From Minisyncoccota bacterium (GTDB lineage Bacteria; Patescibacteriota; Minisyncoccia; Phycocordibacterales; JAQTLZ01), in contig JAQTLZ010000002.1 in the NCBI GenBank assembly GCA_028714635.1, forward strand, positions 121,841 through 185,840: a stretch of 64,000 nucleotides of DNA. The letters run 5' to 3'. Numbering within the stretch: position 1 is the first letter of the stretch; every line of letters begins with the position of its first letter. A program made the translations under genes and the position numbers. The notes beneath the pieces are model-generated. The model worked only from the letters and a program-made list of their open reading frames with translations. It had not been told where the DNA came from and searched no databases. This document shows positions 1 through 64,000 of the stretch, in pieces.

Positions 1-381
1 AACACTACGGTTATTGTTACCGATCCATCCGCGCCTATCATTACTGTGACTGCGCCAAATGGCGGAGAGAATTGGAAAATAAACGCTACGCGGGCGATAA
101 CATGGAGAGACAGTAACTATAATTCCAGCGCAAAAATTGATTTGTACTTGGGCAAACAATTGCCCGTCGTGTGCGTAAAAGCTCCCTGCGGACCTTTCTT
201 TGAATCATCTACGTACGTACTTGATAAAAATATTCCAAATACCGGTGTCTATAATTGGATCGTAGGAACAGACATCGTTAATAACCCTATTCCGCCAGAC
301 AGTTATGGTCTTCGAATTTGTGTAAGCGGGACTGACAATTGCGACTTGAGCGATGAGCCGTTTACACTTATTAATAATTAA
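1..381 (+). CDS. 3' fragment of a secreted/cell-surface protein (beta-sandwich surface repeat); start lies upstream of the window
   Basis: Frame 1 is open from nt 1 to the stop at 379-381; track ORF 46..381 is its tail. The NGGENW..ITW..IDLYL pattern is typical of surface Ig-like repeats. Confidence 0.6.
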
Positions 382-392
382 TTATTCATAGT

Positions 393-1151
393 ATGCCCCT
401 TTTTTTTCTCGTTTTTGTCGTCGTCGTATTATTGTTTCTCTCGCTTAAGGTTTTGAAGGAGTACGAGCGGGGAGTCATTTTCTTTCTTGGAAAATCTACT
501 GGTATGCGAGGTCCCGGACTTATTATTCTCGTCCCCATTTTGGAAAAGATGACGCGAGTGGAGCTTCGTACTATCACGATGAATATTCCGTCCCAGAAAA
601 TTATTACCAAAGATAATGTGTCTATTGATATCGCCGCTGTCGCTTATTATCACGTCGTCGATTCAATAAAATCTGTCATTGCTATTGAAAATGTTGCAAG
701 CGCAGTCAATCAAATCAGTCAGACTACGGTGCGAAATGTCGTCGGGCGATTCAAGCTCGATGAGCTTCTTTCGCAGACTTCAGAGATCAATATAGACATA
801 AAAGATACGATAGACAGCCATACCGAGCCGTGGGGAGTGCAGGTCACCGCCGTAGAAATCAAAGACATTACGCTTCCTGATAACATGCAAAGAGCGATGG
901 CAAAAGAAGCTGAAGCAGAACGAGAAAGACGGGCAAAAATTGTTGCGGCAGAAGGAGAATTTCAGGCGGCGGTAAAGCTTGGCGAAGCGGCAGATATTAT
1001 TTCGGCTCACCCCGTAGCATTGCAACTGAGGACACTTCAAACAATGGCAGAGATTGCTACCGAGAGAAATTCTACAATTATTTTCCCAGCGCAATTCATG
1101 ACGACTGTTGCGGATGCGATGGCGACAATTCGACAGGATAACAAGAAATAG
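393..1151 (+). CDS. SPFH/band-7 (stomatin/prohibitin-like) membrane protein
   Basis: 252 aa. N-terminal TM helix, then [27 protein letters not shown] and an [11 protein letters not shown] coiled region, which are SPFH domain hallmarks. Confidence 0.9.
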
Positions 1152-1220
1152 ATCGATTCTCCTAGATTAAAGCTCGTAACTCTGGTATAACAAAGGGGCT
1201 CATTTATTGAGTTTTTAAAT

Positions 1221-1292
1221 GGTGGCTATGGTGTAGCGGCAGCACAAGAGCTTGTGGAGCTTTTAGTCTGGGTTCAACTCCCAGTAGCCACC
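1221..1292 (+). tRNA. tRNA-His (anticodon GTG) with genomically encoded G-1
   Basis: Manual cloverleaf: G-1 at 1221, acceptor GTGGCTA/TAGCCAC, D arm GTGT-AGCGGCA-GCAC, anticodon loop TTGTGGA, T arm CTGGG-TTCAACT-CCCAG, C73. CCA is not encoded (CAA follows). Confidence 0.9.
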
Positions 1293-1325
1293 CAAGGAAA
1301 CAAAACAGCCGAAAGGCTGTTTTGT

Positions 1326-1467
1326 CTTGGGTGGCTAAGTGAGCAACCAAGGTTGCTCACGTCTGGGAGTTGAAGCCCGATTGAGCACACCGCCCTTTTA
1401 AAACAAAAGGGCGGGGTCCAATCGGGGTACTGCTTCTGTAAGAAGCGACATCCCCAGTAGCCACCCA
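1326..1467 (+). ncRNA. tRNA-His-derived structured element containing copy A of the GUACWG/UGUAA motif
   Basis: Outer helix GGGTGGCT(1329-1336)/AGCCACCC(1459-1466). Hairpin 1339-1360. CTGGG(1363-1367)/CCCAG(1453-1457). P-a helix CCCGATTG(1376-1383)/CAATCGGG(1419-1426) enclosing hairpin 1391-1415. GTACTG 1427-1432. Hairpin CTTC-TGTAA-GAAG 1433-1445. Confidence 0.6.
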
Positions 1468-1545
1468 AACAAAACATGTAACCAGTCTCTCGGTATTTCG
1501 TCATTTTGAGTAAAGGTCGCATTACTCAATTCTTAGAAAAAAACT

Positions 1546-1803
1546 ATGTTGGGATATTGCGGAGGATATGGCGGGTATAGTTTTGATCTCTTCGGGCTGT
1601 TTTTGTGGATAATGGTCTGGGTGCTCATCATCGGTCTCGTCGTGAGACTTGTCCGCGAGCATCACTGGTTCCATTGGTTCGGCGCGCATCATTTGACTCT
1701 GAAAAATTCAGCCGCTCTTGAAATTCTAGATTCTCGATACGCGAAAGGCGAGATCAGTAAAAACGAATACGAAGAAAAAAAGGCCGACATTATGAAACAA
1801 TGA
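1546..1803 (+). CDS. SHOCT-domain small membrane protein
   Basis: 85 aa. Gly/Tyr-rich N-terminus, one TM helix, and C-terminal ALEILDSRYAKGEISKNEYEEKKADI typical of the SHOCT domain. Confidence 0.7.
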   Translation: MLGYCGGYGGYSFDLFGLFLWIMVWVLIIGLVVRLVREHHWFHWFGAHHLTLKNSAALEILDSRYAKGEISKNEYEEKKADIMKQ

Positions 1804-1952
1804 ATTTGACGACTATGATCCAGAAAAGAAAAAGCGGATATTACGTGCTTTCGGAAAAAACAAAAAAGAATCTCGGAGGTCCGTATAAAACTCATGGAGA
1901 AGCGGTGAAAAGATTGCGGCAGGTCGAGTTTTTCAAGCACAGAGGGAAGTGA
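1800..1952 (+). CDS. small basic hypothetical protein (50 aa), below the ORF-track cutoff
   Basis: Hand translation gives MNLTTMIQKRKSGYYVLSEKTKKNLGGPYKTHGEAVKRLRQVEFFKHRGK. Its ATG overlaps the SHOCT stop (ATGA at 1800-1803). A hairpin plus T-run follows at about 1998-2040. Confidence 0.45.
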   Translation: MNLTTMIQKRKSGYYVLSEKTKKNLGGPYKTHGEAVKRLRQVEFFKHRGK

Positions 1953-2042
1953 TCTTGGATTCTGCCTGTGAACAACTCATTTCGCTTGAAAAAAGTCTTG
2001 ATTTTCAAGCACTTTTTGAAGTGCCTTTTGCACTTTTCTTTT

Positions 2043-2071
2043 TTGACATACAGATGCTATAGGCATACAAT
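2043..2071 (+). promoter_or_regulatory. sigma70-like promoter of high-GC cassette 1
   Basis: TTGACA (2043-2048), 17-nt spacer, TACAAT (2066-2071). Downstream 5' UTR has an AGGAGGG Shine-Dalgarno site at 2129-2135. Confidence 0.6.
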
Positions 2072-2142
2072 TTTTTTGGGCGTCCCTAGAACAACTGTGT
2101 TCCGGGACATAGCGGGGGTTAGTTTTGCAGGAGGGTTCGGAG

Positions 2143-2610
2143 ATGGACAATGGAACAGAGGCAAAGTACGTGGACGTGGCTGATCGGCTTTGGGAGGAGA
2201 GGAATGCAAAAGACACCATTGTCAGGGACGATGGGTCTGTGATGGCGGTCTTCCGCGTCCTCGAAATCAATGCCCGTCGCAAGGCTCGCCGGGTGATCCT
2301 CGGGATCAAGTTTGTCGGCGGGAAGATTTTCCAGCAGCTCTTCGTGGTCAAGAAGGAGAAGGGTGCCACGGATATCTGTCACGGCGACCGCCTGATCGCG
2401 GTTCATTCCAGTTTCATGGACATCGCCGGGCTCGCCAAGGCTTCGTTGTCAGAGCGTCTCGAGAAGGCACTGGCAATTCTCGAAAACGTCGCTCACAGCA
2501 TCAGGCGCGATCCGGGCCTTCTGGAGAAGATTCGCAATCCCAAGGATTGCCGTTCGGTCAACACAGTGGGCGGGCAAAGGTGGGACAGGCGGCGGATAGC
2601 ATACGCCTAA
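2143..2610 (+). CDS. hypothetical protein (orphan, high-GC cassette 1)
   Basis: ATG at 2143 lies 7 nt after AGGAGGG. 155 aa with protein-like composition. The overlapping alternative-frame ORFs are Arg/Gly/Ser-rich off-frame products of GC-rich DNA. Confidence 0.6.
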   Translation: MDNGTEAKYVDVADRLWEERNAKDTIVRDDGSVMAVFRVLEINARRKARRVILGIKFVGGKIFQQLFVVKKEKGATDICHGDRLIAVHSSFMDIAGLAKASLSERLEKALAILENVAHSIRRDPGLLEKIRNPKDCRSVNTVGGQRWDRRRIAYA

Positions 2611-2653
2611 TTCGACTCAACCCTTCGGAGGGAACAGATTTTCGTTTCAGTCT

Positions 2654-2695
2654 CCCACGGCGGTCCGCAAGGATTGTCCGTGGGTTTTTATTTTT
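2654..2695 (+). terminator. rho-independent terminator
   Basis: Stem CCCACGG(2654-2660)/CCGTGGG(2678-2684) followed by TTTTTATTTTT. Confidence 0.7.
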
Positions 2696-2726
2696 CATGG
2701 GGTATACTTCTTTATATAGATAATCT

Positions 2727-3809
2727 ATGCATCTTCACAGGATTACCCACACTCTCGAGAAATATGAACGGCATATCTCATCAGGAATGCTCGTTTTTGG
2801 ATTTATTTTCGATTCGCTGACGCTTACTCGAATCGATAAATCTCGCGATCATATTATTCTTGCTTTCTATCTACTTCTCGTTCTTCTCTGTATATTTTTT
2901 GTAAATCTTTTTGAAGAGCGCCAATTAAAGGCGGGATTCCTGGAGAAAGCCCAGCCGTGGCTTCTCTTTGCAATCCAGTTTTCTTTCGGAGGACTTTTCA
3001 GCAATTTTATAATTCTTTACGCAAGAAGCGCTTCTTTTCTCTCAAGCTGGCCTTTTCTTCTCCTGCTTTTCGGGCTTCTTGTTGGAAATGAATTTTTCAA
3101 ACGACATTACGCTCGTTTTGCCTTTCACATGAGCGTGTTTTTTGTCGCTCTTTTTTCCTTCCTTATCTTCTTCATTCCTGTTGTCCTGAAACAGATGAGC
3201 GGAAGCATTTTCTTTTTGAGCGGACTTACTACTGTCGTCCTCTTTTTATTTGTCATGTACGAACTGTCTCGGTTTTTTCCGGAAAGGATTGAAGACAGCA
3301 AGAGGACGCTTACATTTAGCATAAGCATCATTTTTCTTCTCATTAACGTTCTTTATATTACAAATATCATCCCGCCTATTCCGCTTTCTTTAAAGGAGAT
3401 TGGTGTTTTTCATTCCATCTATCGCAAAAGCAGTACTGAATTTATAGTGCTTAGCGAAGAGCAAAAAGGATATGCATTCTTGCGTTCCTCCGACACGGTG
3501 AGTTTGAAGGAGGGCGAACCCGCGTATGTGTTATCGGCCGTTTTTGCCCCGACTGGCCTGTCTGTGAAAATCATCCATGATTGGCAATATTATGATGAGA
3601 AAGAGGGATGGGTATCTTCCGCGAAAATTCCTCTTACTGTGGTCGGAGGTCGGGAAGGAGGGTACCGTGTTTATTCAAAAAAGGAGAACATTTCACCAGG
3701 ACTTTGGAGAGTGAACGTAGAGACAGAGCGCGGGCAGGTGGTCGGTAAGATGAAATTTCTTGTTGAAAGAGTAACGACAAGCCCGCAACTCGAGTCTTCT
3801 TTGCGTTAA
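2727..3809 (+). CDS. polytopic membrane protein with a C-terminal DUF2914-like beta domain
   Basis: 360 aa. About 7 hydrophobic helices, then a soluble tail (IHDWQYYDEKEGW..GGYRVYS..PGLWRVNVETERGQVVG) resembling DUF2914. Confidence 0.6.
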   Translation: MHLHRITHTLEKYERHISSGMLVFGFIFDSLTLTRIDKSRDHIILAFYLLLVLLCIFFVNLFEERQLKAGFLEKAQPWLLFAIQFSFGGLFSNFIILYARSASFLSSWPFLLLLFGLLVGNEFFKRHYARFAFHMSVFFVALFSFLIFFIPVVLKQMSGSIFFLSGLTTVVLFLFVMYELSRFFPERIEDSKRTLTFSISIIFLLINVLYITNIIPPIPLSLKEIGVFHSIYRKSSTEFIVLSEEQKGYAFLRSSDTVSLKEGEPAYVLSAVFAPTGLSVKIIHDWQYYDEKEGWVSSAKIPLTVVGGREGGYRVYSKKENISPGLWRVNVETERGQVVGKMKFLVERVTTSPQLESSLR

Positions 3810-3851
3810 TTTGAGTATTCAAGAACTATTCAATAGGATATACTTTCTCTC

Positions 3852-5030
3852 GTGAAAGATTTCATTCGCATTCTTAAATCGCTCATCTCGAAAAGAAATA
3901 TTGCCGGGATGTGCGGATTATTTCTCTTCGGCCTTTTTTTCTTTGGTTTTAGCGCGTTTCATCCGAAAGTTCCTGTGGTAGCGGAGCAAAAAGAAATTGA
4001 TCTGGAAAAAGAAGATCCGAAAACGCTTGTGAAAGCGGTGCGATCCGCCCAAGCTGTTAAAAAGGAAAAATATCTGGTTTCAGCCTCTACTCCGCAATTT
4101 GTACTCCTTTCTTTTGATGGTTCGAAATCAGTAGATATGCTTCGCGAGACCTTGGATTTTGAAAGTCTTCTCTCTCAAGAAGGAAAACCGCTTCACTTCA
4201 CCTATTTCATCAACGCTGCCTATTTTCTAGGCCAGGGTTCCGCGTACTTGTATCAAGCTCCGGGACAGCCGGCGGGGAAATCGCTCATCGGTTTTTCTGA
4301 TTACGTGGCAGACATCTCCCTGCGAGTGGAGGGGTTTAATAAAGCGCTTGAGATGGGAAATGAAGTCGGCTCGCATCTTGCCGGGCATTTCAACGGCACG
4401 AGCTGGTCTGAAGCAGATTGGAAGCAGGAATTCAATTCTTTCAATCTGCTTCTTATAAATATGCAGAAAAATAATCCTTCAGTTTCCATACCGCAGGTGA
4501 ATTTCGGTCCCGATACTATCGTCGGACTTCGGGCGCCTGATTTGGGCGTGAATGCATCGCTCTATAAAGTGCTTCATGAGTATCATTTTCTGTATGACGC
4601 GAGCGGAGTAGCGTCGCTTTTGTCCCGAGATAATTGGCCGAAGAAAGATGGCTATGGGCTTTGGCATTTTCCGCTTGGCCGCGTATCTCTGGGGAAAAAT
4701 CATGTTTCGACGATTTCAATGGATTATAATTTATGGATGATGCAGTCCAATGTTCAGGAAGAGGCGGTAAAGGGGACAGAGCTTTGGCAAAAATATAAGG
4801 ATGATGTTGTTTCTGCCTATATGGATTATTTCAATTCTAATTTCGCCGAGAATCGCGCACCTGTTATTATTGGGCACCACTTCAATAAATGGAATGACGG
4901 GGTCTACTGGGAAGCGATGAAGACATTCGCCGAGAGTGTGTGCGGGCGGGAGAATGTGCGCTGTGTGACTTTTAAAGAGCTCGTAGAGTATTTAAATACA
5001 GAAGGTCCTCCACCTCTCGCAACTCAATAA
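3852..5030 (+). CDS. polysaccharide deacetylase-like (NodB/CE4-type) secreted protein
   Basis: 392 aa with a GTG start. N-terminal TM/signal, FVLLSFDGSKS and VGSHLAGHF motifs. TATACT at 3839-3844 lies 7 nt upstream of the start. Confidence 0.6.
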   Translation: MKDFIRILKSLISKRNIAGMCGLFLFGLFFFGFSAFHPKVPVVAEQKEIDLEKEDPKTLVKAVRSAQAVKKEKYLVSASTPQFVLLSFDGSKSVDMLRETLDFESLLSQEGKPLHFTYFINAAYFLGQGSAYLYQAPGQPAGKSLIGFSDYVADISLRVEGFNKALEMGNEVGSHLAGHFNGTSWSEADWKQEFNSFNLLLINMQKNNPSVSIPQVNFGPDTIVGLRAPDLGVNASLYKVLHEYHFLYDASGVASLLSRDNWPKKDGYGLWHFPLGRVSLGKNHVSTISMDYNLWMMQSNVQEEAVKGTELWQKYKDDVVSAYMDYFNSNFAENRAPVIIGHHFNKWNDGVYWEAMKTFAESVCGRENVRCVTFKELVEYLNTEGPPPLATQ

Positions 5031-5037
5031 AGAGCGG

Positions 5038-5046
5038 TGGTATACT
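5038..5046 (+). promoter_or_regulatory. extended -10 promoter giving a leaderless mRNA
   Basis: TGGTATACT ends 6 nt before the ATG at 5053. No Shine-Dalgarno sequence in between. Confidence 0.55.
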
Positions 5047-5052
5047 TCCGTA

Positions 5053-6720
5053 ATGACTCAAGCAGAAGCGCTGAAAATTTTAAAAACGGGAGCAAATATT
5101 TTTCTCACGGGAGAGCCAGGGAGTGGCAAGACGCATACTATAAATGAATATACGCGCTATTTGCGTCAATGCGGGATTGAGCCCGCTATTACCGCTTCGA
5201 CAGGCATTGCCGCGACCCATATCGGAGGAATGACCATTCATTCGTGGAGCGGGATTGGAATTCGGAAATTTCTCAATGGATATGATCTGGATAAAATTGC
5301 GACCAGCGAATATGTGGCAAAGAGGGTCCGCAAAGCCAAAGTGCTGGTGATAGACGAAGTCTCGATGCTTTCTCCGGAAACTCTCTCGATGGTTGACGCG
5401 GTGTGTCGGGAAGTGAAAGGGAATACTGACGCGTTCGGAGGAATGCAAGTGATTTTTGTCGGAGATTTTTTCCAGCTTCCGCCGGTTGTGAAAGCAGATG
5501 TGGAATCTGAAAGCCAGTTATTTGAAGAAGAAGCTCCTCCTCGCTTTGCATATGGTTCGCCTTCGTGGAGAAACGCGAAAGTGCTTACCTGCTATTTGAG
5601 CGAGCAGTACCGCCAGGATGATAGTGATTTTCTCTCGCTTCTCTCTGCGATTCGGCAAAATACTTTCGGCGACGCGCATAAAGAACATCTTGAAGCGAGA
5701 AAGATTGGAGAGAAGAAAATTTCAAAAGATGTGCCTCGGCTTTTTTCTCATAATGCGAATGTTGATCTTTTGAATGACCAGATGCTCGGAGCACTCTCTG
5801 AAGAACCGCATGTATATCTCATGACCTCGAGTGGGAAACCCTTTTTAATTGAGGCGTTAAAAAAGGGATGTCTCTCTCCCGAAAAACTTTCACTGAAAAT
5901 CGGCGCATCGGTGATGTTTACCAAAAATAATCCCAAAGAAGGATTTGTAAATGGAACACTCGGTACTGTTTCCGGATTTGAGTCGAGTTCAAATTTTCCT
6001 ATTGTACAACTTCGAAATGGAAAAAAGATCGTGGTAACTCCGCTCGAATGGTCCGTGGAAGAAAATGGAAAAGTGCGAGCGCAAATTTCACAGCTTCCTC
6101 TTCGTCTTGCATGGGCGATTACGGTGCATAAAAGCCAAGGGATGAGCCTGGACGAGGCGGTGATGGATCTTTCGCAGGTGTTTGAATACGGACAAGGATA
6201 TGTGGCCCTTTCCCGCGTGCGCCGACTTTCAGGATTGCATCTTCTCGGTTGGAATGCAAAAACATTTCAGGTGCATCCGGAAGTGCTCTCGAAAGATGAG
6301 TCATTTCGAATTGCGTCGGATGAGGCGGCAGAAATTTTCGGGAAAATTTCTGCCGCCGAGCTCGACAAAATGCACGACAATTTTGTGAAAATATCTGGAG
6401 GGAACAGGCCAAAGCCAAAGATCGGTAGCTCGGAAGTGAAAGGTGACCCCAGTAGCGAAGCTATGCTCGCTACGGGGCAAGGAAAGAAAACGCTCGAAAA
6501 AATAAGAGAAAAACATCCGAATGCCTATCGTAAATGGGATGAAGCCCAAGATAAACAACTCAAAGATTTATTTGCAGAAAAGAAATCAATCCCTGATCTT
6601 ATGAAATTGCTCGGAAGGAAAAAGGGTGCAATTCAGATGCGTCTTTTGAAATTCGGACTTATCGAGGATGATGGTTTTTCTTTAGCCTTTCAGAAGAAAA
6701 AAGCAAAAAAGAATGGATAA
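5053..6720 (+). CDS. PIF1/RecD-like SF1 DNA helicase with a C-terminal HTH-like tail
   Basis: 555 aa. Walker A GEPGSGKT, VLVIDEVSM, FVGDFFQLPPV, and TVHKSQG near the C-terminal core. Confidence 0.85.
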   Translation: MTQAEALKILKTGANIFLTGEPGSGKTHTINEYTRYLRQCGIEPAITASTGIAATHIGGMTIHSWSGIGIRKFLNGYDLDKIATSEYVAKRVRKAKVLVIDEVSMLSPETLSMVDAVCREVKGNTDAFGGMQVIFVGDFFQLPPVVKADVESESQLFEEEAPPRFAYGSPSWRNAKVLTCYLSEQYRQDDSDFLSLLSAIRQNTFGDAHKEHLEARKIGEKKISKDVPRLFSHNANVDLLNDQMLGALSEEPHVYLMTSSGKPFLIEALKKGCLSPEKLSLKIGASVMFTKNNPKEGFVNGTLGTVSGFESSSNFPIVQLRNGKKIVVTPLEWSVEENGKVRAQISQLPLRLAWAITVHKSQGMSLDEAVMDLSQVFEYGQGYVALSRVRRLSGLHLLGWNAKTFQVHPEVLSKDESFRIASDEAAEIFGKISAAELDKMHDNFVKISGGNRPKPKIGSSEVKGDPSSEAMLATGQGKKTLEKIREKHPNAYRKWDEAQDKQLKDLFAEKKSIPDLMKLLGRKKGAIQMRLLKFGLIEDDGFSLAFQKKKAKKNG

Positions 6721-7771
6721 AGCGCTTATTCAAAGATTGGAAAAAGCAATTTCAGAAAAAACATTTCCCGGATGCGTCTTGGGAATTGTTTCTCGTGATG
6801 GCAAAAGGAGCATTTTTCCAGTTGGGAATTTTACTTATGAAAAAGATTCTCCAAAAGTTACAGAAAACACGATATATGATCTGGCTTCAATTACGAAATC
6901 AATCCCAACTTCTTGTGTTCTTCTGAAACTCCTTGAAAAAGGGAAGGTGAATATCGAGGATAAAGTTACGGATTTCATTCCCGAATTCGGAAATTTTCCT
7001 GAAAAAAAAGAAGTTACAATCAAAAATCTTCTCACCTATACATTGGAGCTTCAAGTTCCTGGACTTTCGTCGCTTAAAGATAAGACTTCGGAAGAAATTG
7101 TTGCGGAAGTCGTGAATGCACCTCTCAAGTCTCGGCCCGGTTCAAGATTTTTCTACAACAACGCAACAGCGCTTCTCATCGGTTTTGTCATCCAGAAAAT
7201 TATAAAAGAACCGCTCGATATCTATGCTGAAAGGGAATTTTTTGCACCGCTCGGTATGAGTCGGACGACATTCCATCCGGAGCGATTTCCGAAAATGGAA
7301 ATCGCTCCAACAGAAATAGACGACTGGCGGGAGAGAGTAATTCAAGGTGAAGTTCATGATGAAAGCACCTTCACGCTCCAGAAAAAATATTTTTTTGGCA
7401 TTGCCGGAGCTTTTTCTACGGTTCCCGATTTTCTCAATTTTCAAGAGATGCTTTTGAATGGGGGAGTCAAAAACGGAAAAAGATATTTCTCTGAAAATAT
7501 GATTCAAAAAATGCATACCAACATGATGCCGGACGCGAAAGGTGAGCCAGTAGGCCTCGGCTGGAATATTTATAATCCTCTGTATATGGGCACCAAAACA
7601 AGCAAAGAAGTATTCGGCAAAACTGGTTTTACCGGCACTCTTGTTCTGACCGATCCAGTGAAAGGTGTTGGATTTACACTTCTTTCAAACAGAACTTTTC
7701 CAAAACGCCCAAAAGATTCAAATCTCATAAACGCCGTCAGAGGCGATATTGCAGACATAATTTTTTCATAA
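6713..7771 (+). CDS. serine hydrolase, beta-lactamase/transpeptidase-like family
   Basis: 352 aa. SxxK motif (ASITKS) and YxN motif (FYNNAT). Overlaps the helicase stop by 8 nt. Confidence 0.8.
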   Translation: MDKALIQRLEKAISEKTFPGCVLGIVSRDGKRSIFPVGNFTYEKDSPKVTENTIYDLASITKSIPTSCVLLKLLEKGKVNIEDKVTDFIPEFGNFPEKKEVTIKNLLTYTLELQVPGLSSLKDKTSEEIVAEVVNAPLKSRPGSRFFYNNATALLIGFVIQKIIKEPLDIYAEREFFAPLGMSRTTFHPERFPKMEIAPTEIDDWRERVIQGEVHDESTFTLQKKYFFGIAGAFSTVPDFLNFQEMLLNGGVKNGKRYFSENMIQKMHTNMMPDAKGEPVGLGWNIYNPLYMGTKTSKEVFGKTGFTGTLVLTDPVKGVGFTLLSNRTFPKRPKDSNLINAVRGDIADIIFS

Positions 7772-7872
7772 AAAAACAGCTGAAACTAAACTGTTATCTT
7801 GTCGTGTTATACTAAGGGCCGTTCTGTCCTTTTTGCTGTTTGGCCTCGGAATCTCTCTTGAAAGGAGGGGTT

Positions 7873-8958
7873 GTGAAGAATAAAAGTGTCACACACCCTT
7901 CGGAAAGGGTGGTTTTGAAGCGTGTCGCTTCTGTTGTGCTTCATGTTTACGCTCTCATCATGCTTATTGCGGTGGGGCTTAGCATGCAAGCAGTGCTTTC
8001 CGCTGTTTCAGCGTATCTTTTCATAAGATGCGTTATCGTCATCGTCCAGTTCGAGCGTGAAATAAGAAGAACTGACGAGGGCAAGGAGCGCAAGCATTTG
8101 AAAAAAGGAGACCGGGCAAAGCTCGCTCCCATTAACTGGGTGCGCAGTATCGGTTTCTTTAGCGTACACGTCGTCGGAATTGCAGGGCCTTTTGTGGTTG
8201 GCTGGAGTTGGTGGGCGACAGGCCTTGCGGTCTTTCTCTACTACCTCCGGATGTTTTTCATCACCGGTTTTTACCATCGGTATTTTAGCCACAAAAGTTT
8301 CAAGTCATCTCGTCGATTCGTTTGTATTATGGCGCTCTGCGGGGCAAGCGCTCTTCAGAGGTCCGCCACTTGGTGGGCAGCGGTGCATCGATGGCATCAT
8401 GCTCATTCGGATCAAGATGAGTCAGACAGGCACTCTCCAGTCGTTTGGAATATATTTGAGACGCATTTCGGCTGGCTCAACAGAAAGGGCGCAAAAATAT
8501 TCAAGCCTCTTTCTGATGAGTTCATGCAGGACCCAGTCTTTGTGAAAAGTCAGAAGTATCCATGGGTGTATCTCCCGGCCGTCATTATGGCCCTGGGGTG
8601 TTACATCTTGGGCGTGGTCCTTTCACACTGGTTCTATGATGTGAGCGGTGGGCAATTGCTTATCGCGTTCTTCACAAGCACGACAGCTCTCTATCACGGC
8701 ACAGCCTTTGTGAACTCTATCACGCACATGATGGGCGAACGGTCTCATGATACGAAGGACAACAGCGGAGATGTGTGGTGGCTCGTACTCTTCGTTCTCG
8801 GAGAGTGGAAGCATAATAAGCATCATCACGATCCGAGTGCCGCAAAAGAGAGTGAATGCGATCCGACCTATTGGGGGCTCCTTGTCCTCGAAAGGCTGGG
8901 GCTCATTTGGGATTTGATCCCGGAAAAGGAGGAAAGAGATAAGTTAAGGGCTGCTTGA
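7873..8958 (+). CDS. membrane fatty-acid (acyl-CoA/acyl-lipid delta-9 type) desaturase, high-GC cassette
   Basis: Three His boxes: HRYFSH, HRWHHAHSD and HNKHHH. GTG at 7873 is preceded by AGGAGGGG (7863-7870). The track start at 7840 is less likely. Confidence 0.8.
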   Translation: MKNKSVTHPSERVVLKRVASVVLHVYALIMLIAVGLSMQAVLSAVSAYLFIRCVIVIVQFEREIRRTDEGKERKHLKKGDRAKLAPINWVRSIGFFSVHVVGIAGPFVVGWSWWATGLAVFLYYLRMFFITGFYHRYFSHKSFKSSRRFVCIMALCGASALQRSATWWAAVHRWHHAHSDQDESDRHSPVVWNIFETHFGWLNRKGAKIFKPLSDEFMQDPVFVKSQKYPWVYLPAVIMALGCYILGVVLSHWFYDVSGGQLLIAFFTSTTALYHGTAFVNSITHMMGERSHDTKDNSGDVWWLVLFVLGEWKHNKHHHDPSAAKESECDPTYWGLLVLERLGLIWDLIPEKEERDKLRAA

Positions 8959-8975
8959 AAAAGCGCCCTTTTTTC
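8946..8975 (+). terminator. rho-independent terminator overlapping the desaturase stop
   Basis: AAGGGCTGC..GCGCCCTT stem followed by TTTTTT (8969-8974). Confidence 0.6.
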
Positions 8976-8996
8976 ATTCTCTTTATGATATTCTAA

Positions 8997-9632
8997 ATGC
9001 ATATTTTCATTACTATGCCGGAGAAGAAAAAGAAAAAATCGAAACATATCCACGTCAAAGATGTCTATTTTGCGGATATGGGCGGGAAGATGAAAAAGGG
9101 ATTTGGACGCTCTCTCGTTAGGAAAATTTTTCATCGGCCTGTTTTTAAGCGCGAAATTCATCACAAGACTTTCTCGGCAGATTTTAGCGCTACAAAACTT
9201 CGTTGGTACTCCAATCTTTTGAATATGTTCTACTTGAAGCTCGATGGTACCGCTTCCTGTTTTTTTACCGATGAAGGAACGCTCGTGATTATTTTCATGG
9301 TTTGGGGAGATCCCGATGCGGAAGAATTTTTCGAAATGCCGGAGATGAAAGGTGAATTTGTGGAGGATAGGGAAGCGACCCAGAAGAAAAAGAAAAAGAG
9401 TTTGAAGGTGGATAAGGATTCAGTGAAGGAGGAAGTGAAAGATGACGGGTATCACCTTCAATATGAAGAGACGTATAAAGATCACGGAAAAGAAGTGAGA
9501 ATGTTTGAGCATGTGATTTATTCCGGAATTGATAAGCTGGTTTTCCGGGCGATTGTCCCACCGAAAGTTTTGCCGGAGACTCTTGATGATATTTTGGCGA
9601 TTGCAAAGTCGCTTAGAATAAAGGTAACTTAA
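8997..9632 (+). CDS. hypothetical Lys-rich protein
   Basis: 211 aa with no recognisable motif. TATGAT at 8984-8989 lies 7 nt before the ATG (leaderless layout). Confidence 0.6.
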   Translation: MHIFITMPEKKKKKSKHIHVKDVYFADMGGKMKKGFGRSLVRKIFHRPVFKREIHHKTFSADFSATKLRWYSNLLNMFYLKLDGTASCFFTDEGTLVIIFMVWGDPDAEEFFEMPEMKGEFVEDREATQKKKKKSLKVDKDSVKEEVKDDGYHLQYEETYKDHGKEVRMFEHVIYSGIDKLVFRAIVPPKVLPETLDDILAIAKSLRIKVT

Positions 9633-9646
9633 TAAAAGACAGAGAA

Positions 9647-9689
9647 GCCCTGCCCGACGAAGTCGGGCAGGGCTGTTGCGTTTTTTTTT
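9647..9689 (+). terminator. rho-independent terminator
   Basis: Perfect 12-bp stem GCCCTGCCCGAC/GTCGGGCAGGGC with a GAA loop, then a T-run at 9681-9689. Confidence 0.8.
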
Positions 9690-9770
9690 CGTAACGAGTA
9701 GGGTAAAGAGCGGAAGGTAACGGCGAAAACCTTTAATTTCGCTACTGTTTTTTGTGGGAGGGCTAGTAAT

Positions 9771-10526
9771 ATGTCGCCTGTGAATAGTGATAGGGCATAC
9801 GTGCCAATTTACTTGGCACTGGACAAGAAGGACTGGGAGCAAGCATCTCCGCTCCTTCGCACGCTCGGCAATCGCATTGATGGAGTCAAGATCCATCGCA
9901 TCTGGGATGAGCTTGGCGCGAAATCTGTTTCGATGATTCGCGACCTTGGTGTCCCTGATGCCTGGGTTGATCTCAAGCTTTTTGATACGCCGGACACCGC
10001 GGCCGAACGCGCCGAACAGGTCAAGAAAGCTGGCGCCAAAATTTTGACCGTACACGCCAAGGGCGAAGTCGAAATGATGATGGCTGCGGTCAAGAACGGT
10101 CCGGAACTGGTTCTCGCCATCACGGAACTTACTTCGCTTACGGCGGAGCAGGTGGAAGTGGGCGGTGGCCTCACGCCTAAATCGGCCGTGCTTCATTGGG
10201 CGCGTGTTGCCAAGCTGGGGACTGTTGGTGGAGTCGTTACTTCCGCACTGGAAGTGGGCATGCTCTCGAAACGACCGGAACTCAAGGGTTTCGTTCTGGC
10301 TGTCCCGGGCACGCGCTCTGCGGGCGTGGACGTCAACGACCAGAAGCGTTCGGATACGCCTTACAACGCGGTGCTTGCGGGCGCAGGACTTATCGTCGCT
10401 GGTCGGCAGGTGACTGCCGCGGAAGACCCCGTTACCGCTATCGAAGCGCTTCGGGAAGAAGTCAACAAGGCGAGTGATGAGCGGCTTCGTCTCTTGCAGG
10501 AGATGGGAAAGAAGAAAGTCGCGTAA
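9771..10526 (+). CDS. pyrF: orotidine 5'-phosphate decarboxylase
   Basis: 251 aa. LALD, VDLKLFDTPDT (DxKxxD), ITELTS, VPGTR..NDQKR..TP and VAGRQVTAAEDP align with type-1 PyrF. GGGAGGG Shine-Dalgarno site lies 8 nt upstream. About 67% GC in a spot count. Confidence 0.85.
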   Translation: MSPVNSDRAYVPIYLALDKKDWEQASPLLRTLGNRIDGVKIHRIWDELGAKSVSMIRDLGVPDAWVDLKLFDTPDTAAERAEQVKKAGAKILTVHAKGEVEMMMAAVKNGPELVLAITELTSLTAEQVEVGGGLTPKSAVLHWARVAKLGTVGGVVTSALEVGMLSKRPELKGFVLAVPGTRSAGVDVNDQKRSDTPYNAVLAGAGLIVAGRQVTAAEDPVTAIEALREEVNKASDERLRLLQEMGKKKVA

Positions 10527-10539
10527 CAACCCGGCTCAC

Positions 10540-10570
10540 CCCGCCCATCGGCATTGTGCCGACGGGCGGG
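10540..10570 (+). promoter_or_regulatory. GC-rich intercistronic stem-loop between pyrF and the PRTase gene
   Basis: 14-position stem CCCGCCCATCGGCA/TGCCGACGGGCGGG (one mismatch) with a TTG loop and no U-tract. The track start at 10556 lies inside it. Confidence 0.55.
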
Positions 10571-10606
10571 AAAGCCGAAGACAGAAGACAAAGAAAGGAG
10601 AGTACC

Positions 10607-11431
10607 TTGCATAAGGACCAAATAAGTCAGACGGCGACGTCTCTGATCCATTTCGATCGAGACACGCCTGTGCTGGAAATCCTCCGTCTCTGTGGTGGAG
10701 TCTACCTCTGCCCTAAGGATGCGGCGGGGAAACGTGTCGGCCCGCTCGTTGGGTACGCTGGAAAAAGCCCGCGCCTGAAGACTAATCTCGTGGGGGATAT
10801 CTACGCGAATTTCTCCACGGCCGAGCGCTACTGGCACGTCATGGCTGAGTTCGCGCGGCGTCTCGTCGAGAACCCGAGATTCCAGGAGATTCTTCCGAGA
10901 CTGGACGGTCTCTGTGGGATGCCCATGGGCGGGATTACATATTCGTCGCACCTTGCGCGAGCATGTGATCGTACGGGGATCTTTCTGGAAAAGCTGGTCA
11001 CCGCGGTGGCGAACCCGATCGAGGGGACGAAGGAAGAGTCCATTCTGGTGGCCGGTCGCTGCGAGATTATCCTTGGAGCCAACTACGCGATCGTCGAGGA
11101 CGTTACCAATAACTTTTCCACCACGCTGAAAGCGATCGGTCTGATCGAAAAAGCTGGCGGAAAGGTCATTGCCATCTGCAGTATCCTGAACCGTTCACCG
11201 AAGCATACGTCTGACTTTCCGCTTCCGGACGGTCGGGAAATTCCGGTCATCTCGGCTTACCAAGAGCCGTTCCCGGAATTTGAGACGGATGACGAGGCCG
11301 TTGCGGCGGACATTGCCGCTGGAAACGTGATCTGGAAGCCAAAGGAAAATTGGCCCAAGCTCATGACCGCGATGGATGCTGCGCGTGAGACGGCGCTAGC
11401 GAATCAGTCGGACAAGCCGTCCGGTTCGTAA
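10607..11431 (+). CDS. type I phosphoribosyltransferase (orotate-PRTase-like)
   Basis: PRPP-binding loop YAIVEDVTNNFST. TTG at 10607 lies 6 nt after AAAGGAGAG. Substrate is not determinable by eye. Confidence 0.6.
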   Translation: MHKDQISQTATSLIHFDRDTPVLEILRLCGGVYLCPKDAAGKRVGPLVGYAGKSPRLKTNLVGDIYANFSTAERYWHVMAEFARRLVENPRFQEILPRLDGLCGMPMGGITYSSHLARACDRTGIFLEKLVTAVANPIEGTKEESILVAGRCEIILGANYAIVEDVTNNFSTTLKAIGLIEKAGGKVIAICSILNRSPKHTSDFPLPDGREIPVISAYQEPFPEFETDDEAVAADIAAGNVIWKPKENWPKLMTAMDAARETALANQSDKPSGS

Positions 11432-11459
11432 GTTGTATTCGAATCAATTGTTTCTTAGT

Positions 11460-11493
11460 GCAGAGTCGCTCGCCCGGACTCTGCGCTTTTTTA
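11460..11493 (+). terminator. rho-independent terminator
   Basis: GCAGAGTC(11460-11467)/GACTCTGC(11477-11484), then GCTTTTTTA. Confidence 0.75.
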
Positions 11494-11522
11494 TTTGTCT
11501 GAATTTTGTTACAGTTGCCAGC

Positions 11523-12434
11523 ATGAAATCAGAACTCATGAGTTTCCACACGAAAGACAAGCTTGAATTGCCGGGGCTTTTATATGAACCAGCACGAAAG
11601 AGTAATAAAGTAGCCATATTTCTTCATGGAAACGGCAATGGATCTGTTTTTAATAATCCTGTTTTGCAAAATACTATTGGTGACGCGCTGACGAAAAAGG
11701 GTATTGCTTATTTCCCATTCAACAATCGCGGGTCTGGGTATATCAGGAGTTTCAAAAAAATGGTGGACGGAAAGAAAGTCCGCCGGAATCTTGGCATGGC
11801 ATTTGAGCTTATTAAGGATTGTGTGATTGATATAGATGCCGCGCTTGCGGCCCTGCGCAAGCGCGGCTACTCCGAATTCTACTTACTCGGTGTTTCGACG
11901 GGAGCGAACAAAATCTGCGTCTACAACTACTACAAACCGAAAAATATTTTCTCAAAATTTATTTTACTCGCTCCAGGCGACGATGTCGGCGGGTATCTCG
12001 ATATGTGGGGTCCGCAGAAATTCGGCGCAATGCTTAAGATGTCGAAAGATAAGATCAAAGCAGGGAAGGGCGACGAGCTTGTTCCGCAAAATCTTTCCAG
12101 CTACAACTTTATTTCATTTAAATCTCTGTATGACATGATCAATCCCGATGGGAACTACAATGTTTTTCCGTATTTTGAAGTTTTGCATAATCTCGACCTA
12201 ACGAAAAAGAAAAAAATTTGGCGAGAATACCGGAGTCTCAAAAAACCAACCCTTGTTCTTATGCCAGGAAGGGACGAGTATTGTTATGGAAAGATAAAAG
12301 AAGTAGTGAAAATGCTCAAAGGAAATGGCAGCGCCACGAATTTCAATTTCAAAATTCTTCCCGGCTCATTGCACGGATTCTGGAAAAAAGAAAAAGAATT
12401 GGCAAAAATTCTCGCAGATTGGATTTTTGGGTAA
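11523..12434 (+). CDS. alpha/beta hydrolase
   Basis: FLHGNGNG oxyanion region and GVSTG nucleophile elbow (GxSxG). ATG at 11523 chosen because the track start at 11433 runs through the preceding terminator. Confidence 0.7.
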   Translation: MKSELMSFHTKDKLELPGLLYEPARKSNKVAIFLHGNGNGSVFNNPVLQNTIGDALTKKGIAYFPFNNRGSGYIRSFKKMVDGKKVRRNLGMAFELIKDCVIDIDAALAALRKRGYSEFYLLGVSTGANKICVYNYYKPKNIFSKFILLAPGDDVGGYLDMWGPQKFGAMLKMSKDKIKAGKGDELVPQNLSSYNFISFKSLYDMINPDGNYNVFPYFEVLHNLDLTKKKKIWREYRSLKKPTLVLMPGRDEYCYGKIKEVVKMLKGNGSATNFNFKILPGSLHGFWKKEKELAKILADWIFG

Positions 12435-12437
12435 AAA

Positions 12438-12482
12438 TAAAGCGCGCATAAACATCTGGGAACGTAAGGTGCGCGCTTTTTC
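12438..12482. terminator. bidirectional terminator hairpin
   Basis: AAAGCGCGCA(12438-12447)/TGCGCGCTTT(12470-12479) with A-run and T-run flanks, between convergent genes. Confidence 0.55.
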
Positions 12483-12613
12483 GGAGTTGTGGCCGCGGGG
12501 GCCTCTCGTCCGGTCATAATACGACTGCAAGCTGATCGAGTGGGACTCGATGGGTCTTGCATTTCTATAAAGTACGAAGTCGCGGCGCTCGTAGCTGGGC
12601 TGCTGTGGGTCAT

Positions 12614-13201
12614 TCAGGCCAGAACGACTTGACCGCGGCGGGCCGTCTCGATTGAGATCGGCTCGCACCTTTGCGTCGGCGCGTCTTCAGGCAACCTCGC
12701 ACAGGTGTCTTCCGGGGGCATCGGGATCGTCTCCACCTTGTAATTCTGGTGGAAGACCACCGATTTAGGCTGAATGATCGTGTCGTCGTCGATGGTGATT
12801 GTCGTCTTCGTGGCCGTGACCGACAACTTCGCATTTACGATCGAGATGAGGACCCAATGGAACTCTGCACCCTGTGGCATGAGAGCGATCCCTCGCTTCA
12901 TGATGGCGTCCAGTTCGGCGTGGAAGCTGGACTTTGCCACGATGAAGACCGGTGGCAACTCCTTCGGCTGAACGGCATTGGACGGCTGATGCGGGTTCCA
13001 GTGTGCGATTTCAACCTGGCACATCCTCGCTTCAGCGGGGACCGTTTCTCCGGCTGCGACCCGAATAGGATCCAGGGTGATGCTTCCCCCTGCACCGACG
13101 CCGATGTGGCGCTCTCCGAGCTTCTTTTGCAGCACTACTGCTTGCTGCGATACGGCTAACGATCGTTCCCGCATAACTGCCTGCCTTTCTCCCCATGTCA
13201 A
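12614..13201 (-). CDS. hypothetical protein (orphan, high-GC cassette); start may be the ATG at 13174
   Basis: 195-aa ORF with protein-like composition. The opposite-strand ORF 12671..13159 is Arg-rich and off-frame-like. Upstream on the minus strand are hairpin CCCCGT-CGAT-ACGGGG and GGGGAGAAAGG. Confidence 0.5.
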   Translation of the reverse strand: MTWGERQAVMRERSLAVSQQAVVLQKKLGERHIGVGAGGSITLDPIRVAAGETVPAEARMCQVEIAHWNPHQPSNAVQPKELPPVFIVAKSSFHAELDAIMKRGIALMPQGAEFHWVLISIVNAKLSVTATKTTITIDDDTIIQPKSVVFHQNYKVETIPMPPEDTCARLPEDAPTQRCEPISIETARRGQVVLA

Positions 13202-13301
13202 GCATGAGGTACTGTAATCTCCCCGTATCGACGGGGCAAACTTCTCTCATAATTCTATCTTTTTATCTCGCCTCACGCTATAGTAGGGGAAATAAATTTT
13301 T

Positions 13302-13889
13302 ATGCACACGCTTCTTGTTTTTGTTCTCCAGTGGAGTTACCTCGGTATTTTTGTCGTTGTCTTTGCCGAATCAGGATTTCTTCTGGGATTTTTTCTTCCT
13401 GGTGACTCACTTCTTTTTACCGCAGGACTTCTCGCTTCGCAGGGAATTTTTAATATTTGGATTCTCGTTCCTCTGATTGTCATCGGCGCAATTCTCGGAG
13501 ACAGTTTCGGTTATTACATGGGCAACAAATTAGGCCCGAAAATTTTCGTGCGGAAAGATTCATTTTTTTTCAAACAAGAGAATGTTGAAAAGACAAATCA
13601 TTTTTATGAAAAATATGGAGTGAAGACGATCATTCTCGCGCGATTCGTGCCGATTGTTCGCACTTTCGCTCCCATCTTTGCTGGTGTGGGTGGAATGAAA
13701 TACGCGACATTTCTTTCTTATAACGTGATTGGAGGATTTCTTTGGGGTGCTGGAGTGACTCTTGCCGGCTTTTTTCTCGGGCGAGCCTTCCCAGGAATTG
13801 AGCACTATCTCACTTATATTATTATCGCGATTATCCTCCTCTCTTTTGTTCCAATTCTCTTAGAGTATTTCAAGAAGCGAACAGCTTGA
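13302..13889 (+). CDS. DedA/SNARE-associated family membrane protein
   Basis: 195 aa. VFAESGFLLGFFLPGDSLLFTAG signature and multiple TM helices. Confidence 0.85.
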   Translation: MHTLLVFVLQWSYLGIFVVVFAESGFLLGFFLPGDSLLFTAGLLASQGIFNIWILVPLIVIGAILGDSFGYYMGNKLGPKIFVRKDSFFFKQENVEKTNHFYEKYGVKTIILARFVPIVRTFAPIFAGVGGMKYATFLSYNVIGGFLWGAGVTLAGFFLGRAFPGIEHYLTYIIIAIILLSFVPILLEYFKKRTA

Positions 13890-13950
13890 AAAGTTTTATA
13901 AAAGTTGTATAATAATCTCTTCAAAGAGTCCTTTCAGGAGGGTTGAAGAC

Positions 13951-14166
13951 ATGCCAGTAGACAAAGCGAAGTTGGAAAGAGAGATTCTCGCGGCTCTCCT
14001 CTTCAATCGTTGCATGATGACTGAGGGAGCGCTTCGCCAGAAACTTGGCACCTCTATTCCGTTGCCCGACCTTCTTGAGGTCAAACAAGACCTCATCGAG
14101 CGCGGTCTCATTGAAGAAGATCTGGGTGGGAGAAGTCCTACACTCATCCTTCTCGATGGGAAATAG
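13951..14166 (+). CDS. small winged-helix-like hypothetical protein
   Basis: 71 aa. AGGAGGG (13936-13942) lies 8 nt before the ATG. GC is elevated relative to neighbours. Confidence 0.5.
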   Translation: MPVDKAKLEREILAALLFNRCMMTEGALRQKLGTSIPLPDLLEVKQDLIERGLIEEDLGGRSPTLILLDGK

Positions 14167-14235
14167 TTTCCTCGCCATTCCAGGAGCCTCACCGCTTCTG
14201 GATTTTTGTTTTTAGCGTTATACTGGTATAAATTT

Positions 14236-14937
14236 ATGACCACTTTCGGCCTCATCCTTCTTTGTTTTTTTCTTTTTGTCGGCTACATTTCTATTTATCG
14301 AAGAAAAGATCTGTTTACTCCTACGCAGGATCGTATATTTTTCACGCATCTCGTTATCATCGTCTTATTTATTGCAGTGAGTATTGTGAATGCCTTTCAT
14401 CTCGTCGATTCGGTGAATGTGGGAGTCCACGATTTTCTGCAAACGTTTTGGAATTCGAGCTTTGATACGCCGATGATAATGGCTAGTTTCCTCGCCAGTC
14501 CTGAAACGCTTGCGATCCTTTCCTGCCTTCTCCTTATCGTCCTTCACTTTAGGCACGAGCGTACACTTTTCTTTTTCACTTTCATTTCGCTAGTAGGTGC
14601 CTTGGTTTCTAATCTCATTTTGAAAGATCTTTTCAAATTGGTTCGCCCTGCAGTTTCTCTCATTCCTGAAACTTTTTGGAGTTTTCCAAGCGGACATTCG
14701 ACGATGATCGTCGTGTTTCTTTCTTGTTTGTATTACTGCTGGACTCGGATGTATCCGAATGTGGGGAAATGGAAAAAGCAGGCCGCGCTCTTTGCCGTTT
14801 TTCTCCTTTCTCTCCTCGTTGGCTTCAGCAGGCTTTATCTCGGTGTTCATTGGCTCTCTGACGTCGTCGCCGGCTTTCTTCTCGGGCTTTTCTGGGTGAC
14901 TTTTGCATATTTGAGTCCTAGGCCAAAGTCTGTATAA
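14236..14937 (+). CDS. PAP2-family lipid phosphatase (undecaprenyl-diphosphatase/PA phosphatase-like)
   Basis: KLVRP, SFPSGHS and SRLYLGVHWLSDV motifs. ATG at 14236 is in frame with the track ORF starting at 14206. Confidence 0.8.
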   Translation: MTTFGLILLCFFLFVGYISIYRRKDLFTPTQDRIFFTHLVIIVLFIAVSIVNAFHLVDSVNVGVHDFLQTFWNSSFDTPMIMASFLASPETLAILSCLLLIVLHFRHERTLFFFTFISLVGALVSNLILKDLFKLVRPAVSLIPETFWSFPSGHSTMIVVFLSCLYYCWTRMYPNVGKWKKQAALFAVFLLSLLVGFSRLYLGVHWLSDVVAGFLLGLFWVTFAYLSPRPKSV

Positions 14938-14946
14938 TCTGGCTCA

Positions 14947-15813
14947 ATGATCCTTCTCGACGGAAAAAAAGTAAGTAAAGACAGGGCTCTTGAGCTGAAA
15001 GCGCAAGTTTCGGCTTTTAGAGTTGCTCCAACACTTGCCATTCTTCAAGTGGGGGATGATGAACGTTCGAGCGCCTATATCCGCCAGAAGAAACTTTTTG
15101 GAGAGAAAATTGGGTGCAAAGTGTTGCATGTTACATTTGAAAGCACTGTCTCGCATTCTGACATTATTGAAAAGGTAAGGGAATTGAATGCTGATATATC
15201 TGTCCATGGAATTATTTTGCAGTTGCCAATTCCTACTAATCTCGATTCGCGCTCTATTATTGAGGCGATTGATCCGAAGAAAGATGTAGACGGACTCCAC
15301 TCTGAAAACGCGAAAAAACTTACGGATGGAGATGTAAGCGGATTTATTCCTGCAACAGCCAAAGGGGTGATATCACTTCTTGATGCGTATAAAATTCCAA
15401 TTGCGGGAAAGAAGGCAACGGTAGTGGGACGCTCGGCTCTCGTGGGTACTCCGACAGCACTTTGTCTTACAAATCGCGGCGCGAATGTGACAGTGGTACA
15501 TCGCGCAACTGTGAATATTCCCGCAAAAACAAAACAAGCTGACATCCTTGTGGTTGCGGCAGGACATGCAAAGCTTATCGACGCTCGTCACGTTTCGGCA
15601 GGTCAGAGCGTTATTGATGTAGGAATCAATTTGGTGACGGGAGAAAAACTTGAGGATGAAATTCCCAAGAAAAAGTTGGTGGGTGATGTGGATTTTGATG
15701 AGGTGAAAGATATCGTTGGGGCTATTTCTCCGGTACCGGGAGGAGTGGGGCCGATGACTGTTCTTTCTTTGTTTGAAAATCTTATCCTCGCCTACGAAAG
15801 GGCTATTAATTAG
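14947..15813 (+). CDS. folD: bifunctional methylenetetrahydrofolate dehydrogenase/cyclohydrolase
   Basis: 288 aa with full-length FolD-like sequence (YIRQKKK-type N-terminus, GIILQLPIP, PVPGGVGPMT). TATAAT at 14933-14938 lies 8 nt before the ATG. Confidence 0.9.
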   Translation: MILLDGKKVSKDRALELKAQVSAFRVAPTLAILQVGDDERSSAYIRQKKLFGEKIGCKVLHVTFESTVSHSDIIEKVRELNADISVHGIILQLPIPTNLDSRSIIEAIDPKKDVDGLHSENAKKLTDGDVSGFIPATAKGVISLLDAYKIPIAGKKATVVGRSALVGTPTALCLTNRGANVTVVHRATVNIPAKTKQADILVVAAGHAKLIDARHVSAGQSVIDVGINLVTGEKLEDEIPKKKLVGDVDFDEVKDIVGAISPVPGGVGPMTVLSLFENLILAYERAIN

Positions 15814-15816
15814 TCG

Positions 15817-15825
15817 TGGTATAAT
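15817..15825 (+). promoter_or_regulatory. extended -10 promoter (TGGTATAAT)
   Basis: Perfect TGnTATAAT, 88 nt upstream of the ATG at 15914. Confidence 0.55.
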
Positions 15826-15852
15826 AGGAGAAAATATATTAGTAGTTAATTC

Positions 15853-15905
15853 ACCCTGTTAAATATCGCACTTCGCGCGATCCCGTAGACGGGATTTAAC
15901 AGGGT
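15853..15905 (+). ncRNA. compact three-way-junction RNA in the 5' UTR of the SIMPL gene (candidate cis-regulator)
   Basis: P1 ACCCTGTTAAAT/ATTTAACAGGGT (12 bp). P2 ATCGC-ACTTCGC-GCGAT. P3 CCCG-TAGA-CGGG. No unpaired junction nucleotides. Ends 8 nt before the start codon. Confidence 0.45.
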
Positions 15906-15913
15906 AAAAAAAT

Positions 15914-16726
15914 ATGGACGAAAATAAAATAGGAAGTGGAACGAGTGTAGATCACTCACGAGTAAAAAAAGCTCTCGCGCTTTTTCTGGTAATTGTTTCG
16001 ATATTCTTTGTTATAAAAACAGTCAATGAAGTAAAGAAGGGTGAGCTTATCGGAAGCGGTACAACAGCGACGAATCTCATTTCAGTTTCAGGAACGGGGG
16101 ATGTTTCGGCAGTTCCAGATATCGCAACTTTTTCTTTGACGGTTACGAACTCGAATAAATCCGTATCTGTCGCGCAAGGAGCAACCACAGAAAAAATGAA
16201 TTCGGTTCTCAAAGTTTTGAAGGATACCTATAAGATTGATGAGAAAGATATTAAAACGACGGGCTACGATATTCAGCCGAATTATGATTATGTCCAAAGC
16301 CTTTGTATTCAAGGAGATTGTACTTCAGGGCGGCAAATTCTTCGAGATTATTCAGTATCACAGAGCATAACGGTGAAGGTGCGTGATACTGCGAAGGCAG
16401 GAGATATTATTGCAGCTGTCGGACAACTCAATGTGAATTATCTAAGTGGCCTTACATTTAGCATCGATAACCAAGATGCGCTTAACGAACAGGCTCGAAA
16501 GAAAGCGATTGATCAGGCGAAAGCGAAAGCAGAAGTATTGGCGGGGGATTTGGGCGTGAAGCTTGTGCGAATCGTGAACTTTAGCGAGAACGGAAATTAT
16601 CCGATTGCATTTGATAGAGGAATGATGGCATCTGCGCCGATGATGGAGAAAGCAGTGGCACCCGACATTCCAAAAGGGGAGAACAAGATCACTTCAAACG
16701 TGACGATTACGTACGAGATACGCTAG
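15914..16726 (+). CDS. SIMPL/DUF541 family periplasmic protein
   Basis: 270 aa. TM anchor, then the SIMPL pattern (TFSLTV..., QARKKAIDQAKAKAEVLA, ITSNVTITYEI). Confidence 0.8.
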   Translation: MDENKIGSGTSVDHSRVKKALALFLVIVSIFFVIKTVNEVKKGELIGSGTTATNLISVSGTGDVSAVPDIATFSLTVTNSNKSVSVAQGATTEKMNSVLKVLKDTYKIDEKDIKTTGYDIQPNYDYVQSLCIQGDCTSGRQILRDYSVSQSITVKVRDTAKAGDIIAAVGQLNVNYLSGLTFSIDNQDALNEQARKKAIDQAKAKAEVLAGDLGVKLVRIVNFSENGNYPIAFDRGMMASAPMMEKAVAPDIPKGENKITSNVTITYEIR

Positions 16727-16749
16727 AACTAAGGATATTTTTGATAAGA

Positions 16750-16778
16750 AAAACTGCCGGTTCTGGCAGTTTTTCTTT
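16750..16778 (+). terminator. rho-independent terminator
   Basis: AAAACTGCC/GGCAGTTTT stem with a 6-nt loop, T-rich tail. Confidence 0.75.
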
Positions 16779-16847
16779 GTTGACTTCTTTTTTGAAAAGA
16801 GTACTATATATACGAACCCCGCGGGGTGTTTTTTAATCCAAAAAAAT

Positions 16848-17027
16848 ATGTCAAAACTCACTGAATATGTTAAAGACACACAAGCAGAATTGAAGCATGT
16901 AAGCTGGCCGACACGAAGCCAAGCTATTGCTTTTACTGTTGTTGTTATTCTCATTTCTATCGTCGTATCATTTTTCCTTGGACTTTTCGATTCACTTTTT
17001 CAGTATTTGCTTTCACAAATCGTTTAA
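16848..17027 (+). CDS. secE: preprotein translocase subunit SecE (59 aa, below the ORF-track cutoff)
   Basis: Hand translation gives MSKLTEYVKDTQAELKHVSWPTRSQAIAFTVVVILISIVVSFFLGLFDSLFQYLLSQIV. Canonical position upstream of nusG. Confidence 0.85.
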   Translation: MSKLTEYVKDTQAELKHVSWPTRSQAIAFTVVVILISIVVSFFLGLFDSLFQYLLSQIV

Positions 17028-17042
17028 CTTTTCCTCATAACT

Positions 17043-17588
17043 ATGGCAAAACAAAAAATAGACGAAGGGCGAAATTGGTATGTCATCCACACCTATGCTG
17101 GATATGAAAATGCCGTTGCTCGAAACCTAAAACAGCGCATCGAATCTCTTGGAATGGAGAACAAGATTTTCAACGTGCTCGTTCCAACAGAAAAGAAGAT
17201 CAAAATTAAAGGAGGGAAGCGAGTAGAGGAGGAAGAGAAAATTTATCCCGGATACATTCTTGTGGATATGATCGTGACTGATGATTCTTGGTACGTAGTT
17301 CGAAACACTCCTCGTGTGACCGGCTTCGTCGGCTCTGGAGTATACCCAGTTCCAATCGATCAGAAAGAAGTAGACGCGCTCTTCAAGAGAATGCAATCCG
17401 ATACCGTAAAGCACACGATTGATCTTGCTCCAGAAGACCATGTGATGATCGTTGACGGCCCATTCAAGGATTTGGACGGCAAGGTAAACGAGGTTGATCA
17501 GGAAAGAGGCAAGGTGAAAGTGCTTGTTTCGATGTTCGGACGAGAGACGCCAGTAGAACTCGACTTCCTTCAGGTCAAAAAGGCTTAA
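17043..17588 (+). CDS. nusG: transcription termination/antitermination factor NusG
   Basis: 181 aa. WYVIHTYAGYENAV N-terminal domain and a KOW motif (VDGPFKDLDGKV). Confidence 0.95.
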   Translation: MAKQKIDEGRNWYVIHTYAGYENAVARNLKQRIESLGMENKIFNVLVPTEKKIKIKGGKRVEEEEKIYPGYILVDMIVTDDSWYVVRNTPRVTGFVGSGVYPVPIDQKEVDALFKRMQSDTVKHTIDLAPEDHVMIVDGPFKDLDGKVNEVDQERGKVKVLVSMFGRETPVELDFLQVKKA

Positions 17589-17616
17589 AAAAGTTTAGCT
17601 GAAGCAAACTTTTTTA

Positions 17617-17658
17617 ACGTCGGGCTTTTTTCCTGAAATAATGAAAAAAGCCCGACGT
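17617..17658. terminator. 15-bp inverted repeat between nusG and rplK (terminator/attenuator)
   Basis: ACGTCGGGCTTTTTT/AAAAAAGCCCGACGT with a 12-nt loop. Preceded by a second hairpin, AAAAAGTTT..AAACTTTTT. Confidence 0.55.
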
Positions 17659-17709
17659 AAACTAGTTCAGTTGCAAATAAGAAGAAATTAAGATAACCTA
17701 CACACACTT

Positions 17710-18132
17710 ATGGCAAAGAAAGTAACAAAAAAATTGAAGCTTGTGATCGCCGGGGGAAAGGCAAACCCAGCTCCACCAATTGGCCCTGCGCTTGGTCAGG
17801 CTGGTATTAACATTGGGGAGTTCGTCACCAAGTTCAACGCTGCAACCAAGGATATGATCGGAGACCTCGTTCCCGTACAGGTTTTTGTATACGAAGACCG
17901 AACATTCTCTTTTGTCACCAAGACTCCTCCCGCATCGAGCCTTATCATGAAGGCGATCAAGATCGACAAAGGTTCAGGCAAGCCAAACACCTCAAAAGTA
18001 GGAAAGATCAGCCGAGCGCAGATCAAAGCAATTGCAGAAAAGAAACTTCCTGATTTGAATGCGAATGATTTGGCTGGGGCTATGAAGATTATTGAGGGAA
18101 GCGCCCGCTCAATGGGGGTTGATGTGATCTAA
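17710..18132 (+). CDS. rplK: 50S ribosomal protein L11
   Basis: 140 aa. [19 protein letters not shown] signature. Confidence 0.95.
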
Positions 18133-18224
18133 ATCACATCAACCGACCTTTTGAGACAGAATTCCGCGTATGCGCGGAAATTATGTCCAAAAGGTGTACT
18201 GCTCCTGTAAGGAGTTGATGTGAT
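18118..18224 (+). ncRNA. copy B of the GUACWG/UGUAA motif with flanking triple repeat
   Basis: GTTGATGTGAT (18118-18128, end of rplK), its complement ATCACATCAAC (18133-18143), P-a ACCTTTTG/CAAAAGGT (18146-18153/18188-18195), inner hairpin TTCCGCG..CGCGGAA, GTACTG 18196-18201, CTCC-TGTAA-GGAG 18202-18214, then GTTGATGTGAT again (18214-18224). Confidence 0.6.
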
Positions 18225-18240
18225 TGGATAAATAATGATA

Positions 18241-18278
18241 AAAAGCCCCGCGCCGTAAGGAGCGGGGCTTTTCTTTTT
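18241..18278 (+). terminator. rho-independent terminator
   Basis: GCCCCGC(18245-18251)/GCGGGGC(18262-18268), then TTTTCTTTTT. Confidence 0.8.
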
Positions 18279-18297
18279 CCTGTGATATAGTATTTTC

Positions 18298-20943
18298 ATG
18301 GAAAATTTTACTCCTAAAAATCCAGCCGAACTCGAACTTCAGCTCCAGAAGGCCAGCCAAACTCTTGGAGAATCTATTGCCGTTCCTTCTAAAATAGCAG
18401 ATACGCTTGGTATTTCTTTAGAAGACCTTAAGGTCAAGTTTCCTCGACGATACGAGGCGTATCTCAAGCTTATCCGAGCTGAGAAAAACAACCAGGAAAT
18501 TCCGCAAGAAGATCTCGAACATTTTCAAAAATGGATTCGAGCACTTAACAATCTTGATCGTTATATAGAATCACAAAAGACCGAAATCGGCAGAACCCTT
18601 CGTGAAAAACAAGTAGGCGTTTTCGAGGATATGAGGGATTTCGTGGAAGAGGGTGGCCAGGCTGGTTACGTTAAATTACCTACGGGATTTGGTAAGACTG
18701 TCATTTTCTCTCAATTCGTAGAGGCTCTTGGCTTACGTACACTTATCGCAGTCCCCAAGAAGAATCTTGTCCACCAAACAGCAAAAAGCCTTGAACGGTT
18801 CACTGATCTTGATGTTGGAAAACTGTATCAATATGCCAAAGAGCACGATAAGCCAGTGACGGTTAGTACATACCAATCGATGATAAAGGAAACTGAAGAT
18901 GGAGGATTAAAGCCGGAAGAGTACGACTGCCTTATCTTGGACGAAGCGCATAAAGCACTTGGGCCAAAAAGTGTTCACACCATTGAAAAGTTTGATCATG
19001 CGCTCCGGCTCGGATTCACAGCCACTCCGCAATATTCTGAAACAAAAGGAGTGCAAGATCTTTTGGAAACAGAAATCCACAGCATCTCGATCAAAGAGGC
19101 TGTGGACGATGGGGCGCTTTCCTCCTTTTCGGTCATTTTAGCAAGAACTAAAGTAGACCTTTCGAAAGTAAAGGTGAAATCTGACGGAGAATATGATGAA
19201 AAAGATTTGGAAAAAGCCATAAACGTAGCTTCCCGCAATATGGCTGCAATCAATCTTTATAAAAAGATGTTTAATGGAAAACACGCAATGGCCTATTGCG
19301 CTGGTGTCGAACATGCCCGGGAAGTTGCACGACTTTTCAACGAAGCTGGCATCAAAAGCGTAGCGGTCGCAGGTGAAGACCATCTTTCGGAAGAAGAAAT
19401 GTTGGATATCTTTGAAAAATTCCGTTCAGGAGAGATCAAAGTGATTACCAATGCTGATATTTTTGTCGAAGGATTCGATGAGCCGAAAGCTTCTGTGTGT
19501 CTCAATTTGCGCCCAACCGCATCACCGGTCGTGGCAGAACAGCGGGGCGGTAGAGTTTTGAGACTAGATCCTTCCGATGAGAATAAGCACGCGTTTATCG
19601 TTGACTTTGTTGATGAGGATGAGAAGGCAGATTCCATAAATATTTCTTTTGCAGAAGTTGCGGAAGCTTCTGAATTTCCTCCGAGGACAAACTCGCGTCT
19701 CGGAGAGGTCACTCCAGATCAAACTGAATCAGTTTCTCGCGAGAAAAGCGATATTGTCATCGAAGGGCTGGAGCTTGTAACTGATCCGAATGAAGTTATG
19801 AGGCTCGTACAGAACAAGGCGTCCAGAAAAAAAGGAACAAATGCCGAGCTAGAAGCTCAGGAAATACCGAAATGCCCGGAAGGATGGCTTGCCGTTTTGT
19901 ATTTTTCTGATGACCAACATAAAAAATATGGTTTAAAAAGATATATGGAACGTTCCATAATTTCTAGGGTAGAGCGCAAAAACGCGCATCTCTTCGGTCA
20001 ATTTAGAAGCGAGCGAAAAACGCAAGATACAGAGTGGTTTTTGTCGCCTGAAGCGCAGGCTCTTATTGAAAAGGATATGGCTTATCATGCGGGGTGGGAC
20101 TTGAAAGAGAGAGGATATACTTCTGGGCTTGAGCTCAGTAAAAGATTCGCTCTTTTTAGAGAAAAATTTCGACATTTGGAAGATGAAATATCAGAGGCGG
20201 ATCCGCAAGCGATAATTACCCGTACCTATCAGAGATTTTATTCTGCGGATGCAATAAAAGAAATTGAGGCTGTTTATGGCAAGTTTGCTCCAGAGGGATG
20301 GATTTATCGGGCGGATATCTTCCGTAAATATTTTGGCGGTAGTAAAACTGGGGGTGACGCAGGGAACAAGTTGGTGGAAAAGTTGAAGAAAGAGATGCCT
20401 GATGAAGTCGATGTGTTTGTGAATAGGCCAACTGGCCATAGTTTAGAGTTCTATTCGCCTCGTTTTGTTGAAGAGTTTGGGAAGAGAGATATAACCAGTG
20501 TCTACAAAAGCAAAGAAGAAAAAGCAAAGCGCATCGAGGATAAGAAGCGGGAAGGTCCTCCTTCGGGGTGGTTTCCTGTGAAAGATATTGTTATTTTGTG
20601 TCGAATTAAGGAACCTTTCCTCAGGCGCAAATTGAATGATATGGAGTTTTTGCACGATAATGAAATTAAAAATCTCGCTTTCGGCTTTAAGACGAACATA
20701 CTCTGTGCCACGGCAAAAATAATTCGCCAAATTATCCTGGATGATTGTAAACGTATCAAAACGGGAGAGCCGCCAGCTGGCTGGCAATCAACAGATGAGA
20801 TTTTACAGGCAAGAAGCTTAGAACTGCAAGATTTCTACTATAAACTTCTTTCTTTGCTGCCGACTCCAGAGACTATGAAGAGATATACAAAGAAAGGTGT
20901 CACTGACTACTATTTCAGTCCTGATTTTTTGGCAAAGTTATAA
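18298..20943 (+). CDS. SF2 DEAD/DEAH-box (ResIII-type) helicase with a repeat-containing C-terminal extension of about 430 aa
   Basis: Motif I PTGFGKT, motif II LDEAHKA, motif III FTATPQ, plus a helicase-C region. TGATATAGT -10 box ends 6 nt before the ATG. Confidence 0.8.
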   Translation: MENFTPKNPAELELQLQKASQTLGESIAVPSKIADTLGISLEDLKVKFPRRYEAYLKLIRAEKNNQEIPQEDLEHFQKWIRALNNLDRYIESQKTEIGRTLREKQVGVFEDMRDFVEEGGQAGYVKLPTGFGKTVIFSQFVEALGLRTLIAVPKKNLVHQTAKSLERFTDLDVGKLYQYAKEHDKPVTVSTYQSMIKETEDGGLKPEEYDCLILDEAHKALGPKSVHTIEKFDHALRLGFTATPQYSETKGVQDLLETEIHSISIKEAVDDGALSSFSVILARTKVDLSKVKVKSDGEYDEKDLEKAINVASRNMAAINLYKKMFNGKHAMAYCAGVEHAREVARLFNEAGIKSVAVAGEDHLSEEEMLDIFEKFRSGEIKVITNADIFVEGFDEPKASVCLNLRPTASPVVAEQRGGRVLRLDPSDENKHAFIVDFVDEDEKADSINISFAEVAEASEFPPRTNSRLGEVTPDQTESVSREKSDIVIEGLELVTDPNEVMRLVQNKASRKKGTNAELEAQEIPKCPEGWLAVLYFSDDQHKKYGLKRYMERSIISRVERKNAHLFGQFRSERKTQDTEWFLSPEAQALIEKDMAYHAGWDLKERGYTSGLELSKRFALFREKFRHLEDEISEADPQAIITRTYQRFYSADAIKEIEAVYGKFAPEGWIYRADIFRKYFGGSKTGGDAGNKLVEKLKKEMPDEVDVFVNRPTGHSLEFYSPRFVEEFGKRDITSVYKSKEEKAKRIEDKKREGPPSGWFPVKDIVILCRIKEPFLRRKLNDMEFLHDNEIKNLAFGFKTNILCATAKIIRQIILDDCKRIKTGEPPAGWQSTDEILQARSLELQDFYYKLLSLLPTPETMKRYTKKGVTDYYFSPDFLAKL

Positions 20944-21024
20944 TTCTCGTCTTCGTCTATACTTATATAGACCAAGAATTTATCGTATATGTTAAACTAA
21001 TTCCATTATCATCTCTTTATTTTT

Positions 21025-22878
21025 ATGAACAAAAAAGGATTTTTGCCGGTTCTCATTGGAATAATTATCGCACTTCTTTTAGTCGGCGGGGGAATATTCT
21101 ATTTTGTTAAAAAACAGCAAACGGTATCTTCCTCTGTTGATGCTGTTTCTACTGCTGATTGGAAAACATATGGAAACGAGAAAGACGGTTTTGAATTTCA
21201 GTATCCCCCAAAATTTAAAATTGACCCAAATGCTTCCGAAGTATTTTTCGACATAACAGGAGAAGATAATCAGGTATTTTTTAGTGCTTCTGCTGACCCG
21301 ATCGTGGATGCACATGGAGTACCTTTGACTTTCGAAAAGTGGCTCAAATATTATGGCTTTGACGAGGGGTACAAAAGAGAAAACAGAACAATCAACGGGA
21401 ATTCATGGCTACGTTTAGAAGGTTCGGGTCGCGGTAGGACTTTTTATATTCTCGTGAAAGGAAATATGATGTACAGCTTTATTATGGGCTATGGAGCTCA
21501 GAATCGGCCGGACTTGCTTTTGTTGCAGGATAAAATTGTTACCACTTTCAAATTTACCTCTAATTCCATCTCCACTTCCGATTGGAAAACATACAGAAAC
21601 ATAAAAGAAAGATTTCAAATGCAGTATCCTCCCAGTTGGAAGGTGGTTGAAAATGTTTCTGCTCCATATCTTGTAAAATTTGTTGATCCTCTTCGTGAAG
21701 CAAAGCCGGGTACCGATCAGTCGGAAGATATGGTCTTAGTAGGTACGGGCACAATAAAACCCGCTGACTGGGAGAAAGGCTCCGGTTCGGTTTTCTGGAA
21801 GCAGGATTATGTAACGGGGGAACGCTACGTAAGAATGTCAGCCTTTGATGAAACTTCAGAAAAAATTGAAGAAAAAATTCAGTCTAGTTTTAGATTTTTA
21901 GAAGAAAAGGCGGGATGGTCTAGCTATCGAAGTACAACAGATCAATTTGATATATCTTATCCCGGCCTCTCGGCTCTGAATTTTTGGAAATTAAAGCAAG
22001 AACCCATAGAAGTTTATACCAATAAGTTACTTTTCGATTCAAGAGGGTGTCTTATAAGTAATCAAAAAAATCCTCTTGAATATATTGGAAGCCCTCTTCT
22101 TGGTGGTATTCAATTTTGTCTTAATCAAAGCATTGATCGTTCGATGGGAAATGTTTCTCTCGATTATTACTACACTACATTTAAATTCGGGAAATTTTAT
22201 GTAATTCACCTCAAGTCTGAAGGTCTTTGCACAGCCGATTCTTCAAAATCCTCTGATATTTGCAGTCTTGATAACCCCTCTGTCCAGTCGCGCATAAGGC
22301 AAGATGGGGATGAAGTTGCACTGTCTTTCAAATTTTTGGAGCCAGATCAATCAAAAGCTGATTGGGATACGTCCCCGGCAGATTGGTTGGTTTATAAGCA
22401 CCCGATTTATGGGTATTCTCTCAAATATCCTAGGAGTTTCTCGAACCATGATAGAGGAGAATCAGGAGAGAATTTAATTCCGCCCAATGATTATTTTGAG
22501 GGAACCACATTTCATGGCGGAGCCAGTTTTATAACCGGTATAAATGATGTTGATGAAAAAAACTGTTCAATGATACCTTATCGTTCCACTCAAGAGCTGG
22601 CCCGTGTTGTGAAGGATGGGCAAGTCTATTATAAAATTCAAACGAGCACTATCATGGCGGGAGATCCAAGGGACAGAGATCTCACTATTCAATACAGCGC
22701 GTTTAAGAATAGGGTATGCTATCAACTTACATTGAGCATGTATATCGTGAATCCTTCATCTGTTTATTCCAATCCTGAAGAAATTCTCAATGCCCAAAAA
22801 CAGAATATTATAGTGGAAGAGAAGTTGAAAAAACTATTTGATGTGATTGCTCAGACTTTTGTTGTACCGGCTAATTAG
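21025..22878 (+). CDS. membrane-anchored extracellular repeat protein
   Basis: 617 aa. N-terminal TM, and four modules each opened by (D)W..Y.....F...YP (DWKTYGNEKDGFEFQYP, DWKTYRNIKERFQMQYP, GWSSYRSTTDQFDISYP, DWLVYKHPIYGYSLKYP). Confidence 0.7.
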   Translation: MNKKGFLPVLIGIIIALLLVGGGIFYFVKKQQTVSSSVDAVSTADWKTYGNEKDGFEFQYPPKFKIDPNASEVFFDITGEDNQVFFSASADPIVDAHGVPLTFEKWLKYYGFDEGYKRENRTINGNSWLRLEGSGRGRTFYILVKGNMMYSFIMGYGAQNRPDLLLLQDKIVTTFKFTSNSISTSDWKTYRNIKERFQMQYPPSWKVVENVSAPYLVKFVDPLREAKPGTDQSEDMVLVGTGTIKPADWEKGSGSVFWKQDYVTGERYVRMSAFDETSEKIEEKIQSSFRFLEEKAGWSSYRSTTDQFDISYPGLSALNFWKLKQEPIEVYTNKLLFDSRGCLISNQKNPLEYIGSPLLGGIQFCLNQSIDRSMGNVSLDYYYTTFKFGKFYVIHLKSEGLCTADSSKSSDICSLDNPSVQSRIRQDGDEVALSFKFLEPDQSKADWDTSPADWLVYKHPIYGYSLKYPRSFSNHDRGESGENLIPPNDYFEGTTFHGGASFITGINDVDEKNCSMIPYRSTQELARVVKDGQVYYKIQTSTIMAGDPRDRDLTIQYSAFKNRVCYQLTLSMYIVNPSSVYSNPEEILNAQKQNIIVEEKLKKLFDVIAQTFVVPAN

Positions 22879-22912
22879 AGTCTCTCCAGTGTTACCCTAT
22901 ATCTATCAACAG

Positions 22913-22940
22913 AAAATACTATCATATATGATAGTATTTT
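22913..22940. terminator. perfect palindromic bidirectional terminator
   Basis: AAAATACTATCATATATGATAGTATTTT, between convergent genes. Confidence 0.75.
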
Positions 22941-22976
22941 AGGAAAGGGAAAGGTCTACGTATAAGTGCTTTTTGA

Positions 22977-23906
22977 TTACATAGTGAAACCAGATGCAAT
23001 CATCTCACTAAGTTTCTTGCGCAGTATCTCATAACCATCGGGGATTTTTCTTCCTTGTTTTGTCTCCAGCATATGTTTTATGGGTCTTATAAGACCTGGG
23101 AATTTCGATCTTCTCAAGAGATCTTTGTCCTTTTGACCACTATAGAATGAGAAAGTCTGCTCTGCGAAAAGATTTCCATAATCCCACAAGCCAGCAAAAT
23201 CTGCTGCCGGATCTGCGATGTCGATATCTGAAAAATCAATAATGCCGGTTAAGGCTCCTGTGGTTTGGTCAAAAAGTATATGTTTGTTGTTTAAATCATA
23301 ATGAATTATTTTTGGTTCAAAGTCGAAAGACAGACCGAGATATTCATTGAACTGGTGTTCAACCCAGTCAACCTCTTTGTTTGTCAATTCAGGAAAAACT
23401 TTCTCTCGTAACTCTTTTAAAATTGATTCGATATTTCGCTTTCCCCACCAGTGCCCTTTCGGATCAGCCTTGAAACCGCAGTTTCTCAATATCTCCGTCG
23501 GCGTCGAATGTAAATCCGAAATAAATTTTCCTAATGCTTTGGCGATATCAGTTTTTTGAATTTCACTTTGTGAATTGAAAAGTTCAGGTTGCATTTCAGT
23601 ACCAGTCAGCATTTGATATCCACCAAAGCTCCTGTCTTTAGAAAGATAGATATATTTGGGAATGGGTAGCGTTACTTTTGTGAGTAGGTGTTCTAGGAAT
23701 TTTACCTCCACTTGAAAACGTCGAATATAATTCTCCGATTTAGGAAAACGGAAAATGAGCCTATCGTCCAAGACGATCACATTGTTATCCCATCCATGAG
23801 TGATCAATCTGGAATTTTGAAACGAAACTTCGGGGAATTCCTTTTTTATAAGCTCCAGATATTCTTCTTTTGTTCTTTCCATAACTATTTTTCCAAAGTG
23901 ACCCAA
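22977..23906 (-). CDS. aminoglycoside/choline-kinase-like phosphotransferase (APH family)
   Basis: 309 aa. Brenner motif IIHYDLNNKHILF and IIDFSDIDIADP. Confidence 0.75.
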   Translation of the reverse strand: MGHFGKIVMERTKEEYLELIKKEFPEVSFQNSRLITHGWDNNVIVLDDRLIFRFPKSENYIRRFQVEVKFLEHLLTKVTLPIPKYIYLSKDRSFGGYQMLTGTEMQPELFNSQSEIQKTDIAKALGKFISDLHSTPTEILRNCGFKADPKGHWWGKRNIESILKELREKVFPELTNKEVDWVEHQFNEYLGLSFDFEPKIIHYDLNNKHILFDQTTGALTGIIDFSDIDIADPAADFAGLWDYGNLFAEQTFSFYSGQKDKDLLRRSKFPGLIRPIKHMLETKQGRKIPDGYEILRKKLSEMIASGFTM

Positions 23907-24376
23907 GAATATTTCAAATCGCCAAACATTTTTTCTTCTCGGAAAGTTTCTTTCTTGAATTCGTTTTCGTATTCTGGGAAAAATGTGTCGGCTGGGATTT
24001 CAGAGTGAATGATTGTGAGGTAGAGCCTGTCTGCGAAGGGGAGTGCTTGTTTGTAAATTTCTCCTCCACCGATGACGAAGATTTCGGCCGCGCCTCCTTC
24101 AGAGGCGCGGCCTTTTTCGAGCGCCTCTTCGATCGTATTTGTCACAATGCACCCTTCCGCTTTGAAATCTTTATTTCTGGTGACGATGATATTTGCACGG
24201 CCGGGGAGCGCCCGTCCTATGGACTCATACGTTTTTCGTCCCATGATAATGGGATGCCCCATCGTAAGCGCTTTAAACCGCTTCAAATCCTCTGGAATCC
24301 GCCACAGAAGCTTATTTTCCGTGCCGAGGCCACGGGTTTTCTCGCTTATTCCAGCTATCATGTTTACTTTTGACAT
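23885..24376 (-). CDS. folA: dihydrofolate reductase
   Basis: 163 aa. LLWRIPEDLKRFKALTMGHPIIMGRKTYESIG and VIGGGEIY motifs. Its 3' end overlaps the APH gene start by 22 nt. Confidence 0.9.
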   Translation of the reverse strand: MSKVNMIAGISEKTRGLGTENKLLWRIPEDLKRFKALTMGHPIIMGRKTYESIGRALPGRANIIVTRNKDFKAEGCIVTNTIEEALEKGRASEGGAAEIFVIGGGEIYKQALPFADRLYLTIIHSEIPADTFFPEYENEFKKETFREEKMFGDLKYSWVTLEK

Positions 24377-24446
24377 AGTAGGGTAATTTCTTTTCTTATT
24401 ATTTTCAAACTGTAAACCTCTTACGAAATACTATATACTATTATCT

Positions 24447-25040
24447 ATGTCAGAAGCTAATATAAAAAAGATCTTAAGCAATACTGCTGATCTGAAAACT
24501 CGTTTTATCGGTGATTACAAGGAATTAAAGAAAATCGTCGACACATTTAAAAAAATCGGTTATCGAATTGTTTTGACTCAAGGCGTGTATGACCTTATCC
24601 ACGAAGGCCACGCAGCTTATCTTGAAAAAGCTCGCTCTTACGGAGATCTTTTGATTGTCGGCGTTGATTCTGATGAACTCACGAAGCAGAGAAAGGGGCC
24701 GAATCGCCCTATAGTTCCGCAACAAGAAAGAATGAAGATGCTTGTTCATTTACGGCACGTTGATATTGTGACGATACGCGAAGCGCATCACAAGATCGGC
24801 GATCTTATCCGTCTCGTGAAGCCTGATGTGCTCATTGTTTCGAAAAGCACCAGCGATTTTACGAACAAAATGGTCAACGAATATACGCCGTATTGCAAAA
24901 AAATTGTCTCTCTTATGCCGCAGGCAACCACTTCGACATCAGCTCGCGTTAGAAATCTTACTCTCGAAGGAGCAGAGAAACTGGCCGGAGAGATCTCCAA
25001 ACTCACTGAAAATTTCATATTTAAGATCAGGCAAGCGTAA
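24447..25040 (+). CDS. cytidylyltransferase-like nucleotidyltransferase (TagD/RfaE-domain-II type)
   Basis: 197 aa. GVYDLIHEGHAAYL (HxGH) and GVDSDE. TATACT at 24434-24439 lies 7 nt before the ATG. Confidence 0.75.
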   Translation: MSEANIKKILSNTADLKTRFIGDYKELKKIVDTFKKIGYRIVLTQGVYDLIHEGHAAYLEKARSYGDLLIVGVDSDELTKQRKGPNRPIVPQQERMKMLVHLRHVDIVTIREAHHKIGDLIRLVKPDVLIVSKSTSDFTNKMVNEYTPYCKKIVSLMPQATTSTSARVRNLTLEGAEKLAGEISKLTENFIFKIRQA

Positions 25041-25903
25041 TGAAAAAGGTTCTCGTCGCTTTTGTTCCGGTTATCCATCTCGGGTATCTCGATTTTTTCA
25101 AGAAGCATAACTGTCCGCTCTATGTCATTGGGTCGGAATTTTATGCTGAATTTCCAAAGTTGGAACGAGATGTCCGCGCTCTTTCTCCGGAAATAATTTC
25201 TACGGCACTTAAAGCGATAAAAATTCCGAGAGAAGTAGTTCTTCTTACCAAAAAGGATCTTGGAGATTTGAAAAAAGTTTCAATTGTCATGCCGGATGAT
25301 GAGCTCTCGAGGGAATTTGCAGAAAAGTATCTGAAGGGCACGAAAATTGATTTCGAATCAATCTTTTTGCGCTGGAATAAAATTATTACTACGTCGGAAT
25401 TTACAGTGCCTCCCAATCGAACTATTTCCTACGAAACTTTCGATAGAGAAATGTTTCCAAAGGTAAGAAAGGAAGCAAAAAAAAGTTCTGATTGGTGGAG
25501 GCAAAACGGCGCCATCCTTCTTCGAGACGGGAAAATCCTTGTGGAGAGCCATAATCGTCATCTTCCAACGGATTTAAGCATGGATGTTTTCGGCGATCCG
25601 CGGAGCAATTTTGATGCAGGGGAGAAGCTTACGAAAAAAATCGGAGGAATGGAGATAACTCCGAATGATCTCTCCACCGTCATCCATGCAGAAGCATCTG
25701 TTATTGGGATTGCAGCGAAAAAAGGGATTCCTCTCGAAGGGACATCGCTTTATTGCACCACTTTTCCTTGCCCCACTTGCGCGAAATTAGTTGCCGAAGC
25801 CGGAATTAAAAAAGTTTTCTATGAAAAAGGGTATTCAATTCTCGATGCCGAAAGAATTCTCCAGGCTTTCGGGATTGAAATAATTTTAGTAAAAGAAAAG
25901 TAA
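25040..25903 (+). CDS. dCMP deaminase with an N-terminal extra domain of about 150 aa
   Basis: C-terminal VIHAEASVI..TTFPCPTCAKLV zinc motifs (HAE / PCxxC). The N-terminal VPVIHLGY resembles a degenerate HxGH fold. TAATG overlap with the upstream gene. Confidence 0.8.
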   Translation: MKKVLVAFVPVIHLGYLDFFKKHNCPLYVIGSEFYAEFPKLERDVRALSPEIISTALKAIKIPREVVLLTKKDLGDLKKVSIVMPDDELSREFAEKYLKGTKIDFESIFLRWNKIITTSEFTVPPNRTISYETFDREMFPKVRKEAKKSSDWWRQNGAILLRDGKILVESHNRHLPTDLSMDVFGDPRSNFDAGEKLTKKIGGMEITPNDLSTVIHAEASVIGIAAKKGIPLEGTSLYCTTFPCPTCAKLVAEAGIKKVFYEKGYSILDAERILQAFGIEIILVKEK

Positions 25904-25905
25904 TC

Positions 25906-26358
25906 TCACTCCTTCTCTTCCCATTTGAACCCAAATTGTTTTTCCGCTTTCAGGTCGGGAGAAATAAGATGAGCGTGCAGATGTTGCACCGATGCTCCCG
26001 TGTATCTCGTGTCCCCGAATCTCATATGAAGTATGCCGCCGGGGGTTTTCTTTTTCTGTATAAAATCTTTCATCATACTGCGCAGTTCCTCCCACGCTTC
26101 TTTGGACATTTCTGTTATATCCGAGATATGTTTTCTATGGATAAAAAGGAGGTGAACTTTGGTATTTTTGTACGGATACATATTATCAGTGGCAATCCAG
26201 TAGGCGCCTTTTTGATGTATCGGCCTCTCGTGATGTTTATGGAGTTCTTCTTCGCAAAAAGGGCACACTTTTTGCTTAGCGATCTTTTTGATCACCTCCT
26301 CGTATACTCCACGCTTTGAGTTCGCGATATTTACGAAAGATTTTTTCGTTTTTGCCAT
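25906..26358 (-). CDS. HIT (histidine triad) family nucleotide hydrolase/transferase
   Basis: 150 aa. VQHLHAHLI histidine triad and an N-terminal CPFC. Confidence 0.8.
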   Translation of the reverse strand: MAKTKKSFVNIANSKRGVYEEVIKKIAKQKVCPFCEEELHKHHERPIHQKGAYWIATDNMYPYKNTKVHLLFIHRKHISDITEMSKEAWEELRSMMKDFIQKKKTPGGILHMRFGDTRYTGASVQHLHAHLISPDLKAEKQFGFKWEEKE

Positions 26359-26369
26359 ACAGATGATTT

Positions 26370-27281
26370 TTAAACTGGGGTCGGAATAATCATCGCTGGG
26401 TGAGGCTCGTAGTCGGAGAGCGTGAAATGTTCAGGTTTGAAATCAAAAATGTCTTTTATATTTGGGTCGAGTGTTACTGTTGGGAGTCGCTTTGGTTCTC
26501 GTTTCAAAAGTTCCTCGACATAGCTGTATTGGCTTTCGTAAATATGGGCGTCAGAAAAAGTGTGTACCAATTCTTTCATGGTGTAGCCGAGAAGCTGTGC
26601 CACCATCATACCGAATCCTGCATACTGAATGATGTTAAATGGCACTCCGACAGGGAAGTCCGCGCTTCTTTGGAAGTGATGAATAACAATTTCTTTTGTT
26701 TCGGGGAAAGCAAGAATGTGAATCCAGCCGTGGCATGGTGCAACCACTACTTTTCTTTTGAGGGTACTGTGCTGGATGGCGTATTGCGGGATCCATGGGC
26801 TTATAAAATGGGTTCGCAGGTATGGGCGTTCTTTCAGCTGTTTAATTACGTTTTCAATCTGGTTAAAGGGTGTTCCTTCTTTGGTAGGGAAGCTTGCCCA
26901 TGCCGCTCCGTATGAACCGTCTCCCAAATCTCCTTCGGGAAGTCCGAAGATGTCGCACTTTTCTTTGGTTACCCATCGTCCCCACCATTTACAGCCGAAT
27001 TTTTTCAACTCCTCATTGGTGCGAGCACCGTGAAGGAAAGCAATGTGTTCTGCGAGAGCTCCCTGGAAAAATTTTCCAGACAAGTCGCGTTCGGTGATAA
27101 CAGGAAAGCCGTTCTCGATAGGGTAGCGAAGCTGGACTCCCACGAGCATTTTCGCTTTTTCTCCCATTTTTCCGGTAGGAAGCCGGCTATGAATAGGAAC
27201 AATCTCGCGCCCCTCTTTCATTATCCTCCTTAGAATATCTTGATACTGGCTATCAGGAGTTCGGTCTTTGAGTGGTTTCAT
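26370..27281 (-). CDS. thyA: thymidylate synthase (ThyA family, somewhat divergent)
   Basis: VVAPCHGW catalytic Cys, QRSADFPVGVPFNIIQY and SDAHIY motifs. ATG at 27281 chosen (MKPLKDRTPDSQYQDILRRI). The upstream 33 codons of the track ORF look non-coding. Confidence 0.8.
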   Translation of the reverse strand: MKPLKDRTPDSQYQDILRRIMKEGREIVPIHSRLPTGKMGEKAKMLVGVQLRYPIENGFPVITERDLSGKFFQGALAEHIAFLHGARTNEELKKFGCKWWGRWVTKEKCDIFGLPEGDLGDGSYGAAWASFPTKEGTPFNQIENVIKQLKERPYLRTHFISPWIPQYAIQHSTLKRKVVVAPCHGWIHILAFPETKEIVIHHFQRSADFPVGVPFNIIQYAGFGMMVAQLLGYTMKELVHTFSDAHIYESQYSYVEELLKREPKRLPTVTLDPNIKDIFDFKPEHFTLSDYEPHPAMIIPTPV

Positions 27282-27345
27282 TGCAAGTATTATAGAGGGT
27301 TTTAAAAAGAAAAGAAAATCGCCACAATGGGTGCCCTCGCTATAC

Positions 27346-27373
27346 TTGACAATATAATCATATATGTTAAAAT
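27346..27373 (+). promoter_or_regulatory. sigma70-like promoter of the high-GC protease cassette
   Basis: TTGACA (27346-27351), 16-nt spacer, TAAAAT (27368-27373). Followed by hairpin TTCCGT..ACGGAA (27384-27403) and Shine-Dalgarno site GGAGGT (27424-27429). Confidence 0.6.
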
Positions 27374-27434
27374 AATACAAGATTCCGTCCTTTCAAAACG
27401 GAACATTTTGGGGAAACAAACGTGGAGGTGGAGC

Positions 27435-28235
27435 GTGAGAAAGATTCCGTTTGCTGTTGTCATTATTATGGTGGTTGTGGGGTTTGGTGCAGGCGCTTTC
27501 CTGCTCATCTCCCACGACATGGAGCGCGTGGAGAAAATACAAGCATTGGGGTTCAAGGGAAGGCTTGTTGGGGCAGATCGGCACATCGAAATTGCCGAGC
27601 ATCCGCCGGGCCAGTTTCTTCCAGGCTACACGGTCGGCCATATCATGTGCCGATCCTATTTTGAAAAGGACTGGCGTGTTGCTGGGACAGGCACGCAGTT
27701 TCCCGACGAGAGCGTCGTAACCGCTATGCATGTTTTCGGCAAGTGCGAGGAACAGAAGCGCTATTGGGGATTTCGCCCCCTAACTTCGGATACTATTCGA
27801 GGGAAGGGGCTAATCATACCAATCGTCTCGATGTCTCCTACGAAGGCAGGAGACGATTCAGCAATCTGTGTTCTCGGCAAGCCGGGCGAAGACGAATACC
27901 GAAATCCTTTTTGCGGCCTCTTCTCCGAGAAAGAGGACTTGACGGAGTTTCAAGAAGGTAAGGACGGCAAAATCAACGCCGTACCGTACCAGGTCAAAGT
28001 TCGGTTTCTCTCTCGTCCAGATGTCGTCCTACAGGGGCAATATCTCATGGATGCACGCCCTGGAGCACAGTATCTCCTGTTTCCCGTGCAGGGCGGGGTG
28101 GCATCTGGGGAGAGTGGCACTCTCGGTATCATCGAGGGCGATCAAACCAAGTTCCTTTTGCTTACACAGCAAAGGGCGCGTCGGTTTGGGGTCGCGTTTG
28201 TGGTGAACCGAAACCAACTTGTTCCGAAGAAGTAA
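27435..28235 (+). CDS. membrane-anchored trypsin-like serine peptidase candidate (high-GC cassette)
   Basis: GTG at 27435 after the Shine-Dalgarno site. TM helix. Putative triad contexts VVTAMHVF (His), GDDSAICVL (Asp) and ASGESGTLG (Ser). Confidence 0.5.
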   Translation: MRKIPFAVVIIMVVVGFGAGAFLLISHDMERVEKIQALGFKGRLVGADRHIEIAEHPPGQFLPGYTVGHIMCRSYFEKDWRVAGTGTQFPDESVVTAMHVFGKCEEQKRYWGFRPLTSDTIRGKGLIIPIVSMSPTKAGDDSAICVLGKPGEDEYRNPFCGLFSEKEDLTEFQEGKDGKINAVPYQVKVRFLSRPDVVLQGQYLMDARPGAQYLLFPVQGGVASGESGTLGIIEGDQTKFLLLTQQRARRFGVAFVVNRNQLVPKK

Positions 28236-28249
28236 GAAAGTAGAATAAA

Positions 28250-28293
28250 ATCCGCTAAACAGACATCCGATTTGTTTAGCGGATGTTTGTTTT
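28250..28293 (+). terminator. rho-independent terminator
   Basis: Perfect 12-bp stem ATCCGCTAAACA/TGTTTAGCGGAT, then GTTTGTTTT. Confidence 0.8.
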
Positions 28294-28396
28294 CCGGCGT
28301 TTTTTTATACAAAAAACATGCTAATATGGAAGAAATTAAGCATTTCTATGATTTAACTCCCGAAAGCCGAATATTACTCGATAATCAGCCATTTCT

Positions 28397-29668
28397 ATGA
28401 CTCAAAATTTAAAATTCATAAAGAAACAAGATCCGGCGGTCTATAAAGCGATAGTGGGGGAGGAAAAACGGGAAGCGGAAGGGCTTGAGCTCATTCCTTC
28501 GGAAAACTATGTTTCGCAGGCTGTGCTTGAAGCGAATGGCTCTGTTTTCACCAATAAATATTCTGAAGGATATATCGGGCGAAGATATTATGGCGGACAA
28601 GAATTTACTGATACAGTAGAGAAAATTGCTATCGAAAGAGCTTGCAAACTTTTTGGCGCAAAATATGCGAATGTTCAGACGCATTCTGGCGCACCGGCAA
28701 ACATCGGTCTCTATTTTGCTCTCATGAATCCGGGCGATACGATTCTCGGAATGGATCTCTCACACGGAGGGCACCTCACTCACGGACATCCTGTGACTTC
28801 GATTTCGAAAATTTTCAAATTCGTCCGCTACCAGATGAAAAATATCGAGACAGGTGAGATTGATTACGTGGGACTTCGGGAGACTGCGCTCAAAGAAAAA
28901 CCGAAAGTCATTCTCGCCGGCTATTCTGCATATCCGCGTGAGCTTGATTATGCGAAGTTTGTAGAAATTGCACGCGAAGTCGGCGCAGTCTGTGTGATGG
29001 ATATCGCTCATATCGCAGGACTCATTGCAGGCAAGGCGGTCAAGAATCCTTTTGATTATGGATTTGATGTGATGACGAGTACGACACACAAAACTTTGCG
29101 TGGTCCTCGCGGCGGTTTGATTTTGGTACGCGAGAATGAAGAGCTCGCAAAGAAAATTGATAAATCGGTTTTCCCCGGGCTTCAAGGTGGACCGCACATG
29201 CATACTGTCGCAGCAAAAGCAGTAGCGTTTGGTGAAGCACTGAAACCCGCTTTCAAAAAATATGCCGAGCAGATTCTCAAAAACGCGAAAGCAATGGAGG
29301 CGGTTTTCAAGCGAGAAAAAATTCGAATGATTACAGGTGGAACTTCAAATCATCTCATTCTCGCCGATGTGTGGGGCTCGCTCGACGTTTCTGGTAAAGA
29401 AGCGCAAACAGTACTCGATGAAGTGGGAATTACGCTCAATATGAATATGATCGCGGGGGATACAAGAAAGCCAATGGACCCATCAGGAATTCGCTTTGGT
29501 ACGCCAGCAATCACAACACGAGGATTTAAAGAAAAAGAATGTGCACGTGTCGCCGAATTGATTATTGAAACTCTAAAAAATAAAAGTGACGAAAAGAAAA
29601 AGAAAGCAATTCACACGGAAATAATAAAACTGGCAAAAAAGTTTCCGATACCAGATACATTCGTATGA
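28397..29668 (+). CDS. glyA: serine hydroxymethyltransferase
   Basis: 423 aa. LELIPSENY, GGHLTHG and TSTTHKTLRGPRGG (PLP-Lys) motifs. Confidence 0.95.
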   Translation: MTQNLKFIKKQDPAVYKAIVGEEKREAEGLELIPSENYVSQAVLEANGSVFTNKYSEGYIGRRYYGGQEFTDTVEKIAIERACKLFGAKYANVQTHSGAPANIGLYFALMNPGDTILGMDLSHGGHLTHGHPVTSISKIFKFVRYQMKNIETGEIDYVGLRETALKEKPKVILAGYSAYPRELDYAKFVEIAREVGAVCVMDIAHIAGLIAGKAVKNPFDYGFDVMTSTTHKTLRGPRGGLILVRENEELAKKIDKSVFPGLQGGPHMHTVAAKAVAFGEALKPAFKKYAEQILKNAKAMEAVFKREKIRMITGGTSNHLILADVWGSLDVSGKEAQTVLDEVGITLNMNMIAGDTRKPMDPSGIRFGTPAITTRGFKEKECARVAELIIETLKNKSDEKKKKAIHTEIIKLAKKFPIPDTFV

Positions 29669-29715
29669 TGTTATGATTTATAAGTCACTTTAATAACTAA
29701 TAAGTCAAATTAAAC

Positions 29716-30000
29716 ATGGAAGGTTATGAAATGGATCCAAAAGGATATTTAAAGCCCACGAAAGACCCTGGAGCGCCGTATTATATTCCCGGTCAGACGC
29801 CAAGTGGTGTAAAGTTTTTTATAAGTATGCCACTCAGCCCAGATGAACGAGTAGAAGTTCTCATACCAAAAGGAACAAGAGAGGAGGTGGAAGGTTGTAT
29901 TGAAAAGGTCTTTGCCGATATGAAGACTAAGGGAGTAACGATTAATGCTTATGTGATTCGCGAAATGGATTCGGAGCCTGAATCAAAAAAGCGCTTTTAG
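29716..30000 (+). CDS. hypothetical protein
   Basis: 94-aa ORF between glyA and tmk. No motif recognised. Confidence 0.5.
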   Translation: MEGYEMDPKGYLKPTKDPGAPYYIPGQTPSGVKFFISMPLSPDERVEVLIPKGTREEVEGCIEKVFADMKTKGVTINAYVIREMDSEPESKKRF

Positions 30001-30048
30001 ATTATTTCTTTTTTCCCAAGAAGTGTCCATTTTGCTAGTATTTTAGGT

Positions 30049-30723
30049 ATGAACAAACTCGGACGACTTATCATAATCGAAGGGCTTGATGGGGCAGGGA
30101 AAGCTGTTCAGACTAAGCTTCTTACCGAAGCTCTGCAAAAAGCTGGTAAAGAAGTGACGCTTTTTGATTTTCCTCGCTACACCACTTCGATGTTTGGAAA
30201 GTTGACCGGCGAAGCGCTTCAGGGCATGTACGGGGATTTCCGGAATATGTCCCCATTTCTTTCTTCGCTTCCGTTCGTGCTTGACCGAGCGACTGCAAAA
30301 AATGATATTGAGAAAGCGCTCGAGAAAGGAGATGTTATTTGCAATCGCTATACGCCTTCGAATCTCGCCTATCAATCTGCGAAACTCCCACCATCGCAGA
30401 GGAAAAAATTTGTAGACTTTTTAGAGAAAGCGGAATACGGGGAAATTGGAATTCCCAAGCCGGATGTTGTTTTCTATCTCTCCGTTCCCGTTGAGACCGC
30501 ACTTGGGCTCAATGCTCAAAAGCCAAAACGGGTGTATTTGAAAAAAGCTGGAGATAAAGACCAGCATGAAGACGACGAAATGTATCAAAAACAAGTAATT
30601 GAAGTTTATATGTCTTTCGCAAAAGAGAAAAAGAACTGGCATATCGTAGAATGTCTGAAGGGAGGCAAGCTTCTTTCACCGGAAGAAATTCATCTGAAAA
30701 TAATGGCAACACTCGCAAATTAA
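30049..30723 (+). CDS. tmk: thymidylate kinase
   Basis: 224 aa. P-loop IIIEGLDGAGKAV. TGCTAGTAT -10 box ends 7 nt before the ATG. Confidence 0.85.
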   Translation: MNKLGRLIIIEGLDGAGKAVQTKLLTEALQKAGKEVTLFDFPRYTTSMFGKLTGEALQGMYGDFRNMSPFLSSLPFVLDRATAKNDIEKALEKGDVICNRYTPSNLAYQSAKLPPSQRKKFVDFLEKAEYGEIGIPKPDVVFYLSVPVETALGLNAQKPKRVYLKKAGDKDQHEDDEMYQKQVIEVYMSFAKEKKNWHIVECLKGGKLLSPEEIHLKIMATLAN

Positions 30724-30738
30724 AGGTATCATCTAGCA

Positions 30739-31329
30739 ATGTCAGACCAAAATCTTCGATTCTTATTTGAAATAGCGACGCTCCGAAATCTCGACCGCTC
30801 ATGGAGGCAGTATATCGGTATGGATGTTGAAAGTGTTCTAGAACATATTGTTCGTGTGATGTTTCTCGCGCTTCTTATCGCCCGTAAAGAAGGGGTGAAG
30901 AATGAAGAGAAAATTATGAAAATGGTGCTTGTTCACGATCTTGCGGAAACGAGAACGAGCGATCATATGTATGTTCATAAGGTATATGTGAAAGCGGACG
31001 AGAAAAAGGCCGCCGACCATCTCTTTTTCGGAACGCTTTTTGGAGATTTGCGAAAAGATATCCTTCATGAGTATGAAGAGCGGAAATCTATTGAGGCGAA
31101 AATTGTAAAAGATGCCGATAATCTTGAATGCGATATGGAACTCAAAGAATTGGAAGCGAGGGGGTCTACAGTGCGAAAGAAACTCGCTTCTGGGAGGAGA
31201 CTGGTGCGAGACAAGAAACTCTACACCAAAACCGCACGGAAGCTTTGGGATGCGATTCAAAAAGCAGATGTGGATGAGTGGCATCTTACGAGTAATAAGT
31301 GGCTTAAGATTCCGAATGCTGGGAAATAA
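30739..31329 (+). CDS. HD-domain phosphohydrolase (YfbR-like 5'-deoxynucleotidase type)
   Basis: 196 aa. H..(V)HDLAETRTSD HD motif. Confidence 0.7.
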   Translation: MSDQNLRFLFEIATLRNLDRSWRQYIGMDVESVLEHIVRVMFLALLIARKEGVKNEEKIMKMVLVHDLAETRTSDHMYVHKVYVKADEKKAADHLFFGTLFGDLRKDILHEYEERKSIEAKIVKDADNLECDMELKELEARGSTVRKKLASGRRLVRDKKLYTKTARKLWDAIQKADVDEWHLTSNKWLKIPNAGK

Positions 31330-31332
31330 ACA

Positions 31333-33036
31333 ATGAAAGAGAAATTAGAAATTTCGGTAAAGAAAGCTCTGAAAACACTTTCTATTGAAGCGGAAAGTGT
31401 TTCTTTCGAGCACCCAACAGAAATTTCTCACGGGGATTATTCGACGAATATTGCTCTTGCACTTTCGAAACATTCAAAAGAAAATCCTCGGGTTTTGGCG
31501 GAAAAAATTGTGGGGGAAATTAATAAAAAACTTCCCAAAGAGATTCACAAAGTTGAAGTTGCCGGGGCGGGATTTATTAATTTTTTTCTTTCGAAGGAAT
31601 TTTTTGTAGAGCAAACGGCCGAAATTTTGGCGGAAGGCCAAAATTTCGGCCGAAACAGCTCTCTTAAAAAAGAAAAAGTAGTTATTGAATACACAAACCC
31701 AAATCCTTTCAAGCAATTTCATATCGGTCATTTGATGAATAATGCTATAGGCGAATCACTCTCGAGAATCGTCGATGCAAGCGGAGCTAAACTCACTCGC
31801 GTGAATTATCAGGGAGATGTTGGGCTTCATGTGGCGAAAGCTCTTTATGGAATGATGCACTCTTCACGCCCCCTTCCCAAAGAAGAATCACTCGAAAAGC
31901 AGATCGCATATCTTGGTGAATCCTATGTCGCAGGCGCGACTGCATATGAAGAAAATGAGGAAGCAAAAAAAGAAATTCAGGAAATAAATAAAAAAGTTTT
32001 TGAAAAAAGTGATAAGGAAATAAATAAGCTCTATGAATGGGGGAGAAAAATCAGTCTTGAAGATTTTGAGCGTCTGTATCAGAAACTCGGGACAAAGTTT
32101 GAGCATTATTTTTTTGAAAGCGAAGCTGGGGCGATAGGAAAGAAAATTGTGCTTGAATATCTTGAAAAAGGCGTTTTTGAGAAAAGTGATGGAGCTATTA
32201 TCTTTCCTGGTGAGAAACATGCCCTGCATACACGCGTTTTCATTAATTCACAAGGCTTGCCGACATATGAGGCAAAAGAGCTCGGAGTTTCGCAGATGAA
32301 ATATGACATGTATCGTTACGATCTTTCCTTGGTGGTTGCGGGAAACGAGATCAATGATTATTTCAAGGTACTTACAAGAGTGATCGCAATTTTGTACCCA
32401 GAACTTGCAGACAAAATAAAACATATACCAAATGGAATGCTTCGCCTTGCCAGCGGGAAAATGTCCTCTCGAAAGGGAAATGTGATATTAGGGAATGATT
32501 TGATTTCCGATGTCGAGAAATTAGTGGAAGAAAAAATGAAAGACCGCGAACTTCCAGCTGGTCAGAAAAAAGAAATTGTAGAAAAAGTGGCGATCGGCGC
32601 TATCAAGTATTCGATTCTTCGCCAATCACCCGGCAAAGATATTATTTTTGATCTTGATAAATCACTTTCATTCGAAGGAGATTCGGGACCATATCTGCAA
32701 TACACAGCAGTCCGCGCAAATTCTGTGCTAGAAAAAGCGAAAGAGATGAAAATCAAATCGAGCGCTAAAGATGGAGAAGGAGAAGTGAATCTTGTTGAAA
32801 AAATGTTGTATCGTTTTCCCGAAATTGTCGAGCTTTCTCTTAAAGAATACGCTCCACAATACATTGCGACATATCTCATCGAACTTGCGGGAGCTTTCAA
32901 TTCATATTATGGAAATACAAAAATTATCAATACCGATCCGGGTGTGTCATACAGACTTTCCCTTACGGAAGCTGTAAAAATAGTTCTCGCCAACGGCCTT
33001 AACCTTCTAGGCATACAAGTGCCTGAAAAAATGTAA
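31333..33036 (+). CDS. argS: arginine--tRNA ligase
   Basis: 567 aa. NPNPFKQFHIGH (HIGH) and MSSRKG (KMSK-like). C-terminal anticodon-binding domain ends in M. Confidence 0.95.
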   Translation: MKEKLEISVKKALKTLSIEAESVSFEHPTEISHGDYSTNIALALSKHSKENPRVLAEKIVGEINKKLPKEIHKVEVAGAGFINFFLSKEFFVEQTAEILAEGQNFGRNSSLKKEKVVIEYTNPNPFKQFHIGHLMNNAIGESLSRIVDASGAKLTRVNYQGDVGLHVAKALYGMMHSSRPLPKEESLEKQIAYLGESYVAGATAYEENEEAKKEIQEINKKVFEKSDKEINKLYEWGRKISLEDFERLYQKLGTKFEHYFFESEAGAIGKKIVLEYLEKGVFEKSDGAIIFPGEKHALHTRVFINSQGLPTYEAKELGVSQMKYDMYRYDLSLVVAGNEINDYFKVLTRVIAILYPELADKIKHIPNGMLRLASGKMSSRKGNVILGNDLISDVEKLVEEKMKDRELPAGQKKEIVEKVAIGAIKYSILRQSPGKDIIFDLDKSLSFEGDSGPYLQYTAVRANSVLEKAKEMKIKSSAKDGEGEVNLVEKMLYRFPEIVELSLKEYAPQYIATYLIELAGAFNSYYGNTKIINTDPGVSYRLSLTEAVKIVLANGLNLLGIQVPEKM

Positions 33037-33045
33037 TATACATAT

Positions 33046-33378
33046 ATGACTGAAGCAATTCCAGGACAAAATAGTGGGAATCCAAGATCGGCGGATAGAC
33101 AGGAGAAAATTAACGAGATGATTTTGGCACGCAATGGGGTGTTAGGATTAGTGAAAACTCCAAAGCAGAGAGAGATTGTTCGAGAAGAGAATCAGCAATT
33201 TATTATTCAACTCAGGAAAAACAACCCAGGGCGCGACACCCTTGCAAAATATCAAGCATGGCAGATTTTCTCAAGTGGCACAGATATCCAGGATGAGAAA
33301 GCTCCGGAGCTTGATTTCCCGGGAGAAGATTCTCTTATTGAATTTTATAAAAGACTTGAAGAAAAGTTGAAATCATGA
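33046..33378 (+). CDS. hypothetical protein
   Basis: 110 aa. TAATAT at 33034-33039 lies 6 nt before the ATG. ATGA overlap with maf. Confidence 0.55.
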   Translation: MTEAIPGQNSGNPRSADRQEKINEMILARNGVLGLVKTPKQREIVREENQQFIIQLRKNNPGRDTLAKYQAWQIFSSGTDIQDEKAPELDFPGEDSLIEFYKRLEEKLKS

Positions 33379-33953
33379 GAAAAATAATTCTCGCATCAGG
33401 TTCTCCGCGCCGGAAAGAAATTTTAGGAAGGCTCGGCATTCCTTTTGAGGTCGTGCAAAGCGATTTCCAGGAGTTTATTGATCCCAAAATATCTCCGGGT
33501 GCGTTAGCAGAAAAGCTCGCGATCGGAAAAGCAAAAGCGGTCGCTTTCAAATACCCCGACGCAATTATTATCGGAGCGGATACTGTCGTAGCGCTTCATG
33601 GCGAAGCGATGGGGAAACCCAAGACGCCAGAGGAGGCTGTGGCTATGCTCACGCGCCTTTCGGGAGAAACCCATTCGGTATTTACAGGCTTTACCATCAT
33701 GAGTACAAAGACAGGGAGATCAATCACTGACGTTTGTGAATCAAAAGTTACTTTCAAACAGCTTGATCCCGCTAGTATTGAAAAATATGTTATAAGCGGA
33801 GAACCATTAGAGATGGCTGGAGGCTACGCGATACAGAGTGGAGCGAAAGATTTCGTGGAAAAATACGAAGGAGATTACAATAACATTGTCGGACTTCCTC
33901 TTACTCTCGTGCGGAACGCTCTCAAGATGTTTGATGTCAGTGTGTCCTCATAA
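33375..33953 (+). CDS. maf: Maf-like nucleoside triphosphate pyrophosphatase
   Basis: 192 aa. ILASGSPRRKEIL, GADTVV and GGYAIQ motifs. Confidence 0.9.
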   Translation: MRKIILASGSPRRKEILGRLGIPFEVVQSDFQEFIDPKISPGALAEKLAIGKAKAVAFKYPDAIIIGADTVVALHGEAMGKPKTPEEAVAMLTRLSGETHSVFTGFTIMSTKTGRSITDVCESKVTFKQLDPASIEKYVISGEPLEMAGGYAIQSGAKDFVEKYEGDYNNIVGLPLTLVRNALKMFDVSVSS

Positions 33954-34000
33954 TATTTTTCTTGTTTGCGCAAGAGGTATAACTTGCTACTATTAATGCT

Positions 34001-34450
34001 ATGGAAGGAGATTACGAAAGAGAAGATGTGGAGAAATCGCTCCAGCCGGAGACGCCTCATTACCCTGCACGACCTCATTACTATGGCGATATTGTAAGGC
34101 AGGCACTTTTTGCTATCGGCATCATTATGATCATCGGCATGCCGATTTTTTCAGACAAAATCAGTTTCAGCGGTTTCTTCATCATTTTGGGAATTCTTGG
34201 CGTAAATCTTTTTGCCGGACTTACCAATCCCAAGCAGGCTGTGAGCATCTGGGGTGATTTCATCATCTCTTTTCTCGGTCTTGTTTTCTTTGAGCTCATC
34301 GCTTTTTTTTACTACGCGGCATATCACAGCGTTCTCGATCTCTATTTCTGGTTTAACCAGGTCATCAGCATTCTTTTCTTCGTTTCTCTATATTTTAGTG
34401 TCAAAACGCTCCGCGGAATGCTCACCGGCTCAATTGAGGAGGATAACTAG
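34001..34450 (+). CDS. small polytopic membrane protein, hypothetical
   Basis: 149 aa with four hydrophobic helices. Confidence 0.6.
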   Translation: MEGDYEREDVEKSLQPETPHYPARPHYYGDIVRQALFAIGIIMIIGMPIFSDKISFSGFFIILGILGVNLFAGLTNPKQAVSIWGDFIISFLGLVFFELIAFFYYAAYHSVLDLYFWFNQVISILFFVSLYFSVKTLRGMLTGSIEEDN

Positions 34451-34513
34451 TTTTACCTCGTAGAGAGGCTGTTCTTGTGCTAAAATTGCCTAATTGCAGG
34501 CGATTTTTCATCT

Positions 34514-37500
34514 ATGTCCGAGAAAGAAACAGACAAAAAAGTGAAAAGCCCTTTAGCTCTCCGTGAAGAGGAGATTCTTCGATTTTGGCAGGAAAAGAAA
34601 ATTTTTGAGAAGACAGAAGAGGCAGGCAGAGGGCAGAAGGAATTTGTTTTCTATGAGGGACCGCCGACCGCGAATGGTCGGCCGGGAATCCATCATCTCG
34701 AAGCTCGGGCATTTAAAGACATCATTCCTCGCTATAAAACGATGCGAGGATATCACGTGCGCAGAAAAGGCGGCTGGGATACGCATGGGCTTCCGGTTGA
34801 GCTTGAAGTTGAGAAAAAACTCGGTCTCAAATCAAAAAAAGAGATCGAACAGTACGGCATCGCTAGATTTAACGCGGAGTGCAAAGAAAGTGTTTGGAAA
34901 TACGTGGACGAATGGAAACAATTTACCGAGCGAATGGGGTATTGGATCGATCTGAAAAATCCCTACATCACTTACGAGCCTTCGTATATGGAATCGCTTT
35001 GGAATGTGATGAAGACGGTGGATGAGAAAAAACTTCTCTACAAAGATTATCGAATTGTACCGTGGTGTCCGCGTTGTGGAACTGCGCTGTCGAGTCATGA
35101 ACTTGCCCAAGGCTATGCAGAAGTAAAAGATATTTCGGTTTACGCGAAATTTGAGCTCGTCGATGAGCCGGGTACATTTGTGTTGGCGTGGACGACGACA
35201 CCTTGGACATTGCCGGGGAATGTTGCTCTCGCAGTTGGGCCGAAAATCAAATATGTGAAAGTAAAGATTGGGAATGAGTTCTTTATTTTGGCGAAAGAGA
35301 GGCTTTCAATTCTGAAAGACAAAGCGCACGAAATGGTGGAGGAGTTTGATGCCGGAAAGATTATCGGGAAATCCTACAAACCGCTTTTCAATGCTTTTTC
35401 TGACCCAAAAATCCTAAACAAAGAAAATGCGTGGAAAATTTATGGAGCGGATTTTGTCACAACAACTGACGGAACCGGAGTGGTGCATATCGCGCCCATG
35501 TATGGAGCAGACGATTTCGCACTTGCGACGAAAGTAAATTTGCCGAAATATCATACGGTTACTCCAGCAGGCGCTTTTAATGCAGATAAAAATCTTCCGG
35601 GAAACATTTCAGGCATTTCTATTTCTTCCGAAGAGGATCGTAAAAAAGGGAACATTGAGATCCTTAAATATCTTCAGGAAAAAAATCTCTATTTCGATAA
35701 AGAATCTCATGCGCATGAATATCCTTTTTGTTGGCGCTGTAAAACCCCGCTTATCTATTACGCCCGCGATTCCTGGTATATCAAAATGTCTTCTCTTCGC
35801 GACAAATTGGTAAAAGAAAATGAAAAGATAAATTGGGAGCCAGACTATATCAAAGAGGGACGTTTCGGAGAATGGCTTCGCGAAGTGAAAGATTGGGCGA
35901 TCTCCCGCGAGCGCTATTGGGGCACACCTTTGCCTGTGTGGGAGTGCCAAAAATGCAAAAAACGCGAAGTGATCGGCTCAATCGAGGCTCTCAAAGAAAA
36001 AACATCTCGAAAAAATAAATACTTTCTTGTCCGTCATGGGGAAGCGGAATCGAATTTGACTGGGAAGGTAAGCTGTCGGCCAGATGATCCTTACAAGCTT
36101 ACTGACAAGGGAAGGGAACAAGTCGAGACCACAGCTAAGGCCCTTAAAAAGAAAAAAATCGATGTCATTTTTGTTTCTGATTACATTCGGACAAAAGAGA
36201 CAGCAGAAATTATCCGAGAAGCTTTGAATATTTCTCCTGACAAAGTCATCATCGATGCCCGGCTTCGCGAAGATAATATCGGAGTGTACCAAGGCAAGAC
36301 CTGGAAAGAATATCAGGATGAATATCCGTATCTCGAGCGATTCGTAAAAACTCCAGAAGGCGGAGAGACGCTTGCGGAAGTAAGAAAAAGATCTGGAGAT
36401 TTTCTGTTTGATATTGATTCTCGCTTTGCCGGAAAAAATATTCTGATTGTAAGCCATGATACCCCGATGACTCTGATTCTGGCAGTGGCGCAAGGCTGGA
36501 CGAAGGAAAGAATTCTGCTCGGTCACGAGAGAAAAACTCCCGAACCTTTCTATTTTCTGCCAGCAGAGCTTCGAGAGATTTCTTTTTCTCCCTATCCTCA
36601 CAATGATGACTATGAACTCGATCTTCACCGCCCGTTTATCGATGAAATAAAATTTCCTTGCGACTGTGGCCTGCCCCCTGGCCGGGCAGGCGGCCAGGGC
36701 GGAGAGATGAAACGAGTGAATGAAGTAATGGATGTCTGGTTTGATTCAGGCGCAATGCCGTTCGCCGAGGACCACTATCCATTCGAGAATAAAAAGTGGG
36801 TGGAGAAAGAAGGATTTCCGGCAGACTATATTTCTGAAGCGATTGATCAGACTCGCGGATGGTTTTATACGCTTCATGCTGTGGGAGTGCTTATGGGTTT
36901 CGGCAAGGCGTATAAAAATGTTATTTGTCTCGGGCATATTTTGGATAAGGACGGACAAAAAATGTCCAAATCAAAAGGTAACACGGTAAATCCGTGGGAG
37001 ATGATGGACAAGTATGGCGCTGATCCCCTTCGCTTTTGGATGTATGGCGTCAATCAGCCGGGCGAATCAAAAAACTTCGACGAGAAAACAGTTGATGAGG
37101 GAGTGAAAAAAGTATTCAATTTGCTTTTGAACGTTCTTTCTTTTTACGAGATGAATTCTCCCCAAGAGTTCGAAGTAAGCAAGCCGGGCGCAAGCGAGAA
37201 TGTCTTGGATAGATGGATCGAAGCGAAATTTGCCGAGCTCCTCGCTACAGTAGAAACCGGACTCGATGCGTATCGAGTATTTGAGCCTGCCCGCGCAATT
37301 CGCGATTTTATGGCTGACCTTTCGCAGTGGTATTTGAGGCGTTCTCGTGATCGATTTAAAAGTGATGACGTCTTAGATAGGACGAATGCAGTCCAAACAA
37401 CGCGCACGGTCCTTCTTCAATTGGCGAAACTTATGGCTCCGTTCACTCCGTTTGTTGCGGAAGATGTCTATCGAAGACTCAGGGGCGAGAAGGAGAGTGT

Positions 37501-37984
37501 GCATATGGAAAGCTGGCCAAAGAGAGAAAAAATAGATTCCAAACTTCTGAAAGAAATGGAAGCGGTGAGAAATCTTGTGTCACTCGGGCTCGAAGCTCGC
37601 TCGAAAGCGCTTATCAAGGTCCGCCAGCCGCTCGCGAAGATAACAGTGAAGGCCGAGAAAATGTCTCCAGAACTCGTCGGACTTATGAAAGATGAATTGA
37701 ATGTGAAGGAAGTGATGTTTGATGCGAAACTTTCTTCGAATGTTCTTCTCGATATTGTCATAACTCCTGCGTTAAAAGAAGAAGGAGAATATCGAGAACT
37801 TCTGCGAGTTATCCAAGATTTTAGAAAAGAAAAGAAGCTTCAAGCGAGCGACAAAATTTCGCTTTTTCTGACTGCACCGAAAGAGATCCTGGCAATTGTA
37901 AAAAAATTTGAAACTGAAATAAAAAAGGTTTGCAATGTTACCGGCTTTGAAACGAGGGAAGGCGAGTTTGAGCTTAAGCTGTAA
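34514..37984 (+). CDS. ileS: isoleucine--tRNA ligase with an inserted histidine-phosphatase (PGAM-type) domain
   Basis: 1156 aa. PPTANGRPGIHH (HIGH), KMSKSKGN, and WCPRCGT / CWRCKT zinc knuckles. Insert LVRHGEAESN...LIVSHDTPM at about 36017-36616. A 10-aa GC-rich insert lies at 36671-36700. Confidence 0.9.
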   Translation: MSEKETDKKVKSPLALREEEILRFWQEKKIFEKTEEAGRGQKEFVFYEGPPTANGRPGIHHLEARAFKDIIPRYKTMRGYHVRRKGGWDTHGLPVELEVEKKLGLKSKKEIEQYGIARFNAECKESVWKYVDEWKQFTERMGYWIDLKNPYITYEPSYMESLWNVMKTVDEKKLLYKDYRIVPWCPRCGTALSSHELAQGYAEVKDISVYAKFELVDEPGTFVLAWTTTPWTLPGNVALAVGPKIKYVKVKIGNEFFILAKERLSILKDKAHEMVEEFDAGKIIGKSYKPLFNAFSDPKILNKENAWKIYGADFVTTTDGTGVVHIAPMYGADDFALATKVNLPKYHTVTPAGAFNADKNLPGNISGISISSEEDRKKGNIEILKYLQEKNLYFDKESHAHEYPFCWRCKTPLIYYARDSWYIKMSSLRDKLVKENEKINWEPDYIKEGRFGEWLREVKDWAISRERYWGTPLPVWECQKCKKREVIGSIEALKEKTSRKNKYFLVRHGEAESNLTGKVSCRPDDPYKLTDKGREQVETTAKALKKKKIDVIFVSDYIRTKETAEIIREALNISPDKVIIDARLREDNIGVYQGKTWKEYQDEYPYLERFVKTPEGGETLAEVRKRSGDFLFDIDSRFAGKNILIVSHDTPMTLILAVAQGWTKERILLGHERKTPEPFYFLPAELREISFSPYPHNDDYELDLHRPFIDEIKFPCDCGLPPGRAGGQGGEMKRVNEVMDVWFDSGAMPFAEDHYPFENKKWVEKEGFPADYISEAIDQTRGWFYTLHAVGVLMGFGKAYKNVICLGHILDKDGQKMSKSKGNTVNPWEMMDKYGADPLRFWMYGVNQPGESKNFDEKTVDEGVKKVFNLLLNVLSFYEMNSPQEFEVSKPGASENVLDRWIEAKFAELLATVETGLDAYRVFEPARAIRDFMADLSQWYLRRSRDRFKSDDVLDRTNAVQTTRTVLLQLAKLMAPFTPFVAEDVYRRLRGEKESVHMESWPKREKIDSKLLKEMEAVRNLVSLGLEARSKALIKVRQPLAKITVKAEKMSPELVGLMKDELNVKEVMFDAKLSSNVLLDIVITPALKEEGEYRELLRVIQDFRKEKKLQASDKISLFLTAPKEILAIVKKFETEIKKVCNVTGFETREGEFELKL

Positions 37985-37991
37985 GTCTCTC

Positions 37992-38585
37992 ATGCATCAT
38001 ATCTACCAAACAGAAGGGTTTGTTATCGGCGGGACGAATGCCGGCGAGGCAAATCGATATCTCAAAATTTTCACACTTGATTTCGGCATGATCTCTGGTT
38101 CTGCTCAAGGAATCAGACATTTAAAATCAAAACTTCGCTACAGCCTCCAGGATTTTTCCTACAGTTCAGTTTCTTTGGTGAAAGGGAAAGATGTTTGGAG
38201 AGTGGTGAACGCAGAAAAAAAGGAAAATCTCTGGGAACTTTTTCGCAAAGAAAAAAGGAAACTTGAAATTTTCGCCCGCTCTCTTTCGCTTCTCAAAAGA
38301 TTTTTACACGGAGAAGAGAAAAATGAGGCATTGTTTCGTCTTTTTTCTTCCAGCTGTTTCTACCTTGCGAAATCAGAGACTCTTTCTCCAGAGGACCTGC
38401 GTAATTTCGAGTATGTTTTAGTGCTTCGAATTTTGCATAATCTCGGCTATCTCAAAAAACTTCCCATACTTTCGCCTTTTTCGGAGACGGACGCGTGGAA
38501 TCAAGACATTCTTCGAGAAATGGAAGGACACAAAGCGCTTGCACTCGCCGAGATAAATCGCTCATTTACAGAAAGTCACCTCTAG
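37992..38585 (+). CDS. recO: DNA repair protein RecO
   Basis: ATG at 37992 (MHHIYQTEGFVIG...). OB-fold N-terminus typical of RecO. Confidence 0.75.
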   Translation: MHHIYQTEGFVIGGTNAGEANRYLKIFTLDFGMISGSAQGIRHLKSKLRYSLQDFSYSSVSLVKGKDVWRVVNAEKKENLWELFRKEKRKLEIFARSLSLLKRFLHGEEKNEALFRLFSSSCFYLAKSETLSPEDLRNFEYVLVLRILHNLGYLKKLPILSPFSETDAWNQDILREMEGHKALALAEINRSFTESHL

Positions 38586-38624
38586 ATTTGTGGTATAATC
38601 CACTACAATCGTTTCTTATTCCCC

Positions 38625-40565
38625 ATGAACCAAGAAAAAGAAGAGAAAAGCAAAATAGATCTGCTTGAGAAAAAGCTCTACAATCGCGATGCGAAACCAT
38701 GGGTTCCGCGCCGAAGAGTTTTACCGCACGAATCTTCAGAAACTCCGAAGGAATGGGATGATTCAAAAGACATAGAGCCGGAGCTCGATTCTCGTGAAGA
38801 TACGCCTGATATGACGCACCGAATTCCAATCTTCCAGAAGATATTCATCGCTTCCGTTCTTTTTTTTATTGTTGCCTCCGCTTTTGGATTTTATATGTAT
38901 TTTCTTGGAGGAAATACTGTTTCTGCGGATAATATTTCCATTTCGGTACTCGGCCCCGTATCAGTCGGAGGGGGAGAGCCGCTTCCGCTCGATGTTACAA
39001 TACAAAACAGGAATAAATCGCCCCTGGAAGCTACAAGTTTGGTCATCACCTATCCTGACGGAACAAAATATGCCAAAGATCTCAGCATCGATTTGCCTCG
39101 GGAGCGCGATGATATCGGTGACCTGGCATCGGGAGACATCTCACATTTTAGAATAAATCCGGTTCTTTTCGGCGAAGAGGGCTCAACGAAAGCGATAAAA
39201 TTCAGTCTCGAGTATCGCATCCGGGATTCGAACGGAATTTTCAACAAGGATTTTACGTATAATGTTGGAATCACTTCGACTCCGATCACCCTTACCATCG
39301 ATTCTTTGAAAGAAATAAATTCCGGCCAGAGCGTGGAAATTACCGCAACTTTGGTTTCAAACTCGCCAGGAGTCATTAATCATTTGCTTTTGAGCGCGAG
39401 CTACCCATTCGGTTTCAGTTTCCAAAGCGCAAATCCAAAGCCGGTGTATCAGAATGCTCTGTGGGATTTGGGTGATGTTGAAACTGGCGGGAAGAGAACA
39501 ATAAAGATACGAGGACAATTGGACGGCCAAGATGGCGAAGAAAGGATTTTTAAGTTCAGTGCCGGACTTCCAAGCGGAAAAAATAATAAATCGATTGGAG
39601 TCGCTTTTCTTTCGGCGTCCGATTCGATAACTATCCAGAAGCCGTTCATCGGTCTTAGCTTAGCTCTCGATGGAAACACATCCAAAGACGCGGTTGTGAA
39701 AAGCGGGCAAACAGTCCGGGCGAAAATAAGTTGGTCAAATAATCTCGCTTCTCAAGTGTTGAGCGGTGCGGTGATAGTGAAATTCAGCGGGAATCTTTTG
39801 AACAAGTCTTCCGTGATTCCGGAACAGGGTTTTTATCGCTCGAGCGATAATACGATTACTTGGGATAAAACAACGAACAACGAACTCCTTGCTCTGGATC
39901 CCGGCGCAGAAGGAAGTCTCGCCTTTCAATTTTCAACATTGCCCCTTGTGCAGGGCGGCGTCTCGATAAGAAACCCTGAGCTTCGCATTGAGGTGAGTGC
40001 GAAGGGGAGCCGCGTTTCCGACAGGGATGTTCCGGAAGAAGTTGATGCGCTCGTTACTCGCAATATAAAAATTTCTACTGATTTGAATCTTTCTTCCCGT
40101 CTCGTGTATTCAATCGGTCCGTTTGAAAATTCCGGACCTCTTCCTCCTCGGGCTGATCAGAAGACCACCTATACCGTGCTTTGGGGCGTGACCAATTCTT
40201 CCAACTCGGTATCTGGAGCGAAAGTTTCTGCTGTTCTGCCTTCGTATGTGGATTGGAAAAATTTGGTAAATCCTTCTTCTGAACAGGTCTCTTTCAATCC
40301 CGTGAGCCGTGAGGTAGTATGGAACCTCGGGAATGTGAAAGAAAATACCGGCGTAACCGCTTCGCCTCGTTCTGTCGCTTTCCAAGTTTTTTTCCTTCCA
40401 AGTGTGAGCCAGATCGGTGCAAGCCCCGTCATGATAGGGGACGCGACTCTTTCTGGAGTTGATGACTGGAATGGAGATGATGTTGGTTCAAGAAACAGAG
40501 CGTTGACCACCGAAATCGTAAGCGATCCAAATTATTCCGAGGGACAGCAGAAAGTGGAGCAATAA
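38625..40565 (+). CDS. large membrane-anchored extracellular protein, hypothetical (beta-rich)
   Basis: 646 aa. Charged N-terminus, one TM helix, then a long Ser/Thr/Val/Asn-rich region suggestive of tandem beta-sandwich domains. Confidence 0.65.
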   Translation: MNQEKEEKSKIDLLEKKLYNRDAKPWVPRRRVLPHESSETPKEWDDSKDIEPELDSREDTPDMTHRIPIFQKIFIASVLFFIVASAFGFYMYFLGGNTVSADNISISVLGPVSVGGGEPLPLDVTIQNRNKSPLEATSLVITYPDGTKYAKDLSIDLPRERDDIGDLASGDISHFRINPVLFGEEGSTKAIKFSLEYRIRDSNGIFNKDFTYNVGITSTPITLTIDSLKEINSGQSVEITATLVSNSPGVINHLLLSASYPFGFSFQSANPKPVYQNALWDLGDVETGGKRTIKIRGQLDGQDGEERIFKFSAGLPSGKNNKSIGVAFLSASDSITIQKPFIGLSLALDGNTSKDAVVKSGQTVRAKISWSNNLASQVLSGAVIVKFSGNLLNKSSVIPEQGFYRSSDNTITWDKTTNNELLALDPGAEGSLAFQFSTLPLVQGGVSIRNPELRIEVSAKGSRVSDRDVPEEVDALVTRNIKISTDLNLSSRLVYSIGPFENSGPLPPRADQKTTYTVLWGVTNSSNSVSGAKVSAVLPSYVDWKNLVNPSSEQVSFNPVSREVVWNLGNVKENTGVTASPRSVAFQVFFLPSVSQIGASPVMIGDATLSGVDDWNGDDVGSRNRALTTEIVSDPNYSEGQQKVEQ

Positions 40566-40571
40566 AAAGAA

Positions 40572-41876
40572 ATGGCTGATTCAAAAAAAGAGAATAATAA
40601 AATGGAAAATATTATCGCGCTTTGCAAGCGGCGTGGTTTTGTCTATCAGAGTTCAGAGATTTACGGTGGACTTGCTGGGATGTGGGATTATGGACCCTAT
40701 GGAGTGGCACTTCGAAATAATATAAAAAAGCTCTGGTGGAAGAGGTTCGTGGACGATAGAGAGGATATGTATGGAGTCGATGCTTCTATTTTAATGCGAC
40801 AAGAAGTCTGGCAAGCATCTGGGCATGCCCGTGGATTCGCGGATATGCTTGTTGATTGCACGAAATGCAAGCGCCGTTTCCGTGTTGATCATCTCGAAAA
40901 CAAAGAAGTGTGCCCTGAATGTGGAGGGAAGCTCGGTGAAGCGCGCCAATTCTATATGATGCTCGAAACTCATCTTGGGGCAGTGCAGGACGAATCTTCG
41001 CTGTCGTATCTTCGTCCAGAAACTGCCCAGGGGATGTTTGTGAATTTCAAAAACATTGTTGATTCATTTCATCCAAAACTTCCTTTTGGAATGGCACAAA
41101 TTGGAAAAGCTTTCAGGAATGAAATTGCCCCAAGGGACTTCATTTTCCGTCTTCGCGAACTTGAACAAATGGAAATCGAATATTTTGTCAGGCCTACTGA
41201 TTGGGAAAAATATTTCGAAGAATTCCGCCTACAAATGCACGAGTGGGTAAAAGATATCGGTTTGCAAAAACCTCACGTCCATGAGATTGAGATTAACGCA
41301 GAAGATCGAGCCCACTATTCAAAACGCACGATTGATTTTGAGTTCGATTTTCCTTTTGGCCAGAAAGAACTCTATGGCCTCGCATATCGAACGGATTATG
41401 ATCTTACTGCTCATAAGCTGGATTATTTAGATGAAGAGACAAAAACACGCATTATTCCTCATGTAATTGAACCATCTTTTGGACTTGATCGCACGATGCT
41501 TGCCATTCTTTCTGATGCCTATACTGAAGATGAACTTGGCGGGGAAGTGCGAACGTATTTGAAACTTTCGCCAAAAATCGCACCGGTCAAAGTGGCCGTC
41601 TTTCCGCTTCTCAAAAATAAGCCGGAATTGGTGGCGAAAGCACGAGAAGTATTTGCGATGCTTAAAAAAGAAATCGGCGCAGTTGAATTTGACGACAACG
41701 GCAATATCGGCAAGCGCTACCGCAGGCAAGATGAGATCGGCACTCCGTACTGTATCACGATCGATTTTGATACTATTGAAAAAGATGCTGGCGTAACAGT
41801 TCGCGATCGCGATACTGGAAAGCAAGAAAGAGTCGCACTCGAAGAAATTAGCAAAAAATTACAAGGTATTGTATAA
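40572..41876 (+). CDS. glyQS: glycine--tRNA ligase (homodimeric class II type)
   Basis: 434 aa. RRGFVYQSSEIYGG, RPETAQG and FRNEIAPR motifs. Confidence 0.95.
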   Translation: MADSKKENNKMENIIALCKRRGFVYQSSEIYGGLAGMWDYGPYGVALRNNIKKLWWKRFVDDREDMYGVDASILMRQEVWQASGHARGFADMLVDCTKCKRRFRVDHLENKEVCPECGGKLGEARQFYMMLETHLGAVQDESSLSYLRPETAQGMFVNFKNIVDSFHPKLPFGMAQIGKAFRNEIAPRDFIFRLRELEQMEIEYFVRPTDWEKYFEEFRLQMHEWVKDIGLQKPHVHEIEINAEDRAHYSKRTIDFEFDFPFGQKELYGLAYRTDYDLTAHKLDYLDEETKTRIIPHVIEPSFGLDRTMLAILSDAYTEDELGGEVRTYLKLSPKIAPVKVAVFPLLKNKPELVAKAREVFAMLKKEIGAVEFDDNGNIGKRYRRQDEIGTPYCITIDFDTIEKDAGVTVRDRDTGKQERVALEEISKKLQGIV

Positions 41877-41941
41877 CTACTCTAGTTAGTCGTTCCTGTG
41901 ATTTTCCTTCCGTTTACCCGTCTTCTTAAGGAGATTCAAGC

Positions 41942-42484
41942 ATGCCTGCCGCATTTTCCGCTCCAGTAAAGTTTGATCAAAAGCTTTGGTTATACCGCCT
42001 AACCGAATGTGTTCTCGGGGAGATTGGGGCTAACGAAGGCGGAGTAGATACCATAATGGATCAGCAGCTAGCGTTTGTGGCGGCCTTAAAAGAGGTCTGT
42101 CTCACGCACTCTGTGAAGTTTGCTCCCGAACTTAATCTTGTTCGGTCGTTTGAAGTCCTCATATCTGGGCGCTTCTACATTTGTGAAATATTTCGGCTCC
42201 TCTCTAATATCGGAACCGAAGGATTGCTCGAAATCGCCCGGGAATACGAGCGCATCCCCACCGGAATGTTGGGTGCCGGGCTTGTAGCGTTGAAACACGC
42301 TCCACAAGTGCCCACCGACAATTGGGTTGTGTGTCCGGGAGAAAGGGAGTCAGCGCCCGAAGAGGGTGGTCATCTTATGACTTATGTGATTCACCGTGAT
42401 GGTGATGGCGCAGAAGTCTACTTGAACTCTCTTGGTAACGGTTGTACCAGAGGCGCTTACGCGATGTTTCTGCGTGAAAAATAA
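41942..42484 (+). CDS. hypothetical protein (orphan, high-GC cassette)
   Basis: 180 aa. AAGGAG (41928-41933) lies 8 nt before the ATG. No motif recognised. Confidence 0.6.
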   Translation: MPAAFSAPVKFDQKLWLYRLTECVLGEIGANEGGVDTIMDQQLAFVAALKEVCLTHSVKFAPELNLVRSFEVLISGRFYICEIFRLLSNIGTEGLLEIAREYERIPTGMLGAGLVALKHAPQVPTDNWVVCPGERESAPEEGGHLMTYVIHRDGDGAEVYLNSLGNGCTRGAYAMFLREK

Positions 42485-42580
42485 CGTGCTTGACTGTTAC
42501 ATGGCTCTCCCATTCCCGGCAAAAGGATTGAGAGAGTTTTTTTCTTGTCTCTTTCTCTATTTTTCTGTAAGCTGAACACT

Positions 42581-43849
42581 ATGAAATATTCTAAAAAAGT
42601 ACTGCCGAACGGTCTTCGGATTATCACAGTGCCGATGAAAGATAATCCCACCGCGACAGTTATGGTGCTTGTTGAAGCCGGCTCGAAATATGAAACGAAA
42701 GACAAAGCCGGGATTTCTCATTTTCTCGAACACATCTGTTTCAAGGGCACGGAAAAACGCCCATCCTCTTTTCACATCACTCGCGAGCTTGATCAGATCG
42801 GAGCGACGTATAATGCATTCACCAGCCAGGAATTTACCGGCTACTACGCCAAAGCTCGTGCTGAAAATCTTCCAGAGATTCTAGATATTATTTCCGATCT
42901 CTATTTGAATCCTGTTTTTCCCGAAAAAGAAATTGAAAAAGAAAAAGGCGTTATCGTCGAGGAGATTAATATGTACGAAGATACTCCTCAAGATCATGTG
43001 CAGGATATGTTCGTAAAGCTCTTGTACGGTGATCAGCCCGCGGGATGGAATGTCGCCGGGACAAAAGAAGTCGTCACGCGCCTTAAACGCGATGATTTTG
43101 TGAAATATCGGAATAAACATTATGTCTCGAGCGCGACGACCATTGTGGTTGCGGGGCATATTGATGAAGAGAAGGTTATCTCCGAAATAGAAAAGTTATT
43201 TAAAAATATTTCTCGTACTCAAAAAGATGGAAAGCAAAAAGTTATAGAGAAACAAAAAGCGCCGGCAATTTTACTCAAAGAAAGAAAAGGCGATCAAGCG
43301 CATCTTGTGCTCGGCGTGCGCACCTTTGATGTGTATGATAAAAAAAGCAGAGTGGCGAATCTCTTGGCAGGAGTCTTGGGCGGGGGAATGAGCTCGCGTC
43401 TTTTCCAGAAACTTCGGGATGATTTGGGAATTTGTTACTACGTTCACGCCGGGAACGACGCTTCGACTGATCATGGGTATTTTTCTGTCTCGGCTGGGGT
43501 AGATGTGAACAGAGTTGAAGAAGCAATCGGAGCCATACTTGCTGAACTCAAAAAAGCAAAAGAGGAGCTTGTCTCTCTCGAGGAATTAAACCGCGTCAAA
43601 GAATACATCATCGGGCATCTCTATCTCGGACTCGAATCCTCGAATTCTCTTGCGAATTTCTATGGTTTTCAGGAGGTCCTCAAGCGTTCAATCCTTCGTC
43701 CAGAGGAAGTAGTGGCAGAACTCAAAGCCATAACGCCAGAACAGATCCAAACTATCGCAAAAGAAATTTTCCGTGATGAGAGGCTCAACCTCGCTCTCAT
43801 TGGTCCATACTCGGATTCCAAAAAATTCTCTTCGGTTGTAAAGTTCTAA
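42581..43849 (+). CDS. M16-family (pitrilysin/insulinase-like) zinc peptidase
   Basis: HFLEHICFKG inverted zinc motif (HxxEH). ATG at 42581 (MKYSKKVLPNGLRI). Confidence 0.9.
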   Translation: MKYSKKVLPNGLRIITVPMKDNPTATVMVLVEAGSKYETKDKAGISHFLEHICFKGTEKRPSSFHITRELDQIGATYNAFTSQEFTGYYAKARAENLPEILDIISDLYLNPVFPEKEIEKEKGVIVEEINMYEDTPQDHVQDMFVKLLYGDQPAGWNVAGTKEVVTRLKRDDFVKYRNKHYVSSATTIVVAGHIDEEKVISEIEKLFKNISRTQKDGKQKVIEKQKAPAILLKERKGDQAHLVLGVRTFDVYDKKSRVANLLAGVLGGGMSSRLFQKLRDDLGICYYVHAGNDASTDHGYFSVSAGVDVNRVEEAIGAILAELKKAKEELVSLEELNRVKEYIIGHLYLGLESSNSLANFYGFQEVLKRSILRPEEVVAELKAITPEQIQTIAKEIFRDERLNLALIGPYSDSKKFSSVVKF

Positions 43850-43890
43850 ATACCTTTGAAAAGGCCTGTCTTGGGTGATATGATACCCGT

Positions 43891-44961
43891 ATGAACAATG
43901 AGCCCCAAAATACCCTCATTCATATCTCCACGGGCACGATCATTAAAAGTCTCCTGTTTATTATCCTTGTCCTCGCCCTCTATTTTTTAAGAGATATCGT
44001 TCTCATTATTTTGACGGCGATCGTCATTGCATCAGCTATTGAACCAGCGACTCGATATCTTGTAGAGAAAAAAATTCCTCGGACGTTCTCTGTCGTTATT
44101 CTCTATGTACTTGTTATTTTTGCTCTTGCAGCTGTCTTTTATTTCCTTCTACCGACCCTTCTTTCAGAGACGACAAGTTTCTTGGAGAGAATAAACTCCA
44201 TCGATGTCCTCGGATCTTTGAAAGAACAAGGAATACTCTCTCCTGACAATCCGCTCCAAGGCCTTTCTTCGCAGTTTAATCTGCAAGGAGTTATCGGCTC
44301 TGTTCGGGGAGTGGTGAACCAGTTTTCGAGCGGGTTCTTTAATACTGCAAGCATCCTTTTCGGTGGAGCGCTTTCTTTCATTCTCATATTCGTGCTCTCT
44401 TTCTATTTTGCGGTGCAGGAAGACGGAGTGGAAGATTTTCTTCAAGTAGCATCGCCTATTCGGTATAAAAATTATGTAACGGATTTGTGGAAGCGTTCAC
44501 AGAAGAAGATTGGCCTCTGGCTTCAAGGCCAGCTTCTTCTCGGGCTTCTTGTCGGAGTTTTGGATTTTCTTGGCCTTACTATTTTCGGAATTAAGCATGC
44601 GCTTCTTCTCGCGGTCCTCGCAGCACTTTTGGAGATCATTCCGCTTTTCGGCCCAATTCTCTCTGCAATTCCAGGTGTTGCTATCGCGTTTGTGAGCGGA
44701 GGTACCCCGCTTGCGCTTTTAGTGCTTGCTTTGTACGTCATTGTTCAGCAGTTTGAGAATCATCTCATCTATCCTTTGGTGGTAAACAAAATAGTGGGTA
44801 TTTCGCCGATTCTTGTTATCATTTCGCTCCTTGTCGGTTGGAGACTTGCGGGATTCCTTGGGGTGCTTCTTTCTGTCCCGGTCGCGGCGGTATTCATGGA
44901 ATACTATTCTGATGTGCGAAAGAATAAATTCGGGCACCTCACCAAGGTGAGGGAAGGGTAG
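43891..44961 (+). CDS. AI-2E/PerM (UPF0118) family transporter
   Basis: 356 aa, 7-8 TM helices, LLEIIPLFGPILSAIP signature. TGATATGAT -10 box ends 6 nt before the ATG. Confidence 0.8.
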   Translation: MNNEPQNTLIHISTGTIIKSLLFIILVLALYFLRDIVLIILTAIVIASAIEPATRYLVEKKIPRTFSVVILYVLVIFALAAVFYFLLPTLLSETTSFLERINSIDVLGSLKEQGILSPDNPLQGLSSQFNLQGVIGSVRGVVNQFSSGFFNTASILFGGALSFILIFVLSFYFAVQEDGVEDFLQVASPIRYKNYVTDLWKRSQKKIGLWLQGQLLLGLLVGVLDFLGLTIFGIKHALLLAVLAALLEIIPLFGPILSAIPGVAIAFVSGGTPLALLVLALYVIVQQFENHLIYPLVVNKIVGISPILVIISLLVGWRLAGFLGVLLSVPVAAVFMEYYSDVRKNKFGHLTKVREG

Positions 44962-44977
44962 GGACCCGTCCCGCAAG

Positions 44978-45030
44978 ACCTTGAGTGTTTTGTAATCAAA
45001 AAGCGAAAGGTGTACAGCTCCTGTAAGGAG
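44978..45030 (+). ncRNA. copy C of the GUACWG/UGUAA motif, upstream of metG
   Basis: P-a ACCTT(44978-44982)/AAGGT(45007-45011) enclosing hairpin TTTTG-TAAT-CAAAA. GTACAG 45012-45017. CTCC-TGTAA-GGAG 45018-45030. Confidence 0.55.
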
Positions 45031-45051
45031 GAATATCAAAGACATAATTTC

Positions 45052-46482
45052 ATGGCAGAAAAGAAATCCTTTTATATCACGACGACTCTTCCGTACGTGA
45101 ATTCTGATCCACATATCGGTTTTGCCGCGGAAATTGTACACGCTGATATTCTGGCTCGCTACGCGCGTCTCATGGGCCAAAGCGTTTTCTTTAATACCGG
45201 TACGGATGAACATGGCATAAAAGTGTATCGAAAGGCCGAGGAAGAGGGAATTTCTACTCAAAAATATGTTGATGAAAAAGCAACGCATTTTGAAAGCCTA
45301 AAACTTTCTCTCAACTTGAGTTTCAATAGTTTTATTCGCACTACGGACGCGAAGCATAAAAAAGCGGCGGGAAGCTTTTGGGAGGCCTGTGCTGCTTCCG
45401 GCGACATCTACAAAAAAGCCTACAAAATTAAATATTGCGTCGGCTGTGAACTTGAAAAGACAGAATCGGAACTTATAAACGGCAGATGCGCGATACACCC
45501 GAATTTAGAGCTCGAGATTATTGAAGAAGAAAATTATTTTTTTAGATTTTCAAAATATCAGAAAGTGCTTCTGGATTTGTATGAAAAAAATCCAGAATTT
45601 GTTGTTCCGGCAACGCGTCTACACGAGATAAAAGCATTTGTTGAAAGGGGACTTGAAGATTTTTCAATTTCCCGTTTAAAAAGCAAAATGCCGTGGGGAG
45701 TGGATGTTCCTGGAGATGAAGAGCATGTTATGTACGTTTGGTTTGATGCACTTGTGAATTATATTGATGTTATCGGCTGGCCAGAAAATGAAACCGAATT
45801 TGCAAAATGGTGGCCAGGAATTCAAATCGCTGGGAAAGACAACCTTCGTCAGCAATCGGCAATGTGGCAGGCGATGCTTCTCTCCGCGGGGCTTCAAAAT
45901 TCAAAACAAATAATCCTTCGCGGGCACATAATTAGCGGCGGGCAAAAAATGTCCAAGTCCCTAGGCAATGTCATAAGCCCTACTGATCTGGTAAAAGAAT
46001 ACGGCACGGATGCTGTGCGCTATTTCCTTGCTAGGGAAGTGAATCCGTTTGAAGATAGTGATGTAACGCTCGAGCGTATTAAAGAAGCCTATAACGCGAA
46101 TCTTGCGAATGGCTTGGGGAATCTCGTCGCTCGAATAATGAAAATGGCACAAACAAATTTAGAAAAGGCGCCGAAAATTCCAGAGGATCCAATCCCAGAA
46201 ATATTTAAAAAAGCCATTGAAAAATACGATATAAAAACCGCGGCGGACTACGTATGGAAAGAAATCGCGGTGCTTGATTCGATCATTCAAGAAGAAGAGC
46301 CGTTCAAGCTTATAAAAACGAACAAAGCAGAGGCGATAACCATTATTGAAGATCTCTGCGTCCGTCTCTACACAATCGGCAGAATGTTAAATTCAATATT
46401 GCCCGAAACGTCAGAAAAAATTAAATCCGCGGTGAAGGCAAACAAAATGCCCGAAGTTTCTCTTTTTCCGAGGAAGGAATAA
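45052..46482 (+). CDS. metG: methionine--tRNA ligase (short form)
   Basis: ATG at 45052 (MAEKKSFYITTTLPYVNSDPHIGF = HIGH region), and KMSKSLGN. The track start at 45010 reads through the RNA motif. Confidence 0.95.
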   Translation: MAEKKSFYITTTLPYVNSDPHIGFAAEIVHADILARYARLMGQSVFFNTGTDEHGIKVYRKAEEEGISTQKYVDEKATHFESLKLSLNLSFNSFIRTTDAKHKKAAGSFWEACAASGDIYKKAYKIKYCVGCELEKTESELINGRCAIHPNLELEIIEEENYFFRFSKYQKVLLDLYEKNPEFVVPATRLHEIKAFVERGLEDFSISRLKSKMPWGVDVPGDEEHVMYVWFDALVNYIDVIGWPENETEFAKWWPGIQIAGKDNLRQQSAMWQAMLLSAGLQNSKQIILRGHIISGGQKMSKSLGNVISPTDLVKEYGTDAVRYFLAREVNPFEDSDVTLERIKEAYNANLANGLGNLVARIMKMAQTNLEKAPKIPEDPIPEIFKKAIEKYDIKTAADYVWKEIAVLDSIIQEEEPFKLIKTNKAEAITIIEDLCVRLYTIGRMLNSILPETSEKIKSAVKANKMPEVSLFPRKE

Positions 46483-46490
46483 AGCGAATA

Positions 46491-46519
46491 TTGACAACAC
46501 TTTCTTTTTTCTATCTAAT
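46491..46519 (+). promoter_or_regulatory. sigma70-like promoter of a high-GC cassette
   Basis: TTGACA (46491-46496), 17-nt spacer, TCTAAT (46514-46519). Then hairpin AGCTGA..TCAGCT (46530-46545) and Shine-Dalgarno site GAGGAAGGG (46557-46565). Confidence 0.55.
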
Positions 46520-46572
46520 CTATCCAGTGAGCTGATGAATCAGCTTTGGCCTTTTGAGGAAGGGATTCCCCC

Positions 46573-47199
46573 ATGTTAGATAATTGGATCGCGGTGCTTT
46601 TCGTGGTAATGGCTGTTGTTCTATGTCTCGTCGTTCTGTACATTACGATCCTTGCCGTGAAGAATCCGAAGCTTACACTGAAGGCAACATTACGATTCCG
46701 GGAGTACGCAGATCTCGGGGTTCTGCAGGTACCGGCGGATTACAATCATAGGACGTATTTGGCATCCTGTGTTCAAAGGAATGGAGACGAGTGGGATTTC
46801 GATTCAGGTGCAACAGACGCTAATTTCCCGACGCCGAGTCGTATCTTGCGTCCAGGAGACAGGCTTCGTGTCCGAATTTGGGAGCAGATAGGAGGTACCA
46901 ACTCCCATACACGGATGGAGTTTCTCGATAGTCTCGGCGCCGTCTATCCGGGCGTTCAGGGTATTTGTCTCTTGTGTGAGGAGATGGAGCCGAAGTTGCC
47001 ACATCACCATTCCAATTTGTGGTTCGGCTCGTATGATCGGCCGGAGAACCTTTTTCAAGACGAGCGTGGTAATCAGATGTTTATGCGCGCGCTTGTCGTG
47101 AAAGATCCCGATTCGATCTTTCTGTGTCTCTGCTCATTCGGTTCCCCTTCGGATGACAATGAGATGGGACTTATCGTTTGTTTTACCGAAGCGGGCTAA
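46573..47199 (+). CDS. membrane-anchored hypothetical protein (orphan, high-GC cassette)
   Basis: 208 aa with an N-terminal TM helix. No motif recognised. Confidence 0.6.
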   Translation: MLDNWIAVLFVVMAVVLCLVVLYITILAVKNPKLTLKATLRFREYADLGVLQVPADYNHRTYLASCVQRNGDEWDFDSGATDANFPTPSRILRPGDRLRVRIWEQIGGTNSHTRMEFLDSLGAVYPGVQGICLLCEEMEPKLPHHHSNLWFGSYDRPENLFQDERGNQMFMRALVVKDPDSIFLCLCSFGSPSDDNEMGLIVCFTEAG

Positions 47200-47340
47200 G
47201 TGTCGCTTTGTGCACGAAACGTTTACTACTGAACCGCCTTTCCGAAAGGAATAGGAGGTTCTTTTATTTATTGGACAAAACTTCAGTTAGATCCTAGTAT
47301 TCTTAATAGGAAACGTGGTGTTTCCGGAAAGGAGTTTGCA

Positions 47341-47619
47341 TTGGAATACGAAATACAGTTGAAAGACAACTCGGTTCCTGGAACGCATCTGACATTACCA
47401 GGTTCCTACGAGTTCTTTGGCCCGTTCGGTTCCATCCAACAGGCTGAAGATCTTCTGAGAGCAAAAGGTTGGAGGCGGACAGAGCGTCTTGATCCCAACA
47501 TTTTGTGCGAGCCGATTATTGTGGAATGGCTGGGGTTGGCACCTCATTTGGTGATGACCATCAATACTATTCCAGAACGGTCTCGCAAATCTCCGGAAGT
47601 TTTGCCTGCTGCCGCGTGA
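47341..47619 (+). CDS. small hypothetical protein (orphan, high-GC cassette)
   Basis: 92 aa. TTG start 6 nt after GGAAAGGAG. Upstream TTGGAC-18 nt-TAGTAT (47271-47300) and hairpin GGAAAC-GTGGT-GTTTCC (47309-47325). Confidence 0.5.
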   Translation: MEYEIQLKDNSVPGTHLTLPGSYEFFGPFGSIQQAEDLLRAKGWRRTERLDPNILCEPIIVEWLGLAPHLVMTINTIPERSRKSPEVLPAAA

Positions 47620-47634
47620 AGTCTCAATTTTTCG

Positions 47635-47674
47635 AATGCCTGGCGTGAGTTCATCGCGCTAGGCATTTTATTTT
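47635..47674 (+). terminator. rho-independent terminator
   Basis: AATGCCTGGCG/CGCTAGGCATT stem (one G-U pair), then TTTATTTT. Confidence 0.7.
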
Positions 47675-47689
47675 GTTAAAATTGAGCGA

Positions 47690-48529
47690 ATGAAATTTCA
47701 ATTTGTAGATATTCATACTCATGTCAATTTTGTTGCGTTTGAGAAAGACCGTGAGGAGGTTATTCAACGTGCCTCGGATGCGGGAGTTGCGATGATAAAT
47801 GTTGGTACGCAGGTTGATACTTCAAAAAAGGCTATTGAGATGGCTGAGAAATATGAGAATTGTTACGCAATTGTCGGGCTTCACCCAGTTCATACTTCCA
47901 GATCTTTTCATGATGAAAAGGAACTAGGTGAAGGTGGAAAAGAATTTACTTCAAGAGGTGAGCAATTTGATACGAGCGTTTATCGAAGCATGCTGAAGCA
48001 TCCGAAAGTAGTGGGGATAGGGGAATGCGGACTCGACTACTATCATCTCGATGAGGAATCAATAAAAATCCAGCGGGAGAATTTCGAAATGCAGATTGAT
48101 TTGGCGAATGAAGCGGGGAAGTCCCTGATGCTTCATGTTCGCTCGAATAAAGAATCGGGGAAAAGTGCTTATAAAGATGCACTGGAGATTTTGAAAGCTC
48201 GGGCAAAAGTAAAAGGAAATTTTCATTTCTTTGCTGGCTCATGGGAAGAAGCAAAAGAAATTCTTGATTTTGGTTACACAATTTCTTTTACGGGGGTAAT
48301 TACGTTTGCCAGAGACTATGACGAAGTGATAAAAAACGCTCCGCTCGATATGATTATGTCCGAAACGGATGCTCCGTACGTTTCTCCCGCGCCATTTCGT
48401 GGAAAAAGAAACGAGCCTGCTCATGTGAGGGAAGTGGTGAAGAAAATTGCTGAAATTCGGGGAGAGGATTATGAGAAAGTACCAGCCCAGCTTGCCGAAA
48501 ACGCGGGACGCGTTTTCGGTCTTTGGTAA
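47690..48529 (+). CDS. TatD-family metal-dependent hydrolase/DNase
   Basis: 279 aa. VDIHTHVNF and GECGLDYYH motifs. TGTTAAAAT -10 box ends 7 nt before the ATG. Confidence 0.9.
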   Translation: MKFQFVDIHTHVNFVAFEKDREEVIQRASDAGVAMINVGTQVDTSKKAIEMAEKYENCYAIVGLHPVHTSRSFHDEKELGEGGKEFTSRGEQFDTSVYRSMLKHPKVVGIGECGLDYYHLDEESIKIQRENFEMQIDLANEAGKSLMLHVRSNKESGKSAYKDALEILKARAKVKGNFHFFAGSWEEAKEILDFGYTISFTGVITFARDYDEVIKNAPLDMIMSETDAPYVSPAPFRGKRNEPAHVREVVKKIAEIRGEDYEKVPAQLAENAGRVFGLW

Positions 48530-48672
48530 TTGCAATAGGCCATTTCCTATGCTAATCTAGTGCCAACTCTCGCTAGATACGCCCTTACAGACGTATCTCA
48601 AAGGTCCATGGTGAGGGTCTTTGTTTTGCCAAAATTCTTGTCAAAACAAAATTAATCTTAACGATAAAACTC

Positions 48673-49182
48673 ATGAGTGAAATAGAAAAAGATGAAGCGG
48701 TAGAAAGTGAGGCGCGGATCTACGAAGTGGGCTACCACATCGTTCCGCTTGTAGCAGAGGAAAATGTTCCCAAAGAAGCAGGAGATGTAAAATTTCTTAT
48801 TGAAAAGCAAAAAGGAGTTATAATCTCTGAAGAGCTTCCAAGACTTCATCCTCTTGCGTACACGATTGCAAAAACGGTAGCAGGAAAGAAGCGTATCTTC
48901 GACAAGGCATATTTCGGTTGGATAAAATTTGAAGCAGACGCGACAGCGCTTCCAGCAATTAAGGAGGCGATGGAAGCAAATGAAAACGTGCTTCGGTTCT
49001 TACTTATTAAGACTGTTCGAGAGAACACGCTTGTATCTATGCAGAAAATCATTTCCCAAGCTCGAATGGATAAGGAAGGAGGGGAGAAGAAAGCTCCGGG
49101 AGTTGGCGCTACGGCGGAAAAAGACAAAAAGCCAGTTTCTGTAGAAGAATTGGATAAATCTATCGACGAACTCCTTAAATAA
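48673..49182 (+). CDS. rpsF: 30S ribosomal protein S6 with a C-terminal acidic/Lys-rich extension
   Basis: YEVGYHIVP...HPLAYTI...GWIKFEA S6 core. Operon context rpsF-ssb-rpsR. Confidence 0.85.
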   Translation: MSEIEKDEAVESEARIYEVGYHIVPLVAEENVPKEAGDVKFLIEKQKGVIISEELPRLHPLAYTIAKTVAGKKRIFDKAYFGWIKFEADATALPAIKEAMEANENVLRFLLIKTVRENTLVSMQKIISQARMDKEGGEKKAPGVGATAEKDKKPVSVEELDKSIDELLK

Positions 49183-49321
49183 GTATGTATCCCGTAGTAG
49201 AATTTCAGGTTGTTCCAAGTTACTGGCAATAATCTACCACGGGAGTACAATGATGTTATTAAACATAAATTGATTTTGGGGAAGTTTTTGGAACAAAAAC
49301 GACCTAAAATTTCACTACGGG

Positions 49322-49798
49322 ATGTATCTCAACAAAGCATTCGTCATTGGAAATCTTACTCGCGATCCAGAAGTGCGTGCGCTTCCTTCAGGAATTCAGG
49401 TTTGCAGTTTCTCTGTAGCTACCAACTCTCGTTTTAAAGATAAAAGCGGAGCGTGGCAGGATAAAGCGGAATATCACAATATTGTGGTCTTCGGTAGATC
49501 TGCAGAGACAAGCGCACAGTATCTCAAAAAGGGAAGTAATGTGCTTGTGGAAGGCAGAATGCAGACACGAAGCTGGGATGACAAGGCAACAGGAGCAAAA
49601 AAGTATCGAACAGAGATCGTTGCAGAAAGAGTGCAGTTTGGGAATCGGCCAGCTGGCGGTGCAGGTGCTCCAATGGGAGGCTCTGCAGCAAGTACGGTCG
49701 CGCCAAAAGGCAAAGCTCCGGCAGGGGATGATGCTCCACCACTCGATACCATTCAGTATCCAGAAGAAGACATCAATACGGAAGATATTCCGTTCTAG
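49322..49798 (+). CDS. ssb: single-stranded DNA-binding protein
   Basis: 158 aa. MYLNKAFVIGNLTRDPE OB fold, Gly/Ala-rich linker and an acidic tail ending in DIPF. Confidence 0.95.
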   Translation: MYLNKAFVIGNLTRDPEVRALPSGIQVCSFSVATNSRFKDKSGAWQDKAEYHNIVVFGRSAETSAQYLKKGSNVLVEGRMQTRSWDDKATGAKKYRTEIVAERVQFGNRPAGGAGAPMGGSAASTVAPKGKAPAGDDAPPLDTIQYPEEDINTEDIPF

Positions 49799-49821
49799 TA
49801 TTAAAAATTAAATTTCAGATT

Positions 49822-50025
49822 ATGAATAAGCAATGTTTTTTCACCAGTAACAATATTAAATATATTGATTACAAGGATACAGAAATTCTCAAGAAATTTT
49901 TGAATCCTCATGCTCGAATGATTTCTCGAAAGAAATCAGGGGTGTGTTCAAAGAGCCAGAGACAGCTTGCAGAGGCTATTAAGCGAGCTCGATTTATGGC
50001 GCTTTTGCCGTATTTGACTCGATAA
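49822..50025 (+). CDS. rpsR: 30S ribosomal protein S18
   Basis: 67 aa. IDYKD..LKKFL..ISRKKSGVC.KSQRQLAEAIKRARFMALLPY. Confidence 0.95.
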   Translation: MNKQCFFTSNNIKYIDYKDTEILKKFLNPHARMISRKKSGVCSKSQRQLAEAIKRARFMALLPYLTR

Positions 50026-50050
50026 TCGTCAAGAGTAGTGAGAGAAAAAG

Positions 50051-50080
50051 AAAACGGCACTCAGACGAGCTGCCGTTTTT
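50051..50080. terminator. bidirectional terminator hairpin
   Basis: AAAACGGCA..TGCCGTTTTT, between convergent rpsR and the CDP-alcohol transferase gene (overlaps the latter's 3' end). Confidence 0.65.
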
Positions 50081-50684
50081 CGATTTCTTCTGCCCATTTT
50101 TCGTAATGTGCTAGGAGAAGTCCGTCTGCCTTTTTATAGTACCAGAATTGACTGTAGAGAGTTAAAACTATTGCTATGACTCCTCCAATCACGCTGGTCC
50201 AGAATGCGGCAGTATGAATGTACTCTGGCGCGGTACTTCGTAGGACACCAACTGCTCCGATGAAAAGGTATTGAAATACTGCTTTCACTTTTCCCGGCAT
50301 GTCAGCATCGAAACTAATTCCGAGCTTCTCCATTCTCCACCTAAGTACCCCTATCTCTACTTCACGCTGCATTATGATTAGCGCAGTAGGTATTACCGGA
50401 AGGGGGTACTCCCAAGAGTAGTCATACAAGAGTTCAGCAGTGAAGATTTTATCCGAAATGGAATCAATCTGACCGCCAGACTTGCACTTTCCTCCCAGGC
50501 GCTTTGCGACTACGCCATCCAGTATGTCGCTCACCACAACTCCGAGCATTACCAGCAACACTTCCTTCCAACCTGCTTTGTGCAGGTTGAGGTAAATCAT
50601 GTAAGGCCCGAAGAAGACGGGCCGAGAGGCTGAGAGCACGAATGCGATCATTACAGCCACTATCCTGCCCGTCTTCCTTAGCAT
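50061..50684 (-). CDS. CDP-alcohol phosphatidyltransferase family protein
   Basis: 207 aa. DGVVAKR..G..IDSISD (DGxxAR..G...D...D), polytopic. GGAG lies 8 nt upstream of the ATG. Confidence 0.75.
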   Translation of the reverse strand: MLRKTGRIVAVMIAFVLSASRPVFFGPYMIYLNLHKAGWKEVLLVMLGVVVSDILDGVVAKRLGGKCKSGGQIDSISDKIFTAELLYDYSWEYPLPVIPTALIIMQREVEIGVLRWRMEKLGISFDADMPGKVKAVFQYLFIGAVGVLRSTAPEYIHTAAFWTSVIGGVIAIVLTLYSQFWYYKKADGLLLAHYEKWAEEIEKRQLV

Positions 50685-50745
50685 TTTTTGGTCTCCGTGG
50701 GTTTTCTGAAAACTAATGTATCACAACAAAAAAATTAGTAAAATG

Positions 50746-50779
50746 AAAAAGCCCCGCCCTGAAAAGGGCGGGGCTTTTT
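50746..50779. terminator. bidirectional terminator
   Basis: GCCCCGCCCT-GAAA-AGGGCGGGGC perfect 10-bp stem flanked by A-run and T-run. Confidence 0.8.
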
Positions 50780-50786
50780 GTTCGTG

Positions 50787-51359
50787 TTAGTTATTAGCTC
50801 GCTCTACATAATCTCCTGTCTCGGTATTCACTCGGATAGTTTCACCTTCTTTAATAAAGAGGGGAACATTCACGGTTGCGCCATTCTCCAAAATCGCGAT
50901 CTTATTCGCACCGCTTGAGGTATTGCCTCGCACTGCATCAGGAGCTTCTTTTACTTTGAGTTCCACTTTGATAGGGAGCTTCACTCCGATAATCTTTTCA
51001 TCAAAAACCATCGCTTCAATAGTGGAGTTAGCTTTGAGAAATCTCCCGCCAGGGCCGATCATGTCAGCTGCAAGCTGGAATCGCTTTGAGGGGTCGTTTA
51101 CCTCGCAGAACCAGTACTCGCCCTTGTTCAAATAGAGGAATTTTACATCCTTGTAATCAATTTCCGCCTCTTCCACCTTATCTGTGGTGTGGTAGGAAAC
51201 TTCCGTTACTCGGCCGTTGATAAGGCTTTTGATCTTCACAGCATTCACCGGCTTTCGCTGTTGTTTACGGAAAACGTGAGAATCAATCACTTCAAAAGGC
51301 TCACCATCGTGAATAATGTATTTGTGAACTGTCGCTTCGTTGTATTCAAGCATTGCCAT
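50787..51359 (-). CDS. efp: elongation factor P
   Basis: 190 aa with full-length EF-P-like sequence (three OB/KOW-like domains). Confidence 0.9.
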   Translation of the reverse strand: MAMLEYNEATVHKYIIHDGEPFEVIDSHVFRKQQRKPVNAVKIKSLINGRVTEVSYHTTDKVEEAEIDYKDVKFLYLNKGEYWFCEVNDPSKRFQLAADMIGPGGRFLKANSTIEAMVFDEKIIGVKLPIKVELKVKEAPDAVRGNTSSGANKIAILENGATVNVPLFIKEGETIRVNTETGDYVERANN

Positions 51360-51472
51360 GGGAATAGGGTAGGCTTAATTCGTAATGCCAAGAGTTTACA
51401 GGAAAAACAGAAAAAGTCCATTAAAAACTCAAACCCAAGCCTTTTTGAATCCGCCGAGTTTGAAACCGGATT

Positions 51473-51748
51473 TCAGAAAAGGGGAAGTGCACTTGTACAC
51501 TCGAAAGCTCCATAAATCGACGTTTCGATAACTCCAAGTATTAAGAAAAAAAGCACTACACTAAGAAGTCCATAGGCAATGGACGTCGGTATATCTTTTC
51601 TCGAAGAGAACATTCCAAAGAAAACTATACCTAAACTCAAACAAGCAGCGAACACTGGCCAACTTGCACAGGAATGAAAAAAGAATTCTATACTTAAGAA
51701 AATCAATGACAATAATCCTCCAATAACTATCACTATCTTGCCTTTCAT
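51473..51748 (-). CDS. small membrane protein, hypothetical
   Basis: 91 aa with three hydrophobic helices. Confidence 0.5.
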   Translation of the reverse strand: MKGKIVIVIGGLLSLIFLSIEFFFHSCASWPVFAACLSLGIVFFGMFSSRKDIPTSIAYGLLSVVLFFLILGVIETSIYGAFECTSALPLF

Positions 51749-51781
51749 AAATATGCACGTGAATTACATTCCTCTAATAAA

Positions 51782-52852
51782 CTACTCTTCCTTCTCTTCT
51801 GTACCCGTTGTCGGAGCTCCGTGCATCAAGAGGTAATTCTCATCAGCGAGATTTTTTGTGATTTCTTTGAGGATCGCTCCAGAGACTTTTTTGTTTTCTT
51901 TCAGAAATTGCCTTGTTGCATCATATCCTCGTCCGAGCTTTTCCTCGCCGTAGTTGTAGGATGTTCCGCTTTTTTTGATGATTCCCATTTTCTCTCCGAG
52001 TGCGATAAGTTCGCCTTCACGAGAAATTCCTTCATTGTACATAAGGTCGAATTCTGTTTGTTTGAATGGTGCCGCTACTTTATTCTTTACTACCTTTGCT
52101 CGCACGCGTCCTCCGACGATTTCCTCACCTTTTTTGATCTGGGCGATTCGGCGGATATCGATTCGTACCGATGTGTAGAATTTGAGCGCCTTTCCTCCCG
52201 GAGTTGTCTCTGGATTTCCAAACATGACTCCGATCTGCATTCGGATTTGGTTTATGAAAATGACGATGGTCTTTGAGTGGGCGACAATAGCGGTCAATTT
52301 GCGGAGCGCTTGCGACATAAGTCGAGCTTGCTTGCCGACGTGAGATTGTCCCATGTCTCCTTCAATTTCGTCTTTCGGTGTAAGAGCAGCGACAGAGTCG
52401 ATGACAATGACATCGATCTTTCCGCTTCGCACCAGCGATTCTACAATCTCGAGCGCTTGCTCTCCTGTGTCCGGCTGTGAAAGAAGAAGCTCTTTGATGT
52501 TTACGCCAAGCCGAGCAGAGTACTGTGGGTCCATCGCGTGTTCAGCGTCGATGAATGCGCAGATTCCGCCTTTCTTTTGCGCCTCTGCAATAACGTGAAG
52601 CGAGAGGGTGGTCTTTCCAGATGATTCGGGGCCGAAAATTTCGATGATTCTTCCTCGAGGAAGTCCTCCAATACCAAGTGCTGCATCAAGCCCGATAGAG
52701 CCGGTAGAGATAGCGTCTACGCTCACTTTAGGCCTGTCGCCAAGCTTCATGATCGCCTCATCGCCGAATTTGGTGCGAATCGCGTCCAATGTGTCTTCAA
52801 TATTCACCCCTATCTGTTTTGCCTCCTTTTTCTCCTTTTTTACGAATGCCAT
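51782..52852 (-). CDS. recA: recombinase RecA
   Basis: 356 aa. GPESSGKTT Walker [10 protein letters not shown] and the L2 loop region. Confidence 0.97.
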
Positions 52853-52949
52853 GTGTTTGTATGATCTGATAATGATAATAAAAGCTGTCGTTACAATCTT
52901 CCACTATTCTATCAAACGCTCGGTTTACCCGCCATAAATTTTTTCGTAT

Positions 52950-53309
52950 TTAATTTACGGCGGGTTTGTAAACTATTTGCAAAATTTTCTCTGCTGTTTT
53001 CTTAAATTGGTTCTCTACGCGGATTTTTATGATATTCAGTCCAGGCATAAGTACCCGCTCTTCTTTGAAGTTTCCGGCTTCGTCCATAACAATCGGATTA
53101 TCGTCGAGAGAAATATTTGTCGCGTCGGACACTTGTCCGGAAATAGTAATGGTCGAAGAGGCAACGGTCTCTCCGTCAATGGGGGAGGAGATTCTGATCT
53201 CGGGCCCGCTTAAAAGTTTTCTTGATTGATACCCTGCGTAGCCGAGAAATCCTGCCAAGAAGAGTATGACAAGGATCAATTTCACATAGAATTCTATCCC
53301 ACGTTTCAT
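52950..53309 (-). CDS. membrane-anchored hypothetical protein (small beta domain)
   Basis: 119 aa. TM helix plus an Ig-like segment. TAATG overlap with the ftsK stop. Confidence 0.55.
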   Translation of the reverse strand: MKRGIEFYVKLILVILFLAGFLGYAGYQSRKLLSGPEIRISSPIDGETVASSTITISGQVSDATNISLDDNPIVMDEAGNFKEERVLMPGLNIIKIRVENQFKKTAEKILQIVYKPAVN

Positions 53310-55558
53310 TACAGTAGTTCTTTGGGAGTGGCTTCTTCCGAAGTATCGTCTTCTCCGATTTCTTCTCCTGCATCACTCGCGTCTCCTCCCATTACTTCTC
53401 TGGCCTTTGCTCCGCTTCCCGCGCCGATTACTCCGTTTTCTTCAAGCATGTCGATGAGGCGCGCTGCTCTCGCATACCCGACTCGCAGTTTCCTTTGGAG
53501 GTATGAAGTGGAAGCTTTCCCAGCTTTGAGCACTATCTCGCGCGCCTCTTCGTAGAGAGGATCTTCGTCGGCAGGATTTTCACCGTCTTCGAGATTAGAA
53601 GAAAAGGCAACATTTTTTTCAAGAGCTTCCGGAGAAAGGTTTATCTCGTTCGGCAATTCATCTTTGTATTGATCGACGATAAATTTCACCACATTCTTCA
53701 CTTCGCTTTCTGAAATAAAAGGAGATTGAAGCCGGAGCGGTTTGGACATTTCTCCTGAAAGATAGAGCAGGTCTCCGGCACCAAGGAGTTTCTCTGCTCC
53801 TCCCGTATCAAGAATGGTTCGAGAGTCAATTTGCGACGAGACCTGGAGTGCTACTCGAGCGGGGATGTTCGCTTTGATAAGTCCTGTGATGACGTCTACC
53901 GAAGGACGTTGGGTGGAAAGTATAAGGTGAATTCCAACAGCTCGGCTCATTTGCGCGAGGCGAACAATAGACGCTTCAAGTTCTCGTGGATAGGTGGTCA
54001 TGATGTCAGCGAGTTCGTCGAGAACAATGACGATATACGGCATTGTTTCTGGGAGCTGACCCGATTCGACTGGAGCTGTTTCGCCTTTATGTGCTTCCAG
54101 CATTTTTTTCTGTGCTGGAGCAAGGATATTTTTATGGTATGACTCAATGTCACGCACAGACTCCGCCTCAAGAATGTCATAACGGCGATCCATTTCTTTC
54201 GCTGCCCATTTGAGGGAGAGGATGGCTTTCTTCGCTTCGGTAATTACGGGAGTGAGAAGGTGGGGAATTTTGTTATACAAAGTGAGCTCAACACGCTTCG
54301 GGTCTATCATAATAAATCGAAGGCTTTCAGGAGAGTTCCGGTAGAGAAGGGAAGTGATGAGCGCGTGGATCGCCACTGATTTTCCAGAACCAGTCGAACC
54401 GGCGAGGAGGAGGTGTGGCATTTTTGCGATGTTTCCAAAATGTGCTTTTCCAGAAACGCTTTTCCCGAGGCCGACGAGAAGAGCTTTTTCAGAAGACTGA
54501 AATTCTTCCGTGCCGAGAATGGTCCCAAGTCCGACAGTTGTCTTATCGCGGTTTGGTATTTCAATTCCAACGAGCGATTGGCCGGGAATCGGTGCTTCGA
54601 TACGGATGCTTTTTGCTGCAAGCGAGAGCGCAAGATCATTCTGAAGTGCGACGATCTTCGAGAGCTTTACTCCTTCGGCGGGCTTGAGTGAATATCGAGT
54701 GACCGAGGGGCCGATCGATATTTCATCCATCTCCACAGTGATTCCAAAGTTTTGGAGGGTTCTTTTTATGATATTCGCATTCGCTTTTATATCTCCCACT
54801 CCAGGCTTTCCCTTGTCCTCCTCAAGAAGAGAGAGTGGGGGAGGGGTGAAGGGTCGCATGCTTATGTATGACTTATGAGGAGCATCCATTTCCTCCTTTA
54901 CTTTTCGCGATAGTGGAGGAGTGTCTCCGGGCTTTTCAATTTTGTAAACCTTCTCGGCGTCATCATCATTTGGCACTTCTTTCGCGAGCTTCATCCGCAT
55001 TTCGTCCTTTTTGGTGAGTCCAAGCACGCTTACCTTAACTTCCTTCTCCTGCACCTCTCTTTTTTTGAACAAAGAAACAAACCAAGACCACTGAAGCGGA
55101 GTATCGAGAATTACGAGAAGGGAAATAATAATGACCACAAAGAGAAGGAAGACGCTTGCGTAGAAGTCAAAAAATGTAAGGAATGGGGTTGAGACGATTT
55201 TCCCGACGATCCCAGCTCGAAAAGGAGCGAGGAGATCGAGGACTCCGAGACCTGCGAAAAAGAAAAAGAGCGAACCAAGTATTCTCGAAAGGACAAAATG
55301 CCCGGTAGCTTTTTTGATCGAAGAAAATCCGAGAAGGATAAAGAGAAGGGGAATAAGAAAATATCCGATGCCGAGGAGGAAGGCGAAGAGTTCATAGATT
55401 GCTTTGCCTACGGGCCCGGCTTTATCCGCACTCGCGAGCAAAAAGAATACAGCTATAGCAAAAAAAACAAGACCAAGTATTGTTTGGGAGGTCTCTTCCT
55501 TTAATCGCAAGGAAGATCTTTTTTCCTCATTTTTTTTCGCCATAATTCTCATCATCAT
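53309..55558 (-). CDS. ftsK: DNA translocase FtsK/SpoIIIE
   Basis: 749 aa. N-terminal TM helices, AGSTGSGKS Walker A, VIVLDELADIM, and a C-terminal gamma winged helix (YLQRKLRVGYARAARLID). Confidence 0.95.
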   Translation of the reverse strand: MMMRIMAKKNEEKRSSLRLKEETSQTILGLVFFAIAVFFLLASADKAGPVGKAIYELFAFLLGIGYFLIPLLFILLGFSSIKKATGHFVLSRILGSLFFFFAGLGVLDLLAPFRAGIVGKIVSTPFLTFFDFYASVFLLFVVIIISLLVILDTPLQWSWFVSLFKKREVQEKEVKVSVLGLTKKDEMRMKLAKEVPNDDDAEKVYKIEKPGDTPPLSRKVKEEMDAPHKSYISMRPFTPPPLSLLEEDKGKPGVGDIKANANIIKRTLQNFGITVEMDEISIGPSVTRYSLKPAEGVKLSKIVALQNDLALSLAAKSIRIEAPIPGQSLVGIEIPNRDKTTVGLGTILGTEEFQSSEKALLVGLGKSVSGKAHFGNIAKMPHLLLAGSTGSGKSVAIHALITSLLYRNSPESLRFIMIDPKRVELTLYNKIPHLLTPVITEAKKAILSLKWAAKEMDRRYDILEAESVRDIESYHKNILAPAQKKMLEAHKGETAPVESGQLPETMPYIVIVLDELADIMTTYPRELEASIVRLAQMSRAVGIHLILSTQRPSVDVITGLIKANIPARVALQVSSQIDSRTILDTGGAEKLLGAGDLLYLSGEMSKPLRLQSPFISESEVKNVVKFIVDQYKDELPNEINLSPEALEKNVAFSSNLEDGENPADEDPLYEEAREIVLKAGKASTSYLQRKLRVGYARAARLIDMLEENGVIGAGSGAKAREVMGGDASDAGEEIGEDDTSEEATPKELL

Positions 55559-55759
55559 ATCATATTTTCTTTTTCTTTTGGCGCGGATTTGCTTTATAAC
55601 TTTAAAACTTTACAACTTTATAACAAAATCTCGTCAATAGACGGGTTTGTTTGTCCGATATATAATGGACACTAAGAATCAGAAAAAAATCTCCAAAAAT
55701 CTCCAAAAATTGATAAAGGACAGGTAAGGGAAGTGTAAAAGACAATAAAAGACACAAGA

Positions 55760-56617
55760 ATGGAAGAAAAAAACAATAGTAATTCAAATAACCGAAGTTA
55801 CGATTCTTCACCCAGGAATGAAGAAAATAAGGGATTTTCGGGTAATGAGATTAAAACGCAAGATGGGCACTTTGATTTCTTGTCTCAGAAGTCTCAAAGA
55901 CTTTCCACTGCCCTTTATATGCTCACTAACCTTTTTGAGCAAAACGACCCTCTTCGTTTCAAGCTCCGGGAGATGGCCGTAAAGCTCGTATCGGACACAA
56001 TGTGTCTCATACATTTATCAATAAAAGAAAGAGATCAGAAAATAAAAACAACATATTTTCTCGCGACAGAGATACTCTCTCTGTGCGAGATTGGTTATGC
56101 ATCCGGAATGATGTCGGAGATGAATCACCTCATCTTGAAGAAGGAATTTGGGCTTTTTACAGAGACTTTGCAGTCGAAAAGAGTTCGAAAAGATGAAGAA
56201 AATACTTTCACTATTCCAAGCAATTTTTTCAGCGTGAATGAAATATCGGACAATCATTCCGGGACGCTTCTGAAAGGAGGCAGTTTCGAAAAGGATATAA
56301 TCAAGAATCTTTCCACGGGAGACAAAAGACCCCTCTTGGGTTATAAAGGACATTATAAAAGACATATAGATGTAAAAGACAATAATGTCCTTTATAAAGA
56401 CATCCAAAGGACAGCGCCTGCTGTTGATAGAAGAGAAATGATATTAAAGGCTTTTAGAGATAGAAAAGAAGGCTCGTTGACCATAAAAGACATTGGGGAG
56501 GTTATAAAGGACTGCAGCGAAAAAACTATTCAGAGACAGCTCATTGATATGGTTAAGAATGGTGTCCTAGAGAAACATGGCGAAAGACGATGGAGTTCTT
56601 ATTCTATTAAGAAATAG
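55760..56617 (+). CDS. hypothetical DNA-binding protein (helical N-domain plus C-terminal winged HTH)
   Basis: 285 aa. C-terminal LTIKDIGEVIKDCSEKTIQRQLIDMVKNGVLEKHGERRWSSY resembles a wHTH. Confidence 0.5.
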   Translation: MEEKNNSNSNNRSYDSSPRNEENKGFSGNEIKTQDGHFDFLSQKSQRLSTALYMLTNLFEQNDPLRFKLREMAVKLVSDTMCLIHLSIKERDQKIKTTYFLATEILSLCEIGYASGMMSEMNHLILKKEFGLFTETLQSKRVRKDEENTFTIPSNFFSVNEISDNHSGTLLKGGSFEKDIIKNLSTGDKRPLLGYKGHYKRHIDVKDNNVLYKDIQRTAPAVDRREMILKAFRDRKEGSLTIKDIGEVIKDCSEKTIQRQLIDMVKNGVLEKHGERRWSSYSIKK

Positions 56618-57399
56618 GATAGCTTAGAATAAACATCTTGATTGCGCGCTCCCTACCATACATGTTCAAAAGTGATCTTGGTCACAATTTACTCTGTTCT
56701 ACGTCATTAAGGGTAGTCATACCCTATTTGGATTGACTTTAAGCCCCTAAATGAGTAGAATCATTGAATGTTGAAATACAACAAAAAAAGGGCCACATAA
56801 GGCCATTTTGGCGTTTTTCAACAATCCTTCTACGGGTGGTTTAATAAGGTCTTATTTTGGGGAAACTGCAGAAATCAGTTATCCACATAAGCCTTATTTT
56901 ACAGCTACGATATGGGGATATATAATTGAGCGGTGAGATAATTTCGCATTCAATTTGCGCAATTTATCCGGATACTGTTCTGTTATATTTGTCCGAGAGA
57001 ACGAAACAGATCATTGACATTTTCATAGAGAGTCCTATTTACAGAATTCCTTATTCTTCCACTCTTTCTATATGAAAGAGGGACACGACATGTTTACGGT
57101 AAGTATTTCAGACCAAAATTCGTTAACTACTTTTTTCATCTTGTGTCGATATATGAGATGGGGAAAATAGTGTAGTTAGAGAGAGTGCTTTGCAAGAAAT
57201 TGCAAAGTTACATATTGAATCATTATCGTTTCCGCATTGAAAAATGTTGAGACGAGATTGATTAAAAGCGCAAATGCATTTTTAGTTCTTAAGTCGAGAC
57301 TGAAATGTGTTTCGCACATTACGCAATCAGGAATAATTTTTTTCTTCATTCATTATTAATAATCTGAAGAGAAAGGTATTTCCAAAAAATTAATAAAAT

Positions 57400-59343
57400 A
57401 TGAATTATAAAACAAAGAGAGTAGTTGCAGGAGTTCTCGGTTTGGCAATGGCAGTCTCAATGGTTGCTGCTGCTGGAGGAGCTCTTACAGCTTTGGCTTC
57501 GTTCGACGTAAACCTTACTGTCGGCTCAACAGGAGCAGATGTAACGGCACTTCAAAACTGGCTTATTGAGAACGGATTTCTCAGTATCCCAGCTGCGACT
57601 GGCTACTTCGGTCCTTTGACCCAATCAGCAGTTGCTGCTTATCAGACAAGTGTTGGTATTACACCAGCAGCTGGTTATGTAGGTCCAATCACTCGAGCTA
57701 AGCTCAACGCGGGCGGTTCAGTTTCTGGAAACTTCCCAGCAGGTTGTACAAGCGCTTCAGGTTACAGCAGTGTAACAGGATTGCCTTGCGCACCGATTGG
57801 TTTCCCAGCAGGATGTACTTCAGCTTCAGGATTTAGTTCAACAACTGGACAGCCATGTTCGGGTGGTGGATCTTTCCCAGCAGGATGTACTTCAGCTTCA
57901 GGATTTAGCACAACAACCGGAATGTCATGTTCTGGCGGTTCATCAGGAGGTGGTTCACTTTCTGGTGGCGCAGGTGAAATAACAGTAACTGCTAAGACAG
58001 CTGGTACAGAAACCACTGTTGGCGAAGGAAAAGAGGAAAAGGTCCTCGGTATGGAGATAGAGGCTGATGATAACTCTGATGCTGAAATCACTTCTATGCG
58101 ACTTATCGCTACTGTTGACACCGATGGAGCAACAAGATTCAACCGATATGTTGACGAAGTAAAGGTATATATGGGAAGCAAAGAGGTAGGTTCATTGGAT
58201 TCATCTGATTTCTCACGAGATGCAGCTGAATTCACTGGAACCATTTCTCTCCATGGTGCCGTCGTACAGAAAGGCGAGAAAGTTCGATTCTATGTCGCTT
58301 TTGTCGCTAACAACATTATTGATTCTGATGATCTAGACAATACGATCAATCTCGTCGTAAGTCGAATCCGATTTACTGACGCTACAGGAGCAATCCTCAC
58401 AAATGAGGACATTGATACTGATGATGTGACCGTATCTTTCGAAGACGCAACAGAAAGTGATGGAGCAAAGGTGCAATCAGACTCTTCTACACCTGATGCA
58501 CAGATTTTGAAAGTTGAAGATAATAGTAGTTCAGAAGAATACCATATCTTCTCATTCAAGATTAAGTCAGACTCAGGCGCATCTGATATGGAGGTCACAT
58601 CGCTTCCTATCAACCTCTCAATCTACAACGCATCTACTACAGCTATCAACACGGAAGACTTGATTGATGATATGTATGTGATGATTGGTGGAAAGAAGTA
58701 TGATGATTACACATTCGACAACACAAGTATTGCTACAGCTAGTACAGAGACCGCTATAGCTACCTTCACCATAGACGAAGGAGATCTAACAGTTGACGGT
58801 GGTACTACTGAGCAAGCTAAGGTGTACGTCAAATTCGGTAGACAAGAAGACAAATACGCTGCTGCTGATACAACAGTTACAGCTTCTGTCGTCGGTTCTA
58901 CTATTGACGCAGAAAACTCTAACGGTGATACCATTGACTTGACTGGTACTGTCACTGGAAAGACAATGACAGCTGCTATTTCTGCTGCTGAAGTCACAGA
59001 CTTCACTTGGGCAGTAGGAACTGGCGGAACATACATAGACTTCTTCTTCACAGTAACAGCTGGCGATGAAGACTTCGATGTTCTTACAGCAAGCATTGCT
59101 TCTTCTACATCTGGTAATGCAACAACATCTTCTGGAACTCTCACAAAGAGCTCTGGCGATGATGTAACTAGCATTTCAGGAGGATTCACTGTCGCTTCTG
59201 GAGATACAACAACGTTCAAAGTTAGATACTTGGTAACAGGTTCTAACGGAACAATCTCAACAGTAACGATTACTTCTGTGGCTGGACAAGAGGTACCTGA
59301 CAACAAACAGGAATCTCCTACAGCAACAAGAAACGTTTACTAA
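57400..59343 (+). CDS. secreted peptidoglycan-binding-domain protein with Cys-repeat and Thr/Ser/Asp-rich beta region
   Basis: 647 aa. Signal/TM, PG_binding_1-like segment (GADVTALQNWL..GYFGPLTQSAVAAYQ), and three FPAGCTSASG(F/Y)S..TG..C repeats. Confidence 0.75.
   Translation: MNYKTKRVVAGVLGLAMAVSMVAAAGGALTALASFDVNLTVGSTGADVTALQNWLIENGFLSIPAATGYFGPLTQSAVAAYQTSVGITPAAGYVGPITRAKLNAGGSVSGNFPAGCTSASGYSSVTGLPCAPIGFPAGCTSASGFSSTTGQPCSGGGSFPAGCTSASGFSTTTGMSCSGGSSGGGSLSGGAGEITVTAKTAGTETTVGEGKEEKVLGMEIEADDNSDAEITSMRLIATVDTDGATRFNRYVDEVKVYMGSKEVGSLDSSDFSRDAAEFTGTISLHGAVVQKGEKVRFYVAFVANNIIDSDDLDNTINLVVSRIRFTDATGAILTNEDIDTDDVTVSFEDATESDGAKVQSDSSTPDAQILKVEDNSSSEEYHIFSFKIKSDSGASDMEVTSLPINLSIYNASTTAINTEDLIDDMYVMIGGKKYDDYTFDNTSIATASTETAIATFTIDEGDLTVDGGTTEQAKVYVKFGRQEDKYAAADTTVTASVVGSTIDAENSNGDTIDLTGTVTGKTMTAAISAAEVTDFTWAVGTGGTYIDFFFTVTAGDEDFDVLTASIASSTSGNATTSSGTLTKSSGDDVTSISGGFTVASGDTTTFKVRYLVTGSNGTISTVTITSVAGQEVPDNKQESPTATRNVY
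57733..57945 (+). repeat. three tandem 69-72-nt coding repeats
   Basis: Units start at 57733, 57802 and 57874. Units 2 and 3 share an identical 35-nt stretch, TTCCCAGCAGGATGTACTTCAGCTTCAGGATTTAG. Confidence 0.85.
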
Positions 59344-59385
59344 TCTCTTGTGACTTATTGGGCCCAAAAGCCTAATGAGATGATT

Positions 59386-59417
59386 ACAAAACCGCCCTTC
59401 GGGGCGGTTTTGTTTTG
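59386..59417 (+). terminator. rho-independent terminator (first of a tandem pair)
   Basis: AAAACCGCCC-TTCG-GGGCGGTTTT, then GTTTTG. Confidence 0.8.
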
Positions 59418-59450
59418 TCTGGTTTCTCATATAAAGTTGGAAAGGCCTTA

Positions 59451-59487
59451 AAAGCCCCGCCGAGCTTGCTCTCGGCGGGGCTTTTTT
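59451..59487 (+). terminator. rho-independent terminator (second of a tandem pair)
   Basis: GCCCCGCCGAG/CTCGGCGGGGC 11-bp stem, then TTTTTT. Confidence 0.8.
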
Positions 59488-59526
59488 GTGGATGTTTTCT
59501 TCCGAGATGGATGGTACACTATTCGT

Positions 59527-59685
59527 ATGTGGAAATACTTCGATAAGACCTTTTTTAAGTTTCTGATAGGTTTTTTGGTCATTCTGACCGCCAGTTTTCT
59601 CCTCCTCATTTTCACCAACGCCTATAAGATAAAAATCGAAGCGCAATCCCAATTCGCCAATCCTCCTTTAGTGCAAGATCAATGA
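59527..59685 (+). CDS. small membrane protein (52 aa), hypothetical
   Basis: The ATG at 59527 lies 6 nt after TGGTACACT (59512-59520). One TM helix. ATGA overlap with the next gene. Confidence 0.5.
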   Translation: MWKYFDKTFFKFLIGFLVILTASFLLLIFTNAYKIKIEAQSQFANPPLVQDQ

Positions 59686-62600
59686 GACGGCGAGGGTTAC
59701 AAATTTTTCTCCTCATTTTTTCTTCTCTCTGCATTTTCAATATAAACTCTGTAAAAGCGGAGACCGTCATCACCGATTCAGAAATTTCTGTCGATACCAC
59801 ATGGACAAAAGTAAATAGCCCCTATATTATTTCAGGCGATTTGATTATCGATTCAGGCGTGACTCTCACAATTGAACCAGGAGTTATTGTGAAAATGGAA
59901 AACAGCGCTTTGTATGTAGATGGGAAAATCGTCGCGGAAGGCACTGAAAACGAGAAGATATACTTCACCTCGTTTGCAGACGATTCTCTCGGAGGAGACA
60001 CGAATGGCGACGGTGCTCTCACGACACCATCGGAATTCGATTACGACGGCATCAGGTTGTGGGGAAGCGACCCTGGATCACATTTCTCTCATGCAGTTTT
60101 CCAGTATGCTTCAATAGCTCTCGATTTCGATACCACTACTGCCACACTGGATGCTGTCTCCATCGAGCATGGCAATGGAGGAATCTCTGCCTTTAATGCA
60201 GATATTTCTCTTAAAAATTCTCATCTTTTCGATCTTTCATTTGATGCAGTTGATGGATATGGCGCGAGTAAGATACTCGTTGCTTCAAGCATTATCGAAG
60301 ATCTTCAGGGCTCTGCTTTTGGCATGTATAACGACTCGATGCTCATACTCAAAGACTCGACGATAAAAAATCTTCAAGATGGAACTGGTGTGATCTTATT
60401 CGATTCTTTTGCGGATATTCAAGATTCGACTTTTGAAAATATTACTCGGGATGCGGTGGGTGTCTACAATTCGAAGCTTACTTTCAAGGATTCTTCAGCC
60501 AAAGATAATGATTGGGGTTCTGCAATTTATGCGCAAGGCACAAGCGATGTCACCATTTCAGGAAGTTCATTCGACGGCGGTTTCAATTCGGGCGTTGAAT
60601 TTTATGGAAACAGCTGGAGCGGACAACATTCTTCTTTTTCTGTATCAAACTCGACTTTTCAAAATTATCTTTATGCCGGAATAAGTGCGGGGGATATTGT
60701 TTCCGGGAGTATCGCTTCAAGCACAATTCAGAAAAATTTTATCGGTCTTGATGTGTGGAATATCCCGTTGCTCATAAGCGGAAGTGCAATAAAAGAGAAT
60801 GATCTTCTGGGACTTTGGAATGAATCGGATGAAAAAGTAGTTGATGCAAAAAATAACTGGTGGGGAGATGTAGGAGGCCCGTACGAAGAAGTTGGGAATC
60901 CGCTTGGATTTGGAAATGAGGTAATGGGAGCTGTTAATTACACGCCATGGCTTAGCGAAGATCCATTTTTAGTAATAGAGCCGGAGTGCTGTTCAAGCGT
61001 TGCATTTTTGCCGGGAATCGAGGGAAGTAGGTTGTATAAGCAGGGCCTGATTTTTGAAGACCAGCTTTGGGAGCCGAATTACTATAGCGATGTAGAGGCT
61101 CTTCATTTAGATGCAAATGGAAAAAGCAAAGACCCTTCGGTTTACACAAAGGACGTTATTGATAGTGTAAATATTGCGGGTACAAAAATTTACCGAAGTT
61201 TCATGGATGAGATGGATGGTTTGAAAACCGCAGGCACAATATCAGATTGGGAACCGCTTCCGTATGATTGGCGGCTTTCCGCGGATGATACGGTGGCGAA
61301 TCCTGTGAAGCTCGCAGGCGGGGGTACATATTCGATGGTTGCCCAAATTGAAAATCTGGCGGCAAATTCGAAAACGGGGAAAGTCACGCTCATCGCGCAC
61401 AGTATGGGAGGAATTGTAAGCAAAGCGCTTATCAAAGCACTTGAGGCAAAAGGGGAGGCGGGACTTATCGATAAGTTAATTCTGGTCGCCTCTCCGCAGA
61501 TCGGTACGCCACAGACAATTGGTTCGCTTCTGCACGGATACGGAGAAGAACTTTTCCACGGACTTCTGGCGGGCGCAGCCACAATGCGAACATTTGGCGA
61601 GAATCTTTCCGGAGCGTATCAGCTTTTGCCTTCTGCAGAATATTTTACAAAAGTGTCGGATCCGGTTGTTACATTTGATCCATCAATCGATACCGTTTCA
61701 GATTTCAGACAAAAATATGGAGAAAGTATTTCCACCAAAGCAGGACTTCAGAATTTTCTTCTTGGAGCAGATGGCAGAGCAAAACCATCGGCAGAAGATA
61801 TTACCTTGCCGAATATTTTGAATTCTACAATTCTCACAAATGTAAATACACTTCATGACAATATCGATTCATACCAAATTCCGTCGGACATTGCAGTAAC
61901 GCAAATTGCCGGTTGGGGATTGGATACGATAAAAGGAATTAAATATCAGACGAAAGATGTAACAGTCTGCGCCGATAAAGGAGCCTGTCAGACGAATAAA
62001 GAATTGGACATGCGACCAATCTTTACGGAAGATGGAGATGGGACGGTGGTGGTGCCAAGTGCGGCGAAGTTGAATACGAGTAAATATTTTTTTGATTTTC
62101 CCCTCTATAACTCGCAATTTAATATATCTCTTGAACATAAGAACATTCTCGAGTCTTCTGTAATTCTCGATTTTCTAAAAAACAAAATTATCGAAGCGAC
62201 AAGTTCTGCTGATTTCATTACTTCCACAGAACCAGATCCAGTTGATCTTGGCAAACAGATTCGTCTTTCTGGTCACTCGCCGATTTCACTAGATCTCTAT
62301 GATAGCGACGGTCATCACACGGGCCTTATCTCTATTCCTAATTCAGATTTTAATTACGCAGAAGAACAAATTCCGAATAGTTATTATTTTGAACTTGGCG
62401 ATGGGAAGTATGTAGGATTCCCAGATGATAATTCCACAAATGTAAAAATATCTGGCACTGGTATTGGAACTTTTACCCTCGATATTGAACGAGTGGTAGG
62501 AGGCCAGACAACCACAACTTCTTCATACGCGGATATTCCCGTTTTCCCAACAACGCAAGCCTCTCTTCTCGTATCTGCGACTTCCACCACGCTTTCACTA

Positions 62601-62924
62601 GATCTCGATGGGAATGGTGCAGTGGATTTCAATCTAGCTCCGACGCAAGAGCTTGATTCAATCGCGTATTTCAAAGTAATGAAGAATATCATTGCTTCTC
62701 TCAACTTATCTCCTGGCGTTACCAAGCCTCTTCTTGCTAAAATTGATAATGCGATAAAGATGCTTCAGAAAAGCAAGGTGTCAAATGTCCAGAAAAGAAT
62801 TTCTAGTATGTTGCATCAGATAGAAATAAAAAATAAAAAGAAAGTGAATAAAAAAATTGATTCTATCGACGCACAATTCTTGGTTACTATGCTTACTAAT
62901 TTATTAGATAATCTCCCAAAATAA
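59682..62924 (+). CDS. secreted beta-helix (PbH1-repeat) protein fused to an LCAT-like alpha/beta-hydrolase (phospholipase/acyltransferase) domain
   Basis: 1080 aa. Signal peptide. Repetitive Ser/Asp/Gly-rich beta-helix-type turns at residues about 30-400. PYDWR and IAHSMGG (GxSxG) motifs typical of the LCAT/PDAT lipase family. Confidence 0.7.
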   Translation: MRRRGLQIFLLIFSSLCIFNINSVKAETVITDSEISVDTTWTKVNSPYIISGDLIIDSGVTLTIEPGVIVKMENSALYVDGKIVAEGTENEKIYFTSFADDSLGGDTNGDGALTTPSEFDYDGIRLWGSDPGSHFSHAVFQYASIALDFDTTTATLDAVSIEHGNGGISAFNADISLKNSHLFDLSFDAVDGYGASKILVASSIIEDLQGSAFGMYNDSMLILKDSTIKNLQDGTGVILFDSFADIQDSTFENITRDAVGVYNSKLTFKDSSAKDNDWGSAIYAQGTSDVTISGSSFDGGFNSGVEFYGNSWSGQHSSFSVSNSTFQNYLYAGISAGDIVSGSIASSTIQKNFIGLDVWNIPLLISGSAIKENDLLGLWNESDEKVVDAKNNWWGDVGGPYEEVGNPLGFGNEVMGAVNYTPWLSEDPFLVIEPECCSSVAFLPGIEGSRLYKQGLIFEDQLWEPNYYSDVEALHLDANGKSKDPSVYTKDVIDSVNIAGTKIYRSFMDEMDGLKTAGTISDWEPLPYDWRLSADDTVANPVKLAGGGTYSMVAQIENLAANSKTGKVTLIAHSMGGIVSKALIKALEAKGEAGLIDKLILVASPQIGTPQTIGSLLHGYGEELFHGLLAGAATMRTFGENLSGAYQLLPSAEYFTKVSDPVVTFDPSIDTVSDFRQKYGESISTKAGLQNFLLGADGRAKPSAEDITLPNILNSTILTNVNTLHDNIDSYQIPSDIAVTQIAGWGLDTIKGIKYQTKDVTVCADKGACQTNKELDMRPIFTEDGDGTVVVPSAAKLNTSKYFFDFPLYNSQFNISLEHKNILESSVILDFLKNKIIEATSSADFITSTEPDPVDLGKQIRLSGHSPISLDLYDSDGHHTGLISIPNSDFNYAEEQIPNSYYFELGDGKYVGFPDDNSTNVKISGTGIGTFTLDIERVVGGQTTTTSSYADIPVFPTTQASLLVSATSTTLSLDLDGNGAVDFNLAPTQELDSIAYFKVMKNIIASLNLSPGVTKPLLAKIDNAIKMLQKSKVSNVQKRISSMLHQIEIKNKKKVNKKIDSIDAQFLVTMLTNLLDNLPK

Positions 62925-63337
62925 TGAGTCATCGAAAAATTCTAGGGACACTGGTAGTCATAATAACTTTATTGTTTGGCATCGGTTTGTCATTGATGTA
63001 TCCGAATAATATTGGATTGTGTTCTATTGGAGAAAGGTGTGTTTACGATTCAGTATTTTATCTCTGGAAACCTCTACTCTTCAGTCTAATACCTGTTCTT
63101 TTAGTATTGATCTTATTCCTATTTCTTTCAGATAAATTTTTCAATATTTGGTGGAAATTTGCCCTTGTTTATTTTATTCTCGCTTTTTTGTGGATTTCGA
63201 CAACACCCATAATGTGCCGCAGTCTTATCTGTTTTGACCGTGAATATGTGGCGATAGTTTCTGGAGTCGGATTTCTTATCGTTAGTTTCATTATAATCAT
63301 TACAAAAACTGTTCTTCTTCGCAGGAAAAAGATTTAA
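62924..63337 (+). CDS. polytopic small membrane protein, hypothetical
   Basis: 137 aa with four TM helices. TAATG overlap with the upstream gene. Confidence 0.6.
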   Translation: MSHRKILGTLVVIITLLFGIGLSLMYPNNIGLCSIGERCVYDSVFYLWKPLLFSLIPVLLVLILFLFLSDKFFNIWWKFALVYFILAFLWISTTPIMCRSLICFDREYVAIVSGVGFLIVSFIIIITKTVLLRRKKI

Positions 63338-63390
63338 AACTCGTACCAAACTTTTGCGCTCAAAGGTTCTTTGTTTGGGTGGGTGAGCGT

Positions 63391-63438
63391 AGTTAACATA
63401 TGTTAACTATTGCAATCTTAGTTAACATAGCATATAAT
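63391..63438 (+). promoter_or_regulatory. operator palindromes plus -10 box of the HTH-Doc operon
   Basis: 18-bp perfect palindrome AGTTAACATATGTTAACT (63391-63408). Half-site repeat AGTTAACATA (63420-63429). TATAAT (63433-63438) lies 6 nt before the ATG. Confidence 0.6.
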
Positions 63439-63444
63439 CGACCC

Positions 63445-63711
63445 ATGGAAAATAAAGGAACCAAGAAACTCTTATCGACCGCTGAAGTGGCTAAAATCCT
63501 TGGAATTAGTCGTGTTGCTGTATTTAAGAAGATTCAAAGTGGTGAAATAAAAGCCCAAAAAATCGGCCGAAATTATGTTATCGAAAGCACTGATTTGAGT
63601 GCAGCTCTCGGTGTTATTTTATCTCCTGAAAGGAAAAAAGAGATTGAGAAATCAGTTGACAAAACAGTGAAAGAATACGGTGAAGCTCTCAAGATGCTGG
63701 GTAAAGAATAA
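63445..63711 (+). CDS. excisionase-type HTH DNA-binding protein (putative antitoxin)
   Basis: LLSTAEVAKILGISRVAVFKKIQSGEIKAQKIGRNYVI is an HTH_17/MerR-like motif. Start taken at the ATG at 63445. Confidence 0.7.
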   Translation: MENKGTKKLLSTAEVAKILGISRVAVFKKIQSGEIKAQKIGRNYVIESTDLSAALGVILSPERKKEIEKSVDKTVKEYGEALKMLGKE

Positions 63712-63716
63712 TTGCC

Positions 63717-64000
63717 ATGAGAATACTTTCAGTCGCCGATGTTGAATATATTGGTTACGATCTGGCAAAGAAGCTTATGGCGTTTGATGAGCCCATTCCC
63801 GATTTTGTCACTCGTTATCCAGATGTTTTGGAACGATGTCTTATTGCCCCTTTCCAAACATATGATAATCGAGATTTGTATCCGACCCTCATAAAGAAAT
63901 CAGCCATTCTTTTTTATCTCATGATTAAAAATCATCCTTTTCAAAATGGGAATAAAAGAATTGCTGTAGCAACATCACTTTTCTTTTTAGCTGATAACGA
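63717..64000 (+). CDS. Fic/Doc family toxin (death-on-curing type), 3' end outside the window
   Basis: Hand translation gives MRILSVADVEYIGYDL...IKNHPFQNGNKRIAVA, which contains the Doc-type Fic motif HPFxxGNKR. The ORF runs off the window. Confidence 0.75.
   Translation, partial: MRILSVADVEYIGYDLAKKLMAFDEPIPDFVTRYPDVLERCLIAPFQTYDNRDLYPTLIKKSAILFYLMIKNHPFQNGNKRIAVATSLFFLADN

Follow-up and report, generated by a model that had tools for sequence, protein, structure and literature searches.

A Delta9-type membrane di-iron desaturase, probably acquired horizontally, in a genomic slot of a small Pacebacteria clade

The window, that is, the whole 64,000-nucleotide (64-kb) stretch of DNA that was analyzed, carries on its + strand an open reading frame of 372 amino acids (7840-8958). 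The supported start is the GTG at position 7873, giving a coding sequence (7873-8958) of 361 residues for a Delta9/SCD-type membrane di-iron desaturase; the NCBI protein has the same start and length. Two NCBI entries match it exactly, MDD5068424.1 and MDD5356907.1, both named 'acyl-CoA desaturase [Candidatus Pacebacteria bacterium]', so that an automatic annotation already exists for the protein, hereafter the type A desaturase. The Pfam family PF00487 is recognized with 53.4 bits (cut-off 29.7; E = 4.1e-14) over residues 123-333 of the 372-aa frame. As stated in the original prediction, the gene is placed between a beta-lactamase-fold serine hydrolase of 39.9% GC, encoded upstream on the same strand (6713-7771; PF00144, E = 3.5e-47), and a low-GC gene of no family, also on the + strand (9015-9632, start at 8997 or 9015; 205 aa, 40.7% GC). 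Pfam and NCBIfam gave no sequence-level family match for this 'orphan', and the fold search, on a structure model of moderate confidence (pLDDT 62), assigned it a PsbP/Mog1/LpqN/DcrB-like fold. The protein is soluble, and it differs from the known proteins of that fold in having no sequence-level match to them, a polybasic N-terminus and no signal peptide.

The three histidine boxes are located in canonical order, HX(3-4)H, HX(2-3)HH and HX(2-3)HH, read here as HRYFSH, HRWHH and HNKHH, on the + strand as the rest of the gene. Box 1, HRYFSH (8275-8292), occupies the invariant columns H135 to H140; in box 2, HRWHHAHSD (8386-8412), H172, H175, H176 and D180 are invariant; and box 3, HNKHHH (8812-8829), stands in the atypical surroundings GEWKHNKHH where the family has GEGWHNNHH. 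Between the second and third boxes the motif NSITH (8713-8727), which aligns with NSAAH of mouse SCD1, provides the Asn and His ligands of an SCD-type di-iron site, with N281, S282 and H285 invariant among 21 homologs. Every one of the eight box histidines, as well as N281 and H285, falls in an invariant column of the alignment. The stretch 7873-8958 is a real gene whose product, a Delta9/SCD-type membrane enzyme, has the complete set of di-iron ligands, and the intact desaturase with HRYFSH, HRWHHAHSD and HNKHHH that had been claimed is borne out both by these motifs and by the Pfam score above cut-off.

The AF2 model of the desaturase (pLDDT 73, pTM 0.70) has the SCD1-like fold, a four-helix membrane stalk with a cytosolic cap. 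Foldseek retrieved 4zyo, 4ymk and 6wf2 with E values of about 1e-9, probability 1.0 and TM scores of 0.60-0.71 over 282-298 columns, and no fold other than SCD1 below E = 0.7. Mammalian SCD1 (4YMK, 6WF2, 4ZYO) is also the best PDB match by sequence (E = 5e-16), so that it is the only solved relative by both measures. The two proteins share the ligand set HX4H, HX2HH, NSxxH and HX2HH; they differ in that identity is only 22-23% and in an 86-residue N-terminal hydrophobic extension present in the window protein only. SCD1 works with cytochrome b5 and acyl-CoA.

The closest sequence relatives are bacterial proteins of about 320 aa annotated as 'acyl-CoA/Delta9 desaturase' (P0002-P0120, L002-L081), a subfamily with an RWFD N-terminal motif that occurs in Proteobacteria, Verrucomicrobia, Planctomycetes, Nitrospira and Gemmatimonadetes and matches type A with E values of about 1e-55 to 1e-60. 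Core architecture and motifs are common to both, and every one of 100 bootstraps places type A with these proteins; the subfamily, however, is devoid of the N-terminal extension, and its canonical GEGWHNNHH, SRNN and QGFYWWE are altered or deleted in type A. Homologs cover just 63-85% of the desaturase query, the uncovered portion in the alignment being the N-terminus. In the extension (aa 1-86; 7873-8130, + strand), a pair of hydrophobic segments (aa 13-61) precedes a charged linker. No homolog of it was found at any locus fetched; against the ortholog locus L162 its DNA is 95-98% identical (dS 0.05). The segment with this high identity spans 7765-8210 and may reflect either a recombination tract or constraint on the nucleotides themselves.

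Changes in the core are also numerous. Considering the 61 positions conserved in at least 95% of 211 homologs, type A retains 48 and has changed 13, while the homologs themselves deviate at a median of 0 such positions and never at more than 7. Among other changes in type A, GEGW has become GEWK, SRNN has become SGDV and four residues are missing after box 3. The changes concentrate around box 3 and in the segment between the membrane-helix pairs, so that the enzyme could differ in its specificity or in the partner it uses. A stronger reading is that the di-iron enzyme works but has acquired a changed activity: a different regiospecificity, the chemistry of a hydroxylase or other oxidase, or a substrate outside the standard set, such as lysolipids, some other class of lipid or a different acyl carrier. 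The remodelling of the cytoplasmic cap and the additional membrane hairpin at the N-terminus would then represent neofunctionalisation in a CPR cell. The retention of all metal ligands and of the Delta9-typical NSxxH, together with SCD1 being the sole solved fold match, speaks against such a change and has to be set beside the altered columns, nearly all of them common to both orthologs and under purifying selection, their clustering, and the unique extension. The protein likewise falls outside the NCBIfam equivalog NF049918, 'DesA family fatty acid desaturase', with 41.7 bits against a cut-off of 400. CPR proteins generally evolve fast, and for this reason divergence alone is weak evidence for a changed activity, a reading that we consider unlikely even though lysolipids, one of its candidate substrates, are reported to be enriched in CPR (PMC7242380).

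The gene is equipped with expression signals of its own. An extended -10-like box, TGTTATACT (7805-7813, + strand), is a candidate promoter for the desaturase and is identical in L162. The pattern TGNTATAMT has 4 copies in the window versus 2.2 expected, a count that is not significant, and all four sit directly upstream of + strand genes; a sigma-70 scan detected no promoter and no -35/-10 pair. The 5' leader stretch 7850-7872 (+ strand), 100% identical to L162, contains the Shine-Dalgarno GGAGG (7864-7868) 4 nt upstream of the GTG, and this element can pair with an upstream CU-rich anti-SD in a 10-bp stem. The local fold has -10.9 kcal/mol; the entire 101-nt leader is no more structured than its shuffles (z = -0.6). 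A hairpin at 7814-7831 was also considered and dropped, being neither conserved in L162 nor more stable than shuffles. At the other end, an intrinsic-terminator-like hairpin with U run (8946-8976, + strand) overlaps the TGA stop codon (8956-8958). The hairpin proper (8946-8970) reaches -18.9 kcal/mol, a stability that none of 200 shuffles attained (z = -4.08), and in L162 it becomes a perfect 8-bp stem in which a compensatory G-C to U-A change keeps the pairing; it had been missed by a simple terminator scan because of a bulge. The extended -10 box, strong Shine-Dalgarno site and terminator of the original prediction are thus all found and kept in L162, the box as a candidate. With its own TGnTATACT -10 element, a strong Shine-Dalgarno before the GTG and its own terminator hairpin, the desaturase appears to be a monocistronic unit.

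The beta-lactamase-fold gene constitutes the conserved left border of a genomic slot, holding the same position in L162, L163 and L165. On the other side, the PsbP-fold gene adjoins a desaturase in six of the seven lineages with a readable upstream side. An obligatory link between the two genes was rejected, as L171 and L172, more distant members of the orphan family, have HNH-endonuclease-like ORFs upstream and no desaturase; the neighbourhood is frequent, not universal. A new observation is that related Pacebacteria carry desaturases of other subfamilies in the same slot. These types B and C (L163:3480-4400, L165:8853-9899, L167:233-1201 and L168:71-997, on the strand opposite to type A) resemble type A in lying beside the same PsbP-fold gene, in belonging to the same Pfam family and in being each an isolated long branch. 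They differ from it in orientation, in an identity of 30-34% and in having no N-terminal hydrophobic extension. Their NF049918 scores are 60 bits (type B) and 58 bits (type C). Type B belongs to another subfamily; it has named relatives in Nanopelagicales, Microbispora and Phycisphaerales, and its best match lies in surroundings that look actinobacterial.

The gene order around type A is the same in the 195-kb contig, in JAQTSW010000023.1 (99.96% nucleotide identity) and in JAQTSY010000004.1 (89% amino-acid identity); ordinary CPR housekeeping genes flank the desaturase in three independent assemblies. It could be argued that a foreign gene was joined to a CPR contig during assembly or binning, given that the GC content of the desaturase is above that of both flanks; this is hardly credible, as three contigs of 195 kb, 13.5 kb and 100 kb, each assembled separately, contain the gene in their interior and agree in gene order, and the junction regions are conserved between species. 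Relative to the 89%-identical ortholog, dN/dS is 0.083 at a dS of 0.74 (neighbours range from 0.03 to 0.13) and falls to 0.011 over aa 87-140, where His box 1 and the first two membrane helices of the core are located. The desaturase is under purifying selection. Amino-acid divergence amounts to 11% for type A and to 3% for the PsbP-fold neighbour, a rate of evolution about 3.7 times higher in type A.

A functionless or decaying passenger of a horizontal transfer might be expected to show some of the properties seen here, since many conserved positions are altered, the adjoining slots are variable (the pyrF/PRT pair is replaced and HNH-endonuclease-like ORFs fill the slot of L171), and no electron donor lies nearby: ferredoxin, flavodoxin, cytochrome b5 and reductase genes were found neither among the 51 genes of the window nor in the ortholog loci. 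The reading frame, however, is intact in three assemblies, the dN/dS values just given, with their minimum over aa 87-140, are those of a constrained protein, the -10 box, Shine-Dalgarno and terminator are all conserved, and desaturases have been captured repeatedly in this one slot, all of which makes a passenger very improbable.

The composition of the gene was not that of the original prediction, which had placed it in a segment of about 60% GC. The desaturase segment has 49.8% GC, which puts it at the 96th percentile of stretches of equal length, and the coding sequence 50.1% (GC3 0.566), compared with 43.8% for the window. Among the 51 genes of the window, whose mean is 44.4%, its GC has a z of 1.35 and its GC3 a z of 1.72, and its codon-usage distance is ordinary, ranking 22 of 51 (z = -0.06). 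The truly high-GC stretch (57%) is the neighbouring pair of pyrF and phosphoribosyltransferase genes (9771-11431). Composition was hence rejected as evidence of transfer, and it lends little support to a recent one. The description of the segment as a mobile cassette had to be abandoned as well: the flanks of the desaturase hold only short, chance-level repeats, no tRNA lies near it (the sole one found is at 1222-1293), and no integrase or transposase gene surrounds it.

Foreign origin is instead argued from distribution and phylogeny. Among 5.8 billion proteins, close relatives of type A were found in only two or three Pacebacteria MAGs; beyond the Pacebacteria cluster matches drop to 38-46% identity, the next-ranked having 44%. 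The matches with organism names come from Proteobacteria, Verrucomicrobia, Planctomycetes and Vampirovibrio, none of them CPR. The best 80 among the GTDB matches listed are likewise all non-CPR, including Nitrospira and Gemmatimonadales, in a list of at least 600 candidate stretches that does not contain the source genome and leaves room for CPR homologs. A phage origin was discarded, the best viral homologs being at most 33% identical. Among the 218 sequences of the neighbour-joining tree, type A stands on a long branch (median distance to homologs 0.97, versus 0.63 among the homologs), and its sister shifts between bootstraps: the viral outgroup in 38%, the P0051 clade in 24% and Puniceicoccaceae in 25%. 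The phylogeny that had been suggested as a way to the donor lineage therefore gives a non-CPR placement, but with a long branch and no stable sister group it names no donor; all desaturase trees were built by neighbour-joining only.

None of 100 bootstraps recovered the Pacebacteria desaturases as monophyletic, so that two or more independent captures are implied. The split between the A and B subfamilies was obtained in 100 of 100 bootstraps with a quartet support of 100%, and A and B sit with different non-CPR subfamilies. In terms of identity, types A and B share 31%, less than the 40-46% between type A and its non-CPR homologs and less than the 43% between type B and its own. These relationships, and the absence of CPR among the named top matches in the searches with type A and with type B, are difficult to reconcile with an ancestral gene inherited vertically in CPR, in which fast evolution, and inversion in some lineages, would hide the kinship of types A, B and C. 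Such a history would account for the presence of a desaturase in the same slot of six related lineages, for the nearly native composition of type A and for its rate relative to the PsbP-fold neighbour; we nonetheless regard it as most unlikely. Vertical branching within the lineage, together with a matching composition, had been named beforehand as an argument against foreign origin. Desaturases do occur more widely in the lineage, yet they are of non-orthologous types, which strengthens the reading as horizontal acquisition. The sequence comparisons thus support that type A was probably acquired from non-CPR bacteria by a small Pacebacteria clade.

Characterized bacterial Delta9 desaturases include DesA, which acts on phospholipids, and DesB/DesC of P. 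aeruginosa, M. tuberculosis DesA3 with Rv3230c, and cyanobacterial DesC. Acyl-lipid desaturases (DesA, DesC) act on chains already in membrane lipids. DesA, DesB, DesC and DesA3, likened here to the window protein by description only, belong to the same superfamily with the same expected chemistry; the window desaturase has no adjacent gene for a dedicated reductase. Among type A's non-CPR relatives, about half adjoin UfaD-like and UfaO-like genes (FAD amine-oxidase-like and DUF1365, respectively), neighbours that are absent from the Pacebacteria loci. UfaD/UfaO-type enzymes act on pre-existing phospholipid acyl chains (PMC7380195).

The literature agrees with the premise that CPR are generally without de novo lipid synthesis: complete pathways for fatty acids and lipids are lacking, a statement that covers CPR in general, and the machinery by which their membranes would be supplied or remodelled has not been identified (PMC7242380, PMC11665869). 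In line with it, no fab, pls or fadD-type family, and no part of FASII (FabD/F/G/Z/I, ACP) or of PlsX/Y/C, was seen among the 51 genes of the 64-kb window, the sequence covered being the window and loci of up to 20 kb. Since CPR are reported without complete fatty-acid and phospholipid synthesis, the substrate is most likely scavenged acyl chains, and the acyl-lipid mode of DesA and DesC would best suit a cell of this kind. The original prediction had further gathered several genes of the window into a lipid-remodelling toolkit. PAP2, DedA/VTT, CDP-alcohol phosphatidyltransferase and an LCAT-domain protein are all four present; they are, however, spread across the 64 kb, with genes for tRNA synthetases, RecA and FtsK in between. 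In NCBIfam, PAP2 and DedA match best, in every case below cut-off, to undecaprenyl-diphosphate phosphatase and to the DedA/UptA family of undecaprenyl-phosphate transporters, and by these matches the two look more like putative undecaprenyl-phosphate recycling proteins. The toolkit is thus supported in part only.

We propose, with a probability of roughly 0.65, that type A is a functional O2-dependent acyl desaturase of the Delta9 family (SCD/Ole1/DesC-like), horizontally acquired from non-CPR bacteria and kept by purifying selection in a small Pacebacteria clade, where it acts on scavenged chains. In the model, two donor electrons and O2 at the His/Asn-ligated di-iron centre would serve to abstract two hydrogens from a saturated acyl chain, leaving a cis double bond, probably at C9. 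The acyl chains would most likely be scavenged from the host or the environment and might already be esterified in membrane lipids. Their desaturation would let this tiny, host-dependent cell tune a membrane fluidity that it could not set by synthesis. The function would matter to the lineage, the sister Pacebacteria filling the slot with other subfamilies.

The gene bears on the question of how CPR/Patescibacteria acquire their membranes and keep them up, and a literature search found no paper linking Patescibacteria with a fatty-acid desaturase. That many CPR inhabit anoxic habitats counts against an O2-dependent enzyme, and a search of the literature by assembly accession gave no paper on the environment from which these MAGs come. 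A selectively maintained, O2-requiring desaturase and the repeated capture at one locus suggest that at least some Pacebacteria edit acquired acyl chains and that those Pacebacteria live where O2 is available. Type A, with its conserved neighbour, offers a concrete and clonable candidate for tests of lipid remodelling in CPR. A more speculative proposal, which we put forward tentatively, is that in this clade the desaturase works together with the PsbP-fold protein encoded beside it, as a lipid-editing module of two genes. The latter might then be a new kind of desaturase accessory, for example one that presents scavenged (lyso)lipids at the surface of the membrane or docks the electron donor. 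The desaturase would have been swapped at least twice, and probably three times, for xenologs of different bacterial subfamilies, and type A would owe its N-terminal hairpin and remodelled cap to adaptation, either to this partner or to the membrane of a CPR cell. Swapping of this kind would indicate that organisms unable to make fatty acids are strongly selected to desaturate host-derived lipids in situ, with the use of O2.

The open reading frame of the desaturase extends from 7840 to 8958 (+ strand). Its best supported start is the GTG at 7873, located 4 nt downstream of GGAGG (7864-7868), giving a product of 361 amino acids that is present at NCBI as MDD5068424.1 and MDD5356907.1, 'acyl-CoA desaturase [Candidatus Pacebacteria bacterium]'. 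The product matches PF00487 of Pfam with 53.4 bits (cut-off 29.7). In an alignment with 20 homologs, the three His boxes quoted in the original prediction, HRYFSH (8275-8292), HRWHHAHSD (8386-8412) and HNKHHH (8812-8829), all occupy invariant columns, as does an NSITH motif (8713-8727; all on the + strand). In SCD-type enzymes the motif at the NSITH position supplies additional Asn and His ligands. The mammalian stearoyl-CoA desaturases, which are the sole solved relatives, match the enzyme in sequence (E = 5e-16) and resemble its AlphaFold model (pLDDT 73, pTM 0.70) with a Foldseek E of ~1e-9 and TM of 0.60-0.71. The desaturase adds a new, divergent member to a known family, its existence being already on record through automatic annotation. 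Amino acids 1-86 form an extension without counterpart in any homolog, in which a charged linker comes after two hydrophobic segments (aa 13-61). Moreover, 13 of the 61 positions conserved at 95% or more in 211 homologs differ in the desaturase, while the other members depart at no more than 7 (median 0). The motif GEGWHNNHH is modified to GEWKHNKHH and SRNN to SGDV, and four residues are deleted after box 3. Both orthologs, from the window and from a related species, have nearly all of these departures, which may reflect either fast CPR evolution or a cytosolic cap adapted to another donor or substrate.

One gene order surrounds the desaturase in three independent assemblies: the 195-kb contig, JAQTSW010000023.1 (99.96% nucleotide identity to the window), and JAQTSY010000004.1, which carries the ortholog locus L162 of the related species with an 89% identical desaturase. 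The order runs from DUF2914, an unknown gene, a PIF1 helicase and a beta-lactamase-fold gene (6713-7771, +) to the desaturase and an orphan gene for a PsbP-fold protein, followed by pyrF, a DUF1749 hydrolase, DedA, PAP2 and FolD. The remaining genes of the window are typical housekeeping ones (tRNA synthetases, RecA, FtsK, NusG, L11, thyA, folA, glyA, tmk). Between the window and the related species the desaturase has a dN/dS of 0.083 at a dS of 0.74, its neighbours ranging from 0.03 to 0.13. The orphan, better started at 9015 (9015-9632, +; 205 aa), is 97% identical in L162, with a dN/dS of 0.031. By these sequence comparisons, the desaturase is truly part of a CPR genome and appears functional.

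The window and L162 are unevenly similar at the nucleotide level: identity has a peak of 95-98% over ~7765-8210, comprising the upstream intergenic region and the sequence for the N-terminal extension, and a second peak of 91-95% at 8959-9180, on a background of ~75-90%. The dS is 0.05 in desaturase codons 1-86 versus 0.70 and 1.66 in the remainder of the gene, the values for well-conserved neighbours being 0.36-0.81. A search for a repeat copy of the 7765-8210 segment elsewhere found none. The peaks may correspond to a recent recombination tract or to nucleotide-level constraint, two sequences being too few to separate these possibilities.

A foreign origin had been proposed from a GC content of about 60%. 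This value is wrong, the one observation of the original prediction that does not hold; the interpretation built on the observations is supported in part. The desaturase segment has 49.8% GC, versus 43.8% in the window and 39.9% and 40.7% in the flanking genes. Among 51 window genes the desaturase lies just 1.35 sd over the mean GC, ranks third in GC3 (0.566, z = 1.72) and shows ordinary codon usage (rank 22, z = -0.06). The true high-GC island is the neighbouring pair of pyrF (OMP decarboxylase) and a phosphoribosyltransferase gene, at 9771-11431 (57% GC, z ~3 among the 51 genes). At that position the L162 genes are just 31% and 28% identical, despite a neighbourhood of 89-97% identity, and the sister Pacebacteria locus L165 carries an inositol-phosphatase gene, an unknown gene and pyrF; 9771-11431 is a second variable slot directly adjoining that of the desaturase.

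The foreign origin and the CPR context of the gene both hold, on grounds of phylogeny and not of composition. Among 5.8 billion proteins, the close relatives of the desaturase are confined to a Pacebacteria cluster, the next match being 44% identical (E = 2e-60). Matches with a named organism come from Verrucomicrobia, Planctomycetes, Gammaproteobacteria, Steroidobacteraceae and Vampirovibrio, and the best 80 loci among the matches listed in GTDB species genomes are all non-CPR (31-43% identity). Viral homologs do not exceed 33%. The Pacebacteria desaturase forms a long branch (median Kimura distance to homologs 0.97, versus 0.63 between homologs) with an unstable sister group; no donor can be named.

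The chief new result concerns the sister Pacebacteria, where orthologs of the orphan occur in four further contigs (65-79% identity). In L163 and L165/L166 the interval from the beta-lactamase-fold gene to the orphan again contains a PF00487 desaturase. This type B enzyme (L163:3480-4400; L165:8853-9899) is encoded on the - strand, opposite to the window enzyme (type A), with which it shares only 31% identity. Also next to the PsbP-fold gene, in this same slot, L167 has a divergent type B copy (233-1201, -; 52% identical to type B) and L168 a third type, C (71-997, -; 34% identical to type A, 31% to type B). Overall, types B and C are 30-34% identical to the window enzyme. Type B is isolated too: its top outside match is 43% identical, in a genomic context that looks actinobacterial, and its named relatives include Nanopelagicales, Microbispora and Phycisphaerales. 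In a neighbour-joining tree of the six Pacebacteria desaturases and 60 top matches per type, the split of type A, L168 and A-hits from type B and B-hits appeared in 100/100 bootstraps; the Pacebacteria enzymes were monophyletic in none of the 100, and type A grouped with L168 in 4. Quartet support for (A, A-hits versus B, B-hits) was 100%. From this split and the non-monophyly it follows that different desaturase subfamilies have supplied the slot on at least two, and probably three, occasions, which argues for horizontal acquisition together with selection to retain a desaturase. The orphan-desaturase link is not universal: in two more distant loci of the orphan family, L171 and L172, the upstream side has no desaturase and consists of tandem HNH-endonuclease-like ORFs (L171:259-1267; L172:117-633), apparently fragmented and with zinc-finger CxxC motifs.

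The desaturase has its own expression signals, as the original prediction stated. The extended -10-like box TGTTATACT at 7805-7813 is identical in L162. TGNTATAMT occurs four times in the window versus 2.2 expected, and the four copies (5038, 7805, 15817 and 38591) all lie on the + strand, each within ~100 nt on the 5' side of a + strand start codon, a placement that suggests that extended -10 promoters are in use in this genome. At the 3' end, the stop codon falls within a bulged hairpin (8946-8970; -18.9 kcal/mol, z = -4.1) that leads into a U run, and the stem of the hairpin is preserved in L162 by a compensatory G-C to U-A change. A consensus promoter/terminator scan of the window detected neither box nor hairpin. 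A CU-rich stretch (7850-7872), 100% conserved in L162, is able to base-pair with the Shine-Dalgarno sequence, forming a stem of 10 bp (-10.9 kcal/mol). In its 101-nt leader context this stem is statistically not distinct from shuffles; it may be a translational control element. Immediately 3' of the PsbP-fold gene, a strong inverted repeat with 28-nt arms (9631-9689) followed by a T run is probably the terminator of that gene itself. The desaturase appears to be transcribed as a unit of its own, and it does not resemble a mobile cassette: a search of its flanks for repeats, tRNA and mobility genes found none.

CPR in general are reported without complete lipid synthesis (PMC7242380, PMC11665869). 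The premise that this organism cannot make its lipids rests on this general literature; a search for fab, pls and fadD-type families within the 64-kb window found none. Desaturases captured repeatedly at one locus, in a type of organism thought incapable of making its own lipids, are the main interest of the system. The proposed lipid-remodelling toolkit is a weak idea. All four genes exist, DedA/VTT (13302-13889), PAP2 (14206-14937), a PgsA-like CDP-alcohol phosphatidyltransferase (50061-50684, -) and a 1080-aa LCAT-domain protein (59682-62924), but they are dispersed between housekeeping genes. The top NCBIfam matches, all below cut-off, are undecaprenyl-diphosphate phosphatase for PAP2 and the DedA/UptA family for DedA, and therefore both may serve cell-wall lipid-carrier recycling. 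In the orphan-family locus L173, whose upstream side is cut by the contig end, BacA, MscL and PAP2 lie downstream of the orphan-family gene (L173:816-2712). The neighbourhood may serve to recycle lipid carriers instead of remodelling phospholipids. The LCAT-domain protein combines an N-terminus resembling a signal peptide with a right-handed beta-helix and an LCAT/PGAP1-type alpha/beta-hydrolase domain. As a candidate secreted (phospho)lipase or acyltransferase, it could be a source of host lipids for the cell.

Among the 80 non-CPR loci with relatives of type A (L002-L081; examples at L003:3936-5180, L053:4423-5214 and L053:422-1177), the desaturase adjoins, commonly on its downstream side, an FAD amine-oxidase-like gene in 41 and a DUF1365 gene in 35. 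Such loci resemble the UfaD/UfaO furan-fatty-acid operon; UfaO has the DUF1365 domain, and the pathway works on phospholipid acyl chains already made (PMC7380195). By this association, the window desaturase might tentatively be assigned to membrane-bound acyl chains, which would be the most sensible mode where acyl-ACP and acyl-CoA are not supplied in the cell. A DUF1295 gene lies within the 3-kb flanks in 10 of the 80 loci. Elsewhere in the window, a class I aminoacyl-tRNA synthetase of 1156 aa (34514-37984; PF00133 and Anticodon_1) has its catalytic domain interrupted by an insertion, a histidine-phosphatase domain that is itself complete (PF00300, residues 504-666, E = 8e-37).

Follow-up and report, generated by a model that had tools for sequence, protein, structure and literature searches.

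The closest described counterparts of the locus treated here are orotate phosphoribosyltransferases (OPRTs, encoded by pyrE), which come in several forms. The Thermus/Helicobacter type (TIGR01367; H. pylori HP1257, 4paw; M. tuberculosis, 5hkf) gives the best profile and fold match to the phosphoribosyltransferase (PRT) of our locus. The two have in common a Glu-Asp pair, an xGG motif rather than YKG, an (A/L)NR(G/S) motif with a conserved Arg, the hood-core architecture and a link to pyrF. They differ in the 5′-phosphate loop, where our PRT has N-N-F-S-T-T in place of T-T-G-K-S-A. The PRT is also longer: the flexible-loop region has about 12 additional residues, a conserved hairpin (CPKDxxGKRxGPLVGYAG) is present at the N-terminus, and a C-terminal extension of about 60 residues carries the motif QDDPAVAADIAAGNVxWKPK. 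Members of its family score 30–60 bits against the 150-bit cutoff of the type.

Canonical PyrE (E. coli, Salmonella, yeast and human; TIGR00336) shares with the PRT the type I fold, an N-terminal hood, an SPxYxD/N-like motif (DIYANF in the PRT) and an LDR-like Arg. The PRT, however, is only 12–17% identical to it, as to solved OPRTs in general, lacks the Tyr-Lys (YKG) pyrophosphate-binding motif and has another loop signature. In bifunctional UMP synthases (UMPS; Leishmania ODC-OPRT, 3qw4; PRK05500), the OPRT and the orotidine-5′-phosphate (OMP) decarboxylase (ODCase) form one polypeptide. Such polypeptides also occur in the family of our PRT, with the ODCase domain first, as in Leishmania and PRK05500. 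In contrast, the two genes of our locus are separate, the PRT half of the family fusions is of the type found here, and only 2 of 24 family members match PRK05500, and those weakly.

A described system is also relevant to the space between the genes. In the rph-pyrE attenuator of E. coli, the ORF before pyrE ends a few nucleotides ahead of a GC-rich hairpin, which the ribosome terminating there can mask. The hairpin between our two genes has a similar geometry, but it has no U-run, unlike the real terminators of the source genome.

Here we describe a pyrF-PRT pair in a stretch of 64 kb (the window). We read the two genes as a bicistronic pyrF-pyrE operon encoding the final two steps of UMP synthesis, and give this reading a probability of about 0.8. 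The second ORF would be a divergent OPRT that converts orotate and PRPP to OMP, and PyrF would then decarboxylate OMP to UMP. The altered loop (N-N-F), the longer flexible loop and the extra N- and C-terminal segments would be variations on OPRT chemistry without a new reaction.

A GC-rich unit between two intrinsic terminators

The two genes (9771–11431) are confirmed as a bicistronic unit between two intrinsic terminators (Table 1). ORFs, GC content and hairpin folds all agree with the first-pass annotation, which had described a GC-rich two-gene unit of pyrF and a type I PRT with terminators on both sides. The GC content is 57.4% for pyrF (GC3 0.62) and 57.0% for the PRT gene (GC3 0.67), against 43.8% for the window; the mean GC3 of the window genes is 0.449 (sd 0.079). 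The ten GC-richest 600-nt segments all start within 9851–10301, and the 60-nt spot at 10141–10200, previously put at about 67% GC, measures 66.7%. One further ORF, at 12614–13201 on the minus strand, is equally GC-rich (58.5%).

Table 1. Features of the pyrF-PRT unit, in window coordinates
Feature	Position	Strand	Details and basis
Intrinsic terminator of the upstream gene, left border of the unit	9646–9689	+	Stem 9646–9674 (13 bp), T-run 9681–9689
Leader (5′ UTR)	9690–9770	+	Shine-Dalgarno-like GGGAGGG at 9756–9762; matches the sister genome up to about 9763 (alignment)
pyrF, predicted OMP decarboxylase type 1	9771–10526	+	251 aa; PF00215, TIGR01740, catalytic motifs
Intercistronic GC-rich hairpin	10532–10577	+	Core 10540–10570, one A/C mismatch; 6 nt after the pyrF stop
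Shine-Dalgarno sequence of the PRT gene, AAGGAG	10595–10600	+	6 nt before TTG 10607; read from the sequence
Predicted pyrE-like OPRT, NNF-loop family	10607–11431	+	274 aa; sequence, predicted fold, gene context, fusions
Predicted PRPP-binding loop, YAIVEDVTNNFST	11084–11122	+	Residues 160–172 (E164, D165, N168, N169, F170); motif alignment
Intrinsic terminator closing the unit	11457–11494	+	Stem-loop 11457–11487, 11 bp, 9-nt loop, then TTTTTTATTT U-run

The product of pyrF is predicted to be a bona fide OMP decarboxylase. It matches Pfam OMPdecase (PF00215) at E 4e-32 (112 bits, cutoff 27) and TIGR01740 at 100 bits, above the cutoff of 92.3, and the motifs LALD, DLKLFDTPDT, PGTR and VAGR are intact in an alignment to solved ODCases. 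Its best non-self relatives are 53% identical, and those with names are Patescibacteria.

For the PRT gene, the ORF as listed begins at GTG 10556 (291 aa), which falls inside the intercistronic hairpin. The supported start is TTG 10607, on which the NCBI and Logan gene calls agree. The unusually long N-terminal region noted earlier is thus in part an artifact of the wrong start; what is left of it is the conserved hood domain of the family and about 15 extra residues. Residues 1–9 have pLDDT below 50 in the AlphaFold model.

A GC-rich stem-loop followed by a U-run is found at both borders of the unit but not between the genes. The left terminator (fold of 9640–9695) has dG −32.7 and z −6.9, with nine T after the stem, and the closing one dG −18.7 and z −4.5. 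The intercistronic hairpin (dG −34.9, z −5.5), whose core lies exactly where a stem-loop had been reported, is probably not a terminator, because no T-run or U-run adjoins it on either strand. Most likely it is an element of mRNA stability or processing, or a recombination junction. A search of Rfam with 9400–11700 at E≤1 returned two chance-level matches only, with no PyrR site and no family for the hairpin. We also considered an attenuator in the pyrF leader, where a small hairpin (9722–9743) folds no better than shuffled sequences (z −0.3).

The intercistronic hairpin is restricted in distribution. The window contains no further significant copy of its arm, so the hairpin is not a repeated element there, and among 89 loci it occurs only in the source genome and a sister genome. 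Nor is it a general feature of pyrF-PRT modules: in 41 intergenic spacers the median z is 0, and only one locus (L007) has a GC-rich hairpin of comparable kind. Scanning metagenomes with the 20-nt core yielded 34 matches, all but two of which represent one unrelated gut-bacterial sequence; none has the hairpin context, and pyrF or a PRT is nearby in none.

The NNF-loop family and its gene neighbors

The PRT is a member of a well-delimited family (about 300 clusters at 50% identity, most of them from Patescibacteria) in which the loop is a near-invariant EDVxNNFSTT instead of the usual EDxxTTGxT. From sequence and gene context, this NNF-loop family appears to be an uncharacterized form of OPRT that is nearly always beside, or fused to, an OMP decarboxylase. 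An ODCase is adjacent or fused in 69 of 80 related loci, and three different ODCase types are represented. The gene is adjacent in 64 loci (37 with type 2 and 22 with type 1 directly upstream), three loci have in-frame ODCase-PRT fusions, and a third ODCase-like type is present at two. By Pfam, eight family representatives (488–573 aa) are OMPdecase-Pribosyltran fusions, and at least eight clusters of the family are of this kind. Some loci include earlier genes of the pathway: the locus of the nearest relative of the PRT (P0002) has the order DHO_dh-OMPdecase-PRT, Lichenihabitans loci have pyrD-pyrC-pyrF(type 2)-PRT, and pyrD and/or pyrC are nearby at the CPR loci L065, L066, L078, L024, L007, L027, L021, L068 and L033.

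These neighbors bear on where the orotate comes from. None of pyrB, pyrC, pyrD and carAB is present in the 64 kb window, as the first-pass annotation had observed, and it had proposed that the pair is a salvage shortcut from external orotate to UMP in a genome without those genes. The syntenic 16 kb of the sister genome lack them as well, within ±8 kb most Patescibacteria loci have no pyr gene beyond the pair, and Patescibacteria are generally reported to be without nucleotide synthesis (PMC11809585). On the other hand, the window covers a minor fraction of the genome, and the genes of the pathway are frequently scattered. Salvage should not be taken as the default, since pyrD adjoins the nearest PRT relative, about ten CPR loci have pyrD and/or pyrC, and a nearly complete de novo route to pyrimidines is reported for one Parcubacterium (PMC5220378); we consider salvage less likely than not.

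The same site in a sister genome

A sister Pacebacteria genome (L089) is syntenic with the window, with flanking proteins 88–97% and flanking DNA 83–87% identical. At exactly this site its pyrF is of type 2 (TIGR02127, 168 bits); the hairpin is the same, and the PRT that follows has a canonical loop and matches TIGR01367 over the full model (82.9 bits). Both coding sequences are non-orthologous between the two genomes, and the hairpin between these non-homologous genes is 89% conserved over 47 nt. The left terminator is also kept, and its stem shows a compensatory change from T/A to C/G. Homology resumes at 11457, and the tail (11482–11511) occurs twice in L089.

With the flanks conserved and different pyrF and PRT genes between them, the coding parts of the cassette appear to have been turned over by gene-precise replacement. 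In the proposed origin, the leader, the intercistronic hairpin and the terminator would constitute a conserved scaffold in which coding sequences are exchanged singly between sister Pacebacteria (xenologous replacement). L089 also carries a truncated relic of an NNF-type PRT (changes E164D, D165N, GG to ES, and R196C), whose decay beside a more canonical PyrE is consistent with functional redundancy. It is doubtful that the relic (hyp210) is a simple recent pseudogene of the window PRT, because their DNA identity is about 47% as opposed to about 85% for the flanks.

The first-pass annotation had suggested horizontal acquisition. The comparison with L089 supports a horizontal origin or turnover at the site; GC content alone is weak evidence of recent transfer. 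That both genes arrived together in a single recent transfer from a high-GC donor is unlikely in our opinion. Such a transfer would account for a GC content 13 points above the flanks and a GC3 2–3 sd above the window genes, for the low identity of the best non-self relatives of both genes (53–54%, vs. 88% for the flanking hydrolase), and for the different genes at the same site in L089. The family as a whole, however, is GC-enriched in low-GC Patescibacteria (71 loci, median +5.7 points; regression with slope 0.70, intercept 0.20, r 0.87), the PRT ranks first in GC3 in 21 of 50 loci, and the replacement cassette of L089 is equally GC-rich. The excess, being family-wide, is not specific evidence of recent acquisition here and cannot serve as proof of it. 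Moreover, the histories of pyrF and the PRT seem separate, as relatives of the PRT pair with type-2 or type-3 ODCases and, among pyrF relatives on long contigs, the nearest (P0124) lacks a neighboring PRT. The hairpin conserved between the genes likewise suggests gene-by-gene exchange rather than transfer in one block.

Gene-by-gene replacement could be taken further. NNF-loop proteins might be a distinct OPRT class or an enzyme of altered substrate, and the pyrF and pyrE genes of Pacebacteria cassettes exchanged at conserved hairpin and terminator junctions, which would hint at site-directed or hairpin-guided exchange and not ordinary homologous recombination. We find this combination speculative and rather improbable.

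Identity of the phosphoribosyltransferase

The PRT is best read as a divergent PyrE. TIGR01367 (pyrE_Therm) is the best match for all 24 family members tested, of which 21 also match PRK02277 and 18 TIGR00336 (pyrE); APRT and XPRT models match fewer of them, and more weakly. In the PDB, the family profile finds 4paw (E 3.7e-11) and human OPRT (E 1.5e-6). The motifs that align with those of OPRTs are DIYANF (PIYIDL), PMGG (AIGG), EDVxNNFST (EDIITTGKS) and LNRS (LDRE/ANRG). The AlphaFold model of the PRT has pLDDT 93.4, and a Foldseek search with it gave 441 PDB chains at E≤1e-3. All 50 matches listed are PRT-fold chains, and the best 26 are mostly OPRTs (4paw, B. anthracis, Burkholderia, Streptococcus, yeast, human, A. 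pernix and the Leishmania UMP synthase); APRT chains start at rank 16 (2dy0) and predominate further down. OPRTs are therefore the closest PRT families by profile and by fold, the Thermus/Helicobacter type being the first.

The loop YAIVEDVTNNFST was found as annotated. Its residues are invariant in a 24-sequence alignment and 90–99% conserved in 260 members, and its alignment to EDIITTGKS of the H. pylori enzyme is gap-free. Of the PRPP motif, the PRT has the acidic pair E164-D165 and the hydrophobic run, with N168-N169-F170 in place of the T-T/A-G part. To our knowledge, no characterized PRT has this change in the 5′-phosphate loop. Besides the Glu-Asp pair, the PRT keeps an Arg in its (N/D)R motif (R196, in NRS), which is 99% conserved in the 260 members and whose counterparts lie in LDRE of the human and ANRG of the H. 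pylori enzyme. By this alignment it would be the orotate-contacting Arg, Arg156 in Salmonella OPRT. In MtOPRT, the Glu-Asp pair binds the ribose hydroxyls of PRPP (PMC5430920). In the putative flexible loop, K129 (EKK) is invariant and R151-H152 are at least 90% conserved in the 24-sequence alignment; over 260 members, with offset numbering, these Lys and Arg-His residues are 92–96% conserved. The equivalent of Lys73 of E. coli OPRT is absent (PMGG), as it is from H. pylori PyrE (AIGG). A literature search on pyrE, pyrF and orotate in Patescibacteria/CPR, and on HP1257, found nothing specific to this PRT family.

The substrate had been left as uncertain. Sequence profile, predicted fold, fusions, pyrD/pyrC neighbors and the positional equivalence to a more canonical PyrE in the sister genome narrow it down, and together point to orotate. 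That the PRT acts on a substrate other than orotate or PRPP, with the neighboring decarboxylase acting on the product, we judge quite unlikely. Such an enzyme might be expected from the near-invariant N-N-F in place of the phosphate-binding T-T-G and from scores far below the PyrE cutoffs: no family member tested reaches them (best E-value against TIGR01367, 2.6e-17), and the window PRT has 42 bits against 150 for TIGR01367 and 16.6 against 106.8 for TIGR00336. The weak PDB matches include an adenine phosphopsicosyltransferase (7f06), a PRT-fold enzyme with another sugar donor, and the PyrD partners in family operons are themselves divergent (81 bits vs. a cutoff of 269). However, the partner pyrF genes, of three interchangeable types, score above curated cutoffs, the pyrC partner is bona fide (TIGR00856, 309.6 bits, cutoff 293), the Arg of NRS and the hood motif align with OPRTs, and in L089 the position belongs to a more canonical PyrE and the NNF copy is decaying.

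A catalytically inactive RNA- or DNA-binding regulator acting on pyrF through the hairpin is brought to mind by PyrR and PurR, which share the PRT fold (PurR models match weakly), and by the strength of the hairpin and its conservation in the sister genome, but is highly improbable given active-site residues 95–99% conserved over 260 members, the ODCase fusions, the absence of the hairpin from most other loci and of any PyrR-binding-site or other Rfam match, and the different PRT that the hairpin precedes in L089.

In closing, reading the unit as a pyrF-pyrE operon has consequences for how pyrimidine capacity is inferred. NCBI lists the window PRT as “hypothetical protein”, and Pfam gives no match for it at E 0.01, PF00156 included (some relatives pass PF00156); reconstructions based on HMM cutoffs would therefore count the pyrE step as absent. 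The sister comparison provides a clean case of in-situ xenologous replacement of single genes within a conserved regulatory scaffold, in an uncultivated lineage. The near-invariant Asn-Asn-Phe, in an otherwise highly conserved type I PRT motif, is a natural experiment in PRPP binding. Recognition of the NNF family would change the inferred pyrimidine capacity of many reduced genomes. If NNF proteins are a distinct class of OPRT, that of Patescibacteria would be underestimated wherever they are annotated as hypothetical or as generic phosphoribosyltransferases.

An OMP decarboxylase gene and a divergent phosphoribosyltransferase

The source of the window is a Candidatus Pacebacteria (Patescibacteria/CPR) MAG; the region matches contig JAQTSW010000023.1 (GCA_028711105.1). 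The first gene of the unit is pyrF, as the first-pass annotation had it: the product matches PF00215 and TIGR01740, and alignment with solved OMP decarboxylases (ODCases) shows the Asp-x-Lys-x-x-Asp and phosphate-gripper motifs to be intact. Since an SD-like GGGAGGG lies 8 nt 5′ of ATG 9771, we favor the 251-aa protein over the 237-aa call of NCBI. For the adjoining phosphoribosyltransferase (PRT) gene, GTG 10556 of an ORF listing was rejected as the start; the codon falls within the intercistronic hairpin.

The PRT has the PRPP loop noticed on first reading, YAIVEDVTNNFST, and is 100% identical to the NCBI entry "hypothetical protein PHS53_02065". It has no Pfam match at E 0.01. Its relatives make up a clean family. 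Among 5.8 billion proteins searched, 147 matched, mostly about 250 aa long (best non-self identity, 54%), the named ones being Patescibacteria. Against 1.84 billion representatives, the PRT profile found 305 clusters at E<=1e-30, rising to 440 at 1e-10 and to 1592 at 1e-3, counts that set this "NNF-loop" family apart from ordinary PyrE. Conservation over 260 members is 90-99% for the signature E-D-V-x-N-N-F-S-T-T and 98-99% for N-R-S.

The substrate had been considered uncertain, PyrE being one PRT family among several. Profile and fold comparisons place orotate phosphoribosyltransferases (OPRTs) closest. The PRT reaches only 42 bits against TIGR01367 (pyrE_Therm; cutoff 150). The same model was the best match for all 24 family members tested, followed by other OPRT models, with APRT/XPRT models matched less often. 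The family profile reaches Helicobacter pylori PyrE (4paw) with an E-value of 3.7e-11 and human OPRT with one of 1.5e-6; the hood motif, xGG motif, acidic pair and (N/D)R arginine align with those of OPRTs, gap-free around the loop. The predicted structure (pLDDT 93.4) has OPRTs as its first matches and as most of the top 26 chains; APRT chains appear from rank 16 and dominate lower down. A Glu-Asp pair of the Mycobacterium tuberculosis OPRT binds the ribose hydroxyls of PRPP, and pyrophosphate is bound by basic flexible-loop residues (PMC5430920). The counterpart of that pair here is E164-D165.

Features of the window and of related loci (L-numbers; L089 is the sister-genome contig)
Feature	Position	Basis or remark
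Terminator	9646-9674	stem-loop then U-run
pyrF, OMP decarboxylase, 251 aa	9771-10526	PF00215 E 4e-32; TIGR01740 100 bits (cutoff 92.3)
Intercistronic hairpin	10532-10577	no U-run after stem on either strand
PRT, 274 aa	from TTG 10607	AAGGAG precedes; start chosen by two independent gene callers
Terminator	11457-11487	stem-loop then U-run
Thymidylate/one-carbon genes	14947-15813, 23885-24376(-), 25040-25903, 26370-27380(-), 28397-29668, 30049-30723, 30739-31329, 33375-33953	
Class I aminoacyl-tRNA synthetase (Ile/Leu/Val/Met type), 1156 aa	34514-37984	PF00133; His_Phos_1 (histidine phosphatase) at residues 504-666 splits catalytic-domain halves
Neighboring genes: 1080-aa protein (beta-helix and LCAT/PGAP1-like lipase domains) and adjoining 647-aa peptidoglycan-binding-domain protein (GC3 unusually low, 0.31)	59682-62924 and 57400-59343	
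Type-2 pyrF, 325 aa	L089, first between hypothetical gene and hydrolase	TIGR02127 168 bits; window's hairpin next
PRT, 226 aa	L089, after hairpin	canonical loop VEDVMTSGAT; full-length pyrE_Therm match, 82.9 bits
NNF-type relic, 210 aa, truncated, catalytically degenerate	L089 9278-9910, between a terminator 3′ of the 226-aa PRT and the shared terminator	E164D, D165N, GG to ES, R196C
Third ODCase-like type, directly upstream of NNF-type PRT genes	L087 174-902; L044 7202-7948; L051 509-1234	
pyrD-like, pyrC, pyrF type 2, NNF-type PRT cluster	L035 5057-8717 (Lichenihabitans)	

Partners of the PRT across genomes

In a context scan with one genome per species, 147 relatives were returned and 80 loci kept. 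An ODCase-family ORF directly adjoins the PRT in 64 of these (upstream and of type 2 in 37, upstream and of type 1 in 22, downstream in 5). Three further loci have in-frame ODCase-PRT fusions (both domains Pfam-confirmed in two), and eight representative proteins (488-573 aa) combine OMPdecase and Pribosyltran in a single chain. In two of the 80, the partner is a third, divergent ODCase-like protein with YDHQKAGNDIP; this type is about 245 aa long, has that motif in place of DxKxxD and matches Pfam OMPdecase weakly.

The nearest PRT relative, P0002, lies in the order DHO_dh-OMPdecase-PRT; pyrD, or pyrC above its equivalog cutoff, is found in several CPR loci as well. Four-gene pyrD-pyrC-pyrF(type 2)-PRT clusters occur in the Alphaproteobacteria Lichenihabitans/Lichenibacterium and in a small number of other non-CPR MAGs, so that the NNF-type family extends beyond Patescibacteria. 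Such clusters, with a pyrD-like gene, are also seen in L017, L019, L020, L029, L039, L041, L043, L046, L055, L056 and L061, the hosts being Alphaproteobacteria of high GC content, among them the isolate Lichenibacterium minor (L043), plus a single MAG labelled Janthinobacterium (L055). The invariant thing beside the PRT is a function, OMP decarboxylation, not one gene lineage, as expected if the PRT makes OMP.

Gene replacement in a conserved scaffold

The DUF1749 hydrolase flanking the unit has an 88% identical homologue in the Pacebacteria MAG GCA_028711065.1, whose contig L089 is syntenic with the window (DUF2914, PIF1, beta-lactamase, FA desaturase, hypothetical protein, hydrolase, VTT, PAP2, FolD, SIMPL; flank identity 88-97% in protein and 83-87% in DNA). 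DNA homology extends to the SD at about 9763 and restarts exactly at the terminator base, 11457; in between, a 47-nt stretch of 89% identity begins at the stop codon of pyrF and spans the hairpin. The terminator tail (11482-11511) has a copy 3′ of both PRT genes in L089, and the upstream terminator stem shows a compensatory change. The pyrF and PRT coding sequences have therefore both undergone precise replacement inside a conserved scaffold. A history of gene-precise replacement is clear, and the histories of the two genes appear separate.

Missing from the relic in L089 are E164, D165, one Asn, the GG motif and R196. It is nearest to the subclade of the window PRT (40.6% to P0002, 37.5% to the window PRT); its DNA identity to the window gene, only about 47%, speaks against a simple, recent pseudogene. 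A more canonical PyrE holds the position of the window PRT while the NNF copy of L089 has decayed, a natural indication that the window PRT and the canonical-loop PRT do the same job.

The GC-rich island seen on first reading is real: the unit has 57.4% GC vs. 43.4% in the remaining window, and GC3 is 0.62 in pyrF and 0.67 in the PRT vs. a window gene mean of 0.449 (sd 0.079). Across 71 related loci (L003-L084), module GC lies above flank GC by 5.7 points in the median (maximum 21), and PRT GC3 is the neighborhood maximum in 21 of 50 low-GC loci. The excess, GC3 included, is systematic in low-GC Patescibacteria (L088, +22; L087, +14); constraint, expression or repeated transfer might account for it. 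Regression of gene GC on flank GC (slope 0.70, intercept 0.20, r 0.87) leaves the window unit, at 57%, about 6 points over the line. As other loci share the excess, and the different cassette of L089 is equally GC-rich, GC is a weak argument for transfer. The proposal of horizontal acquisition thus draws little from composition; it is backed by the coding replacement, and the sister-genome comparison argues strongly for a turnover through horizontal exchange. A second GC-rich island (12423-13322) holds a minus-strand ORF (12614-13201; 186-195 aa; 58.5% GC, GC3 0.71) that matches nothing in Pfam or NCBIfam. L089 lacks this insertion; its hydrolase-VTT gap is 10 nt.

All three stem-loops are real, far better than shuffles, which bears out both the bounding terminators and the intercistronic stem-loop of the first-pass annotation. 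The latter starts 6 nt downstream of the pyrF stop codon, with 18 nt between its end and the PRT SD. It matched no family in an Rfam search, is not repeated and is not general across the family's loci. It is kept in both Pacebacteria genomes despite different genes on both sides. Among 41 loci, only L007, an unrelated MAG, has a second such hairpin, GC-rich and lacking a U-run, GGCGGCGGGGCGCGACGCGCGACCCGCCGCC, in its type-2 pyrF/PRT gap (between 7896 and 8001). Since terminators of the same genome carry U-runs, the intercistronic hairpin is probably not one; it may act in mRNA stability or processing, or be a recombination junction.

Pyrimidine metabolism

As had been remarked, the 64-kb window holds no further pyr gene (pyrB, pyrC, pyrD and carAB were looked for); published CPR genomes range from no pyrimidine pathway to a near-complete one (PMC11809585, PMC5220378). 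Pyrimidine and one-carbon genes abound in the window: FolD, DHFR, dCMP deaminase (287 aa), ThyA, SHMT, thymidylate kinase, an HD nucleotidase-like protein and Maf. We read this clustering as an investment by the organism in converting pyrimidine deoxynucleotides. The unit itself is predicted to serve an ordinary function, that of pyrF-pyrE, via an unusual, uncharacterised PyrE variant.

Follow-up and report, generated by a model that had tools for sequence, protein, structure and literature searches.

A small structured mobile element at the 3′ end of rplK belongs to a widespread family of Paceibacteria/Parcubacteria

The 3′ end of the ribosomal protein L11 gene, rplK, of a Minisyncoccota bacterium contains a recent insertion of a small, non-coding and non-autonomous mobile element, at positions 18116-18224 of the stretch of 64,000 nucleotides analysed here (contig JAQTLZ010000002.1, positions 121,841 to 185,840; hereafter the window). 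The element belongs to an undescribed family that is widespread in, and specific to, Paceibacteria/Parcubacteria, and we consider it probable that the members of this family are non-autonomous mobile elements with a target-matched arm.

Gene rplK occupies positions 17710-18132 of the forward strand, on which all features given below also lie, and encodes 140 aa; the assignment comes from the list of open reading frames and from the Pfam domains Ribosomal_L11_N/L11, found on homologs that include a 100% identical database protein. Its terminal codons in the window are GGG GTT GAT GTG ATC TAA. The 11-mer GTTGATGTGAT at this gene end (18118-18128) is followed by CTAA (18129-18132), by the exact complement of the 11-mer, ATCACATCAAC (18133-18143), by a conserved motif (18146-18214) and by GTTGATGTGAT again (18214-18224), with pair G18117:C18144 extending the helix between gene end and complement to 12 bp, and the first G of the second direct copy being common to the short hairpin that closes the motif. 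This layout had been reported in a preliminary description of the same DNA, and we confirmed it, including the 12 bp, in the sequence. The 11-mer occurs exactly three times in the window, at 18118 and 18214 on the forward strand and at 18133 on the reverse strand, as compared with a mean of 0.01 in shuffled sequences, and none of 100 shuffles reached three occurrences.

A search with covariance model R1 (cmsearch) matched positions 18116-18214, hereafter copy B, over the full length of the model (1-84), with 54.4 bits and E = 1.6e-12. The model aligned the end of rplK as the 5′ strand of the first of three hairpins, Pa, indicating that the gene end plus its complement is the first hairpin of the element. 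Accordingly, the last five codons of rplK and its stop codon now lie within Pa, whose 5′ strand is the gene end itself (GGTTGATGTGAT, 18117-18128; X up), as supported by the sequence, the fold and the model alignment, whose loop CTAA (18129-18132) holds the present stop codon (TAA, 18130-18132), and whose 3′ strand is an arm, X′, perfectly complementary to the gene end (ATCACATCAACC, 18133-18144). There follow a long hairpin, Pb (ACCTTTTGAG...CCAAAAGGT, 18146-18195), with a conserved base and a variable distal part, the junction GTACTG (18196-18201), whose columns in alignment A1 are invariant or nearly so, and a short hairpin, Pc (CTCC TGTAA GGAG, 18202-18214), which forms the right end of the copy. 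Both Pb and Pc are supported by covariation and Pc, additionally, by comparison of near-identical copies. The predicted RNA fold of 18100-18290 contained the hairpin of rplK end and complement and was very stable (-83.2 kcal/mol, z = -8.8).

Close relatives provided the empty site. The closest L11 proteins, 96-98% identical, contain 141 aa and end in GVDVIG, as compared with GVDVI in the window, and inspection of the orthologous rplK flanks, suggested in the preliminary description, identified two loci (L121 and L122) in which a single gene end, ...GATGT(C/G)ATTGGATAA, is followed by a hairpin with a T-run and contains no element. In the window, the second copy plus the following bases reads GTTGATGTGATTGGATAA and is also followed by the terminator. 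This indicates that the second gene end of the window (X down; GTTGATGTGAT then TGGATAA, 18214-18231) and the terminator at 18244-18279, a GC-rich hairpin with a T-run occupying the same position as in both relatives and lying outside the element, are the ancestral end of rplK. Judging from these comparisons, the last two codons of rplK received an insertion of about 96 nt, with a duplication of 10-11 nt and a new stop codon in the loop of Pa. A target duplication had been one of the two cases named in the preliminary description, and three comparisons of filled and empty sites in close relatives, this one included, agree with that view.

The same description had alternatively proposed a cis-acting RNA switch, in which the rplK end and its downstream copy would compete for the arm and control termination or read-through into the downstream helicase gene, an open reading frame of 881 aa that begins at 18298, downstream of the rplK terminator. 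As in terminator/antiterminator attenuators, three segments are present of which the first and the third can both pair with the second, so that two mutually exclusive pairings are possible on paper in a region that folds very stably. Nevertheless, the hairpin with the gene end dominates the minimum free energy structure of 18100-18290, leaving the downstream GTTGATGTGAT unpaired, and no U-run follows the X:X′ hairpin, after which comes instead CGACCTTTTGAG, the start of Pb. The only hairpin with a T-run is the ancestral one at 18244-18279; hence, the terminator that had been noted 3′ of the element does exist, but it is that of rplK and lies downstream of both copies. Furthermore, unlike attenuators, the element is polymorphic, being absent from close relatives with the same rplK; its third segment is not conserved, because the downstream copies decay in orthologs and at other L11 ends that keep their cores; and the orientation of elements to flanking ORFs is unbiased (53:43 upstream and 53:50 downstream, from crude ORF calls). 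The helicase is not a conserved neighbour either: the slot after rplK contains in relatives a gene of 160-171 aa and then DHFR, whereas in the window it is taken up by a variable segment, absent from the relatives, with genes for a ResIII/SNF2 helicase, a 617-aa protein and an APH kinase. No regulatory role for rplK or the helicase was demonstrated, and we reject the switch, which these data largely refute and leave very improbable.

The covariance model search identified three copies in the window, all on the forward strand (1338-1445, 18116-18214 and 44946-45030). The first, copy A (1326-1476), lies 3′ of the tRNA-His gene (1222-1293) and scored 31.8 bits over the model span 1338-1445. It is composed of a first half of the arm, X′b (1326-1337), Pa (1338-1362), the second half, X′a (1363-1374), Pb (1376-1426), GTACTG (1427-1432) and Pc (1433-1445), and is followed by a direct repeat of the tRNA-His 3′ end plus trailer (1453-1476). 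As had been described, its topology is alike to that of the rplK copy. The arm of copy A perfectly matches the T-loop/stem of the functional tRNA-His (TTCAACTCCCAG), and the downstream repeat, CGACATCCCCAG, resembles the native CGACCCCCAG of a relative (L127), in which tRNA-His is directly followed by unrelated sequence, that is, by an empty site. Another locus, L126, contains a diverged ortholog of copy A with a Pc variant.

Copy C (44946-45030; 86 bits), overlooked in the preliminary description, is of a second, self-contained type, in which Pa is formed entirely by the element, and has neither a flanking complement nor a duplicate. It lies after ..CCAAGG, between the gene for an AI-2E transporter, which now ends in ..LTKVREG* with its stop codon within the loop of Pa, and metG. 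The corresponding empty site, in L123 and L125, reads ..ACCAAGGC(G/T)TAA, with 4-10 nt before metG (..AAGGC(G/T)TAA). The arm always needs a pairing partner, which is either the element's own 5′ strand, GUGAG-Pa, as in copy C, or the last 11-12 nt of rplK, as in copy B.

An alignment of 43 self-contained copies, from which a covariance model was built, defined the architecture of the family as three hairpins in the order GGUGAG, Pa, CGCAAG, Pb, GUACWG and Pc, the last with loop UGUAA; the common core comprises the arm, the long hairpin Pb, the junction GUACWG and Pc. The proposed pairs were formed in 93.9% of the alignment cells, as compared with 40-52% in slid controls, and 16 of the 25 pairs showed compensatory changes, with 181 doubly changed cells versus 55 ± 6 in shuffles. 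Two-sided changes affected eight of the 11 pairs of Pb, and in Pc a C:G to U:A exchange was present in 14 of the 43 sequences; beyond the search pattern, Pc also occurred as ACCC/GGGT, CGTC/GACG, GAGTC/GACTC and TTCC/GGAA, always with the constant loop UGUAA. Pairs G.U represented only about 2% of the helix cells, with equal frequency on both strands, and in this rarity and symmetry the helices resemble palindromes in DNA more than RNA helices under long selection. Of 52 copies, 46 gave a better fold for the sense strand than for the antisense, a difference due mostly to loops and G.A mismatches.

Near-identical copies at unrelated sites (the L043 pair; L008/L058/L140; L176/L236) share exactly GTGAG...AAGRAG, their identity stopping straight after ...AAGRAG at the right end, which indicates that the self-contained form is a discrete mobile unit. 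These copies contain no terminal inverted repeats, and their target duplication is unclear, being either none or of only about 4 nt. Their 5′ flanks are purine-rich (..AAG, ..GGG, ..GAG, also ..GAC and ..AGT) with no strict motif, and a match of Pa to the right flank was not enriched. Copies within one genome are strongly diverged, and mobility is accordingly rare. The element with its conserved core spans approximately 96-99 nt at rplK, with inserts of 100-200 nt elsewhere, and contains no ORF. Two copies (L093 and L005) are open in frame through the element and most are not, so we dropped coding potential; we also discarded Pc (UAAGGAG) as a provider of Shine-Dalgarno sequences, since its distance to the next start codon varies from 11 to 190 nt.

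The conserved 21-mer GKGTACWGCTYCTGTAAGRAG yielded more than 120 matches in a collection of species-representative genomes, all of them in Patescibacteria and mostly in Paceibacterota/Parcubacteria lineages, and matched more than 120 metagenome contigs. In total, we found more than 240 copies from Patescibacteria genomes and metagenomes, spread over many candidate phyla with this 21-nt stretch identical. The 21-mer had no match in viral contigs, and we discarded a phage origin. The tRNA-His allele, in turn, had no match in the metagenome scan. Searches of Rfam at gathering and permissive E-value thresholds returned no match to the element, recovering only the tRNA and sub-threshold terminator look-alikes, and searches of the literature found no description of it. 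A known ribozyme or intron was also rejected, because no model matches and splicing does not remove the element: either it supplies a stop codon or an intact copy stands beside the interrupted one. For comparison, a group I intron in tRNA genes of Patescibacteria interrupts a functional gene, is spliced and matches the Intron_gpI model (PMC13011429). Unlike this intron, the element described here has no Rfam match and leaves a functional tRNA or gene end intact beside it, the interrupted pieces being pseudo-copies.

The preliminary description had proposed that the variable arm is matched to whatever lies upstream, and this recurs in dozens of copies, at tRNA genes and at other gene ends; conversely, many self-contained copies, among them copy C, lack the layout altogether. 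A direct repeat of at least 10 nt, and up to 40 nt, brackets the element in 45 of the 114 copies with enough flanking sequence. Transfer RNA genes are frequent neighbours: 37 of 125 copies lie 90-200 nt 3′ of a tRNA gene on the same strand, nine just upstream of one and six opposite. We analysed 34 tRNA-downstream copies, and found a perfect inverted copy of at least 9 nt of the 3′ end of their own tRNA in 27 of them, and of at least 12 nt in 18, as compared with 6% and 0.3%, respectively, in controls with other tRNAs; direct repeats of at least 9 nt were present in 19 of the 34 (control, 2%). In these tRNA copies the breakpoint lies in the T-loop, the inverted copy, which terminates at the complement of the T-loop (..TTCGAA), joins the conserved GAAG junction, and it is often split by Pa exactly at the boundary of acceptor and T stems. 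In three tRNA-linked copies (L017, L032 and L080), the repeat is only 7 nt long and is followed by unrelated sequence.

Integration by an integrase typically leaves direct repeats of tRNA 3′ ends, and the variable segment with the helicase adjoins copy B, so that the repeats could be the attL/attR scars of larger integrative elements, phages or islands, since deleted. However, the repeats bracket only about 100-200 nt in dozens of loci, with one and the same conserved core between them every time and no match to viral contigs, and the segment with the helicase is situated past the old terminator, not within the repeat; we thus regard this origin as highly unlikely. The likeness to tRNA-targeting integrative elements, whose attP carries the 3′ end of the tRNA gene, is nonetheless considerable, because here too a repeat of the gene 3′ end, of variable length (7-40 nt), flanks an insert that appears to supply the functional end while the native end is displaced. 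The differences are that the insert comprises only about 100-200 nt and no integrase ORF, that the targets include the ends of protein genes, and that the gene end pairs with an additional copy of the target in inverted orientation.

Protein-gene ends show the same relation between arm and target. Copies at the L11 end in other genomes (L012, L022, L033, L111 and L116) are next to differing codons (GIDVK, GIKVL, GIEVK, ...), and the arm fits each differing end perfectly, the stop codon lying within the loop or at it; likewise, around 12 other copies lie on ORF ends with the stop codon in or beside the loop of Pa. The downstream copy is less stable: L033 keeps 7 nt and those of L111 and L116 are degenerate, and in the orthologous pairs L103/L105, L054/L079 and L064/L207 the core differs by 1-2 nt whereas the downstream repeat has decayed. 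This conservation of the core in place, better than that of the flanks, hints at a function at the level of the host or of the RNA. Allelic differences between the two gene ends were also found. In L012, the gene ends in AAG TAA on the side of the element and in AAA TAA at the displaced copy. In L065, with two elements in tandem, the two outer copies of the gene end agree exactly, whereas the one between them differs synonymously (AAAGACGAT TAG) and is matched by an arm of its own. Together with copy A, these differences suggest that the element brings along its own copy of the target, bound by the arm.

We propose, as a serious possibility that falls somewhat short of even, that the element moves as a folded intermediate and that pairing of the arm with the target chooses the site. 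This intermediate, single-stranded or folded, would contain a copy of the target that the complementary arm keeps in hairpin form, in the manner of a folded att site. The same arm would pair with the target strand, and a putative trans-acting enzyme would exchange strands at the 5′ edge of the homology, so that the element would supply a replacement gene end and the native end would be displaced downstream. An excised circle would join ...CTGTAAGGAG to GTTGATGTGATCTAA, and the empty rplK site would read GGGGTTGATGTGATTGGATAA. The order of target, loop, complement, cargo and target is the product of integration through a folded, single-stranded hairpin att site, as in CTX phage/XerCD and integron attC. 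The element resembles attC and the CTX attP(+) in this order and in having a conserved structure with variable sequence; in contrast, it has no R/L boxes (GTTRRRY; RYYYAAC...GTTRRRY), its ends being GTGAG... and ...GTAAGRAG, nor an integron or dif context or a known recombinase, and its stem copies each individual target. A guide-like role of the complementary arm would fit this anatomy as a hypothesis. As in the bridge RNA of IS110 and the EBS/IBS pairings of group II introns, a segment of the element is complementary to the sequence beside the insertion point, although here the element encodes no recombinase or reverse transcriptase, has no Rfam match and duplicates its target. A stronger version, with a programmable, hairpin-guided insertion in which a rewritable arm of 9-24 nt sets the site by pairing, a putative unlinked enzyme of Paceibacteria acts in trans and the gene end is restored, appears to us rather doubtful. 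Several points weigh against an arm formed before insertion as the whole explanation: no enzyme was linked to the element, Pa and flank are unrelated in the self-contained copies, so that one mechanism may not cover all forms, and the 7-nt repeats followed by unrelated sequence fit a displaced native end poorly.

Alternatively, the same mobile element could have acquired its inverted and direct target copies during insertion or repair, by fold-back or template-switch synthesis on the target. The order direct-inverted-direct is the classical signature of two template switches, and the inverted copy always reaches 2-3 nt further upstream than the direct repeat. At tRNA genes, moreover, the tRNA end, trailer and complement form one long perfect hairpin with a terminator-like tip (window positions 1284-1337; L025), and the arm ends at the palindromic T-loop sequence TTCGAA, where it joins the GAAG junction. 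The helices, almost purely Watson-Crick and with strand-symmetric G.U pairs, agree with such an origin, and near-identical cores that occur with different arms, as in L016 (tRNA type) and L036 (self-contained), are explained equally well by an arm written from the target at insertion. Against it, the downstream copy in L065, and in copy A as compared with L127, looks like another allele than the upstream copy, to which the arm corresponds, and this better fits a pre-formed hairpin; Pa is placed precisely between the halves of the inverted copy; and a fine architecture common to many independent copies argues for a dedicated mechanism rather than replication accidents. We consider this origin of the repeats a possible one, to be held tentatively.

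Should an enzyme act in trans, HUH transposases of the Y1 type (IS200- or RAYT-like) are candidates, the element then being a REP- or PATE-type substrate moved by single-strand peel-and-paste, with the arm as an extended version of the IS608 guide tetranucleotide. Like IS200/IS605 elements with their PATEs and the REP/REPIN-RAYT system, the element is small and rich in hairpins, and its self-contained copies are sharply bounded, with subterminal hairpins and neither terminal inverted repeats nor a duplicated target; a short sequence 5′ of a hairpin foot pairs with the flank. The arm lies 1-2 nt 5′ of the foot of Pb and the paired flank ends about 17 nt upstream, recalling the pairing of guide and cleavage site in IS608, in which C_L and G_L are reportedly spaced similarly, according to the work of Barabas and Guynet. 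A weak bias to the G-rich strand (67 to 41) is also present, and clustering of ORFs identified Y1_Tnp (IS200-like) genes in seven of 120 genome loci of 8 kb, a lead that established no link. On the other hand, the pairing spans 9-24 bp rather than 4 nt, the upstream bases are only purine-rich instead of a strict target tetranucleotide, and the direct repeats of 10-40 nt at gene-end and tRNA copies are not produced by known Y1 transposases. No tnpA parent element was found, no Y1 gene was bracketed by element ends, and the window contains no Y1_Tnp gene; the Y1/RAYT-like gene that we examined, in L075, has five copies of another palindrome, GTACGAGGTCCGACCTCGTAC, on its flanks, as in a classical REPtron. 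An origin as Y1 substrate is, in our opinion, unlikely. In approximately 1 Mb of loci we found no autonomous or split copy with an ORF, including within the Pb loop; the only find of this search for ORF cargo was a nested antisense tRNA-Ile. Likewise, no conserved neighbouring protein gene emerged among the 120 loci.

The elements could also be functional small RNA genes, with mobility being secondary, acting as guide-plus-scaffold for an unlinked RNA-guided protein or as tRNA-like RNAs, in which arm and downstream copy would mimic the acceptor and T stems. Consistent with this, the 5′ variable arm of 9-24 nt precedes a conserved hairpin scaffold with 21 nt identical in more than 240 copies, the sense strand is usually the better folded, the core is kept in place better than the flanks, and in tRNA copies the two halves of the arm, which Pa separates, form pairs with the repeat exactly as acceptor and T stems do. 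Nevertheless, G.U pairs are rare and strand-symmetric, the arm of tRNA copies comes after a hairpin tip that resembles a terminator and has a T-run, the complete downstream partner is missing in many copies, no conserved protein gene was found nearby, and scans for promoters and terminators, which were uninformative, gave no promoter signal. We thus consider such genes improbable, and retain the reading of the family as non-autonomous mobile elements with a target-matched arm.

For annotation, insertion of the element means that L11 loses Gly141, that the AI-2E transporter gains VREG, and that fragments of pseudo-tRNAs and pseudo-genes are created; the 21-nt stretch conserved across many candidate phyla marks the family. 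Like Rickettsia palindromic elements, these are structured repeats of about 100 nt tolerated in gene ends and tRNA-linked sites of small genomes, but their sequence and structure differ, and they restore the end of the reading frame with their own stop codon and possess a target-matched arm. The genomes of Paceibacteria are tiny, yet they keep a structured, mobile element of about 100 nt at or near essential genes such as tRNA genes and rplK, with a density of around one copy per 20 kb. The target-matched arm and the apparent replacement of the gene end point to a choice of site by base pairing, in an element with no coding content. Discovery of an enzyme would make the element a compact targeting module; should none be found, it would be a clear case in nature of an insertion through fold-back or template switching.

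Tandem pairs of the element, an approximately 100-nt non-coding mobile sequence, occur at a single gene end in several loci from Patescibacteria (L022, L065, L027 and L032). In L022 (4800-5110, minus strand), the end of L11, the rplK product, is present in three versions in succession, IDVK*, IDVR* and.EVR*, and every arm, the segment of the element complementary to its target, matches the version lying immediately upstream of it. In other loci (L093, L005, L113 and L107), a 5′ fragment of the downstream gene is duplicated ahead of the element, which is followed by the intact gene. These fragments comprise either the initial 12-14 codons of a protein gene (msrA or a GH1 glycosidase gene) or the 5′ half of tRNA-Val; L107 has the arrangement A B A E B and a 40-nt repeat. 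Additionally, the loop of the long hairpin Pb contains a complete antisense tRNA-Ile gene in L069 (~5620-5840, minus strand) and L100 (~7310-7520, minus strand), where a tRNA-Ile pseudo-copy is split in its anticodon loop and its halves form the outer flanks of the element.

Locus L075 contains a Y1_Tnp (RAYT-like) gene flanked by palindromes, with five copies of GTACGAGGTCCGACCTCGTAC (3100-3270 and 4020-4110). This is a classical REPtron, from a Lloydbacteria MAG, and is separate from the element found at rplK.

The interval between the rplK terminator and the DHFR gene (window 18298-23906) encodes an 881-aa helicase of the ResIII/SNF2 type, a protein of 617 aa that matches nothing in Pfam, and an APH-family kinase. 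The same slot holds only one gene, of 160-171 aa, in two close relatives; this is a variable segment, possibly of defence type. It lies outside the direct repeat of copy B, the element at the rplK end. Upstream, the nusG-rplK spacer of the window contains only two hairpins (17586-17676), and that of L121, a relative lacking the element at rplK, a 74-aa GIY-YIG ORF (2715-2939). Elsewhere in the window, two 72-nt units, 86% identical, lie in tandem within apparent coding sequence (57801-57944).

A sub-lineage of the element shares its flanks across different genomes (L009, L154, L242, L224, L241 and L057), with the pattern ..ATTTTYTGGG / element / AGGATTT..AAAACYTCGGCT... These flanks may represent a single orthologous site in a conserved RNA or intergenic region.

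The window tRNA-His gene (1222-1293), which precedes copy A, does not encode CCA. The tRNA-His of L126, a relative with a diverged ortholog of copy A, has a different T-arm (GAGAG/CTCTC), although the element behind it retains remnants of the window-type T-stem, suggesting that the tRNA-His allele was exchanged beside an already resident element.
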